Below are positions 1 to 32,000 of a stretch of 32,000 nt of DNA, piece after piece. This stretch comes from Candidatus Methanoperedens sp. (GTDB lineage Archaea > Halobacteriota > Methanosarcinia > Methanosarcinales > Methanoperedenaceae). Position numbers and translations under genes: made by a program. The notes beneath the pieces were generated by a model. The model had not been told where the DNA came from. It searched no databases and saw nothing but the letters and a program-made list of their open reading frames with translations. Every line of letters begins with the position of its first letter. Position 1 is the first letter of the stretch. The stretch is from the NCBI GenBank assembly GCA_041494705.1, contig JBGQBI010000002.1, positions 390,001 through 422,000 on the forward strand, in the 5' to 3' direction.

Positions 1-678
1 ATACATGGCGCGCACGCTCTCGGGTTTGGGGGATTAAACCTCACTATACCTTTAAAAGAAAAAGCTCTTGAGATAGTTGCGCCCACCGACATGGCAAAAC
101 AGATAGGCGCTGTAAATACCGTGGATTTTAAAGAAGGAATCGTAGGATATAACACAGACGGGCTCGGTGCTAAAATGGCGCTAAAAGATAATGGCGTTGG
201 AATAAAAGGAAAGAACGTGCTGCTTCTCGGCGCTGGGGGCGCTGCCCGCGCAATCGCATTCCAGCTTGCATCCGATGGGGCAAGCGTGACTATAGCCAAC
301 AGGACGCCAGACAGGGCGATTTCCCTTGCAAAAGAAGTTAGCAGGATAGGAAAAGCCAGTGCCGGGGATTTTCGTGACCTAAAAAATCTAATCCAGAATA
401 GTGATATTCTCATAAATTCAACGTCTATAGGAATGTTCCCGAAAGTATCGGAAAGCATTGTGACATCGGATATGATTCACAGGAACCTTGTTGTGTTCGA
501 TATTGTTTACAATCCTGTAAACACACTGCTTCTCAGGGAAGCCAGGAAGGCAGGCGCAAAAACAATCGATGGAGTGATGATGCTTGTGTATCAGGGGGCA
601 GAGGCATTTAAAATCTGGACAGGGAAAAACCCGCCTGTTGAAGTCATGGAAAAAGCTGTCCGGGAGAAGCTGGCATGA
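1..678 (+). CDS. aroE: Shikimate 5-dehydrogenase, 5'-truncated by the window edge
   Basis: Frame 1 is open from base 1 (IHGAHALGFGGLNLTIPLKEKA...), upstream of the listed Met at 91. It contains the NVTIP-K-like substrate motif, NTDGLG and the GAGGAARA NADP-binding loop typical of AroE. Its stop overlaps the next start (ATGA at 675-678). Confidence 0.9.
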   Translation: MHGAHALGFGGLNLTIPLKEKALEIVAPTDMAKQIGAVNTVDFKEGIVGYNTDGLGAKMALKDNGVGIKGKNVLLLGAGGAARAIAFQLASDGASVTIANRTPDRAISLAKEVSRIGKASAGDFRDLKNLIQNSDILINSTSIGMFPKVSESIVTSDMIHRNLVVFDIVYNPVNTLLLREARKAGAKTIDGVMMLVYQGAEAFKIWTGKNPPVEVMEKAVREKLA

Positions 679-1976
679 AGATATTAATCGTAGGCGGGAC
701 AGGTGAAACCGGAAGATTTTTTGCAAAATTTTATAAAAAACACGGCTTTGATGTGGCAATATGGGGAATCAATAAGAAAAAAGACATAGCTCTGGAATTG
801 GGGGTGAAGTTCGCCGAGGACCTCGATGAGGAGATAAAATCAAGCGATGTTGTAATGATATCTGTGCCTATCAATATCACAGAAAAGACCATTGAAGATA
901 TCGCCCCAAAAATGCACGCCGGAAGTTTGCTCATGGATATCACATCTATAAAAAAAGGCCCGATAGAAGCAATGATAAAACATGCTCCCACTGATGTGGA
1001 AATCCTGGGTTCGCATCCCATGTTCGGGCCATCCATACCTGATATAAGGGGACAGATTGTGATTTTTACACCAATCGAAGGGAGGTGCGGAAAATGGTTC
1101 CCGGTAATCAGGAACCTGTACGAAAATAACGGCGCTCATATCGAGATAATGGACGCAGTGGCGCATGATAAAATGATGGCGGTGGTACAGGGTCTCACGC
1201 ATTTTGCTTATATTTCCATAGGAGCTGTTTTCAGGGAACTTGAATTCGATGTTGGGAACTCAAGAAGATTCATGAGCCCGATGTATGACATTATGCTTGA
1301 CCTCGTGGGACGGATACTCGGGCAGAACCCCTACCTGTATGCCATGATACAAATGAACCCGGAGGTGGCGAAGGTGCATAGGGCATATATCGAACAGTGC
1401 AACCTGCTTGCGGACATCGTCAAAAAGAAGGATGTAGAAGGTTTTGTGGGCCTTATGAAAAAAGCTTCGGCGCATTTCGGGGATACGGAATCAGCTCTGC
1501 GGCGGTCTGAAAAGCTTATCGGGACCAAAATAACGGAACATGAGGAGCTTGTGCGCTCTATCGGCAATGAGAGGGCGTTAAAACACATTTATTCAGGCGT
1601 GGTACACTTCGGTATCGTGAAAAAAGTGACACCGAGGACTGTTCTGCTTGAGCGGGGAGGAAGGACGACCGAGCTTTTGATAGAGAATGTGAGACTTTTA
1701 AATGAAAAGGAATTGTTCGCATGGAAAACCACGAATTTAAAGAATGTGACACGTGATATCTCAGTTTTTATTCCGAAGGGGTCTGATGCCGGCATTATAA
1801 AAAATGTGGTAAAGGGCACAAACAGCGTGGTTTCTGTAGAGGTTATCGATGTATATTCGAAGCAAAATACCCAGAGTGTTACATATAGAGTCACAATATT
1901 CGGAGATCAAGATGCAGCCATGGTGCAGGGAAGCGTAGAGGCGCTTCTTAAGGGCATAGGCTGCACCATAAGGTAA
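675..1976 (+). CDS. tyrA: Prephenate dehydrogenase (archaeal long form with a C-terminal extra domain)
   Basis: N-terminal Rossmann motif MKILIVGGTGETG, the conserved GSHPMFGP motif, and a ~430 aa length as in archaeal TyrA. It is translationally coupled to aroE. Confidence 0.85.
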   Translation: MKILIVGGTGETGRFFAKFYKKHGFDVAIWGINKKKDIALELGVKFAEDLDEEIKSSDVVMISVPINITEKTIEDIAPKMHAGSLLMDITSIKKGPIEAMIKHAPTDVEILGSHPMFGPSIPDIRGQIVIFTPIEGRCGKWFPVIRNLYENNGAHIEIMDAVAHDKMMAVVQGLTHFAYISIGAVFRELEFDVGNSRRFMSPMYDIMLDLVGRILGQNPYLYAMIQMNPEVAKVHRAYIEQCNLLADIVKKKDVEGFVGLMKKASAHFGDTESALRRSEKLIGTKITEHEELVRSIGNERALKHIYSGVVHFGIVKKVTPRTVLLERGGRTTELLIENVRLLNEKELFAWKTTNLKNVTRDISVFIPKGSDAGIIKNVVKGTNSVVSVEVIDVYSKQNTQSVTYRVTIFGDQDAAMVQGSVEALLKGIGCTIR

Positions 1977-2031
1977 GTTTTATTAGATATGAACACACGC
2001 AACAACACAAAGATGGATTTAGCGTGATATT

Positions 2032-2271
2032 ATGGCAGAAAAAACAACAGTTCGACCAAAGATCCAGGATTTAAAAATAGGAGATGTTCTGCATGTCGGA
2101 ACAGAGGAAAAAGGGGAAATTTTTAAAGTAACAAAACTGGGTGAAAATGCTTTCATATACGACCAGGGTGGCGACCTTAAGGAATATGGAAGGGCGGTAA
2201 TGGCGAAAAACATCTTCGGTTTTGCAGAGAAGTACAAGGCGGTTTACTGGATAACGCATGACGAAGAGTGA
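2032..2271 (+). CDS. Small hypothetical protein (79 aa)
   Basis: This is the only sizeable ORF in the gap, and its amino-acid composition is protein-like. I recognise no motif. Confidence 0.45.
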   Translation: MAEKTTVRPKIQDLKIGDVLHVGTEEKGEIFKVTKLGENAFIYDQGGDLKEYGRAVMAKNIFGFAEKYKAVYWITHDEE

Positions 2272-2287
2272 ATTATAGAAGATTTGA

Positions 2288-3937
2288 TTAAACCTCGATC
2301 AATAATATTTTCTCGATTAATTCAGAAATTCTGGGAATATCTTTCATCTTCTCAAGAACATTGTTCTTCCCTTCACTATCGCACAGGTTCTTCAAATCCT
2401 TTAGTGTTTTAATCTGATATCCAAGTAATTTTTGGGTCTCTTCAACAGTCCAATTTGAAATCCCAACCGCTCTGATGTCTGAATGTAAATTTAAAATATC
2501 AAAATAATCCGCCTTTTCCTTTGAAATATCACGCGATTTTTTTAAATCTTCCAGAGTAAGGAGCTTGAAGTCTTCAGATTTTGCAAATTCTTTTGCTTTT
2601 GTTTGTTTTTGCTTAAATATGTTAGAAATTTTCGCATTTTCAGTGGCTACTTCCGCTTCCCAATTAATTGAATCAATATCAACATTTGCAAATTCTTTTA
2701 TTGAATAGACTTTAGCTTTATCAGTAAGCAACTTCAATTCAGATGGGGTCAAATTTAAAATTTCTTTTAATCTTTTTATTTCATCACGTTGCTCAATAGC
2801 TTTTTCAAAAATATAGTTAAAATAGTCTTTAGTTATCCCGTTTTGATTTTTTAATGTATCAAAATCTGCGACTGCAAGTTGTTCCACAGTGTCTATATTG
2901 TTGTAAAGATACAAATCATTGGCAACGTCTTCTTCTACACCAAGCCGAACCACAAGTTCGGAATTTTCAATATTGTATTTATCACGTTCTTTAACTTCAT
3001 TTCGTAATTCTTCAGGCAATAATCCCTGAATTGATTTATATAACCAAACCTCAATCGTTTTAGTGAACATACCGGTAAAAAATGAAAAAAACAGAACGAA
3101 CCATAAATTCTGTATTTTAACAGCATCTAACAAAATATAAACTCCCAAAATAGCAATATATGGGGCAATAATGATTCGTCGTATGTAGCCATACACGATA
3201 CTTTTCTTCTTATATACATGTATTTTTTGAGAAAAAATCTCTTCGATGCTCATCAGCAAATAGGAAAGAACTCCAATTAGCGCAGCTACTGGTATATATA
3301 CAGGAAAGCGAAGATTATCCGATAATACGATATACTCTTTTTGTTTGTACAACAAATATATAATCACAGGAATCCATGAAAATAATGACAACAAGAGTAA
3401 AGAATTTTTTATGTGTTTTTCATACCACGTGGGTGATACATGGTTATTATAAAATCTATAAGCCCAGAATATAAACATTAAAAGTCCCAATAATGCCGGT
3501 ACAAAAATCGGCAAAAATCCAGAGTCTTTCTGGCTTTTTAGCGGACTTAATGTAAACTTTAATTTATTCTCAGTAATAAACGGTGAAATCGTTATGTTTT
3601 TCGATACGGGTTCATAATTTTCAGCTGTAATCTTGAAAGTGTATGTCTGATTTTGCTCGCCTTGGAAAAATGCAGTCCCGTTTTCATTTGAATAAAGGTA
3701 CAAACTGGATGCATTGGACACATTAAAGGAAAAAACCTCGATTGTTGCTTCTTTGACCGGCAAATCATTAGTGCCGTTCACATCGATCTGGATTGCGGGA
3801 TTGGCAATCCCGTAAGTAGGCTGAATGAATAAAGTGAATAAAATTAAAAATATCAGACCTGTATTTAACCACCTCATAATCTTCAGTTTGATAATAATTG
3901 TATATAAAATTATCGACTGTTTAAAGCTATCCATCAC
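2288..3937 (-). CDS. Hypothetical membrane protein: extracellular beta-sandwich (carboxypeptidase-regulatory-like) domain, multi-TM core and a cytoplasmic tail with repeated helix-hairpin-helix-like (DUF4332-like) modules
   Basis: The 549-aa ORF has a signal-like MRWLNTGLIFLILFTLFIQPTYG (alternative start at 3877) and several hydrophobic helices. Its C-terminal modules include LGVEEDVANDLYLYNNIDTVEQLA, LNLTPSELKLLTDKAKVYSIKEFA and VGISNWTVEETQKLLGYQIKTLKDL. The gene is visibly AT-rich compared with its neighbours. Confidence 0.6.
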   Translation of the reverse strand: MMDSFKQSIILYTIIIKLKIMRWLNTGLIFLILFTLFIQPTYGIANPAIQIDVNGTNDLPVKEATIEVFSFNVSNASSLYLYSNENGTAFFQGEQNQTYTFKITAENYEPVSKNITISPFITENKLKFTLSPLKSQKDSGFLPIFVPALLGLLMFIFWAYRFYNNHVSPTWYEKHIKNSLLLLSLFSWIPVIIYLLYKQKEYIVLSDNLRFPVYIPVAALIGVLSYLLMSIEEIFSQKIHVYKKKSIVYGYIRRIIIAPYIAILGVYILLDAVKIQNLWFVLFFSFFTGMFTKTIEVWLYKSIQGLLPEELRNEVKERDKYNIENSELVVRLGVEEDVANDLYLYNNIDTVEQLAVADFDTLKNQNGITKDYFNYIFEKAIEQRDEIKRLKEILNLTPSELKLLTDKAKVYSIKEFANVDIDSINWEAEVATENAKISNIFKQKQTKAKEFAKSEDFKLLTLEDLKKSRDISKEKADYFDILNLHSDIRAVGISNWTVEETQKLLGYQIKTLKDLKNLCDSEGKNNVLEKMKDIPRISELIEKILLIEV

Positions 3938-3999
3938 AAAAAAATCGTGGCGAAATAATTTCGGGATTCTACAATCACAAAAAAATAATAATTCGCGTA

Positions 4000-4074
4000 T
4001 AGCGGGGAATGGATTCGAACCATTGATCTACGGGTTATGAGCCCGTCGGGATATCCTGACTACCCTACCCCGCT
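4000..4074 (-). tRNA. Initiator tRNA-Met (anticodon CAT), archaeal type
   Basis: The reverse complement folds as a cloverleaf: AGCGGGG acceptor pairing with CCCCGCT, anticodon stem-loop ACGGG-CTCATAA-CCCGT, and T arm AATGG-TTCGAAT-CCATT. An A1:U72 pair plus three G:C pairs next to the anticodon loop are initiator hallmarks. CCA is not encoded. Confidence 0.9.
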
Positions 4075-4174
4075 GCTGGAGTAAAAATAGTAACTCTCCA
4101 TTGTGAATGATAAATGATAAAGCCTTCGGTTATGGGAATCTCTATTATCTTTAAAAATAATATAACACGAAAAC

Positions 4175-5173
4175 ATGCTTTATGCAATCGAAACCCGGGA
4201 GATAACAAAACACTTTGATGAGATTACTGCTGTAAACAAAGTCAGCATATTTGTCAAACCCGGGGAACTATTCGGGCTCCTCGGCCCAAACGGCGCAGGG
4301 AAGACCACTCTCATACATATGCTGTCCACTATGACTGAACCCTCAAGCGGCAGCGCTAAAGTCTGGGGTTATGATGTCGCACGGGAACCCGGGCCGGTCA
4401 GGCAGAATATCGGCGTGGTGTTCCAGGATACCACGCTGGACGACCGCCTGACCGGGAGGGAGAACCTCGACCTTCACGGTAGGCTATACGGTCTTGACAG
4501 CAAAACAAGGAAAAAGAGGATTGAAGAGGTGCTTTCTCTTGTGGAACTCGCGGACAGGGCAGACGTTCTCGTCAAGACATATTCCGGAGGAATGATGAGG
4601 CGCCTTGAAATCGCACGGGGGCTTATGCACCACCCGCATGTACTATTTCTAGATGAGCCGACCCTTGGTCTTGACCCGCAGACAAGGCTGCATATATGGG
4701 ATTATATAAAAAAATTGAATAAAGATGAAGGCGTGTCAATCATGCTCACCACGCATTATATGGAAGAAGCCGACCATTTGTGCGACAGGATTGCGATAAT
4801 CGACCATGGCGAGATTGTTGCGCTCGATACTCCAGAATCCCTGAAAACCATGCTTGGAGGAGATGTAATCACGCTCGAACTGGAAAACCCCGATGACATA
4901 TCCAGATTATGTGAGATATATCAAAAAAACGGGTGCGCCAATATAGTTACAGAGAAAATGAATGAGGTTTTTATAACTGTAAAAAACGGGGAACGCCAGA
5001 TTCCCCATGTGCTATCCCTGGCATCCGGCGCCGGTATTTCCATCCAGTCGGTCAGCCTCAGGAAACCCACACTGGATGATGTATTTATTCATTATACCGG
5101 GCGCGCCATAAGGGATAAAGAGGTTAGTGAAATTGAAACAGTGGGATATAAAATCCGCTCAAGGAGGAAATGA
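4175..5173 (+). CDS. ABC transporter ATP-binding protein (ABC-2 / DrrA-like subfamily)
   Basis: Walker A GPNGAGKTT, signature YSGGMMRRLE, Walker B VLFLDEPT. Its stop overlaps the permease start (ATGA at 5170-5173). Confidence 0.9.
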   Translation: MLYAIETREITKHFDEITAVNKVSIFVKPGELFGLLGPNGAGKTTLIHMLSTMTEPSSGSAKVWGYDVAREPGPVRQNIGVVFQDTTLDDRLTGRENLDLHGRLYGLDSKTRKKRIEEVLSLVELADRADVLVKTYSGGMMRRLEIARGLMHHPHVLFLDEPTLGLDPQTRLHIWDYIKKLNKDEGVSIMLTTHYMEEADHLCDRIAIIDHGEIVALDTPESLKTMLGGDVITLELENPDDISRLCEIYQKNGCANIVTEKMNEVFITVKNGERQIPHVLSLASGAGISIQSVSLRKPTLDDVFIHYTGRAIRDKEVSEIETVGYKIRSRRK

Positions 5174-5949
5174 TGGTCAGCGCGTCGGTAAACAGGGCGG
5201 TACAGACCGTATATACCATGTGGCTTCGCGAGATGATTCGGTTTTCACGCTCAAAATCGCGAATTATCGGCGCTCTCGCAACTCCTCTTTTTTTCCTGGT
5301 CATCCTTGGCGCAGGATTCAGTTCGTCTTTCCAGGTTCGTGGAGGCGGGGCTTTTGATAAAAGCTATCTCGCGCCGGGCCTGATAGGCATGTCGGTGCTT
5401 TTCGCTTCGCTGATGGGCGGCGTATCTATCATATGGGACAGGGAATTCGGTTTTCTTAAGGAGATTTTAATTGCGCCTGTCAGCCGTTTCTTTGTAGCGC
5501 TCGGAAAAGCAATAGGTGGGGTGACAACAGCCATGATCCAGGGGATATTAATTATGATTATTGCATGGCTGATAGGGATTCAATATAAATCGATATGGGG
5601 TGTGCTGGCCGCTATTGCCATCATGTTCATATCAGGAATCGGCTTTATGGGTCTGGGCATTGCGCTTGCATCGAAAATCGACAGCCATGAAGGTTTCCAG
5701 ATGGTCATGAGTTTCCTTACTATGCCGCTTGTTCTCCTGAGCGGTGCATTTTTCCCGATTTCAAATCTTCCAGGCTGGATGAAGGCGCTTGTATATGCAA
5801 ATCCCCTTACGTATGGCGTGGAGGCGCTTCGCTTCTGTTTATTTGGCAGTTCCACTATTCCGATTTTGCTGAGTATCACAGTCCTGATATTATTTGCATT
5901 CTCGATGATAGCGCTGGGAGGAAAATTGTTCGGAAAAATGAGCGTTTAA
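5170..5949 (+). CDS. ABC-2 type transporter permease
   Basis: A 259-aa polytopic membrane protein (about 6 hydrophobic helices) translationally coupled to the ATPase. The layout is typical of ABC-2 exporters. Confidence 0.85.
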   Translation: MMVSASVNRAVQTVYTMWLREMIRFSRSKSRIIGALATPLFFLVILGAGFSSSFQVRGGGAFDKSYLAPGLIGMSVLFASLMGGVSIIWDREFGFLKEILIAPVSRFFVALGKAIGGVTTAMIQGILIMIIAWLIGIQYKSIWGVLAAIAIMFISGIGFMGLGIALASKIDSHEGFQMVMSFLTMPLVLLSGAFFPISNLPGWMKALVYANPLTYGVEALRFCLFGSSTIPILLSITVLILFAFSMIALGGKLFGKMSV

Positions 5950-5950
5950 T

Positions 5951-6862
5951 ATGATAGTTCTATCAGGCGGCACAGGTACGCCCAAGCTTATCCGGGGTCT
6001 TCGCAAGGTTGTTTCGGATGAGGAGATAACGGTAATCGTGAATACAGCCGAGGACATTACAGTTTCCGGAAATCATGTATCGCCGGATGTGGATACGGTT
6101 TTATACCTTTTTTCAGGGACTCTCGATGCTTCAAAATGGTGGGGTATTAAAAATGACACCTTTCACACGAATAAGACTTTACAAAGATTGGGTTTCAACG
6201 AAAAGCTCATGCTCGGGGATGCTGACCGCGCCACATGTATTTTCCGCTCGGAATTAATGCGAAAAGGAGCAAGCCTGACAGAAGCTACAATGCAGCTTTC
6301 GTCGGGGCTGGGAATAAAAGCCAGTATTCTTCCCATGTGCGATGAAAAAGTGGATACGATGGTGAATACGCCGCAAGGGCGCATGCATTTCCAGGATTTC
6401 TGGGTTGGAGCGCACGGTGAGCCTGAGGTTCTTGATGTCAGGATTTTGGGTATCGAAAAGGCAAAACCTACAAAAGAAGTGTTAGCGGCGCTTGAATCAG
6501 ATGATAATGTGATAATCGGGCCGAGCAACCCCATAACAAGTATCGGACCTATTCTTGCGTTAAAAGGGATGAGGGATATATTGAAGAAGAAAAAAGTGCT
6601 TGCGATAAGCCCGATAATTGGGAATGCGCCTGTAAGCGGACCTGCCGGGAAATTGATGAAAGCCTGCGGATTTCCCGTATCATCAAAAGGAGTGGCTGAA
6701 TGCTACGGGGATACCCTGGATGTCGTGGTGATTGATGAAAGGGATGATGCGGATGAAAATGACTTCCCGGTCAAACTGGTTAAATACGATACCCTGATGA
6801 CCTCGGTTGAAAAAAGTAAAGCGCTTGCCCAACGTGTACTTGAGCTACTTGGGGATATTTGA
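5951..6862 (+). CDS. cofD: 2-phospho-L-lactate transferase (coenzyme F420 biosynthesis)
   Basis: N-terminus MIVLSGGTGTPKLIRGL and the overall CofD/YvcK-family pattern at ~300 aa. It starts 1 nt after the permease stop codon. Confidence 0.9.
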   Translation: MIVLSGGTGTPKLIRGLRKVVSDEEITVIVNTAEDITVSGNHVSPDVDTVLYLFSGTLDASKWWGIKNDTFHTNKTLQRLGFNEKLMLGDADRATCIFRSELMRKGASLTEATMQLSSGLGIKASILPMCDEKVDTMVNTPQGRMHFQDFWVGAHGEPEVLDVRILGIEKAKPTKEVLAALESDDNVIIGPSNPITSIGPILALKGMRDILKKKKVLAISPIIGNAPVSGPAGKLMKACGFPVSSKGVAECYGDTLDVVVIDERDDADENDFPVKLVKYDTLMTSVEKSKALAQRVLELLGDI

Positions 6863-7162
6863 TAGCAGCACAAGCCCCCTGTCGGTCAGCCTGAAAATCT
6901 CCCCTTCAATCTTGAGGTAATTCCCTTTCATTAAAAAATCGGTCTGGAAATTGAACATAGCATCATCCACGCCCACTTCTTTTTGAAGCTCGCTCTTTTC
7001 TTTCCCGAACACACCGATTGCTTTGATCATCCTGCGCCTGATGGGATGTTCAAGCGCCTTGACCATGAGTGCGTGGTCATCCACCTTTGCTTCGCGCACA
7101 GTGGGTTTGCGCTCAAGCATGGCTTCAAGTTCGTCTTCGCTGATTTCAGGCATGTCACTCAT
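6845..7162 (-). CDS. Winged-helix (ArsR-like) DNA-binding protein
   Basis: LEHPIRRRMIKAI...SELQKEVGV resembles the ArsR/SmtB HTH core. Its start overlaps the stop of the upstream dodecin gene by 8 nt. It converges on cofD with an 18-nt overlap. Confidence 0.6.
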   Translation of the reverse strand: MSDMPEISEDELEAMLERKPTVREAKVDDHALMVKALEHPIRRRMIKAIGVFGKEKSELQKEVGVDDAMFNFQTDFLMKGNYLKIEGEIFRLTDRGLVLLSNIPK

Positions 7163-7373
7163 TACCGCTCAGGAACATCTCCACCCTGCAAAGATATGCA
7201 GCTATCTTATTGTCCCTGATTTCCACATCAAACCCCTTGATTGTGGCTTTTGTAATCGTGCCTTTCCGTTTGAAAATCGGGAGGTCTGATGCCTCCTCTA
7301 TCGCATTTTTAGCCGCTTTTTCCCAGCTTTCGGAAGATGAGCCTACGGTATCGATTATTTTGACAAATGGCAT
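7155..7373 (-). CDS. Dodecin-family flavin-binding protein
   Basis: The protein is 72 aa, and the pattern VKIIDTVGSSSESWEKAAKNAIEEAS...V.E....I..Y matches the dodecin (DUF1458) family signature as I recall it. Confidence 0.7.
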   Translation of the reverse strand: MPFVKIIDTVGSSSESWEKAAKNAIEEASDLPIFKRKGTITKATIKGFDVEIRDNKIAAYLCRVEMFLSGNE

Positions 7374-7418
7374 TTAGTTTCACCCATGGTATTTGGGTTG
7401 GAAGAGTAATAAAGGTCA

Positions 7419-8312
7419 CTACGCTATTCCCTTCACCGCATCTGCAGCCAGCGTTTTATAATATTCTCTCGTAATCCTTTCCGAAAGCACTATAGCTTCC
7501 TTCAATAACTCCTCATCTTTCTGTTTAGTTCCAATAGCCCTCTCTGTTTCCACAATTTTTAACAACACAGCAGACTTCTCAAATTCATCAGCAATTCCAT
7601 CAGCCAGCATTATTGCTCTCTTTATGAACACGTAACTTCGCCCATCATTCAATAATGAAAGCAATGATGCGATATCGCAAAACGCAAAAGCAAGAAAAAC
7701 AGGTTCTACATCTTTACTTTTTTCAATCAGTTCAATTGCGCTCCCAAGCAATTCAAGCGCCCTTTCGGGATTTGCGCCCACCAGCAATCGGGCAATATTC
7801 CGGAAAGCTGAAGAGCGGTACGTATTCGAAGGGATTTTTTCTGACAAATCCAGTGAGTAAGATAAGAGTTTTTCATCCTTTCTATCAATACCATTTTTAG
7901 CAAACGCAACTACAAGCTCATGAAGCGCCACCGAAAGATCGAGGTTGTTGTTGATTCTTCCTGTTATTTTAACCCCCTCTTTGAGCATCTCCTCATCTTT
8001 CCTGTTCATCCCGATTTTTGCCATAGCGCGGATAATCTCCACATAAGCCTTTGATGGGTCATCGGTAACAAGTTCCGCAGTTTTAATGGCTTCTTCAAGA
8101 TACCAGAGGTTATTTGACCGCACCGCTTCCATCGATAAAATCCCCACGATATTGCGGTATTTCCTCGACTTCTCCGCCGAATCCCGGATTTCCGAAGCGG
8201 AAGAAATCATACTTAATATCCGATTTTTCTTTTCTTCTGTCATGATACAAATTATACAGATGTATCCATATATAATTTTGTTAATCGACAAAAAGTATTT
8301 TGCCTTTAACAT
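7419..8312 (-). CDS. Hypothetical alpha-helical repeat protein
   Basis: Recurrent helical modules each contain KDEE-(L/M)-LKE-like segments (HEAT/TPR-like). A likelier start is the internal MTEEKKN at 8243, because the first 23 residues are hydrophobic and odd. Confidence 0.55.
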   Translation of the reverse strand: MLKAKYFLSINKIIYGYICIICIMTEEKKNRILSMISSASEIRDSAEKSRKYRNIVGILSMEAVRSNNLWYLEEAIKTAELVTDDPSKAYVEIIRAMAKIGMNRKDEEMLKEGVKITGRINNNLDLSVALHELVVAFAKNGIDRKDEKLLSYSLDLSEKIPSNTYRSSAFRNIARLLVGANPERALELLGSAIELIEKSKDVEPVFLAFAFCDIASLLSLLNDGRSYVFIKRAIMLADGIADEFEKSAVLLKIVETERAIGTKQKDEELLKEAIVLSERITREYYKTLAADAVKGIA

Positions 8313-8327
8313 CCTTCAAATATACGG

Positions 8328-8645
8328 GTGTTAGCTATGAAATCAATAATTACAGCCGAACTTGAGATTGTCGCTCTTGGAACAGGAGACACAGGCATGA
8401 GCAAACATATAGCAGAGGCGGTTAAGGCTATAGATAAACTTGGTATAAAATACCAGTTGACTCCGATGGGCACGGTAATGGAAGTAGCAACGATTGATGA
8501 TGCCTTCAGCGCTGTTAAAGCGGCTCATGAAGCGCTTGTCAAAAGCGGTGTTAAAAGAGTAGTCACTCACCTCACCATAGATGACAGAAGGGACAATCCG
8601 AAAGGAATGGCTGAAAAAATGGATGCAGTGAAAAGAAAGCTTTAG
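8328..8645 (+). CDS. MTH1187/YkoF-like (UPF0045) thiamine-binding family protein
   Basis: About 100 aa. The pattern AELEIVALGTGDTGMSKHIAEAVKAI...YQLTPMGT..E is typical of the MTH1187 family. Confidence 0.75.
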   Translation: MLAMKSIITAELEIVALGTGDTGMSKHIAEAVKAIDKLGIKYQLTPMGTVMEVATIDDAFSAVKAAHEALVKSGVKRVVTHLTIDDRRDNPKGMAEKMDAVKRKL

Positions 8646-9418
8646 AACCATTTCTGTATTTCTTTCTTTTCAAAATTTACACACATACCGTCGTGGGCAG
8701 CCATGACATCCACTCCTGTTCTTTCTGATATGCTCTTTGCCTGGAGTTCTGGGTTTGCTTTCAATACCTGCAAGCCAAAATGCGTCAATATCGCACGTTT
8801 TGGATGAATCTCTTCTATCAATCTTGCAGCTTCATCCATATTCAGGTGGCGTATCCGTTTATCTGTTTTCATTCGCACCACGTTAATTATCAGGAAATCA
8901 ACACCCCTGTAAGCCCCGGCCAGTTCAGGAAAATATTCCGTATCAGGTATATAGCCAAGGCGGCCTTCTTTGAATGAGTAAATGGTTCCGTACGTTTCAA
9001 CAGGATGCATGGTCTGTATGGGAAACTCGATTTTAACTTCGCCAAGAGTTATTTCCAGACCTTTTTTCATTTCAGTAATCTCAACAAACGGCCGTATGTA
9101 TTGAAGAACAACGGGGTCGGAATTCAGGCAATCCGCAGGGACAATCAACCGCCCGCGAGGCTGAAAACCGCCTCCTGTCATTGCTTCCGTAATCACATTA
9201 ACGTCATTTGAATGGTCGATGTGCCTGTGTGAAAGCATAATTGCGTCAAGGTCGCGCGGCTTGAGGCGGAGCTGGTGAACCATTACGAGTGAACCGGGTC
9301 CCGGGTCTTGCACAATATTCACATTGTCCAGTTTAAGCCAGAATCCACCGCTTTTGCGCAACTGGTTCAGGACCACCATCCTTCCTCCACCCGTTCCAAG
9401 AAAAGTTACACTTGACAT
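8642..9418 (-). CDS. MBL-fold metallo-hydrolase
   Basis: HxHxDH motif (HRHIDHSND), an N-terminal beta-lactamase-fold start (VTFLGTGGG) and a downstream His/Asp pattern. Confidence 0.8.
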   Translation of the reverse strand: MSSVTFLGTGGGRMVVLNQLRKSGGFWLKLDNVNIVQDPGPGSLVMVHQLRLKPRDLDAIMLSHRHIDHSNDVNVITEAMTGGGFQPRGRLIVPADCLNSDPVVLQYIRPFVEITEMKKGLEITLGEVKIEFPIQTMHPVETYGTIYSFKEGRLGYIPDTEYFPELAGAYRGVDFLIINVVRMKTDKRIRHLNMDEAARLIEEIHPKRAILTHFGLQVLKANPELQAKSISERTGVDVMAAHDGMCVNFEKKEIQKWF

Positions 9419-9469
9419 TTATGATTAAACACGTATAAGTTATACAAAAAAATATCTGAAAAAAATGCA

Positions 9470-11410
9470 TTGAATTGGATTAACGATTTAACTTCAGGAT
9501 TCATGATAATGGGTGTGAAAGAATTCAGAAAACTCGTTACCATGGATGAGGCAAGGAATATTATCGAGAGCCTCGATATAGTGCCAAACCCAATAGAGGT
9601 GGGCATTGAAAACGCATCCGGCTGCGTCCTTGCAAAGGATATAGTCTCTGAAGTGGATGTGCCTCCATTTACCAGGGCTTCAATGGACGGTTATGCTGTT
9701 TGTGCCTCCGATACTTACCAGGCGCGCGAAGATAGACCCATCCGGCTTAAACTCGTGGGTGCCATTCCAGCCGGGTTAAATCCTGATATTCACATGGGGC
9801 GGGGCGAGGCGGTTGAAATTTCAACAGGCGCGGTCATGCCCGCAGGTGCAGATTCCGTGGTGATGGTAGAGTACACGCATATCGACAAGGACCTGTATGT
9901 CCACCGCCCTGTTTCTATTAATGAAAACGTAATGCATGCAGGTTCGGATATCATGGTCGGTGAGCGGGTATTGAAAAAAGGTACACTTCTCACCGCGCGG
10001 GAAACAGGGGTTCTGGCTTCCATAGGGAAAAAAACCGCAAGCGTTTTGAGATTAAATGTTGGTATTATCTCCACAGGAAATGAGCTTGCAGAGCCAGGCC
10101 GTGAACTCGGTGAAGGGGAAATATATGACATTAATTCTTTTTCACTCTTTTGTGCGGTAAAAGAATGCGGCGGGACACCTATTCGCTACGGAATAGTAAG
10201 GGATAACGGGACTGAAATAACAAAAGCGCTTAAGAAAGCGGCGGAAGTGTGCGATATTATCCTTACATCAGGGAGCACTTCAGCAGGTTCGGGTGATATC
10301 ATGTACAGGATAATCGAGGAAAATGGCGCCGTTTTGGCTCACGGGATAGATATCAAACCCGGAAAACCTGCAATTATCGGGAAAGTATTCGGAAAACCGG
10401 TTTTTGGTCTTCCCGGGTATCCGGCATCTTCACTTACGATTTTTAATGAATTTGTGGCGCCGCTTATCAGGAAAATGCTTGGAAAAAAGGAAGAGCGCTT
10501 ACAAACAAAGGCAATAATGGCTGTTCGCATCCGTTCCGAAGGACGAGGCCAGCTCCTTCCGGTTGGCATTGTCAGGAACGTTGCTTATCCTGTTGATAAA
10601 GGTTCGGGCGCCATCACCACGCTTTCAGAAGCGGATGGTTTTATCAAAATCCCCGGAAATGTGGAGATGATAGATGCCGGAGAGCTTGTGGATGTTACGC
10701 TTTTCGGAAAGCTTGAATCTTCGGATTTGCTATTCGTGGGCAGCCACTGCCTGGGACTTGATACGCTGGCTGATATCACCGGCCTGAAAATGCGCGTGAT
10801 AAATGCAGGGTCTTCGGGCGGCTTAAGCGCCATCAGAAGCGGTATTGCCGATATTGCAGGGATACACCTGCTGGATGAAGCCGGAATATATAATGTTCCT
10901 TTTCTTGAAAGGTTTGGAATAACAGACGCGGTGCTTGTAAAAGGATATCTGAGAGAACAGGGCTTGATTGTAAGAAAGGACAGCGGCATAAAGAAATTTG
11001 AGGATATAATAAATGCAAGGATTATTAACAGGAATACAGGTTCGGGAACAAGGGTCATGACAGATATGAAACTTAAGGATATCGCAAAGCAGAGGGGAGT
11101 AACATTTGAAGAACTTACAGGCAGGATAAATGGCTATCATACAGAAGCGAAAACGCACAGCGCGGTAGCGGCTGCGGTGAAACTCGGGAAAGCCGATGCA
11201 GGAATTGGCATTCGTACGGTAGCTGAATTAAACGGACTTAAGTTCATCAAAATTGCGGAGGAAGAGTATGATTTTGTCATCCCCTCCAGGCTTTTAGGGA
11301 CGAAGGAAATTAAGACATTCCTTGAGGTATTGAGAGGGAACGAGTTCAAGGAAAAACTGCCATCCGGACTCAGGGTATATGAGAGAACCGGCGAGATATT
11401 GGAAGCGTAA
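9470..11410 (+). CDS. moeA: Molybdopterin molybdotransferase MoeA fused to a C-terminal periplasmic-binding-protein-like domain (archaeal long form)
   Basis: MoeA motifs (SMDGYAV, STGNEL, LTSGSTSAGSGD, KPGKP) are followed by a ~230-aa PBP-like domain. The true start is probably MGVKEFRKL at 9509. Confidence 0.85.
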   Translation: MNWINDLTSGFMIMGVKEFRKLVTMDEARNIIESLDIVPNPIEVGIENASGCVLAKDIVSEVDVPPFTRASMDGYAVCASDTYQAREDRPIRLKLVGAIPAGLNPDIHMGRGEAVEISTGAVMPAGADSVVMVEYTHIDKDLYVHRPVSINENVMHAGSDIMVGERVLKKGTLLTARETGVLASIGKKTASVLRLNVGIISTGNELAEPGRELGEGEIYDINSFSLFCAVKECGGTPIRYGIVRDNGTEITKALKKAAEVCDIILTSGSTSAGSGDIMYRIIEENGAVLAHGIDIKPGKPAIIGKVFGKPVFGLPGYPASSLTIFNEFVAPLIRKMLGKKEERLQTKAIMAVRIRSEGRGQLLPVGIVRNVAYPVDKGSGAITTLSEADGFIKIPGNVEMIDAGELVDVTLFGKLESSDLLFVGSHCLGLDTLADITGLKMRVINAGSSGGLSAIRSGIADIAGIHLLDEAGIYNVPFLERFGITDAVLVKGYLREQGLIVRKDSGIKKFEDIINARIINRNTGSGTRVMTDMKLKDIAKQRGVTFEELTGRINGYHTEAKTHSAVAAAVKLGKADAGIGIRTVAELNGLKFIKIAEEEYDFVIPSRLLGTKEIKTFLEVLRGNEFKEKLPSGLRVYERTGEILEA

Positions 11411-11450
11411 ACGTTATTAGTTCTGCAAGTTTAATAAGACCTGAGATTAA

Positions 11451-12446
11451 ATGAACACGAAAAAAATTCTTGTTTTTTCCCTTATACTGATGCTGACTGC
11501 TTATCCGGTATTTGCAGGAGATGTAAAGCTTAATAGATGGGTGTTGAACGTGACTTTGACCGATGCAGGGTCAGTCGATGAGGTTATACAAACCGAGATT
11601 GAGAATGGAGGTTCTACACCTCTTGAAGGTTTTTCTTTTGTGATTCCTGCTACCAGGGTAACAATAACAAATGACCAAATAATGAGTATTCCGGCAACAG
11701 GCCAGGAAGTATCGCAACAGACAGTTCCTGACGGCGTTAAGATAATCATCAAATTCAACAAGCCGCTTGAAGCGGGAAAGAAATGGGACGGGCGCATCAG
11801 TCTTACGGCAGAAAACTGGGCGGTAAAAGAAGGTTCGGATTATTCTATCAGCATACCCGTCAAAGCGCCCCAGGCAATTGTCGCAGGGAAGGATACTGAA
11901 ATATCAGTGTCCGGGGATGCAGAAATCAGAAGCCAGGTTTTCCTTCCAAAAGGCGTAACTGCCACTTCAGTTGAAGTAAAATCCAGCGCCCCGAAGCCAT
12001 ATAAAAAACTGATGCAATTCGATCATGTTGTTCTCACATGGTTTCAATTGAATAACGGCGATGTTATCAGCATCAAAGGTTCATTTTCAGATGTATTAAT
12101 GAAAATAGTCGATAATGATGCAAAATACAGGGAATTAAGTACCAGAATTAAGAATGCAAAAGAACAGGGTTTGAATGTTTCAGATGCGCAAACTCATCTC
12201 AATAATGCAGAAGATTACAATAACAACCAGGCGCTCCAGTCTTTCTGGAAAAGTGACAACACGGTTGCATTGCAGTATGTGGGATATGCTAATGATGAAT
12301 TGAAACTTGCAGAAAATAGTCTTTCATCACCTGAGAAAACAACTCTCCCGCAAGAGACAGCGCAGGGTGAAAAAACCCCGGGGTTTGAAATAGCTGGATT
12401 AATTCTCGTATTGCTGATTTCCAGAGTGGTTAAAAGGAAAAAATAG
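11451..12446 (+). CDS. Secreted cell-surface protein with a PGF-CTERM archaeosortase sorting signal
   Basis: Signal peptide MNTKKILVFSLILMLTAYPVFAG. The C-terminus TPGFEIAGLILVLLISRVVKRKK is PGF plus a hydrophobic helix plus a basic tail. Confidence 0.7.
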   Translation: MNTKKILVFSLILMLTAYPVFAGDVKLNRWVLNVTLTDAGSVDEVIQTEIENGGSTPLEGFSFVIPATRVTITNDQIMSIPATGQEVSQQTVPDGVKIIIKFNKPLEAGKKWDGRISLTAENWAVKEGSDYSISIPVKAPQAIVAGKDTEISVSGDAEIRSQVFLPKGVTATSVEVKSSAPKPYKKLMQFDHVVLTWFQLNNGDVISIKGSFSDVLMKIVDNDAKYRELSTRIKNAKEQGLNVSDAQTHLNNAEDYNNNQALQSFWKSDNTVALQYVGYANDELKLAENSLSSPEKTTLPQETAQGEKTPGFEIAGLILVLLISRVVKRKK

Positions 12447-12459
12447 GATTTTATCAGCC

Positions 12460-12864
12460 TTATCGCAGATATAAAGCAAGTCCTTTCTCCAATCCTTCCA
12501 TGGTCGCATATGGGACTGTGGTCACGCGCCGGTTACCCAGCACCATCGCAGAAACACTCGCCTCCTCCTTATAGACGCAAACCACCCGCTTCCCCTTCGA
12601 CACCGCGTAGCATATCTCATAGCCCACGCCGATGGAGGGCACGGTAATATCTGCCACAAGGCAGTCGCACTCATCTATGAAGCCTATATCGCTTAAAAAA
12701 ATCTCCTCGTCTGTGCGTTTCGCTTCGGCCTCCTCAAGCTTCGAAGAAGCAACATGCTCACTCACCACATCATGTCCCGACTTTTTCAGGAGCGCTATTA
12801 TCTGTTTGTACTCAAACAACATGCTGCGCCCGCCTCTTATTGAACCTGCAAAGAATACTTTCAT
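12460..12864 (-). CDS. 2'-deoxynucleoside 5'-phosphate N-hydrolase (DNPH1/Rcl) / nucleoside 2-deoxyribosyltransferase-like protein
   Basis: MKVFFAGSIRGGR and PSIGVGYE motifs match the DNPH1/Rcl family. Its start overlaps the upstream gene's stop by 4 nt. Confidence 0.75.
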   Translation of the reverse strand: MKVFFAGSIRGGRSMLFEYKQIIALLKKSGHDVVSEHVASSKLEEAEAKRTDEEIFLSDIGFIDECDCLVADITVPSIGVGYEICYAVSKGKRVVCVYKEEASVSAMVLGNRRVTTVPYATMEGLEKGLALYLR

Positions 12865-14021
12865 TTGACCATCCGTATCAGATTCTCTTTGCCTTTCCTT
12901 ATCTTGATGATCAGTCCTTCTTCTTTCATAGCGGCGAGAACCATGCTTATCTTGGATTTCGAGAGTCTGCTCTCCTTAACTATATCTGATTGATATGCCT
13001 GCCCACCCGACCTCAGGAGGTACTGTTCTATCATTTCCTCATACTCTAAATCCTCCTCAGCACGAGGTGTCCGGGCTGTTTCATCTAATTTTTTCAATCT
13101 TTGCTCTCTTGCAGCCTTTTCAAGCTCTTCCACGCTTTGCGTCCCGAATTCTTTGTGCAGCAACTGCACAAGATTATTCCATACCTCAGGGGTTTTTAGT
13201 ATCTCCTTAAGCTCCCCATGCTCGTGCTTTAACCCGTTTCCTTTTTCGGTTAAATTAGCGCTACGTCTTCCTCTCAAGAATACCACTAAAGCCACGGATA
13301 CAAAAACAACTATGGAAATTACTATCAAAGGCCACATGAATTTTCCCGGCGAGAGAAACGTCGTTACCCCGGAACGTGAGAGCACAAGAGCCGGCTCTCC
13401 TATACTGAAGTTGCGGTACAGCGTCCCACCCCATATCAATCTGCTCCCATCGCGTTGGTCATAACTGGGAGATACGCTCATGACATCATAACCATCAGGG
13501 ATATTGATTATAAGTACGCTGGCAGGGGAAAGTACAATCCCCTCCGAGAAAGCATCCCCTACAAAAATACTATCAGAATCCCTGCGAGAAAAATTCTTCC
13601 ACAGGAAGGTGTAACGGATAATGCCGAAATCACCTGAAAGAGTACTTAGCGTGTCGAAAGAGATATTGACATCTGCGATTTTCATCGAGCGTTTTGAGAA
13701 ATTTTGAGATGAACGCTGGAACAGGTCAATCGTATCGTTAAACTCCGGGACGTCCCTGTAACGTGAGATATTCTTTCCTGTCTTTATGGCTGCTTCCCAT
13801 TCATTTAGTTCAGGCTTGGTAAGAGGCAGGCGTTTTTCCATTGTCCAAAATGCATTTCCGCTTTCGTTAACATTAACCGTGATGATGGATTCGGCTCCTG
13901 CTACATGCATCCCAAGTATTAAAAAAATGCATAAAAGAAACAGTTTTCTCATCGATACGAAATTATGTGCATCAGTATTAAGACTGCTGCTCTTGTTATG
14001 TTCATCAAGAGGTATCTCCAA
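12861..14021 (-). CDS. Membrane-tethered winged-helix regulator (COG2512-like): extracellular domain, one TM helix, cytoplasmic coiled region and a C-terminal wHTH
   Basis: Signal-like MRKLFLLCIFLILGMHVAGA (probable start at 13952), TM helix WPLIVISIVVFVSVALVVFL, and C-terminal SDIVKESRLSKSKISMVLAAMKEEGLIIKIRKGKEN (MarR/TrmB-like wHTH). Confidence 0.65.
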   Translation of the reverse strand: MEIPLDEHNKSSSLNTDAHNFVSMRKLFLLCIFLILGMHVAGAESIITVNVNESGNAFWTMEKRLPLTKPELNEWEAAIKTGKNISRYRDVPEFNDTIDLFQRSSQNFSKRSMKIADVNISFDTLSTLSGDFGIIRYTFLWKNFSRRDSDSIFVGDAFSEGIVLSPASVLIINIPDGYDVMSVSPSYDQRDGSRLIWGGTLYRNFSIGEPALVLSRSGVTTFLSPGKFMWPLIVISIVVFVSVALVVFLRGRRSANLTEKGNGLKHEHGELKEILKTPEVWNNLVQLLHKEFGTQSVEELEKAAREQRLKKLDETARTPRAEEDLEYEEMIEQYLLRSGGQAYQSDIVKESRLSKSKISMVLAAMKEEGLIIKIRKGKENLIRMVK

Positions 14022-14081
14022 GAAAATAAAAAAGAAAAAGTTTGATTAAATCTCCGTTAAGAAACTTAATCATCCTTTTAT

Positions 14082-15842
14082 TTAGTCCTTTTTGTTCTTG
14101 TCGGTTGTACCTTTGTGCACTTGTGTGTTGGTGTGTTCTTGTGTATTGGTATGCTCTTGTGTATTGTTGTGCACTTGTATGTTGGTATGCTCATGCGTAT
14201 TGGTGTGCTCATGAGTATTGGTATGCTCTTGTGTGTTGTTGTGCTCTTGCTCGTTCTCTTCTTGCTCTTCTTGCTCATGCTTGCCATTGTGGCCTACAGG
14301 CAGTGCATTTACTGATACGATTGCACGTCCGTTGATTGTACCGTTTGCTGCGGTGATAGTGGTAGTTCCTGCTGATAATGCAGTGAACTTGCCTGTGGCA
14401 TCAATGGTACCAACGGTCGTGTTGCTGCTCACCCATGTAAATATTGCCGAGATGATATGGCCCATCTGGTCAAATGCAGTGGCTGTAAATGTCTGTGTGC
14501 CGTTCACTTTTAACGACTTTTTTGGGGGTGAGACCGTTATGGTTTTCAGTACCGATGTTCCCGGAGCTGTTACAGTTGCGCCTGCAATTCCGATGACAGT
14601 TCCACCAGTTCCATTTGTCGCGATTATTGTTGTCATTCCTGCTTCAAGTGCTGTAAACACGCCTGTTGCAGAATCGATTGTTCCAACTGTGGTATTGCTG
14701 CTACTCCAAACTGTTGCCGGGCTAATCGATATGGAAACGCCATTCTGGTCAAAACCTGCTGCCGTAAAGCTCTGTGTTTCGCCCACTACCTTCGATGCCG
14801 TGAAGGGTGAGACCGTTATGGTTGTCAGTACTGGTGTCGGTGCTGGCGCTGATACAGTTACGCTTGCCGTTCCGCTGACAGTTCCACCAGTTCCATTGGT
14901 GGCGGTTATAGTTGTAGTTCCTGCTGCAAGTGCATTGAACATGCCTGTGGTTGGATTGATTGTTCCAACTGTGGTATTGCTGCTGCTCCAAACCACTGCC
15001 GGGCTAATCGCTATGGTAGCACCGAACTGGTCAAAACCTGCTGCTGTGAAGGTCTGACTTCCACCTAAAGTCAGCAACGCTGTTGCTGGTGTGACTGTTA
15101 TTGTGGTCAGAACCGGCACAGGCGCTGGCGCTGATACTGTTGCAGTTGCAGTTCCGCTGACAGTTCCACTCGTTCCATTCTTGGCGGTTATAGTTGTCGT
15201 TCCTGCTGCAAGTGCATTGAATACACCTGTGGTTGGATTGATTGTTCCAACTGTGGTATTGCTGCTGCTCCAAACTGTTGCCGGGCTAATCGATATGGAA
15301 CCGCCGGTCTGGTTAAAACCTGCTGCCGTAAAGCTCTGTGTTTCGCCCACTAATTTCGATGCTGATGTGGGTGAAACCGTTATGGTTGTCAGTACCGGTG
15401 TCGGCGCTGCTGCCTGTACTGTAATCGTAATATCTTTGAAGTTGGTTATTGGACCACCTGATACTGTGGAAGCATAAACCGTAACTTTATATGAACCTGC
15501 AGCCGAAGGTGCCTTTAAAGTTGTTGTTCCTGTTCCGCTACCGCTAACAATAACTCCACCTGAAGGAATGCCAAAAAGCGCATTATCATTTGCTACTGAC
15601 GGCCATTTTGCTGTCGCGCTCGACGGGCTCCAGGTTACAGTTACAACAAAACTCTCTCCCGGGGCTACTGTCGTTTTTGGGGTTGTTGCGGTGATGCTAA
15701 CACTCGACGATATGGAATGGCAGTCCGTACACACCATGTCATAATTTGCGTGTGCCGATACTCCCGGCACTGCTATTAGAGCCATTACTAAAAATAACAG
15801 CCCAATTTTCAATTTATTGTTCATTTGTTTTTTCCTATTCAT
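14082..15842 (-). CDS. Secreted monoheme c-type cytochrome-like protein with four Big_2 (Ig-like) repeats and a His-rich repetitive C-terminal tail
   Basis: The ORF is open to 15899, but a GGAG motif lies 8 nt upstream of the ATG at 15842 (MNRKKQMNNKLKIGLLFLVMALIAVPGVSAHA signal peptide). A single CTDCH heme-binding motif (15717-15731) sits right after the signal. Four ~94-aa repeats carry the Big_2-like pattern L..I.V.P...L..G.TQ.FTA.....G........W.SSN..V.TI...G...A...G...I.A. The tail is HEQEEQEENEQEHNNTQEHTNTHEHTNTHEHTNIQVHNNTQEHTNTQEHTNTQVH. Confidence 0.8.
   Translation of the reverse strand: MNRKKQMNNKLKIGLLFLVMALIAVPGVSAHANYDMVCTDCHSISSSVSITATTPKTTVAPGESFVVTVTWSPSSATAKWPSVANDNALFGIPSGGVIVSGSGTGTTTLKAPSAAGSYKVTVYASTVSGGPITNFKDITITVQAAAPTPVLTTITVSPTSASKLVGETQSFTAAGFNQTGGSISISPATVWSSSNTTVGTINPTTGVFNALAAGTTTITAKNGTSGTVSGTATATVSAPAPVPVLTTITVTPATALLTLGGSQTFTAAGFDQFGATIAISPAVVWSSSNTTVGTINPTTGMFNALAAGTTTITATNGTGGTVSGTASVTVSAPAPTPVLTTITVSPFTASKVVGETQSFTAAGFDQNGVSISISPATVWSSSNTTVGTIDSATGVFTALEAGMTTIIATNGTGGTVIGIAGATVTAPGTSVLKTITVSPPKKSLKVNGTQTFTATAFDQMGHIISAIFTWVSSNTTVGTIDATGKFTALSAGTTTITAANGTINGRAIVSVNALPVGHNGKHEQEEQEENEQEHNNTQEHTNTHEHTNTHEHTNIQVHNNTQEHTNTQEHTNTQVHKGTTDKNKKD
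14112..14246 (-). repeat. Imperfect 18-nt tandem repeat (plus-strand unit ttgtgtattggtatgctc) encoding (E-H-T-N-T-Q/H)n
   Basis: About 7 consecutive degenerate 18-nt units are visible directly in the DNA. They are in frame with the cytochrome-like CDS. Confidence 0.8.
14301..15407 (-). repeat. Four in-frame tandem repeats of ~282 bp encoding the Big_2 domains
   Basis: The string gtggtattgctgct(a/g)ctccaaac...gccgggctaatcg recurs at about 14692, 14974 and 15256, a period of 282 nt. The antisense ORFs 14749-14991 and 15031-15273 are near-identical and offset by 282 nt. Confidence 0.85.
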
Positions 15843-16264
15843 TCTTTTTCTCCTATCTGCCTGCTTGAGATGCAATAAGGCATCTTTGCAGAATACCAAT
15901 AGTATAACAATTGTTAATTTAACTATACTGAGAGTTTTTCATGGTTTTTGAGTTTTTACGGTCTATAAAAGCTTATTTTAGTTTTTTATCGTTCAATAAA
16001 CTATTTTTTTAAATTAAAAGTTGAAGTAATAACCCAAATCTTAAAATACCACCCCCAAGTACTCAGATGTTGAAGAGATAGGGAAATGATACTGGATGAT
16101 AGAAATAAAACCAAGCATAGAATCTGATTGGAAAAGTTGGCAAAAGCCGATAGAATAGAATCGTTGACGGGATATAGGAGGAAACTACTTCGACTTCTGC
16201 CTAATCATATTACGTCAATTGACGATTTAAAATTTACGGGTATTTATTCCCTGGGAAATTGTGT

Positions 16265-18271
16265 TCATAACAGGTGATAGTGTCCGATAACCTGATTGGC
16301 AATTCCTCCGATAAGTATTGCAAGAATTATCGTGAATACCATAATCCCGAATGCCCGCTTCCAGCCAAGCTCCCGCCCGAGTACTGCAATAGTAGCAACG
16401 CACGGGATATAAATCGTGTTAACAAGGGCGTACACGAATAACTGGGCAGGCGTCATGAATATAAGAAGGTTCTTTGCGCCGCCCCCGTACATGACAACCG
16501 CCAGCGTTACAAGCAACTGGAGCGCAAGTTCCTTCCGGAGTACGGCAAATATCAGCGTAAGTCCTGCCACTGCGGGAAGCCCGAGCCACCCCTCAACCAC
16601 CGGGGATAACGGTGCTGCCAGTTTCCAGAGATAACCGGTCTCGTAAAGCGCCCCCAGAAAAAGAGAGCCGGCAAGCACAATCGGGAATGCCACGAACACG
16701 AAATCCTTGAACCTGTACCATGTCTTCTTGACGATATTCGACATCAAGGGCATCCTGAAGGGGAACATCTCCATGACAAGCCCTGTGGAACTGCCTGGCA
16801 TTACTTTGTTAAGCCCGACGCCTACGAGAAACACAAGCGCCAGGACGATGATATATATCGCAACCGCCGGCTTCCATCCCACGAATAGCGAGACTGCGCC
16901 CAGGATGACAGCCGTCCGGGCGCTGCACGGGATGAGCGTGATGAGAGTGCTGGCTATAGTCCGCTCGCGCATCGTGGTCAATACCCGCGTTCCTATGATG
17001 GCTGGCACATTGCATCCAGCGCCTGCCACAAGCGGGATAATGGCGCGCCCGTGAAGACCGAACTTGTGCATCAGCCTGTCAGTCAGGAAAGCGACCGAGT
17101 TCAGGTATCCCGAATCCTCAAGGAAAGCGAGCATGAAATAAAAGGTGAGCACGTAGGGAATCCCGACTGCAAGCGCTGCAAGGATGCCAGCGTCAAAGCC
17201 CCAGATGAGGATTTTGCCGATATGCCCCGTCCCGAAGATATAGAATATTATGCCATCGATGACAGGCGACATATACGATGCCCAGAGGCTGCTGAATAAG
17301 TTGGAAAGCCGGTTGCCCCCATAAAACATGAAAGCGAATATTACTCCAAGGATACCGATGAGAAGCGGTATGCCTGTCAGCGGCGATGTGGTGTATGCCC
17401 AGAGCCTATCAGACCTTGCTGGTGTGACATCGCCCTGCACCTGTGAGGCTACTGTTCCTGCAAGACCATGCCTTTCACGGGCTATTCTTAGAGGTGATTT
17501 TTCGCCATGTTTTTCTTCGATTTCCCGGCTGATTTTATTTGCCTCTTCGAGAATGGAATTTCCATTTGCGTGTTTCTTTACAAGTTCTATGAACTCGGAA
17601 TCCTCTTCGAGGAGCAGTATTGCCAGTGCCCTCGGGTTTATTCCGAAATCATAAGGCGCAAGTAAATCGCCAAGCTTTTTTATGCTGGCTTCAATATCCC
17701 CGCCATAGTGAATATCATATTTGATTTTCTTTTTCTGTCCTGCAATATCTACGGCTTTTTGTATCAGTTCATCAAGGCCGCTGCCTGTGGTGGCGATTGT
17801 TTTTGCCACAGGGACGCCAAGAAGCCGGGAAAGGAGGGGCGCATCGATAATAATATTCCTTTTCTCTGCCTCGTCTATCAGGTTCAAAGCAACCACAAGC
17901 GGGATGCCAAGGTCGATGAACTGGAGAGTCATGTATAGGTTCCTGGCAAGGTTGGTTGCGTCAAGAATCATTATCACGGCATCGGGTTTGCAATCGAGCA
18001 TCGCCCTTCGGGCAACCCACTGGTCTTCTGACACAGCTCCGAGGGCATAGCTTCCGGGAAGGTCGATTATGCCGATGCGCAGTTCTTTAAAAGTCGTGGT
18101 CGCCATATTCAGTTCCACGGTCTTGCCCGGATAGTTTGCCGTAACGACTCCCATTCCTGTGAGCCTGTTGAATATGCTTGATTTGCCTACGTTCGGGTTG
18201 CCCGCAAGCGCAAATGTAAAATCAGTTTTACCTTTTATTTCCTTGAGGGCGCCGTGACATGAAAGAGCCAT
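16265..18271 (-). CDS. feoB: Ferrous iron transporter FeoB
   Basis: N-terminal GTPase domain with G1 GNPNVGKSS, G3 DLPG and G4-like NLID, followed by a large polytopic membrane domain. The 668-aa length fits. It starts 1 nt after the upstream gene's stop codon. Confidence 0.95.
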   Translation of the reverse strand: MALSCHGALKEIKGKTDFTFALAGNPNVGKSSIFNRLTGMGVVTANYPGKTVELNMATTTFKELRIGIIDLPGSYALGAVSEDQWVARRAMLDCKPDAVIMILDATNLARNLYMTLQFIDLGIPLVVALNLIDEAEKRNIIIDAPLLSRLLGVPVAKTIATTGSGLDELIQKAVDIAGQKKKIKYDIHYGGDIEASIKKLGDLLAPYDFGINPRALAILLLEEDSEFIELVKKHANGNSILEEANKISREIEEKHGEKSPLRIARERHGLAGTVASQVQGDVTPARSDRLWAYTTSPLTGIPLLIGILGVIFAFMFYGGNRLSNLFSSLWASYMSPVIDGIIFYIFGTGHIGKILIWGFDAGILAALAVGIPYVLTFYFMLAFLEDSGYLNSVAFLTDRLMHKFGLHGRAIIPLVAGAGCNVPAIIGTRVLTTMRERTIASTLITLIPCSARTAVILGAVSLFVGWKPAVAIYIIVLALVFLVGVGLNKVMPGSSTGLVMEMFPFRMPLMSNIVKKTWYRFKDFVFVAFPIVLAGSLFLGALYETGYLWKLAAPLSPVVEGWLGLPAVAGLTLIFAVLRKELALQLLVTLAVVMYGGGAKNLLIFMTPAQLFVYALVNTIYIPCVATIAVLGRELGWKRAFGIMVFTIILAILIGGIANQVIGHYHLL

Positions 18272-18272
18272 T

Positions 18273-18923
18273 TCATTTTACCTTTATCTTTGACGCTACT
18301 TCTCTTCCCAGGGCGTATCTGGAACCTGAAACGCACACGATTAAAGGTCCTCCGAACGGTGCAACTTCTTCCACTTCTACGCACACATCAGGAATCAATC
18401 CAAGCGATGCGAGGTACTGGAGCATTTTCGGGTCTTCTTCAAACACGCTGACGATAATCCCCTTATCCCCGGCTTTTAATTCCGATAACGGCCTGACTAT
18501 TTCTTTTACAAATACGCCGTCCTTATCAGGTATGGGATGACCGTGCGGGCATGTCCTGGGGTTTCCGAGGCTTTCAGCAATGCGGTCTTCCATCTCAGGA
18601 CTTATTGCATGCTCAAGCCTGCACGCCTCATCGTGCACCTCGTCCCATTTGAAACCCAGAATATCTGTAAGCAACCTCTCGGAGAGCCTGTGCCTGCGAA
18701 TGACTTTTTTAGCCATTTTATTGCCTTCTTCTGTCAGGCATACTCCTTTTTCGATTTGGTTCACCAGACCTTTGTGCGCCAGTTTTTTTATCATCTCGGA
18801 TACGGACGGCGGGGAGAGTTTCAGATGTTCCGCGAGACGTGATGTGCTTACAGGATGCTGTTCCTGCTGGAGTTTGTAGATTGATTCAAGATATTCTTCA
18901 ATCCTTGAGGTATCAGCTTCCAT
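18273..18923 (-). CDS. DtxR/SirR/MntR-family metal-dependent transcriptional repressor with a C-terminal FeoA/SH3-like domain
   Basis: N-terminal wHTH (EEYLESIYKL...VSTSRLAEHLKLSPPSVSEMIKKL), metal-binding and dimerisation region (RRHRLSERLL, EACRLEH, CPHGHPIP), and a C-terminal SH3-like domain (LSELKAGDKGIIV...). Confidence 0.9.
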   Translation of the reverse strand: MEADTSRIEEYLESIYKLQQEQHPVSTSRLAEHLKLSPPSVSEMIKKLAHKGLVNQIEKGVCLTEEGNKMAKKVIRRHRLSERLLTDILGFKWDEVHDEACRLEHAISPEMEDRIAESLGNPRTCPHGHPIPDKDGVFVKEIVRPLSELKAGDKGIIVSVFEEDPKMLQYLASLGLIPDVCVEVEEVAPFGGPLIVCVSGSRYALGREVASKIKVK

Positions 18924-18924
18924 G

Positions 18925-19764
18925 TCATCTCACCTTTTCCGGTGCTTTGAAAGACCTGTAAACAAACATTCCGATAATTATCCAGTAGCCGATATACGAA
19001 AGTACCATTGTCAGTGAAGGGGCTGCGTGGTAGCCAATAAGCGAGCTGAGGCCGCTCCCGATAAGACCATTCTCATGAAGAAGGGGGTAAGAGCCGTCAG
19101 GATTCAGGGGTGGGTTCAAGTCCCACACATGCTCTACCAACGGGGGTATGATTCCGGCTTCGTTGAATCCGCCCACGGCGGTAGCTATCAGCCCGGCTGA
19201 AAACAATATCAGCAGTACGCTTGTATATTTGAAAAATTTGGTTACGTCAAGGCTGTGCATTCCTTTGAACATAACAAACGACATAACGACCACAACCACA
19301 AGCCCGGCAGCAAAACCAAGAATGGTATCAAAAGGGGAATTGATTGCCAGTGTTCCAAGGAACAGGACAGTCTCGACCCCTTCCCTGAATACGGCGATAA
19401 AGGAGAGGACTGCAATTCCCACGGCGTGGCCTTTCGATATGGAGAGGTCTATCTTTTCCTGGACTTCTCCTTTTATCTTTCTTGAATTCTGCGCCATCCA
19501 GAAAATCATGTATGTCAATACAACGGCAGCGGCAAGAGCGGCGCCGCCTTCGAACAGTTGCTCCGCCGTTCCCTGAAGTTCTCCATATACTAATTTGAAT
19601 ACGAGCGCAACCCCGATACTTGCGATTACCGCGCCGATTATACCGGTGTAGATGTAACGATTTAGGTCTTTTCTGCCTATTTTTGCGACATAAGCCGCGA
19701 TTATTCCGATAATCAGGGCTGCTTCAAGCGCTTCCCTGAACGTTATTAAAAAGCTTGCTAACAT
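18925..19764 (-). CDS. FTR1-family high-affinity iron permease
   Basis: Two REXXE iron-binding motifs (FREALEA near the N-terminus, FREGVET mid-protein) lie in a ~7-TM protein. This is the first gene of the FTR1-DtxR-FeoB operon, which has only 1 nt between each stop codon and the next start. Confidence 0.9.
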   Translation of the reverse strand: MLASFLITFREALEAALIIGIIAAYVAKIGRKDLNRYIYTGIIGAVIASIGVALVFKLVYGELQGTAEQLFEGGAALAAAVVLTYMIFWMAQNSRKIKGEVQEKIDLSISKGHAVGIAVLSFIAVFREGVETVLFLGTLAINSPFDTILGFAAGLVVVVVMSFVMFKGMHSLDVTKFFKYTSVLLILFSAGLIATAVGGFNEAGIIPPLVEHVWDLNPPLNPDGSYPLLHENGLIGSGLSSLIGYHAAPSLTMVLSYIGYWIIIGMFVYRSFKAPEKVR

Positions 19765-19783
19765 AAGGTATCCTTTTTCTATT

Positions 19784-19801
19784 AATTAGGTATACCTAAT
19801 T
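19784..19801. promoter_or_regulatory. 18-bp perfect palindrome aattaggtatacctaatt, a candidate DtxR-family operator in the iron-operon promoter
   Basis: The site is 20-37 nt upstream of the FTR1 start codon. Its outer arms TTAGGT/ACCTAA equal the arms of the classical DtxR/IdeR box TTAGGTTAGCCTAACCTAA. A TTAGCCTA element (19813-19820) and a TATA-like ttatata (minus strand, about 19819-19826) lie just upstream. Confidence 0.55.
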
Positions 19802-19865
19802 TGTAGGTTTTGTTAGCCTATATAATTTTCGGTGAGTATTATAAGCTATAAGCCACAAACATGGC

Positions 19866-20102
19866 TCATCGCACACTCCGCAGCTTATGACTGACCTGTT
19901 TTCCCAGTTCCGTCAAAGCATATTTCCCACCTGAAAGTGCTAAAAGCTTTTTCCCCACCAGTTCTTCAATACTCTTATCCGCCCCCACCATCCGGGCTGT
20001 TTTAGCTATGGTAGCGCTGTCCAAGGGTCCCTTTGAATCCAGTACAGCAAGAATCTTGCTTGCTTTTTGGTTACTTGCAACAAAACCGATTAATTCTTCC
20101 AT
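19866..20102 (-). CDS. Small winged-helix protein (78 aa), hypothetical regulator
   Basis: KILAVLDSKGPLDSATIAKTARM...LVGKKLLALSGGKYALTELG resembles a MarR/TrmB-like wHTH. The gene is divergent from the SRP RNA. Confidence 0.5.
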   Translation of the reverse strand: MEELIGFVASNQKASKILAVLDSKGPLDSATIAKTARMVGADKSIEELVGKKLLALSGGKYALTELGKQVSHKLRSVR

Positions 20103-20160
20103 AATCTTACTCTATAACCCCAGTTGAGATAACTTTATTGCATGCAAACAACAATATCAC

Positions 20161-20477
20161 AGCGGCGGGCTAGCCCGGGTAATTCGGCGTTACCTGTAAC
20201 CCGAAACCGTCGATAGCGGGGGGCGAAGCCAGAGGAAGAAGTTTTGACTGTTGCCCGGCCCGCAGGTTCTACTGTGAAACCCCGTCCTGTGGGGCTAGTG
20301 TCGGTGCAAGGGCTTTCCTGAAGGAAGGTTTTTGTATCTTAATTGCGGACAAAGGTCTAGGCCCGGAAGGGAGCAAACCGCCCGTGAACAACTAACGCTC
20401 ACGGGGGCGCGGGGCGGAGGCGAGTTTGCGGTCAACCGGACAGCGGAAGGGACTACGACCCGAGGCATGCCCGCTAC
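20161..20477 (+). ncRNA. Archaeal signal recognition particle RNA (7S RNA)
   Basis: The 5' domain GGGCTAGCCCGGG..TTCGGCG..CCTGTAACCCGAAACCG.CGATA fits the archaeal SRP Alu-domain pattern. The helix-8 signature AGGCCCGGAAGGGAGCAA is at about 20359-20376. The 5' GCGGGC pairs with the 3' GCCCGC. Length is ~317 nt, it ends in a TTTT run, and a TATA-like aactttatt lies ~25 nt upstream. Confidence 0.85.
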
Positions 20478-20494
20478 TTTTAATAGATTAAAGA

Positions 20495-20514
20495 AAGGAT
20501 TTTAATTTATCCTT
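20495..20514. terminator. Short hairpin (aaggat-N8-atcctt) between the convergent SRP RNA and cytochrome gene
   Basis: A 6-bp inverted repeat is visible in the sequence and overlaps the cytochrome stop codon. Archaeal termination usually relies on T-runs, so its function is uncertain. Confidence 0.3.
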
Positions 20515-23500
20515 AACCTCGCTTTGAAATAATGAGATAAACAACCATTAAAGAGATTATTATAGAACCTAAATCCAAATCAGCGGCATTCTTCTTGTTC
20601 TGGCCGGCACCCTGTGCATCAGAAACTATAGTAAAGTTTACTGGATAAAATTCACCCCACGTGTTATTTCTCTCCATTGAATGGATATAAATTATATGCG
20701 TCCCGGTTGAAATACCGCTTGTATTGATTTCAGTAGCTAACTGTTCAACTTGCGAGTCAAAAACACCGTCAACGGCTTTAAGAGGTATTCCATATCCAGG
20801 GCTGCCTTTTGTATCTATGAAGTATTCAGCAGATCTTATTTTCATCCCGATACCGCCTGCTGCTGTCGCTGTCAATTTCACCGATTCTGTGCTATTGATA
20901 ACAGTCCGGGATAAATTAGCTTCACTTATGGAAGGCAGCATCTGGGGTCTAATAATCTCATGTGACCTTGGCATGTGACATAATTCGCAGGCAGAAAAAT
21001 ATCCATGAGCTTCGTCGCTGAGATTTACTGCTCCATACGTCGGTTTATCCTGGTATGTATGACATGATGTGCAGTTCCTTGGCATAACGTATGTGGGTGA
21101 ATGCGTATTTGGTTCGGTTCCATCTGTATGGCATGCCAGGCATGCTTTATCAATGCTATCTGACATATAGGCATTATCAGGCGCTGCTGCATTCAATATT
21201 GAATGTTTTCCAAGCCGTGATGAAATAGCATTGACCTGAGAAATTCTAAGGTTCTTTGAGGAATCATGACATCTCACACAATCAGCCCAATCCCTGGGAT
21301 TATCAAACAGGTTTGGAGTATGCAGGCTTGCCGGGATTTTTCCAAGTGTGAACCTGTCGCCGGGATGAAGCCAGCTGCTATTATACCCGAATTGAGTGGT
21401 GTTAGCGGTAGTCTTCAATACCTGTGTCGACAGGAGTTGCGAATCCTGAAGTACGATAAAGTCTTTCTGCCCCAGGAAAACGCTTGAAACGTTTGTAGTG
21501 AAAATGGTCATATTGGTGTCAGTATATTCTTTATACCTGATATCGGTATAATAATCGAACACCGAGCCGGCAGTGACCACATCATCTTCGACGGTTTTAT
21601 TATCGATCCTGAATTCCAGCCATGCCTGCCTGTCCGTACTGGAGGCTTTGAATTTCAAAGAATAATTGTCAGCCATCTGCCACGTTTGTCCATCTTCTAA
21701 ATATTTCTGATAAGTAGGGACTGAAATGAACTTATCCATAATACCGAGCTGGTCAAACACATAATCCTCATCGTTGAAGTAAATCTTACTCTTATTTTCT
21801 AATTTATGATCGAGTAACACTCCGGTATAATAGATTATATCCCGCCCCTCATCTTTTGCTTCTCTATCAATGACCTTATATCGTTCTTTTTCCGTTGAAT
21901 ACCGGTACATGTGACAGGCAAAGCAAGCGCTGTCCTTGCTTTCCTTTTCAGTGTGGATCTTTCGCGGCCTGTATGCCTCGAATATGATAAAACTTTCTTT
22001 AACGCCAGTAAAGATGGAGTTTATGCGCACCGTAATTGCAGGTGTCTTGAACGTTGCATTATCGATTGTGACCTCTCTCTCGTAAGTATATGGGTTATCC
22101 TGGCCAACCATTGCCTGGTCCACGATAACATCTTTATTCAGGATCTGGATAAAGGCGTCCCCTCTTAAAGCTGAAATTTCTATTAATTTCAATGAGTAAC
22201 CTTCACCAAGATATACGGTCTGCCCTTGGAAGAGAGTAATATTGTTATCTTCTCTATTTACCTCGATAGTGCCTACCCTGTCCTTATTGATCAGCGTGGC
22301 ATTTCCCCAGTCCTTACTGTTATCCTTATCGAGATGGCAATAAATGCAATTGAAAGAATCGACTAAGTTATCTTTTGACCCATAATGCGATACGAGAGCA
22401 AGATTTGAATTGTTATCTTTTGTTACTAAACTGTTTATATGGCAGTTCTGGCATTGCTCTGTTGTTGTTATATTGTAATTTGTAACGTTATTTGGATTAC
22501 TATTCAGGCTTGCGTTCTGGAAGTGCGAATAAATCATTGTCTCGTTGTATTGTGACTGTGAAATCGAGTGGCAGTCATCATTATTGCAGTTATTTGGGGC
22601 ATTGTAATTAGAGGGATGTCTGTCTGTCGGTTGTGCGCTCTCACTTCCATCGCCATCCCCGTGGCACGCCCAGCAGCGTGAATTATTTGCGCTCGTAGAA
22701 TTTGAATTGTTGAAATTCAGGTTGCGATGTACCGAGTCAGTGTTATTGAGTGAGGAAAAACTTACCTCCTTTTGTGCAATTCCCCCGGTATCATGGCAAT
22801 TAATACAATTAACTCCACCTACAGCCAAATTATGCATGAATCCTGTAATACTCGTACTTGAGTTCACGCTCCCGTGGCAGTTCCTGCATGTGCTATCATT
22901 GTAATCGGAAAAACCGCTATGATTGTAATAAGCAGGATTACTCTTGTTTGCTCCGAAGCTTGCATTTCCCGTAATCTCAGGCGGGACTAACAACGGTTCA
23001 TTTGGAAAGTTAAAGGTACTGACTGTATCGTTAGAGGTATTGGCTCCGCTTGAATAGCCCTGCCAGTGGCATGAAGCACACCAAGAAGTGCTTGTTGAGA
23101 TTGTAGAGTTTACCGTGTTGCTGCCTTGTAACAGCGAAGGTCTGCCTAAAGCAGTGGCATTGTGCAGGGTTATGCCGTGGCAGTAGAGGCATGACGAATT
23201 TTGTGCGCTGCCATCTGTTCCGTTTATCCAGTAACCCGGAGTTTCATTCCATTTTCTGCCGGAGTTTATATCAGCGCCGTGACTCACGGGTTTTGGAATC
23301 TGAGGGGGGTCACTTCCTGAGTATGCGCCTGCCCGTGGCTTTAACAACAAAGCGTCTAAAAATGTGGAATTCTGGTGGCAGTTTGTGCAGTTGCCCCTGT
23401 CCGCAGAAGTGCTGCCGTTTATGTAAGTGGCATTCCGGGCAAACACCTTAATCATGTGCGCATCCTGGCTGTGACATACAGTGCAGTTCACGCTGTTGTT

Positions 23501-24982
23501 GTGGCGCTGGTATGCATTATGGCAGGCAGTGCACTGGGTGTACTCTGTAACATTATTCGTATTCGCAGGCAGAGGGTCGGGTTTTGTGACGTTGTGCGCG
23601 GGTCCATGACATACAACGCATGGAACTGATGCAATTAAACTGGAATTCGTACCGTTGTGTGCAGTAAGTGGGGTTCCAGTACTATAATTATAAGAATATA
23701 CCGAAATATTCACTCCCGTGACATTATTATCAGGTCCTGGTGTTAAATTAGCCAAGGTGCTTATATTTGTGAGGTTGTTATTGTATATAGGATGGCAATC
23801 GTAACAGCTCGGCATCTTTGGAATTCCCGCTCCACCGCCACCCGTTTGATCCTTTATGTAAGTCCAGTTACCATGGCAGAAATCACATGATCTATTCTTA
23901 TGAACATCATTTGTATAACCATATGCATCTGAATTGTTTGCCGAATATCCAGGGTGGCAAAAATAGCATCCTCTTCCTGAACTGGAATGGCTGTTAAATA
24001 AGTGTGCCACTTGAGCGAATGAATTGTTTTTGCCGTAACCCCCCGTATAGGGGGAACGCGGATAATTAAGATTAGAACCATTAAGGGTAATAGCAGTTAT
24101 CCTATGACAATATCCACGAGTACTGCTACAAGTAATAGCTGCACCAGTAGTAGAATTCCTACCGCTAGTCATATTTCCCCCACCTAGTATGCTCATATTC
24201 GTACTACCCCTCACGGCTGAATTGCTTGTATTATAGGCAGTTATAGTCCAATTGCCATAGTCAGTATCATTGACAATAGTAAAATCACCGCTCGCATTAT
24301 AGGAAACACTTGCCAAACCATTCTGTTGGGTTATGTTAAATAGAGTCGTTTTTAATGTTCCATTTGCATAAATCTCAAAAGTAATGTTTGTTCCGTTAAC
24401 CGGCAATCCATTATCTAAGAGCAAAGCAAAAGCAGTGAAATTTCCACTGAGATTAAAAGTGTAGAGTGATGTCTTTTGCCAGGGAGCGTAAATTGAGTAT
24501 CTGTTGGTTGCGACTCGTATGATCTCCGCGCCGCCTGTTGCTGAAACACCAAATGGTGAAAAAGAAGTTGTGGTCGCTGTGAGTATATTGTTTGCAGCGT
24601 CCACCGTTGTAGCCAGCGGCTCCCACGCGGCGCCATTCCAGTGGTAAATTACCAGCCCGTTCTCATCCATTCCTTTAATTTCTGCATCGGTGTAACGTAT
24701 CGTTACTGTTGCAGGAGAATGGGAATTTCTGCTTGCGCCGATTTCCATGAATTTTATAGCTTTTCCCGGAAGCGGAACCGGGACGGGGTTGTTTTTCCCA
24801 TAATCCTCAATGATAATCTCTCCGCCGCTTGCATTTCTGGTCTGATTCTCTTTTGTAGAGTTAACAGAATCATTGCATGGATGGCAGTCTGAATAGCTCG
24901 CCCCCCTTAGCCAGGGGATGAAAGCCACTACTATTACTAAAAACAAAAATAAAATTATAATAAATTGCTTTGGTATTTGCAT
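20513..24982 (-). CDS. Giant multiheme c-type cytochrome (1489 aa) with an inserted S-layer duplication-like domain and a C-terminal TM anchor
   Basis: N-terminal signal/TM (FIIILFLFLVIVVAFIPWL). A PGF-pre-PGF-like domain spans residues ~55-150 (LVIYHWNGAAWEPLATTVDAANNILTATTTSFSPFGV). There are 19 canonical CxxCH motifs: 14 between residues 339 and 883, one at 1020-1024, and four between 1235 and 1336. A CNNDDCH (CX4CH) lies at 799-805. A heme-poor beta-rich region at ~900-1215 resembles the Methanosarcina S-layer DUF1608 pattern. The protein ends in an Ig-like domain and the TM helix IIISLMVVYLII-SKRG. Confidence 0.9.
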   Translation of the reverse strand: MQIPKQFIIILFLFLVIVVAFIPWLRGASYSDCHPCNDSVNSTKENQTRNASGGEIIIEDYGKNNPVPVPLPGKAIKFMEIGASRNSHSPATVTIRYTDAEIKGMDENGLVIYHWNGAAWEPLATTVDAANNILTATTTSFSPFGVSATGGAEIIRVATNRYSIYAPWQKTSLYTFNLSGNFTAFALLLDNGLPVNGTNITFEIYANGTLKTTLFNITQQNGLASVSYNASGDFTIVNDTDYGNWTITAYNTSNSAVRGSTNMSILGGGNMTSGRNSTTGAAITCSSTRGYCHRITAITLNGSNLNYPRSPYTGGYGKNNSFAQVAHLFNSHSSSGRGCYFCHPGYSANNSDAYGYTNDVHKNRSCDFCHGNWTYIKDQTGGGGAGIPKMPSCYDCHPIYNNNLTNISTLANLTPGPDNNVTGVNISVYSYNYSTGTPLTAHNGTNSSLIASVPCVVCHGPAHNVTKPDPLPANTNNVTEYTQCTACHNAYQRHNNSVNCTVCHSQDAHMIKVFARNATYINGSTSADRGNCTNCHQNSTFLDALLLKPRAGAYSGSDPPQIPKPVSHGADINSGRKWNETPGYWINGTDGSAQNSSCLYCHGITLHNATALGRPSLLQGSNTVNSTISTSTSWCASCHWQGYSSGANTSNDTVSTFNFPNEPLLVPPEITGNASFGANKSNPAYYNHSGFSDYNDSTCRNCHGSVNSSTSITGFMHNLAVGGVNCINCHDTGGIAQKEVSFSSLNNTDSVHRNLNFNNSNSTSANNSRCWACHGDGDGSESAQPTDRHPSNYNAPNNCNNDDCHSISQSQYNETMIYSHFQNASLNSNPNNVTNYNITTTEQCQNCHINSLVTKDNNSNLALVSHYGSKDNLVDSFNCIYCHLDKDNSKDWGNATLINKDRVGTIEVNREDNNITLFQGQTVYLGEGYSLKLIEISALRGDAFIQILNKDVIVDQAMVGQDNPYTYEREVTIDNATFKTPAITVRINSIFTGVKESFIIFEAYRPRKIHTEKESKDSACFACHMYRYSTEKERYKVIDREAKDEGRDIIYYTGVLLDHKLENKSKIYFNDEDYVFDQLGIMDKFISVPTYQKYLEDGQTWQMADNYSLKFKASSTDRQAWLEFRIDNKTVEDDVVTAGSVFDYYTDIRYKEYTDTNMTIFTTNVSSVFLGQKDFIVLQDSQLLSTQVLKTTANTTQFGYNSSWLHPGDRFTLGKIPASLHTPNLFDNPRDWADCVRCHDSSKNLRISQVNAISSRLGKHSILNAAAPDNAYMSDSIDKACLACHTDGTEPNTHSPTYVMPRNCTSCHTYQDKPTYGAVNLSDEAHGYFSACELCHMPRSHEIIRPQMLPSISEANLSRTVINSTESVKLTATAAGGIGMKIRSAEYFIDTKGSPGYGIPLKAVDGVFDSQVEQLATEINTSGISTGTHIIYIHSMERNNTWGEFYPVNFTIVSDAQGAGQNKKNAADLDLGSIIISLMVVYLIISKRG

Positions 24983-25161
24983 TTTTGTACCCCGTACTCT
25001 TTTTTGCTCTCACCCTCTTCATTCAACAGCATCTGCTATTTTAAAAAACGTTTTTCCCTGTTTATTATATATTTGTGTTGTCCCTTTAATTATAATTAAT
25101 GGTAATTTGTCGCAAAGATAAGTTTAAAACGTTTGGTCTTTAACTATAATGCCAGTCCTGA

Positions 25162-26151
25162 TTACTGCGTAATCCCCGTCACCACGTCTTTCTTGAAATC
25201 AAATACAGTCACGCACTCATCATTGTAACAAATATCCAATCTTGATGTATCTTCAATAACGCCAATATTTGCTGCCGTGTATCCTGCATTTTCAAAAAGC
25301 CTGATTACTTCGGATTCATTTTCAGGTAAAGACGTAACTATGAAACCGGTGGCGGGATGAATCTTTAACCACTGCACAAATTCAATATCATGCGGCGCAG
25401 GTATTTTTGAAAGATCAACGCGCGCCCCTTTTCCGCTTGTCTCAAGCAGCATACCCAGCGTTCCGATTAATCCGGGATTGCTGATGTCCTTTCCGGCCGT
25501 AACAAGTTTTCTCTCCCCAAGCTCCTGCATCACCCTGTATTTTCCGCGCACTGCCTCCGGCTCTTTCATGGTTGTAGAATCAAAACTATACGGCGAATTC
25601 GGGCCAGCTTTCCCATCCATGTCATAAGCAGCGATTATGGAATCACCCGCTCCTGCCGTGCCGCTTCTTATCTCGCAGCCCCTTTTTACGGTACCAATAA
25701 TTGCAACCGAGAGCGAAGTATAGGGGGTATCGGGATGCAGATGTCCGCCAACCATCGGAACTCCGAACTTGGCTATGCCATCCCTTATTCCGCGAAGAAG
25801 TTCCTTGCATGCATGTTTATTATCAGATGAAAGAACATTGACCATTGCGACCGGTCTTCCACCCATTGCAGCTATATCATTGACATTGACGAGTACCGAC
25901 GTGTATCCAGCCCACCAGGGGCTTGCGTTTACAAGGCGCCCCCAGATGCCATCGGCGGCAAACAGTATGTAATCATCGCCACCAATATCGATGACAGCGG
26001 CGTCATCACCGAAATCCACTATGGAATTTGAATATTCGGAGCGTACGCTTTCGAAAATATTTATCAGGTCTGCGATCGGTTTTTTCCGCGTCACGCCTTC
26101 AAATTCACGGATTTCTTTTGCTATTCTCTGTAAGTCCATTATACTGACCAC
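25162..26151 (-). CDS. AIR synthase-related (PurM/ThiL/HypE superfamily) protein, possibly methanogenesis marker protein 2
   Basis: PurM-type N-domain motifs (FGDDAAVIDIGG, AADGIW, NDIAAMGG) and a C-domain. The ~330-aa size and archaeal context fit the methanogen-specific marker-2 family, but I cannot confirm this by eye. Confidence 0.7.
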   Translation of the reverse strand: MVSIMDLQRIAKEIREFEGVTRKKPIADLINIFESVRSEYSNSIVDFGDDAAVIDIGGDDYILFAADGIWGRLVNASPWWAGYTSVLVNVNDIAAMGGRPVAMVNVLSSDNKHACKELLRGIRDGIAKFGVPMVGGHLHPDTPYTSLSVAIIGTVKRGCEIRSGTAGAGDSIIAAYDMDGKAGPNSPYSFDSTTMKEPEAVRGKYRVMQELGERKLVTAGKDISNPGLIGTLGMLLETSGKGARVDLSKIPAPHDIEFVQWLKIHPATGFIVTSLPENESEVIRLFENAGYTAANIGVIEDTSRLDICYNDECVTVFDFKKDVVTGITQ

Positions 26152-26164
26152 GCAGCATGATTAA

Positions 26165-27286
<1,122 letters not shown>

Positions 27287-28291
27287 TTACCTGAATACCA
27301 GCATTGCATCGCCGAAACTGTAAAACCTGTATGATTGTGATATAGCCTCATTATAAGCGACCATTAACCGCTCCCTGCCTGCAAATGCGCTCACCAGCAT
27401 CAAAAGGGTGGATTTGGGGAGGTGGAAGTTAGTGATTATAGCATCGATATTCGATTTGAAACCGTAAGGCGGATAGATAAAAAGCTGGCTGAATCCATCA
27501 TGCGCTGCAATTTTTCCGTCCACGCATGAACTTTCAAGCGCTTTTACAGTGGTTGTCCCGGCGGCTATGAGCTTACCTTTTGTTTTATTGATTATTTCTG
27601 CATTATCTGAGCTGACTGAAATATATTCAGGTTCCATGTTGTGGTCTTCGATGTTCGCAGCCTTAACAGGTGTGAACGTGCCAAGACCCACATGAAGAGT
27701 GACATACGCAATACTTACACCTTTTTCTTTTATCCTGTCCAGCAGATGTTCTGTGAAATGCAGACCCGCAGTCGGCGCAGCAATTGAGCCTTTTTCCCTG
27801 GAATAGATTGTCTGGTATCGGTTCTTATCATCGAGTTTTTTCTTGATATACGGCGGGAGCGGTGCCTCGCCGATTTTTTCGAGAATATCGTTCAGGTTGC
27901 CGTTGCTGTTAAAATCAACAAGATACCTGCTGGTGTTGGAGCTCTTTCTGACTTCAAGGACTGTCGCTTCAATCTCGCCGAAATGAAGTTTTGTGCCTTC
28001 ATGGATATTTTTGCCCTGTATGAGACACTCGTATCCTGCATTGCTCTTTGAGATAACAAGCGCCTCCACGTGCCCGCCTGTACTCTTTTTGCCCTGGAGT
28101 TTTGCAGGGATGACGCGGGAATCATTTAGCACAAGGGTATCCCCTTCTTCAAAATAACCAACAATATCAGAAAAACGGCGGTGCTCGATATTTTGTCCAA
28201 GCACCAATAATCTCGATGAGTCCCTGGGTTCTATGGGCGACTGGGCAATCAGTTCTTTCGGGAGATTATAATCGAAATCAGAGAGTTTCAT
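27287..28291 (-). CDS. queA: S-adenosylmethionine:tRNA ribosyltransferase-isomerase
   Basis: MKLSDFDYNLPKELIAQSPIEPRDSSRLLVL, SRVIPAKL, and the TAGLHFT and AAGTT motifs are typical of QueA. There are 6 nt between its stop codon and the tgt start. Confidence 0.9.
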   Translation of the reverse strand: MKLSDFDYNLPKELIAQSPIEPRDSSRLLVLGQNIEHRRFSDIVGYFEEGDTLVLNDSRVIPAKLQGKKSTGGHVEALVISKSNAGYECLIQGKNIHEGTKLHFGEIEATVLEVRKSSNTSRYLVDFNSNGNLNDILEKIGEAPLPPYIKKKLDDKNRYQTIYSREKGSIAAPTAGLHFTEHLLDRIKEKGVSIAYVTLHVGLGTFTPVKAANIEDHNMEPEYISVSSDNAEIINKTKGKLIAAGTTTVKALESSCVDGKIAAHDGFSQLFIYPPYGFKSNIDAIITNFHLPKSTLLMLVSAFAGRERLMVAYNEAISQSYRFYSFGDAMLVFR

Positions 28292-28316
28292 CTGTCTGCT
28301 TAGATTACATTGTGGG

Positions 28317-29099
28317 TTAAGTAATTTTTCTCAAAATAATCTCATCACCGGGTTTTTTATTAAAAAATTGCGCGGCATTTCCCCGGTTCACCGCAATCTC
28401 AAGAAACCCGTGGCTTCCAATCATTGCAACAGGTTCGCCTTTTCTGCAAAACCCGTATGATTTATGGAATAAAATCCGGACATTCTGGATATCCAGTACA
28501 TCCCCGAATTGGAAATCCACCATATCCGAGGTTATGTTTGTGACAAGATTTCCGAACTGGTCAATGAAGATAATCCTGCCCTGAAGTGAGCCGTCTTTTT
28601 TCAATCCTTTTCCAAAATCAAGGTCCACATAGTCAAAAATCTGTTTCCCCACAACGCTTATGTCCAGCCCTTTTGAGATATGCGCTCCCACAGGCGCAAA
28701 AATATCCCTCCCGTGGAAAGTACTGGAAACCTGTTTTCGAAACAGGTTCGTGTTTGTAATCTCATAAACCTTAAAATAACCAAGGCTTTTCGCTGCAGGT
28801 AACAGGAGGCCATTATTGGGACCTATGAAATAATGGTTTCCGTGAAAATCCGAATCCGCCCTGATTGCAATAGCCCGCCGCTGCGTTCCGACTCCGGGGT
28901 CAACTACTGCAATATGTACCGTATCTGAGGGGAAAGACCTTGCACTTATCATTAATATGAATGCACCGGCGCGTACGTCATGAGCCGGCACAGAATGAGA
29001 GATATCAACAATAGTGGCTGACCTGTTTATTCCATAGATTGCGCCCTTCATGGAGGCGGGATAGACATCCCCGAAATCTGAAAGCAGGGTAATTACCAT
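28317..29099 (-). CDS. SAM hydroxide adenosyltransferase / SAM-dependent chlorinase-fluorinase family (DUF62) protein
   Basis: N-terminal ITLLSDFG...MKGAI and internal VVDPGVGT motifs are characteristic of the PF01887 family. It is the first gene of the four-gene minus-strand operon. Confidence 0.85.
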   Translation of the reverse strand: MVITLLSDFGDVYPASMKGAIYGINRSATIVDISHSVPAHDVRAGAFILMISARSFPSDTVHIAVVDPGVGTQRRAIAIRADSDFHGNHYFIGPNNGLLLPAAKSLGYFKVYEITNTNLFRKQVSSTFHGRDIFAPVGAHISKGLDISVVGKQIFDYVDLDFGKGLKKDGSLQGRIIFIDQFGNLVTNITSDMVDFQFGDVLDIQNVRILFHKSYGFCRKGEPVAMIGSHGFLEIAVNRGNAAQFFNKKPGDEIILRKIT

Positions 29100-29152
29100 A
29101 ATCCAAGAAACATTTAATACCTGTCAAACTATAAAACCCGCTGTCATACCGT

Positions 29153-29226
29153 GGACTCGTGGGGTAGCCAGGATATCCTAGCGGGCTTCGAACCCGCGGA
29201 CCCGCGTTCGAATCGCGGCGAGTCCG
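29153..29226 (+). tRNA. tRNA-Arg (anticodon TCG)
   Basis: Acceptor GGACTCG/CGAGTCC, anticodon arm GCGGG-CTTCGAA-CCCGC, T arm CCGCG-TTCGAAT-CGCGG, discriminator G. A TTTTTT terminator run follows, and a TATA-like actataaaa lies ~20 nt upstream. Confidence 0.9.
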
Positions 29227-29578
29227 TTTTTTAAACTGAAAGCTTGATAAACCGTCCCGAAGGGCTGTTCTCGCGGGTAGGCGCACATTCGCTTTTGCGT
29301 GCTCCCTTTAGGGCGGGGGCGCAATCGTCAGGATTGATTTTGATGGCTCTGTCTTGGCGCATATACAATAATTGACCGTTGATATTGAAGGATTGATTTT
29401 TATGAGATTAGTGTAAAGTTACAATGGTTTTTAGCTCTTAAATAATGGACATATTTATTAAATAATATTAAACAAATTTCTTTGTTAATGCCATGAATAG
29501 CTTTCTCATTCAATAAATTTAAATATTATTAATGTTAATGAAAACTCGTGGCTAACTTGAGATTGTAGAGGTTGAAAC

Positions 29579-30109
29579 ATGAGTTTAATAACTCAATTGA
29601 CGAATTCAGATATACCAATTGTCATTATCCTATTAGGTGCTCTTTTCCTTTATTTTGGATTTATTATAGGGAATACAAAAGTTTGGAAATCTGATAAAAT
29701 CGAATCTTATATAGAAGGTTTATTTTTCTTTGTTTTTTACATTTTTATTCCTTTTATTGCTTGTTTTTATCTCAGAGGTCAATTAAATGTTTGGTCTTTC
29801 TTATTAAATCCTATCTATATTCAAGTCGTTGTCTTACTTCAAGTCGCTGTCTTGTTATTTCAATTTGTTATCTTCAGCTTTCTTTCAACGGTCTTACAGG
29901 CACAGAGAATTAGAAGATATGAATTCGTTGATACAGGTAGAAATCAATTTGAAAAAATGATTAATGATTTTCCATTCATTGGGAGAATTATCAGAAGAAA
30001 TGAGAATTTGTATGATAAAGTTGAAACATTTTTTGAATTGTTTATCTACAAAATTCCGATTAAAATGGGGAATCGATACATACTTTTCATTTCTGACAAT
30101 CCTATTTAA
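29579..30109 (+). CDS. Hypothetical multi-TM membrane protein, possibly the 5' half of a frameshifted gene
   Basis: It has a hydrophobic N-terminal two-thirds with about 4 helices and lies in the AT-rich islet. GAGG lies ~10 nt upstream of the ATG. I recognise no motifs. Confidence 0.45.
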   Translation: MSLITQLTNSDIPIVIILLGALFLYFGFIIGNTKVWKSDKIESYIEGLFFFVFYIFIPFIACFYLRGQLNVWSFLLNPIYIQVVVLLQVAVLLFQFVIFSFLSTVLQAQRIRRYEFVDTGRNQFEKMINDFPFIGRIIRRNENLYDKVETFFELFIYKIPIKMGNRYILFISDNPI

Positions 30110-30683
30110 TTTCATATTATATGATTCACCAACTACCTTAGCATACGTCTCAGGAGAGCTATTGATTTTTGGATTCTCTCTGGTATTAAGTTTTTTTATA
30201 TTAACTTATGTGGCATCAGCGTATGGTTATAGTGATGTTGGTTATCGTTTCGTGAAAGTTTACTTGGTTGATAGTGAACCTATTCGGGGAAAAATGATGT
30301 ATTATGGAGAACTTGTTATCATACTAAAAAATGGGTATTTGTTTAGCTGGGACAGCATTCCAGAAAGCGGCAACGATGGGCTCATAGAATTTCTAAATCG
30401 ATATTTTGGTATTGAGTGGGTAAGAACGGCAAACATTGAAAAAAGCGATAATGGTAGAACCATAAAGTTATCTACTGAAAATAATTCTCTTTCGCTAATG
30501 CTTAACAATGAAAACACCAAGGTAAATCTAAAAATCGATGACGGTAGAAATGATGAATTTATGGTGAAGACAGAAAAAAGTAAGCTGAACATATACGAAA
30601 ATAAACGGATTTTGATAAATAAAGATAAAATCAATTATATTGAAGATAGTTTTTTTGAAACCGAAAAAGATAAAAATCTATAA
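29964..30683 (+). CDS. Hypothetical protein with TM segment(s) and a soluble beta-rich C-terminal domain; true start uncertain
   Basis: The first ~40 codons overlap the previous ORF and look non-protein-like. From about 30079 onward the frame encodes convincing TM helices (TYFSFLTILFNFILY, LLIFGFSLVLSFFILTYV) and then a soluble domain (FSWDSIPESGNDGLIEFLNRYFGIEWVRTANIEKSDNGRTIKLSTENNSLSLMLNNENTKVNLKIDDGRNDEF). Confidence 0.45.
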   Translation: MIFHSLGELSEEMRICMIKLKHFLNCLSTKFRLKWGIDTYFSFLTILFNFILYDSPTTLAYVSGELLIFGFSLVLSFFILTYVASAYGYSDVGYRFVKVYLVDSEPIRGKMMYYGELVIILKNGYLFSWDSIPESGNDGLIEFLNRYFGIEWVRTANIEKSDNGRTIKLSTENNSLSLMLNNENTKVNLKIDDGRNDEFMVKTEKSKLNIYENKRILINKDKINYIEDSFFETEKDKNL

Positions 30684-30740
30684 GTTGATTTATTTAGTAA
30701 ATAGTTTTATAATTATTATTTGGTTCGATGATTTTCTTAT

Positions 30741-31472
30741 TTAATACGTCAATAATGCCTTCATTTTTGATATTACTTCATTCAAATCATTGGTTCTTTG
30801 TTCGACTATTGTGGCTTGGGTTTTGACTTGACCAGAAAGTGTAGCTTTTTTTATAATATTTGCTTGATTATATTGTGATATTAAGTTATTATATTGTGTT
30901 ACTGCATCATTATATTTAGATAACTGGTCATTATATTGTGTTAAAAGTTGTAGATATTCTTTAAATTGTTTGGGAGTATAAAAATTCCATCCTCTATAAT
31001 AACGTGGATTATCCGTGGAGTAAACTAAATATCCTCCTGTTGTTTCTAAAGCTAACCATTTATCGGCGGATACTTCTGCTAAAACCCATGCATGATTAGA
31101 TTCAAATAGCGTTGCATTATCTTTATCAACATTACCAATTTGAATTTTTGCATTAATTCCTCTAGTTTTTAACATATTCCAGACATCATTAGCCATATCC
31201 CCACATACAAAAATATCCTTTCCGTAATAAGTATGAGTTTGATGGTATTCCTCAACAACTTCCTTGCTAATTTGAATGTTCATCTCTTCTAATGTAGGTG
31301 TATGAGTTGGAGTTATTTGTGTAGGAATAGGAGTTAGTGTTGTAGTAGGCTCCGGTACTGTTTGCCTGTTTCCCGACAAGGACTTTATGGTAGTGTCGTT
31401 ACCTAAACAACCTGAAACAATAATTGCTAATCCAAAGATTGCTATAAATATAATCGATTTAAATTGTACCAT
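30741..31472 (-). CDS. Secreted lipoprotein-like transglutaminase-like cysteine peptidase-fold protein with a C-terminal heptad-repeat coiled coil
   Basis: Signal peptide plus lipobox-like IVSGC (Cys22) and a Thr/Pro-rich linker. The papain/transglutaminase-like triad context is FVCGDMAND (Cys90), SNHAWVLAEV (His127) and KWLALETT (Glu143 where Asp is usual). A four-fold heptad [ST][QK]YN[DNQ]xx occupies residues 178-205. Confidence 0.6.
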   Translation of the reverse strand: MVQFKSIIFIAIFGLAIIVSGCLGNDTTIKSLSGNRQTVPEPTTTLTPIPTQITPTHTPTLEEMNIQISKEVVEEYHQTHTYYGKDIFVCGDMANDVWNMLKTRGINAKIQIGNVDKDNATLFESNHAWVLAEVSADKWLALETTGGYLVYSTDNPRYYRGWNFYTPKQFKEYLQLLTQYNDQLSKYNDAVTQYNNLISQYNQANIIKKATLSGQVKTQATIVEQRTNDLNEVISKMKALLTY

Positions 31473-31589
31473 AAATTTTAAAATGATTTTATTCCTAAAT
31501 AAAACTATTGTATCTTGGAATAAGTACGTTTACAATTTCCTATGCGTTTAAAAAAGAGAAAAATTCCGGTAAAAACCGGAATAACAGAC

Positions 31590-32000
31590 TTATTTTGTGA
31601 AATACCAGAGCAGAATCAGTATTATTAAAAGGATTATACCGATCCAGATATAGGTATTGCTGGACTTTGGTTCTACCTTGGGCTGCGGCTTGGGCGGTTC
31701 CACCCTCGGAGCAGGCCTCGGTTTTGGCGGTTCTGGTCTTGGCTCGGGTTTTGGTTCTTCAACTACGACCTCTTCCTTTACCTTTCCGGACACGAAGGGA
31801 CTCTCAACGCCGGTCAGGACTGCCATTACACGAACTTTTCCTGTAAGGTTATTATCCACTTTCGCGCCCCAGATAATCCTCTTGGTATTCGGGACTTTAT
31901 CCATTATCATTTCGCCAGTGACCGCGACTTCTTCCAGTGTCAGGTCTTCGCCTCCGACGATATGGATAAGAACACCATAGCTTGCGGAAATATCCGTCAC
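31590..32000 (-). CDS. FtsZ/tubulin-family protein, C-terminal part (N-terminus lies beyond the window), with a Pro-rich linker and a C-terminal TM helix
   Basis: GVLIHIVGGEDLTLEEV...IIWGAKVDNNLTGKVRVMAVLTGVESPF matches the FtsZ C-terminal domain as in archaeal FtsZ. The linker EEPKPEPRPEPPKPRPAPRVEPPKPQPKVEPK and the hydrophobic YIWIGIILLIILILLWYF-TK follow. The ORF is open to base 32000. Confidence 0.75.
   Translation of the reverse strand: MTDISASYGVLIHIVGGEDLTLEEVAVTGEMIMDKVPNTKRIIWGAKVDNNLTGKVRVMAVLTGVESPFVSGKVKEEVVVEEPKPEPRPEPPKPRPAPRVEPPKPQPKVEPKSSNTYIWIGIILLIILILLWYFTK

What the first reader, a model, noticed from the sequence alone, without database searches (positions are those of the whole stretch)
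14082..15842. Unusual secreted protein: one CxxCH heme motif, four Big_2 domains and a His-rich tail
Directly after a signal peptide there is a single CTDCH motif (15717-15731). A ~100-aa beta-rich domain follows, then four ~94-aa Big_2-like repeats, then an acidic/His-rich low-complexity tail. There is no TM or PGF-CTERM anchor. I do not recognise this combination of a monoheme unit on a long Ig-domain stalk with a potential metal-binding tail as a described family. It sits next to iron-uptake genes and near the giant cytochrome, which suggests an extracellular redox or metal-capturing accessory.
Basis: partly seen in the sequence, partly recalled or inferred. Interest (0 to 1): 0.7.

Follow-up and report, generated by a model that had tools for sequence, protein, structure and literature searches.

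The report
Heme-tipped stalk protein of Methanoperedens
This gene encodes a secreted archaeal surface protein. It probably carries a single covalently bound heme in a small Ig-like "cap" at the tip of a four-domain stalk and ends in a charged, histidine-rich tail. It belongs to a sizeable family that no curated database describes and that screens for multi-heme cytochromes skip.

Summary
Window 14082-15842 (-) encodes a 586-aa protein made of five parts:
- a Sec signal peptide
- CTDCH, which holds the protein's only two cysteines
- a roughly 105-aa beta-sandwich
- four Big_2 domains
- a 70-aa tail of (E/V)HTNTx repeats

There is no membrane anchor.

The heme motif is not chance. A profile of the N-terminal domain finds about 90 protein clusters in Methanoperedens, other archaea and Chloroflexota. 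In these, Cys, Cys and His are the only invariant residues, and the motif always lies 7 residues after the predicted signal-peptidase site.

Pfam, NCBIfam and PDB have nothing for this cap. Its predicted fold (pLDDT 90) is a generic Ig-like sandwich, not a cytochrome fold.

Family members carry the cap on varied adhesin-type stalks. They end in a TM anchor, a dockerin or a charged tail. Some are fused to class-I cytochrome c or cupredoxin domains.

In Methanoperedens, at least five other heme modules sit on the same Big_2-plus-tail scaffold, one of them at this very locus.

The link to FeoB/FTR1 is genus-level synteny only, because paralogues lie elsewhere.

Best reading: a surface-displayed monoheme c-type cytochrome acting as a tethered redox relay. 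Heme binding itself is untested.

The parts
15753..15842 (-). Sec-type signal peptide (residues 1-30, MNRKKQMNNKLKIGLLFLVMALIAVPGVSA). Predicted cleavage is after VSA.
   Evidence: Seen directly in the sequence. In 86 family members the residue 8 positions before the first Cys is Ala in 78, and position -10 is A/V/S/T in 82. That is an AxA site at a fixed distance.
15717..15752 (-). Seven-residue N-terminal arm plus the heme-binding motif (HANYDMV-CTDCH, residues 31-42).
   Evidence: C38, C41 and H42 are the only invariant columns in 87 sequences. They are the only two Cys in the protein. Cys spacing in the family is 2 in 68 members, 4 in 17, 5 in 4, 6 in 4, and 1 or 3 once each.
15405..15716 (-). 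Ig-like beta-sandwich 'cap' domain (residues 43-146). It has no curated family.
   Evidence: AlphaFold2 pLDDT 90.2, pTM 0.83. Foldseek against PDB finds only generic Ig-like folds with TM <= 0.57. No Pfam or NCBIfam hit. The profile search gives 242 hits at E <= 1e-3 and 95 at E <= 1e-10.
14295..15395 (-). Stalk of four Big_2 domains (residues 150-243, 244-337, 338-430, 431-516). The protein has 12 N-x-S/T sequons, 10 in the stalk and 2 in the tail.
   Evidence: Pfam PF02368 E 3.2e-39, 4 stretches. Repeat boundaries and 56-77% mutual identity. 282-nt tandem repeat. Sequons.
14085..14294 (-). Acidic, His-rich low-complexity tail (residues 517-586). An EQ-rich stretch is followed by about 8 (E/V)HTNT(Q/H) hexapeptides and a terminal HKGTTDKNKKD.
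   Evidence: 18-nt tandem repeat, 7.6 copies. Composition. The same HTNT-type tail is found in orthologues P0001, P0003-P0005 and P0007, and on proteins with other heme modules (P0008, P0024, P0013).
15843..16264 (-). Upstream intergenic region of the gene, its likely own promoter and 5' UTR. It includes a conserved 119-nt block (16119-16237) with the palindrome CGTCAATTGACG.
   Evidence: Alignment of four Methanoperedens loci. The block is 92-96% identical, against 91.5% for the FeoB coding sequence. No Rfam match.

Best explanation
The gene encodes an exported, probably N-glycosylated, cell-surface protein of a Methanoperedens-like archaeon. Its working part is the N-terminal 'cap', an Ig-like beta-sandwich. 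A short N-terminal arm on the cap (mature residues 1-12) carries one covalently attached c-type heme on CTDCH.

The four Big_2 domains form a stalk roughly 15 nm long that cannot conduct electrons. The charged His/Glu-rich tail occupies the position that holds a TM helix, a dockerin or a sorting signal in relatives. It is therefore most likely the attachment end, binding the envelope, the matrix or a mineral through charge or bridging metal ions.

The heme head would then be a tethered one-electron carrier. It would swing between the cell's S-layer multiheme cytochromes and external acceptors, neighbouring cells or other tethered hemes. This would be electron hopping by bounded diffusion, not conduction along the protein.

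Shown here:
- the architecture and the export signal
- strict conservation of the heme motif
- membership in a large modular family
- fusion of the cap to known redox domains in other members

Inferred:
- that heme is actually attached
- that the tail is the anchor
- that the head relays electrons
For: - **Motif conservation.** Cys, Cys and His are the only invariant residues in 87 family members. They are the protein's only cysteines.
- **Fixed position.** The motif always lies 7 residues after an AxA signal-peptidase site, so it is exported to the side where c-type heme attachment occurs.
- **Family size.** About 90 clusters at 50% identity share this N-terminal arrangement.
- **Fusion and adjacency to redox proteins.** P0172 and L012 carry 3-4 Cytochrome_CBB3 domains (E 1.4e-36). 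P0186 carries two plastocyanin-type domains (E 1.3e-18). In a Dehalococcoidales genome the cap gene is next to a NapC/c7-type multiheme cytochrome gene.
- **Other heme modules on the same scaffold.** In Methanoperedens relatives the Big_2 stalk plus charged tail also carries at least five other N-terminal heme modules, including diheme ones (Paired_CXXCH E 0.0014). One of these, P0008, sits at exactly this locus in another genome. What these proteins share is a heme motif at the head.
- **C-terminal ends in the family.** These are a TM helix (P0146, P0160, P0167...), a dockerin (P0268, which is cap plus dockerin only; P0156) or charged tails in roughly a third of members. This places the cap at the distal tip.
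- **Host.** It encodes a 19-CxxCH S-layer cytochrome nearby. Methanoperedens is known for an exceptionally high number of c-type cytochromes (PMC4429474).
Against: - No experiment shows heme on this protein or on any family member.
- The cap does not resemble any solved cytochrome.
- No second His or Met is conserved to act as the sixth ligand.
- Cys spacing stretches to 5-6 residues in 8 members. Two members are aberrant (CSCH, CNSACGH).
- A single heme cannot pass electrons along a Big_2 stalk, so the relay idea depends on flexibility and on partners that are not identified.
- There is no conserved operon partner.
- The role of the tail as anchor is argued only from its position.
Confidence: 0.45

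Rival explanations
1. It is an iron- or metal-acquisition accessory of the adjacent FTR1/FeoAB system. The His/Glu-rich tail would capture Fe(II) or other divalent metals at the cell surface. The heme head would oxidise or reduce iron for the FTR1-type permease, as Fet3 or EfeB/EfeO do for their permeases.
For: - The gene follows FTR1, DtxR-FeoA and FeoB on the same strand.
- This order is kept in at least four other Methanoperedens assemblies, even where the heme module has been exchanged.
- The tail has about 9 Glu-His dyads.
- A conserved palindrome lies upstream.
Against: - The syntenic genomes are about 91% identical in DNA across the whole neighbourhood, so the order carries little information.
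- Paralogues and more distant members lie next to unrelated genes such as thermosome, TtuA, cobalamin synthesis and topoisomerase.
- A roughly 420-nt gap separates the gene from FeoB.
- There is no similarity to P19/FetP, EfeO, EfeB or multicopper oxidases.
- Many family tails are purely acidic and lack His.
Confidence: 0.2
2. It is a surface heme protein whose heme is five-coordinate and binds a small molecule instead of relaying electrons. It could act as a sensor, scavenger or detoxifier (for example of O2, NO, sulfide or peroxide) held away from the membrane.
For: - No conserved distal His or Met exists in the cap, as expected for an open coordination site.
- The single heme sits far from any other redox centre.
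- The fold is beta-rich, as in the ligand-binding cytochromes P460 and c'-beta (my own knowledge of those proteins).
Against: - No output or catalytic domain is attached.
- Fusions in relatives are to electron carriers, namely class-I cytochrome c and cupredoxin.
- Diheme electron-transfer-type modules occupy the same scaffold.
- There is no fold match to P460 or c'-beta.
Confidence: 0.15
3. It is a non-redox adhesin or matrix protein. Here CxxCH would not bind heme but would form a disulfide or a metal site that stabilises a tip domain used for attachment to minerals, partner cells or the S-layer.
For: - The architecture matches fibrillar adhesins, with a tip domain, repeated Ig-like stalk domains and an anchor. 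Stalk types in the family are adhesin-typical: Big_2, SdrD_B, SpaA, cadherin-like, He_PIG.
- The cap has an Ig-like fold with no cytochrome relatives.
- The Cys spacing varies.
Against: - The His directly after the second Cys is invariant in all 87 members. That is the signature of heme c attachment, not of a disulfide.
- Several unrelated heme-motif modules, including paired CXXCH, replace the cap on the same scaffold.
- Some members are fused to cytochrome c and cupredoxin domains.
Confidence: 0.15

Closest known systems
Cytochrome f (petA) of the b6f complex
   Same: - It is a c-type cytochrome whose body is a beta-sandwich, not the usual helical fold.
- Its heme is held by a short N-terminal peptide with CxxCH.
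- The alpha-amino group of mature residue 1 (Tyr-Pro...) is its sixth ligand (established knowledge).
- In the cap family the mature N-terminus lies at a fixed 7 residues before the first Cys. Residue 1 is Phe or Tyr in 39 of 86 members, and residue 2 is Pro in 64 of 86.
   Different: - No detectable sequence or fold homology. No cytochrome f chain is among the best Foldseek matches.
- The arm is 7 residues long, against 20 in cytochrome f.
- There is no TM anchor and no b6f context.
- The target itself starts with His-Ala, not Tyr-Pro.
- One family member (P0129) has an internal cap with no free N-terminus.
Predicted beta-sandwich monoheme cytochromes of Ignicoccus hospitalis (Igni_0759 cluster; Kletzin et al. 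2015, PMC4429474)
   Same: These are archaeal and exported. CxxCH follows directly after the signal peptide (Cys28/Cys31), followed by a beta-sandwich body. The distal ligand is uncertain.
   Different: Homology to that cluster was not tested here. Those proteins have no Big_2 stalk or charged tail, and they too are only predictions.
Membrane-tethered monoheme electron carriers (cytochrome c_y of Rhodobacter, c552 of Paracoccus)
   Same: One heme domain is held on a flexible tether and shuttles electrons between fixed partners by restricted diffusion (my own knowledge). This is the working principle proposed here.
   Different: Those have a class-I helical cytochrome fold, an N-terminal TM anchor and known partners. 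Here the fold is Ig-like, the tether is made of Ig domains plus a disordered tail, and the partners are unknown.
S-layer multiheme cytochromes of ANME/Methanoperedens (such as the 20513-24982 gene)
   Same: Same organism group, exported, c-type heme, and a proposed role in extracellular electron transfer (PMC9012536; PMC10542353).
   Different: Those carry 10 to more than 30 hemes forming a wire, plus S-layer domains and a C-terminal TM helix. This protein has one heme and none of those domains. Screens that require at least 3 CxxCH miss it.
Fibrillar adhesins with Big_2, SdrD_B or cadherin-like stalks
   Same: A functional head at the N-terminal tip, a stalk of repeated Ig-like domains whose number varies between strains, and an attachment module at the C-terminus.
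   Different: The head carries a heme motif. The target's C-terminus is a charged tail, not LPXTG, a TM helix or a dockerin.
Cyc2 fused cytochrome-porin iron oxidase
   Same: A single CxxCH sits immediately after the signal peptide, followed by an all-beta domain (my own knowledge).
   Different: The beta part of Cyc2 is an outer-membrane porin. Here it is a roughly 105-aa soluble Ig-like sandwich in an archaeon that has no outer membrane.

Membership tests
c-type cytochrome (covalent heme via CxxCH) | A Cys-X(n)-Cys-His motif conserved among homologues | tested here: met
c-type cytochrome (covalent heme via CxxCH) | Export to the compartment where heme is attached (signal peptide) | tested here: met
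   The sequence shows a Sec-type signal peptide with an AxA site. No dedicated signal-peptide predictor was available.
c-type cytochrome (covalent heme via CxxCH) | Heme actually bound covalently, with a defined axial ligand set | not testable with these tools
   This needs heme staining, mass spectrometry and spectroscopy. No conserved sixth ligand was found.
c-type cytochrome (covalent heme via CxxCH) | A cytochrome c maturation system in the same genome | not tested
   No ccm genes lie in the 32-kb window. A 19-CxxCH cytochrome is encoded here, and the literature reports many cytochromes c in Methanoperedens (PMC4429474).
Known cytochrome c sequence families (class I, c3/c7, NapC/NirT, paired CXXCH) | A significant match to a curated profile | tested here: not met
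   There is no cytochrome family among the Pfam or NCBIfam hits for the target, or for the cap region of 87 members.
Cytochrome f | Fold similarity of the heme-bearing beta-sandwich | tested here: not met
   Foldseek of a pLDDT-90 model against PDB gave no cytochrome f among the 50 best matches. All matches had E >= 1e-3 and TM <= 0.57.
Cytochrome f | The N-terminal alpha-amino group as axial heme ligand | not testable with these tools
   A fixed 7-residue arm and frequent Phe/Tyr-Pro at mature positions 1-2 are suggestive. P0129 has an internal cap.
Big_2 (PF02368) bacterial Ig-like domain | A Pfam match above the gathering score | tested here: met
   133.2 bits against a cut-off of 22.8, in four stretches.
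PGF-CTERM / archaeosortase substrate or C-terminal TM anchor | A C-terminal PGF motif plus a hydrophobic helix and a basic end | tested here: not met
   The last 70 residues are entirely hydrophilic. The neighbouring ORF 11451-12446 does have such a signal.
FTR1-associated periplasmic partners (P19/FetP, EfeO, EfeB, multicopper ferroxidase) | Homology to one of these families | tested here: not met
   No such Pfam hit was found at E <= 1.
Fibrillar adhesin-like surface protein | A tip domain, a stalk of repeated Ig-like domains of variable number, and a C-terminal attachment module | tested here: inconclusive
   The stalk criterion is met, with 2-5 Big_2 copies among orthologues. Relatives have a TM helix or dockerin at the C-terminus. 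The target has only a charged tail of unproven anchoring function.

The most novel reading that the evidence does not exclude
The cap is a new structural class of c-type cytochrome: an Ig-like sandwich whose heme is clamped by a fixed 7-residue N-terminal arm, possibly with the N-terminal amine as ligand as in cytochrome f. Methanoperedens and some Chloroflexota would display such single or double hemes on interchangeable stalks and anchors, forming a brush of tethered hemes around the cell. That brush would carry electrons between cell-surface multiheme cytochromes and minerals, electrodes or partner cells by bounded diffusion. This layer of extracellular electron transfer has been overlooked because screens count only proteins with three or more heme motifs.
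Probability: 0.3. Interest if true: 0.8.

Novelty: new variant of a known kind. Interest (0 to 1): 0.62.

Why it matters
Methanoperedens oxidises methane while passing electrons to iron, manganese, electrodes or partner organisms. How electrons cross the space around the cell is only partly understood. Published inventories count proteins with at least three heme motifs (PMC10542353), so a large family of one- and two-heme proteins displayed on stalks has gone unexamined.

If the cap binds heme, two things follow. It adds a new fold to the c-type cytochromes. It also points to a modular system of heme head, stalk and anchor that could be tested directly in enrichment cultures or in Methanosarcina.

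If the cap does not bind heme, the strictly conserved Cys-Cys-His at a fixed distance from the mature N-terminus still marks an unknown tip chemistry shared by archaea and Chloroflexota.

Tried and rejected
- **Exact-sequence look-up** of the window protein found nothing.
Both were far fewer than the exhaustive profile search (242 hits). Their low counts say nothing about family size, and they gave little taxonomic information.
- **The search for related loci with the broad alignment** failed because no stretch was conserved enough. A narrower alignment found only three full-length cap loci (L010-L012), plus two partial matches in bacterial MAGs (L013, L014) that were not examined.
- **Cluster look-up** of ten members gave no organism names.
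- **Homology to solved structures** was sought by sequence profile and by fold. Only generic Ig/FN3-type matches appeared, so a relation to cytochrome f, P460/c'-beta, SoxY or CopC-type proteins is not supported.
- **An operon with the giant cytochrome** is rejected, because an SRP RNA gene on the other strand lies between them.
- **A known RNA element** in the conserved upstream block was not found.
- **'Strain-specific repeat noise'** for the tail is rejected, because the same tail type recurs in orthologues and on other heme modules.
- **A Borg or mobile-element origin** is rejected, because the window is syntenic with Methanoperedens chromosomal contigs full of housekeeping genes.
- **Literature searches** found no description of the family.
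Full report
**What is there**

The ORF on the minus strand runs 14082..15899. The ATG at 15842 is preceded by GGAG and matches the starts of the orthologues. This gives a protein of 586 aa.

It begins with a Sec-type signal peptide ending in VSA. CTDCH follows at residues 38-42 (nt 15717-15731), and these are the only two cysteines in the protein.

Residues 43-146 are predicted with high confidence as a 7-8-strand beta-sandwich (pLDDT 79 with 9 sequences; 90.2 and pTM 0.83 with 48 sequences).

Four Big_2 domains follow (Pfam E 3.2e-39). They span residues 150-516 in units of 86-94 aa that are 56-77% identical. The first three form a 282-nt tandem repeat at DNA level.

The last 70 residues hold 12 His, 12 Glu, 12 Asn and 13 Thr. 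An imperfect 18-nt repeat of 7.6 copies encodes them. There is no hydrophobic C-terminal segment, although the neighbouring ORF 11451-12446 ends in a PGF-CTERM-like signal. The protein carries 12 N-x-S/T sequons, 10 in the stalk and 2 in the tail.

**Surroundings**

The window comes from a Methanoperedens-like archaeon. The best protein matches are Candidatus Methanoperedens MAG proteins at 73-77% identity, and the whole neighbourhood is syntenic with such contigs.

On the minus strand the order is:
1. a 1489-aa S-layer cytochrome with 19 CxxCH
2. an archaeal SRP RNA gene on the plus strand (20163-20476)
3. a 78-aa wHTH ORF
4. FTR1
5. a DtxR-FeoA fusion
6. FeoB
7. a roughly 420-nt intergenic region
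8. the target gene
9. a DUF7345/DUF7343 membrane-bound HTH protein

T-runs follow the target's stop codon, and the gene has a long upstream region of its own, so it is probably transcribed alone.

**The heme motif is conserved**

All full-length orthologues keep Cys-X2-Cys-His or Cys-X4-Cys-His at the same place. A profile of the N-terminal domain was searched against 1.84 billion representative proteins. It gave 242 hits at E <= 1e-3 and 95 at E <= 1e-10.

In about 90 of these hits the domain sits directly after a signal peptide. The consensus is xPGQTxAC-X(n)-CH-aYPP, followed by the sandwich.
- In an alignment of 87 members, C38, C41 and H42 are the only invariant columns.
- The spacing between the cysteines is 2 in 68 members, 4 in 17, 5 in 4 and 6 in 4, with single cases of 1 and 3.
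- The residue 8 positions before the first Cys is Ala in 78 of 86, and position -10 is A/V/S/T in 82 of 86. The signal-peptidase site therefore lies at a fixed distance, and the mature protein starts exactly 7 residues before the first Cys. Pro is at mature position 2 in 64 of 86, and Phe or Tyr at position 1 in 39 of 86.

**The cap is not a described family**

- Pfam and NCBIfam give nothing for it in the target.
- Pfam gives nothing for it in any of the 87 members scanned.
- Sequence profiles against PDB give only marginal FN3 or antibody matches (E >= 0.014).
- Foldseek of the pLDDT-90 model returns only generic Ig-like domains: Rib, SoxY, the NBR1 FW domain and macroglobulin domains. All have E >= 1e-3 and TM <= 0.57, and no cytochrome appears.
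- Database names for members are 'Ig-like domain-containing protein', 'YjdB', 'hypothetical' or 'Plastocyanin'.
- I found no paper describing it.
- Published Methanoperedens cytochrome inventories require at least 3 CxxCH (PMC10542353), which excludes it by design.
- The nearest precedent in the literature is a predicted Ignicoccus monoheme protein with CxxCH right after the signal peptide and a beta-sandwich body (PMC4429474).

**The family is modular, which tells us which end is which**

Behind the cap, members carry adhesin-type stalk domains:
- Big_2 in 21 members
- CarboxypepD_reg in 12
- He_PIG, Flg_new_2, SpaA, Big_9, SdrD_B, cadherin-like and PKD in others

Their C-termini fall into three kinds:
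- a hydrophobic anchor (P0146, P0150, P0160, P0161, P0167, P0179, P0200)
- a dockerin (P0156, and P0268, which is cap plus dockerin only)
- a highly charged tail, acidic and often with His or Lys, in roughly a third of members

The cap is therefore the displayed head and the C-terminus is the attachment end. By position, the target's His-rich tail takes the place of an anchor. This step is inference.

**Links to redox proteins**

- P0172, and its relative in a Chloroflexia genome (L012), fuse the cap to 3-4 class-I cytochrome c domains (E 1.4e-36).
- P0186 fuses the cap to two plastocyanin-type domains.
- In a Dehalococcoidales genome (L011) the cap gene is next to a NapC/c7-type multiheme cytochrome gene.
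- Among the 120 best Big_2 matches of the whole protein, about 50 are Methanoperedens-type proteins with the same signal peptide, Big_2 stalk and charged tail but other N-terminal heme modules:
  - a short CxxCH module (YGPGLSCGxCHVDPAGGG)
  - a Cx3CH module (CQADCH)
  - two diheme modules, one matching Paired_CXXCH at E 0.0014
  - a PSCyt1-like module
- One of these, P0008, lies at exactly this locus (FTR1, DtxR-FeoA, FeoB, X, DUF7345) in another genome. Its flanks are about 90% identical in DNA, but the head region is only 54-63% identical.
- Conversely, P0009 and P0085 share one locus and one cap type but have different stalks.

Heads, stalks and tails are therefore exchanged as modules. 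The one constant is a heme motif at the N-terminal end. This is the strongest indirect argument that the motif binds heme.

**The link to iron uptake is weak**

The adjacency to Feo/FTR1 is seen only in genomes about 91% identical across the region. Other family members lie next to a thermosome gene, a PAS sensor, TtuA, a topoisomerase or cobalamin genes. Two paralogues in one assembly (GCA_027460585.1) are at unrelated sites. No partner gene is conserved, and there is no similarity to known FTR1 partners. The iron-uptake reading is kept as a rival at about 0.2.

**How it most likely works**

A single heme cannot send electrons along four Big_2 domains. The head must therefore meet its partners by movement. 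It would act as a tethered one-electron carrier between cell-surface multiheme cytochromes and outside acceptors or other tethered hemes, comparable in principle to the membrane-tethered cytochrome c_y (my own knowledge).

The missing sixth ligand leaves two options open. One is an N-terminal amine ligand as in cytochrome f, which the fixed arm and the frequent Phe/Tyr-Pro start suggest. Against it, the target starts with His-Ala, and P0129 has an internal cap. The other option is an open, ligand-binding heme.

My estimates are:

| Claim | Probability |
|---|---|
| Exported to the surface | about 0.9 |
| Binds heme | about 0.75 |
| Acts as an electron relay | about 0.45 |

**Verdict**

It is one member of a large, uncurated family of putative Ig-like monoheme cytochromes displayed on stalks, and part of a modular head-stalk-tail system expanded in Methanoperedens. 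It is a new variant of known kinds (c-type cytochrome and stalked surface protein), not a categorically new system. Its central claim, covalent heme, still needs an experiment.

Noticed in passing
window 20163-20476 (+): Archaeal SRP RNA gene (RF01857, 208 bits). It lies between the giant S-layer cytochrome gene and the wHTH-FTR1-Feo genes, so the cytochrome is not in one operon with them.
   Followed up: yes
window 16119-16237: A 119-nt intergenic block upstream of the target contains the perfect palindrome CGTCAATTGACG. It is 92-96% identical in four Methanoperedens genomes, at least as conserved as the FeoB coding sequence (91.5%). It has no Rfam match. It may be an operator, possibly for the adjacent DtxR-type regulator, or a small RNA.
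   Followed up: partly
L001:9470-9605, L004:4112-4240 (absent from the window after 16265): A 43-44-aa Cys-rich, zinc-ribbon-like ORF (MKTQCPLCGARFDTKDCQACKVCPRFMRCGLIMCPFCGHEFPGE) follows FeoB directly in two related genomes. It is degenerate in a third and deleted in this window.
   Followed up: partly
window 19800-20100 (-): A 78-aa winged-helix ORF (MEELIGFVASNQKASKILAVLDSKGPLDSATIAKT...) lies just upstream of FTR1. It is also called as a gene in the related loci.
   Followed up: no
window 20513-24982 (-): A 1489-aa cytochrome with 19 CxxCH and one longer-spaced motif, S-layer domains and a C-terminal hydrophobic helix. This is the ANME-type S-layer multiheme cytochrome.
   Followed up: partly
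window 11451-12446 (+): A secreted protein with no Pfam match ends in a PGF-CTERM-like signal (TPGFEIAGLILVLLISRVVKRKK). Archaeosortase substrates therefore exist in this genome.
   Followed up: no
window 12861-14021 (-): The downstream neighbour is a DUF7345 (extracellular) - TM - DUF7343 (wHTH) protein, which looks like a membrane-bound transcription factor. Its adjacency to the target is kept in the syntenic genomes only.
   Followed up: partly
window 2000-4000 and 29000-31000: Two low-GC islands (33% and 29-36%, against about 45% elsewhere) hold ORFs without family matches. A tRNA gene lies at 4000-4074 at the edge of the first island. They may be integrated foreign DNA.
   Followed up: no
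window 26165-28291 (-): Bacterial-type queuosine genes (TGT, E 4.6e-141; QueA, E 2.1e-123) in an archaeal genome, next to a SAM hydroxide adenosyltransferase.
   Followed up: no
L009:2443-4080 and L015:8001-9581: Two cap proteins at the same locus (between PIN-T2SSE and TtuA) in different genomes have the same cap type. One has a Big_2 stalk and the other a cadherin/Big_9 stalk. This shows stalk swapping at a fixed locus.
   Followed up: partly
protein P0129 (metagenome): A family member has a second, internal cap (…MYPYACDFCH…) after a partial first copy. It is either a true tandem duplication or an assembly artefact. If real, it argues against an obligatory N-terminal amine ligand.
   Followed up: no

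What the first reader, a model, noticed from the sequence alone, without database searches (positions are those of the whole stretch)
20513..24982. Giant 19-heme cytochrome fused to S-layer-type, Ig-like and membrane-anchor modules: a candidate extracellular electron conduit
The sequence shows a 1489-aa secreted protein with 19 canonical CxxCH motifs in three blocks (14, 1 and 4). It also has an N-terminal PGF-pre-PGF-like surface domain, a ~300-aa heme-poor insert resembling the Methanosarcina S-layer duplication domain, and a single C-terminal TM helix. Very large multiheme cytochromes carrying S-layer domains have been reported for ANME-2 / Methanoperedens-type archaea, where they are proposed to wire electrons through the S-layer. 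This locus therefore probably encodes the organism's key respiratory exit route. The exact domain order has not, to my knowledge, been characterised biochemically or structurally. That order is surface domain, 14 hemes, S-layer half, 1 heme, S-layer half, 4 hemes, Ig-like domain, TM.
Basis: partly seen in the sequence, partly recalled or inferred. Interest (0 to 1): 0.85.

Follow-up and report, generated by a model that had tools for sequence, protein, structure and literature searches.

The report
S-layer multiheme cytochrome of Methanoperedens
This gene encodes a large surface protein with about 21 iron-containing heme groups, built around two cell-wall (S-layer) domains, in a methane-oxidising archaeon; it belongs to a protein class already described and proposed, but never shown, to carry respiratory electrons out through the cell wall.

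Summary
ORF 20513-24982 (-) encodes a 1489-aa protein with exactly 19 CxxCH motifs in blocks of 14, 1 and 4. It has an N-terminal signal or anchor helix, a Pfam-significant S-layer (DUF1608) region, a C-terminal beta-sandwich and one C-terminal TM helix.

Corrections:
- Two further conserved non-canonical motifs (CX4CH at aa 799-805, CXnCH at aa 285-293) and 21 conserved extra histidines point to 20-21 bis-His hemes.
- The two S-layer "halves" are two paralogous copies of the same DUF1608 sub-domain.
- The PGF-pre-PGF similarity is below threshold.

The protein is chromosomal and from Candidatus Methanoperedens. Its C-terminal module (3 hemes, S1, heme, S2, 4 hemes, Ig-like domain, TM) is conserved across ANME-2a/b/c/d and ANME-3.

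This architecture, including the single heme between the S-layer sub-domains and the C-terminal TM helix, was published as "ANME MHC-A/B" (Chadwick 2022, after McGlynn 2015). It is therefore a new member of a known kind.

The S-layer electron-conduit function is the best explanation but remains inferred. "Key respiratory exit route" is not supported: several paralogues occur per genome and published expression is mixed.

New details: a 4-heme cassette indel, mosaic module recombination, and conserved linkage to an FTR1/Feo iron-uptake cluster.

The parts
20513..24982 (-). [quoted passage not shown]
   Evidence: A 100% identical protein (P0001) lies on a 2.07-Mb contig. Orthologues of 72-79% identity sit in the same locus in other Methanoperedens genomes.
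24983..25161 (-). Upstream intergenic region of 179 bp. It is AT-rich with TATA-like runs (aaatatataataaa, ttttttaaaata) and a G-rich stretch just before the ATG. Probably the gene's own promoter and 5' UTR (inferred).
   Evidence: Sequence read. No archaeal promoter tool is available, so this is inference only.
24896..24982 (-). aa 1-29: N-terminal hydrophobic segment (K5, h-region FIIILFLFLVIVVAFIPW, then LRGA/SYS). Sec signal peptide or signal anchor.
   Evidence: Hydropathy. Cleavage was not tested because no signal-peptide predictor was available.
24533..24820 (-). aa 55-150: heme-free beta-rich domain with weak similarity to the C-terminal third of the PGF-pre-PGF model. Absent from orthologues P0003, P0004 and P0008; duplicated in P0015 and P0017.
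   Evidence: TIGR04213 scores 17-19 bits against a cutoff of 28. AF2 pLDDT is 55-70. Indel pattern.
24188..24523 (-). aa 154-265: generic Ig-like beta-sandwich (Big_1 / MG2 / CARDB-like).
   Evidence: AF2 predicts strands with pLDDT up to 90. There is a weak MG2 hit. Foldseek gives only generic beta-sandwich hits, none below 1e-3.
22328..24130 (-). aa 285-885: outer heme block. It holds CX6CH (285-293), 14 CxxCH and CX4CH (799-805), i.e. up to 16 hemes, each paired with a conserved distal His. It is very rich in N-x-S/T sequons.
   Evidence: Sequons: 42 observed against 17.1 +/- 3.4 in shuffles. Distant profile matches to OmcA 4LMH (2.7e-10) and GSU1996 3OV0 (2.9e-9).
22811..23449 (-). aa 512-724: four-heme cassette (CxxCH at 532, 598, 635, 699 plus His 568, 607, 688, 717). 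Missing as a block from the syntenic orthologue P0006 and from P0007 and P0010.
   Evidence: alignment gap map; P0006 in the same locus.
   Evidence: C, C and H are invariant in 37 homologues. The motif is present in ANME-2, ANME-2d and ANME-3 homologues.
21947..22327 (-). aa 886-1012: S1, the first copy of the DUF1608 central beta-sandwich sub-domain. It ends at invariant His1010.
   Evidence: PF07752 41.0 bits, model positions 86-200. Profile A2 hits 3u2g_A residues 104-203 at E 7.7e-7. AF2 pLDDT is 71-85.
21911..21955 (-). aa 1010-1024: linker with invariant His1010 and CFACH (1020-1024). This is the single heme between the two S-layer sub-domains.
   Evidence: The same position is occupied in ANME-2 and ANME-3 homologues. 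Described for the family in PMC9012536.
21317..21892 (-). aa 1031-1222: S2, the second and longer copy of the same DUF1608 sub-domain. It ends at invariant His1221.
   Evidence: PF07752 32.3 bits, model positions 109-201. TIGR01567 match at aa 1061-1181. Profile A3 hits 3u2g_A residues 95-197 at E 2.4e-6. A2 vs A3 gives hhalign probability 97.4%. AF2 pLDDT is 85-92.
20948..21316 (-). aa 1223-1345: inner four-heme module (CxxCH at 1235, 1281, 1304, 1332) with conserved His at 1260, 1294, 1326 and 1341. No sequon enrichment.
   Evidence: Sequons: 2 observed against 1.4 expected. Weak MtrC/MtrF domain II/IV and c3/c7 hits.
20615..20947 (-). aa 1346-1456: Ig-like beta-sandwich of the widespread 'AEYFID...DGxFD...GxH...WG' repeat family, which has no Pfam or NCBIfam model.
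   Evidence: AF2 pLDDT is ~90. Hundreds of repeat-containing proteins match query positions ~495-580. Repeat sequences. No family hit.
20516..20587 (-). aa 1466-1489: C-terminal TM helix (LGSIIISLMVVYLIIS) and basic tail KRG. The PGF motif seen in many paralogues is replaced here by LDLGS.
   Evidence: Comparison of C-termini.

Best explanation
**What it is**
- A chromosomal Candidatus Methanoperedens (ANME-2d) gene for an S-layer-integrated multiheme c-type cytochrome. It belongs to the published 'ANME MHC-A' type.

**Proposed mechanism**
- The protein is exported by its N-terminal signal. Archaeal Ccm machinery loads it with 20-21 covalently bound bis-His low-spin hemes.
- It is tethered to the cytoplasmic membrane by the C-terminal helix, with the basic tail inside.
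- Going outward from the membrane come, in order: the Ig-like spacer, a four-heme inner module in the pseudo-periplasm, the two DUF1608-type beta-sandwiches, and the outer part.
- The two beta-sandwiches are proposed to co-assemble with the ordinary DUF1608 S-layer lattice, holding one heme between them in the plane of the layer.
- The outer part is a heavily N-glycosylated wire of up to 16 hemes plus two beta-sandwich domains, outside the S-layer.
- Electrons from methane oxidation would be delivered by membrane or periplasmic cytochromes to the inner hemes. They would hop heme to heme through the S-layer to the outer wire, and then to metal oxides, electrodes, humics or other extracellular cytochromes.

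**Shown here**
- The motifs, the domains and their order, and their conservation.
- A strict alternation of distal His and CxxCH that continues across S1 and S2.

**Inferred**
- Heme loading, topology, lattice insertion, continuity of the heme chain and direction of electron flow.
For: **Motifs and ligation**
- 19 CxxCH plus a conserved CX4CH and a conserved CXnCH.
- 21 conserved non-motif histidines for 21 motifs. A four-heme indel removes exactly four motifs and four histidines. This is the stoichiometry of all bis-His electron-transfer hemes with no open catalytic site.
- The pattern His, then 5-30 residues, then CxxCH runs unbroken along the protein. S1 is inserted between CxxCH-879 and His1010. 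S2 is inserted between CxxCH-1020 and His1221. The S domains therefore look like excursions from a continuous heme chain.

**S-layer domains**
- They pass the Pfam threshold.
- They match the crystallised MA0829 S-layer protein by profile and by fold.

**Topology**
- N-terminal signal-like helix and C-terminal TM helix with a basic tail.
- Sequon excess in the N-terminal 885 aa (42 vs 17.1 +/- 3.4 and 17 vs 5.8 +/- 2.0), but none in the inner four-heme module.

**Conservation and distant relatives**
- The C-terminal module and its motif order are conserved from Methanoperedens to marine ANME-2 and ANME-3 at 33-38% identity.
- The heme blocks are distantly related to the extracellular electron-transfer cytochromes OmcA and GSU1996.

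**Literature**
- The same model is proposed for the family (PMC9012536).
- A 23-heme S-layer paralogue is up-regulated on an anode (PMC10874420).
- S-layer MHCs are highly expressed during Mn(IV)-dependent methane oxidation (PMC7082337).
Against: - No member of the family has been purified, localised or solved.
- AF2 without hemes gave pLDDT below 50 for all heme regions. No coordinates were available, so heme-to-heme distances across the S-layer insert could not be checked.
- Only the central ~100-residue sub-domain of DUF1608 is recognisable, twice. TIGR01567 scores 47.6 bits against a cutoff of 121.9. Ability to enter the lattice is therefore not established.
- Expression of S-layer MHCs was low during Fe(III)-dependent AOM and in ANME-2c. 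The 19-heme S-layer MHC of Ca. M. manganireducens was not highly expressed.
- Five Methanoperedenaceae genomes lack any S-layer MHC, so the class is not essential for extracellular electron transfer.
- The gene has no neighbouring respiratory, Ccm or other cytochrome genes.
Confidence: 0.6

Rival explanations
1. It is a genuine S-layer cytochrome but only one of several parallel, acceptor-specific or redundant conduits, and not the main respiratory exit. The main flux would go through other multiheme cytochromes such as OmcZ-like nanowires, the 23-heme S-layer paralogue or soluble extracellular MHCs.
For: - By identity of the C-terminal module there are at least three paralogue classes: 70-91% (this orthogroup), ~50-58% (~990-aa proteins) and ~36-39% (the 23-motif proteins of M. 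nitroreducens and BLZ2).
- Several classes occur in one genome: three loci in Mnv1 and three in LFW-280_3_2.
- Ouboter 2024 found 33 MHC genes in one MAG, with the strongest induction in an OmcZ-like cluster.
- The 19-heme S-layer MHC of Ca. M. manganireducens was not highly expressed.
Against: - The orthogroup is kept intact, with all heme motifs and distal histidines conserved, in at least three syntenic genomes. That argues for selection on function.
- No expression data exist for this particular genome.
- The 19-heme protein of Leu et al. could not be shown to be the orthologue. The MnB_21 loci are only 37-38% identical.
Confidence: 0.4
2. It is a surface ferric reductase serving iron acquisition. 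It would reduce extracellular Fe(III) to Fe(II), which the adjacent FTR1 permease and FeoAB system then import.
For: - The gene order AIRS-like, MHC, (SRP RNA), 78-aa wHTH, FTR1, DtxR-FeoA fusion, FeoB is conserved in three Methanoperedens genomes (window; L004; L009).
- A 21-heme protein is itself a large iron sink.
Against: - The syntenic genomes are close relatives (72-79% identity), so shared order may simply reflect descent.
- The flanks on the other side are housekeeping tRNA-modification genes.
- A convergent SRP RNA gene separates the MHC from the iron genes, so they are not co-transcribed.
- More distant homologues sit in unrelated contexts.
- Twenty-one hemes and an S-layer anchor are far more than known assimilatory reductases need.
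Confidence: 0.1
3. It mainly stores or takes up electrons rather than exporting them. It would act as a redox capacitor in the envelope, or as an entry point for electrons from Fe(II), reduced humics, cathodes or partner cells.
For: - All hemes appear bis-His ligated. From general knowledge such chains are reversible wires, and large heme pools can buffer charge.
- Nothing in the sequence fixes a direction of flow.
Against: - Published physiology of Methanoperedens is methane oxidation with electron export to nitrate, metals and anodes.
- The elongated, modular, glycosylated outer wire looks designed for reach rather than storage.
Confidence: 0.08

Closest known systems
ANME MHC-A, the S-layer-domain multiheme cytochromes of ANME-2a/b/c/d and ANME-3 (Chadwick et al. 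2022, PLoS Biol, PMC9012536; concept from McGlynn et al. 2015, cited from my own knowledge)
   Same: - More than 20 heme motifs, including motifs with extra residues between the cysteines.
- DUF1608 S-layer region with exactly one heme motif between its two sub-domains.
- C-terminal TM helix, and ANME host.
- The motif order CWACH, CX4CH, CxxCH, CxYCH, [S1], CxACH, [S2], 4x CxxCH is shared with ANME-2, ANME-2d and ANME-3 proteins.
   Different: - This orthogroup has a ~260-aa heme-free N-terminal pair of beta-sandwiches and a particular 16-heme outer block with a four-heme cassette.
- Its C-terminal module is only 33-39% identical to the marine and 23-heme Methanoperedens forms.
- The sub-domains are shown here to be two copies of the same DUF1608 sub-domain rather than its two different parts.
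ANME MHC-B (same paper)
   Same: S-layer domain with linker heme, C-terminal TM helix and a heme-free N-terminal region.
   Different: - No peptidase M6-like hit in the N-terminal region.
- No CcmF2 gene next door.
- By contrast, the paralogue P0019 lies 1.5 kb from a CcmF gene and next to a 6532-aa S-layer MHC.
23-heme S-layer MHC of Ca. Methanoperedens (BLZ2-type), up-regulated on anodes (Ouboter et al. 2024, PMC10874420)
   Same: - Same family and same C-terminal module.
- L071 (BLZ2) and L039 (M. nitroreducens ANME-2d) encode ~1190-aa proteins with 23 motifs in the same order.
   Different: - It is a paralogue, not an orthologue: 37-38% identity over the 700-aa module.
- It has a different outer heme block and a different genomic locus.
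Methanosarcina acetivorans S-layer protein MA0829 (tandem DUF1608; PDB 3U2G and 3U2H)
   Same: - S1 and S2 are homologous to its central beta-sandwich stretch, and 3U2G is the best fold match.
- Both proteins have an N-terminal signal and a C-terminal membrane anchor.
   Different: - MA0829 has no hemes.
- Only residues ~95-205 of the 286-residue crystallised repeat are recognisable here.
- TIGR01567 scores 47.6 bits against a cutoff of 121.9.
MtrCAB / OmcA outer-membrane conduits of Shewanella, and the dodecaheme GSU1996 of Geobacter
   Same: - Works like them in concept: a chain of bis-His hemes carrying electrons across the outermost cell layer.
- Distant profile similarity of the heme blocks to OmcA (E 2.7e-10) and GSU1996 (E 2.9e-9).
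   Different: - No porin partner and no outer membrane.
- The barrier-spanning element is a pair of S-layer beta-sandwiches fused into the cytochrome itself.
- It is analogous to these systems, not a member of them.

Membership tests
ANME MHC-A (Chadwick 2022) | Very large c-type cytochrome with about 20-80 heme-binding motifs, some with extra residues between the cysteines | tested here: met
   19 CxxCH, one CX4CH and one CX6CH. The extended motifs are conserved in homologues.
ANME MHC-A (Chadwick 2022) | Predicted S-layer (DUF1608 / PF07752) domain | tested here: met
   PF07752 58.4 bits against a cutoff of 30. The two pieces score 41.0 and 32.3 bits. Profile hits to 3u2g_A. Foldseek top hit 3U2G.
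ANME MHC-A (Chadwick 2022) | A single heme-binding motif in the linker between the two S-layer sub-domains | tested here: met
   CFACH at aa 1020-1024 lies between S1 and S2. It is invariant in 37 homologues and is at the same position in ANME-2 and ANME-3 loci.
ANME MHC-A (Chadwick 2022) | C-terminal transmembrane helix | tested here: met
   Hydropathy peak at aa 1466-1489. AF2 helix at 1471-1486.
ANME MHC-A (Chadwick 2022) | Encoded by ANME-2 / ANME-3 archaea | tested here: met
   All named close homologues are Candidatus Methanoperedens. The window carries archaeal SRP RNA and archaeal housekeeping genes.
ANME MHC-A (Chadwick 2022) | Actual insertion into the S-layer and electron transfer across it | not testable with these tools
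   This needs localisation, structure or electrochemistry. It has not been demonstrated for any family member in the papers read.
ANME MHC-B (Chadwick 2022) | N-terminal heme-free region annotated as a peptidase M6-like domain | tested here: not met
   No PF05547 or M6 family hit at E <= 1 in Pfam or NCBIfam for the whole protein or for aa 1-290. InterProScan itself was not run.
ANME MHC-B (Chadwick 2022) | Gene adjacent to the divergent CcmF2 paralogue | tested here: not met
   The neighbours are an AIR-synthase-like gene upstream and SRP RNA, wHTH and FTR1 downstream. There is no Cytochrom_C_asm/CcmF in the 32-kb window.
Methanosarcina-type S-layer protein (TIGR01567 S_layer_rel_Mac / full DUF1608 repeat) | Full-length ~260-aa DUF1608 repeat reaching the model's trusted score | tested here: not met
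   TIGR01567 scores 47.6 bits against a cutoff of 121.9. Only model positions ~62-200 are matched, twice.
PGF-pre-PGF domain proteins (TIGR04213) | Match to TIGR04213 at or above 28 bits | tested here: not met
   17.2-19.3 bits over model positions 91-152 only. True matches of 138-150 bits occur at the C-terminus of paralogues P0215 and P0218.
PGF-CTERM / archaeosortase A substrates | Pro-Gly-Phe motif immediately before the C-terminal TM helix and basic tail | tested here: not met
   This protein has ...ADLDLGSIIISLMVVYLIISKRG. Several paralogues have PGF, PGL or PAF. No TIGR04126 hit.
Cytochrome nanowires (OmcS / OmcE / OmcZ type) | Homopolymerisation into a filament with inter-subunit heme stacking or ligation | not testable with these tools
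   No sequence match to nanowire subunits among the PDB hits. Membrane anchoring and S-layer domains argue for a tethered monomer or lattice component (inference).

The most novel reading that the evidence does not exclude
**A fixed socket with exchangeable wires**
- The conserved C-terminal unit (3 hemes, S1, heme, S2, 4 hemes, Ig-like domain, anchor) may be a fixed 'socket' through the S-layer.
- Methanoperedens would recombine interchangeable outer heme wires onto it.
- Evidence: a clean four-heme / four-histidine cassette indel between syntenic orthologues, and strongly discordant identities between modules.
  - P0010: S-module 91%, outer block 43%.
  - P0008: outer block 68-82%, S-module 49%.
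  - The outer block is also shared with MHCs that lack S-layer domains.

**Possible iron specialisation**
- This orthogroup is stably linked to an FTR1 / DtxR-FeoA / FeoB cluster.
- It could be the version specialised for Fe(III) at the cell surface, for respiration, uptake or both.
Probability: 0.2. Interest if true: 0.55.

Novelty: new member of a known kind. Interest (0 to 1): 0.35.

Why it matters
S-layer-fused giant cytochromes are the leading candidates for how methane-oxidising archaea move respiratory electrons through a protein cell wall. That step underlies metal-, electrode- and partner-dependent methane oxidation, and it has never been shown biochemically or structurally.

This locus adds a well-defined, complete orthogroup of moderate size:
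- 1489 aa with 20-21 hemes.
- All ligands mapped.
- Clear module boundaries.
- A natural four-heme deletion variant.

That makes it a practical target for heme-inclusive structure prediction, heterologous expression or cryo-ET. It does not change the current picture of the family.

Tried and rejected
**Searches that found nothing useful**
- Single-sequence phmmer of the S region and of the whole protein against PDB found nothing useful. Only profiles of S1 and S2 reached 3U2G.
- The PDB fold search of the N-terminal model gave only generic beta-sandwiches, none below 1e-3. No specific family is assigned to aa 28-284.
- Pfam and NCBIfam scans of the C-terminal domain and of its bacterial repeat relatives found no model.
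- A literature search for a cryo-EM structure of a Methanoperedens S-layer cytochrome returned nothing.
- I looked for att-like direct repeats next to the two tRNA genes flanking the low-GC stretches and found none.

**Sources that were unavailable or unhelpful**
- Arbing et al. 2012 could not be read. The sub-domain boundaries of DUF1608 are therefore taken only from my alignments to chain 3u2g_A.
- The Leu 2020 supplement did not let me identify their 19-heme protein. The MnB_21 loci are only 37-38% identical to this module. I do not equate the two proteins.

**Readings considered and rejected**
- Borg-encoded MHC: rejected because the window carries SRP RNA, tRNAs, FtsZ, CofD, MoeA and tRNA-modification genes.
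- Operon with the iron-uptake genes: rejected because a convergent SRP RNA gene lies between them.
- An in-frame upstream start like that of P0008: rejected because the upstream ATG at 25032 is out of frame.

**Test that could not be run**
- Heme-heme distances could not be measured. The structure tool returns no coordinates and models no hemes.

Full report
**1. The observation**

The minus-strand ORF 20513..24982 is real. It starts with ATG and encodes 1489 aa.

Fourteen lie between aa 339 and 879, one at 1020 and four at 1235-1332. Shuffles that keep the composition give 0.05 motifs on average and never more than 2.

Only two hydrophobic stretches pass a TM-like threshold: aa ~5-27 and aa ~1466-1489, the latter followed by KRG.

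The heme-poor stretch is a genuine S-layer match. Pfam PF07752 scores 58.4 bits against a curated cutoff of 30. Scanned separately, aa 888-1002 and aa 1090-1180 score 41.0 and 32.3 bits.

I modelled aa 791-1489 with AlphaFold2 on a 37-sequence alignment.
- Without hemes, all heme regions have pLDDT below 50.
- Three beta-sandwiches are confident: S1 at aa ~913-1005, S2 at ~1031-1190 and a C-terminal domain at ~1350-1455 with pLDDT ~90.
- A terminal helix is predicted at aa 1471-1486.
- The best PDB fold match of the model is 3U2G, the DUF1608 repeat of the Methanosarcina acetivorans S-layer protein MA0829, at E 4.8e-7.

**2. Corrections to the observation**

*(a) Heme count.*
Its C, C and H are invariant in all 37 aligned homologues. 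It is also present in ANME-2, ANME-2d and ANME-3 relatives.
- A C-x(4-10)-CH motif opens the heme block; here it is CSSTRGYCH at aa 285-293. It is conserved in position although its spacing varies.
- In an alignment of 11 relatives, 21 histidines outside the motifs are conserved: 327, 332, 361, 442, 463, 494, 509, 568, 607, 688, 717, 752, 789, 820, 866, 1010, 1221, 1260, 1294, 1326 and 1341. That is one per motif.
- This is the stoichiometry expected for 21 bis-His hemes, so I put the number at 20-21.
- The pair C285/C292 could instead be a disulphide with His293 acting as a ligand.

*(b) The two S-layer pieces are not complementary halves.*
- Both match the same part of the Pfam model, positions 86-200 and 109-201.
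- Profiles built from each hit the same stretch of chain 3u2g_A: residues 104-203 at E 7.7e-7, and residues 95-197 at E 2.4e-6.
- The two profiles match each other, with hhalign probability 97.4% and E 1e-11.
- They are therefore two paralogous copies of one DUF1608 sub-domain, with the heme motif in the connecting segment.

*(c) The N-terminal 'PGF-pre-PGF-like' label is weak.*
- TIGR04213 scores 17-19 bits against a cutoff of 28, and only over the last third of the model.
- A model of aa 28-300 shows beta structure of modest confidence and one good Ig-like sandwich at aa 154-265.
- PDB fold matches are only generic ones.
- A true PGF-pre-PGF domain of 138-150 bits does occur in this family. 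It sits at the C-terminal end of ~960-aa paralogues, in place of the Ig-like domain.

*(d) The C-terminal Ig-like domain belongs to a very widespread repeat.*
- The repeat signature is AEYFID...DGxFD...GxH...WG.
- It accounts for most of the 1902 hits of the C-terminal 610 aa in the 1.84-billion-protein library.
- It has no Pfam or NCBIfam model.

**3. Source and surroundings**

A 100% identical protein lies on a 2.07-Mb contig, and all named homologues are Candidatus Methanoperedens.

The window is chromosomal. It carries archaeal SRP RNA, two tRNAs, FtsZ, CofD, MoeA, shikimate-pathway genes and tRNA-modification genes.

The cytochrome gene stands alone.
- Upstream is a 179-bp AT-rich spacer with TATA-like runs.
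- Downstream, 36 bp after the stop codon, is the 3' end of a convergent SRP RNA gene at 20163-20476 (+).
- Beyond that, on the cytochrome's strand, lie a 78-aa winged-helix ORF, an FTR1 iron permease, a DtxR-FeoA fusion and FeoB.
- No Ccm, cytochrome b or other cytochrome genes are in the window.

The order SAM-HAT, QueA, TGT, AIRS-like, MHC, wHTH, FTR1, DtxR/FeoA, FeoB, Big_2, DUF7345 recurs around the 75%-identical P0004. The AIRS-like to FeoB core also recurs around the 72%-identical P0006. This is a stable orthologous locus.

More distant homologues sit elsewhere.
- P0019 lies beside a 6532-aa S-layer cytochrome and 1.5 kb from CcmF.
- P0015 lies next to a membrane-bound hydrogenase/complex-I-like cluster.
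- P0217 lies next to a 1397-aa cytochrome.
- P0012 lies in a mixed context.

**4. Family anatomy**

A scan of one genome per species found the 700-aa C-terminal module in many genomes.
- It occurs in many Methanoperedens genomes, often with several loci per genome.
- At 33-38% identity it occurs in ANME-2 cluster archaea, Methanocomedens (ANME-2a) and Methanovorans (ANME-3).
- The motif order CWACH, CX4CH, CxxCH, CxYCH, [~135 aa S1], CxACH, [~190-210 aa S2], then four CxxCH is the same in all of these.

By module identity, Methanoperedens has at least three paralogue classes.
- This orthogroup, at 70-91% identity.
- ~990-aa proteins, at ~50-58% identity.
- ~1190-2200-aa proteins, at 36-39% identity. 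These include the 23-motif proteins of M. nitroreducens and BLZ2.

The outer part is plastic.
- The syntenic orthologue P0006, and also P0007 and P0010, lack aa 512-724. That removes exactly four CxxCH motifs and four conserved histidines.
- Other relatives carry larger inserts at the same site.
- Region-by-region identities are strongly discordant:
  - P0010 is 91-92% identical in the S and inner modules but 43-46% in the outer block.
  - P0008 is 68-82% identical in the outer parts but 49% in the S-module.
  - Cytochromes without any S-layer domain (P0018, P0021, P0022) share the outer modules at 42-63%.
- This points to recombination of modules between paralogues.

**5. How it most likely works**

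The sequence features fit the published conduit model.
- It has an export signal.
- It has a C-terminal anchor with the basic tail on the cytoplasmic side.
- It has an Ig-like spacer and a compact four-heme module (31 aa per heme) next to the membrane.
- It has two S-layer sub-domains flanking one heme.
- It has an outer block of up to 16 hemes (about 38 aa per heme) plus two beta-sandwich domains outside.

Two observations made here bear on continuity and topology.

First, the alternation 'conserved His, 5-30 residues, CxxCH' runs unbroken along the whole protein. S1 sits between CxxCH-879 and His1010. S2 sits between CxxCH-1020 and His1221. The S domains therefore look like excursions from a continuous heme chain rather than breaks in it. 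This is an inference, not a measured distance.

Second, N-x-S/T sequons are far in excess overall: 76 against 26.5 +/- 4.5 in shuffles. The excess is regional.
- Outer heme block: 42 against 17.1 +/- 3.4.
- N-terminal domains: 17 against 5.8 +/- 2.0.
- Inner four-heme module: 2 against 1.4, no excess.
- Of the 59 sequons beyond aa 285, 37 are conserved in at least four of five orthologues.
- This is consistent with a glycan-covered exposed outer part and a sheltered inner part.

All hemes appear six-coordinate, which suits electron transfer rather than catalysis. The heme blocks are distantly related to OmcA and GSU1996.

Heme loading, lattice insertion, chain continuity and direction of flow are all inferred.

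**6. Comparison with what is known**

Chadwick et al. 2022 (PMC9012536) classified the giant ANME cytochromes as follows.
- MHC-A has an S-layer domain and a C-terminal TM helix.
- MHC-B additionally has an N-terminal peptidase-M6-like region and always lies next to CcmF2.
- They also noted motifs with extra residues between the cysteines.

The protein here meets every sequence-level criterion of MHC-A. It fails both MHC-B criteria: no M6 hit and no CcmF neighbour.

What is still missing for the whole family is any structure or biochemistry.

Published expression data are mixed.
- S-layer MHCs were highly expressed on Mn(IV), except the 19-heme one of Ca. M. manganireducens. I could not establish that this protein is the orthologue of the one studied here.
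- Expression was low on Fe(III) and in ANME-2c.
- A 23-heme paralogue was up-regulated on anodes.
- Five Methanoperedenaceae genomes lack such proteins altogether.

'Key respiratory exit route' is therefore not supported for this gene.

**7. Verdict**

This is a new, complete member of a known kind: an ANME MHC-A-type S-layer multiheme cytochrome, in a distinct Methanoperedens orthogroup.

Modestly new points:
- The 20-21 heme count with a one-to-one histidine map.
- The finding that the two S-layer pieces are duplicate copies of one sub-domain.
- The four-heme cassette indel and the mosaic module identities.
- The regional sequon bias.
- The conserved linkage to an iron-uptake cluster.

Interest is moderate to low for novelty. 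The protein is nonetheless a practical target for the structural test the field still lacks.

Noticed in passing
window 20163-20476 (+): Archaeal SRP RNA gene (Rfam RF01857, 208 bits). It converges on the 3' end of the cytochrome gene with a 36-bp gap. It separates the cytochrome from the downstream iron-uptake genes, so the cytochrome is monocistronic.
   Followed up: yes
window 16265-20102 (-): Iron-uptake cluster: a 78-aa winged-helix ORF (19866-20102), an FTR1 permease (18925-19764), a DtxR-type repressor fused to FeoA (18273-18923) and FeoB (16265-18271). Its linkage to the cytochrome is conserved in two further Methanoperedens genomes (L004, L009). Whether the linkage is functional or just inherited gene order is open.
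   Followed up: partly
window 20615-20947 (-), aa 1346-1456; proteins P0117, P0183, P0167: The C-terminal Ig-like domain belongs to a very abundant repeat (AEYFID..PG.G.G.P...DG.FD...E......L..G.H...VR..D..G.WG). It occurs up to ~30 times per protein in hundreds of large bacterial and archaeal surface proteins. No Pfam or NCBIfam model matches it; there are only weak GbpA_D3 and Big_3_5 hits.
   Followed up: partly
L002 1-9576 (-), next to P0019 at 10001-16594; CcmF at 18135-20051: A 6532-aa cytochrome with S-layer, MG2 and Laminin_G_3 hits lies head-to-head with a 2197-aa S-layer cytochrome and close to a CcmF gene in a Methanoperedens MAG (GCA_040960625.1). This probably corresponds to the MHC-B/CcmF2-type locus of Chadwick et al.
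   Followed up: no
proteins P0215, P0218 (aa ~758-918) and C-termini listed: Some ~960-aa paralogues replace the Ig-like domain with a bona fide PGF-pre-PGF domain (138-150 bits). Many homologues have PGF, PGL or PAF just before the C-terminal helix, suggesting archaeosortase processing. The window protein and its closest orthologues instead have LDLGS or LDFGS, so their anchoring may differ.
   Followed up: partly
window 2001-4000, and 29200-31500: Two low-GC stretches (33% and 29-36%, against ~45% elsewhere) each abut a tRNA gene: tRNA-Met at 4000-4074 (-) and tRNA-Arg at 29152-29227 (+). Their ORFs have no or only weak family hits: a 549-aa ORF with a weak CarboxypepD_reg hit, and a 243-aa ORF with a weak transglutaminase-like hit. 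They may be small acquired islands. No att-like repeats were found.
   Followed up: partly
window 30861-30943: A 21-nt tandem repeat (three or more copies, core TCATTATATTGTG) lies inside the 243-aa minus-strand ORF 30741-31472. It would give a 7-aa repeat in the protein.
   Followed up: no
window 12861-15899 (-): A 605-aa protein with four Big_2 Ig-like domains (14082-15899) and a DUF7345/DUF7343 HTH protein (12861-14021) follow FeoB. They are also conserved in the syntenic contig L009.
   Followed up: no
proteins P0006, P0007, P0011 (N-termini): Some orthologues have two N-terminal hydrophobic segments. The first resembles the window protein's signal, and the second ends in SSVASAA. Start-codon choice or signal architecture may therefore differ between genomes. 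In the window, the upstream ATG at 25032 is out of frame.
   Followed up: partly
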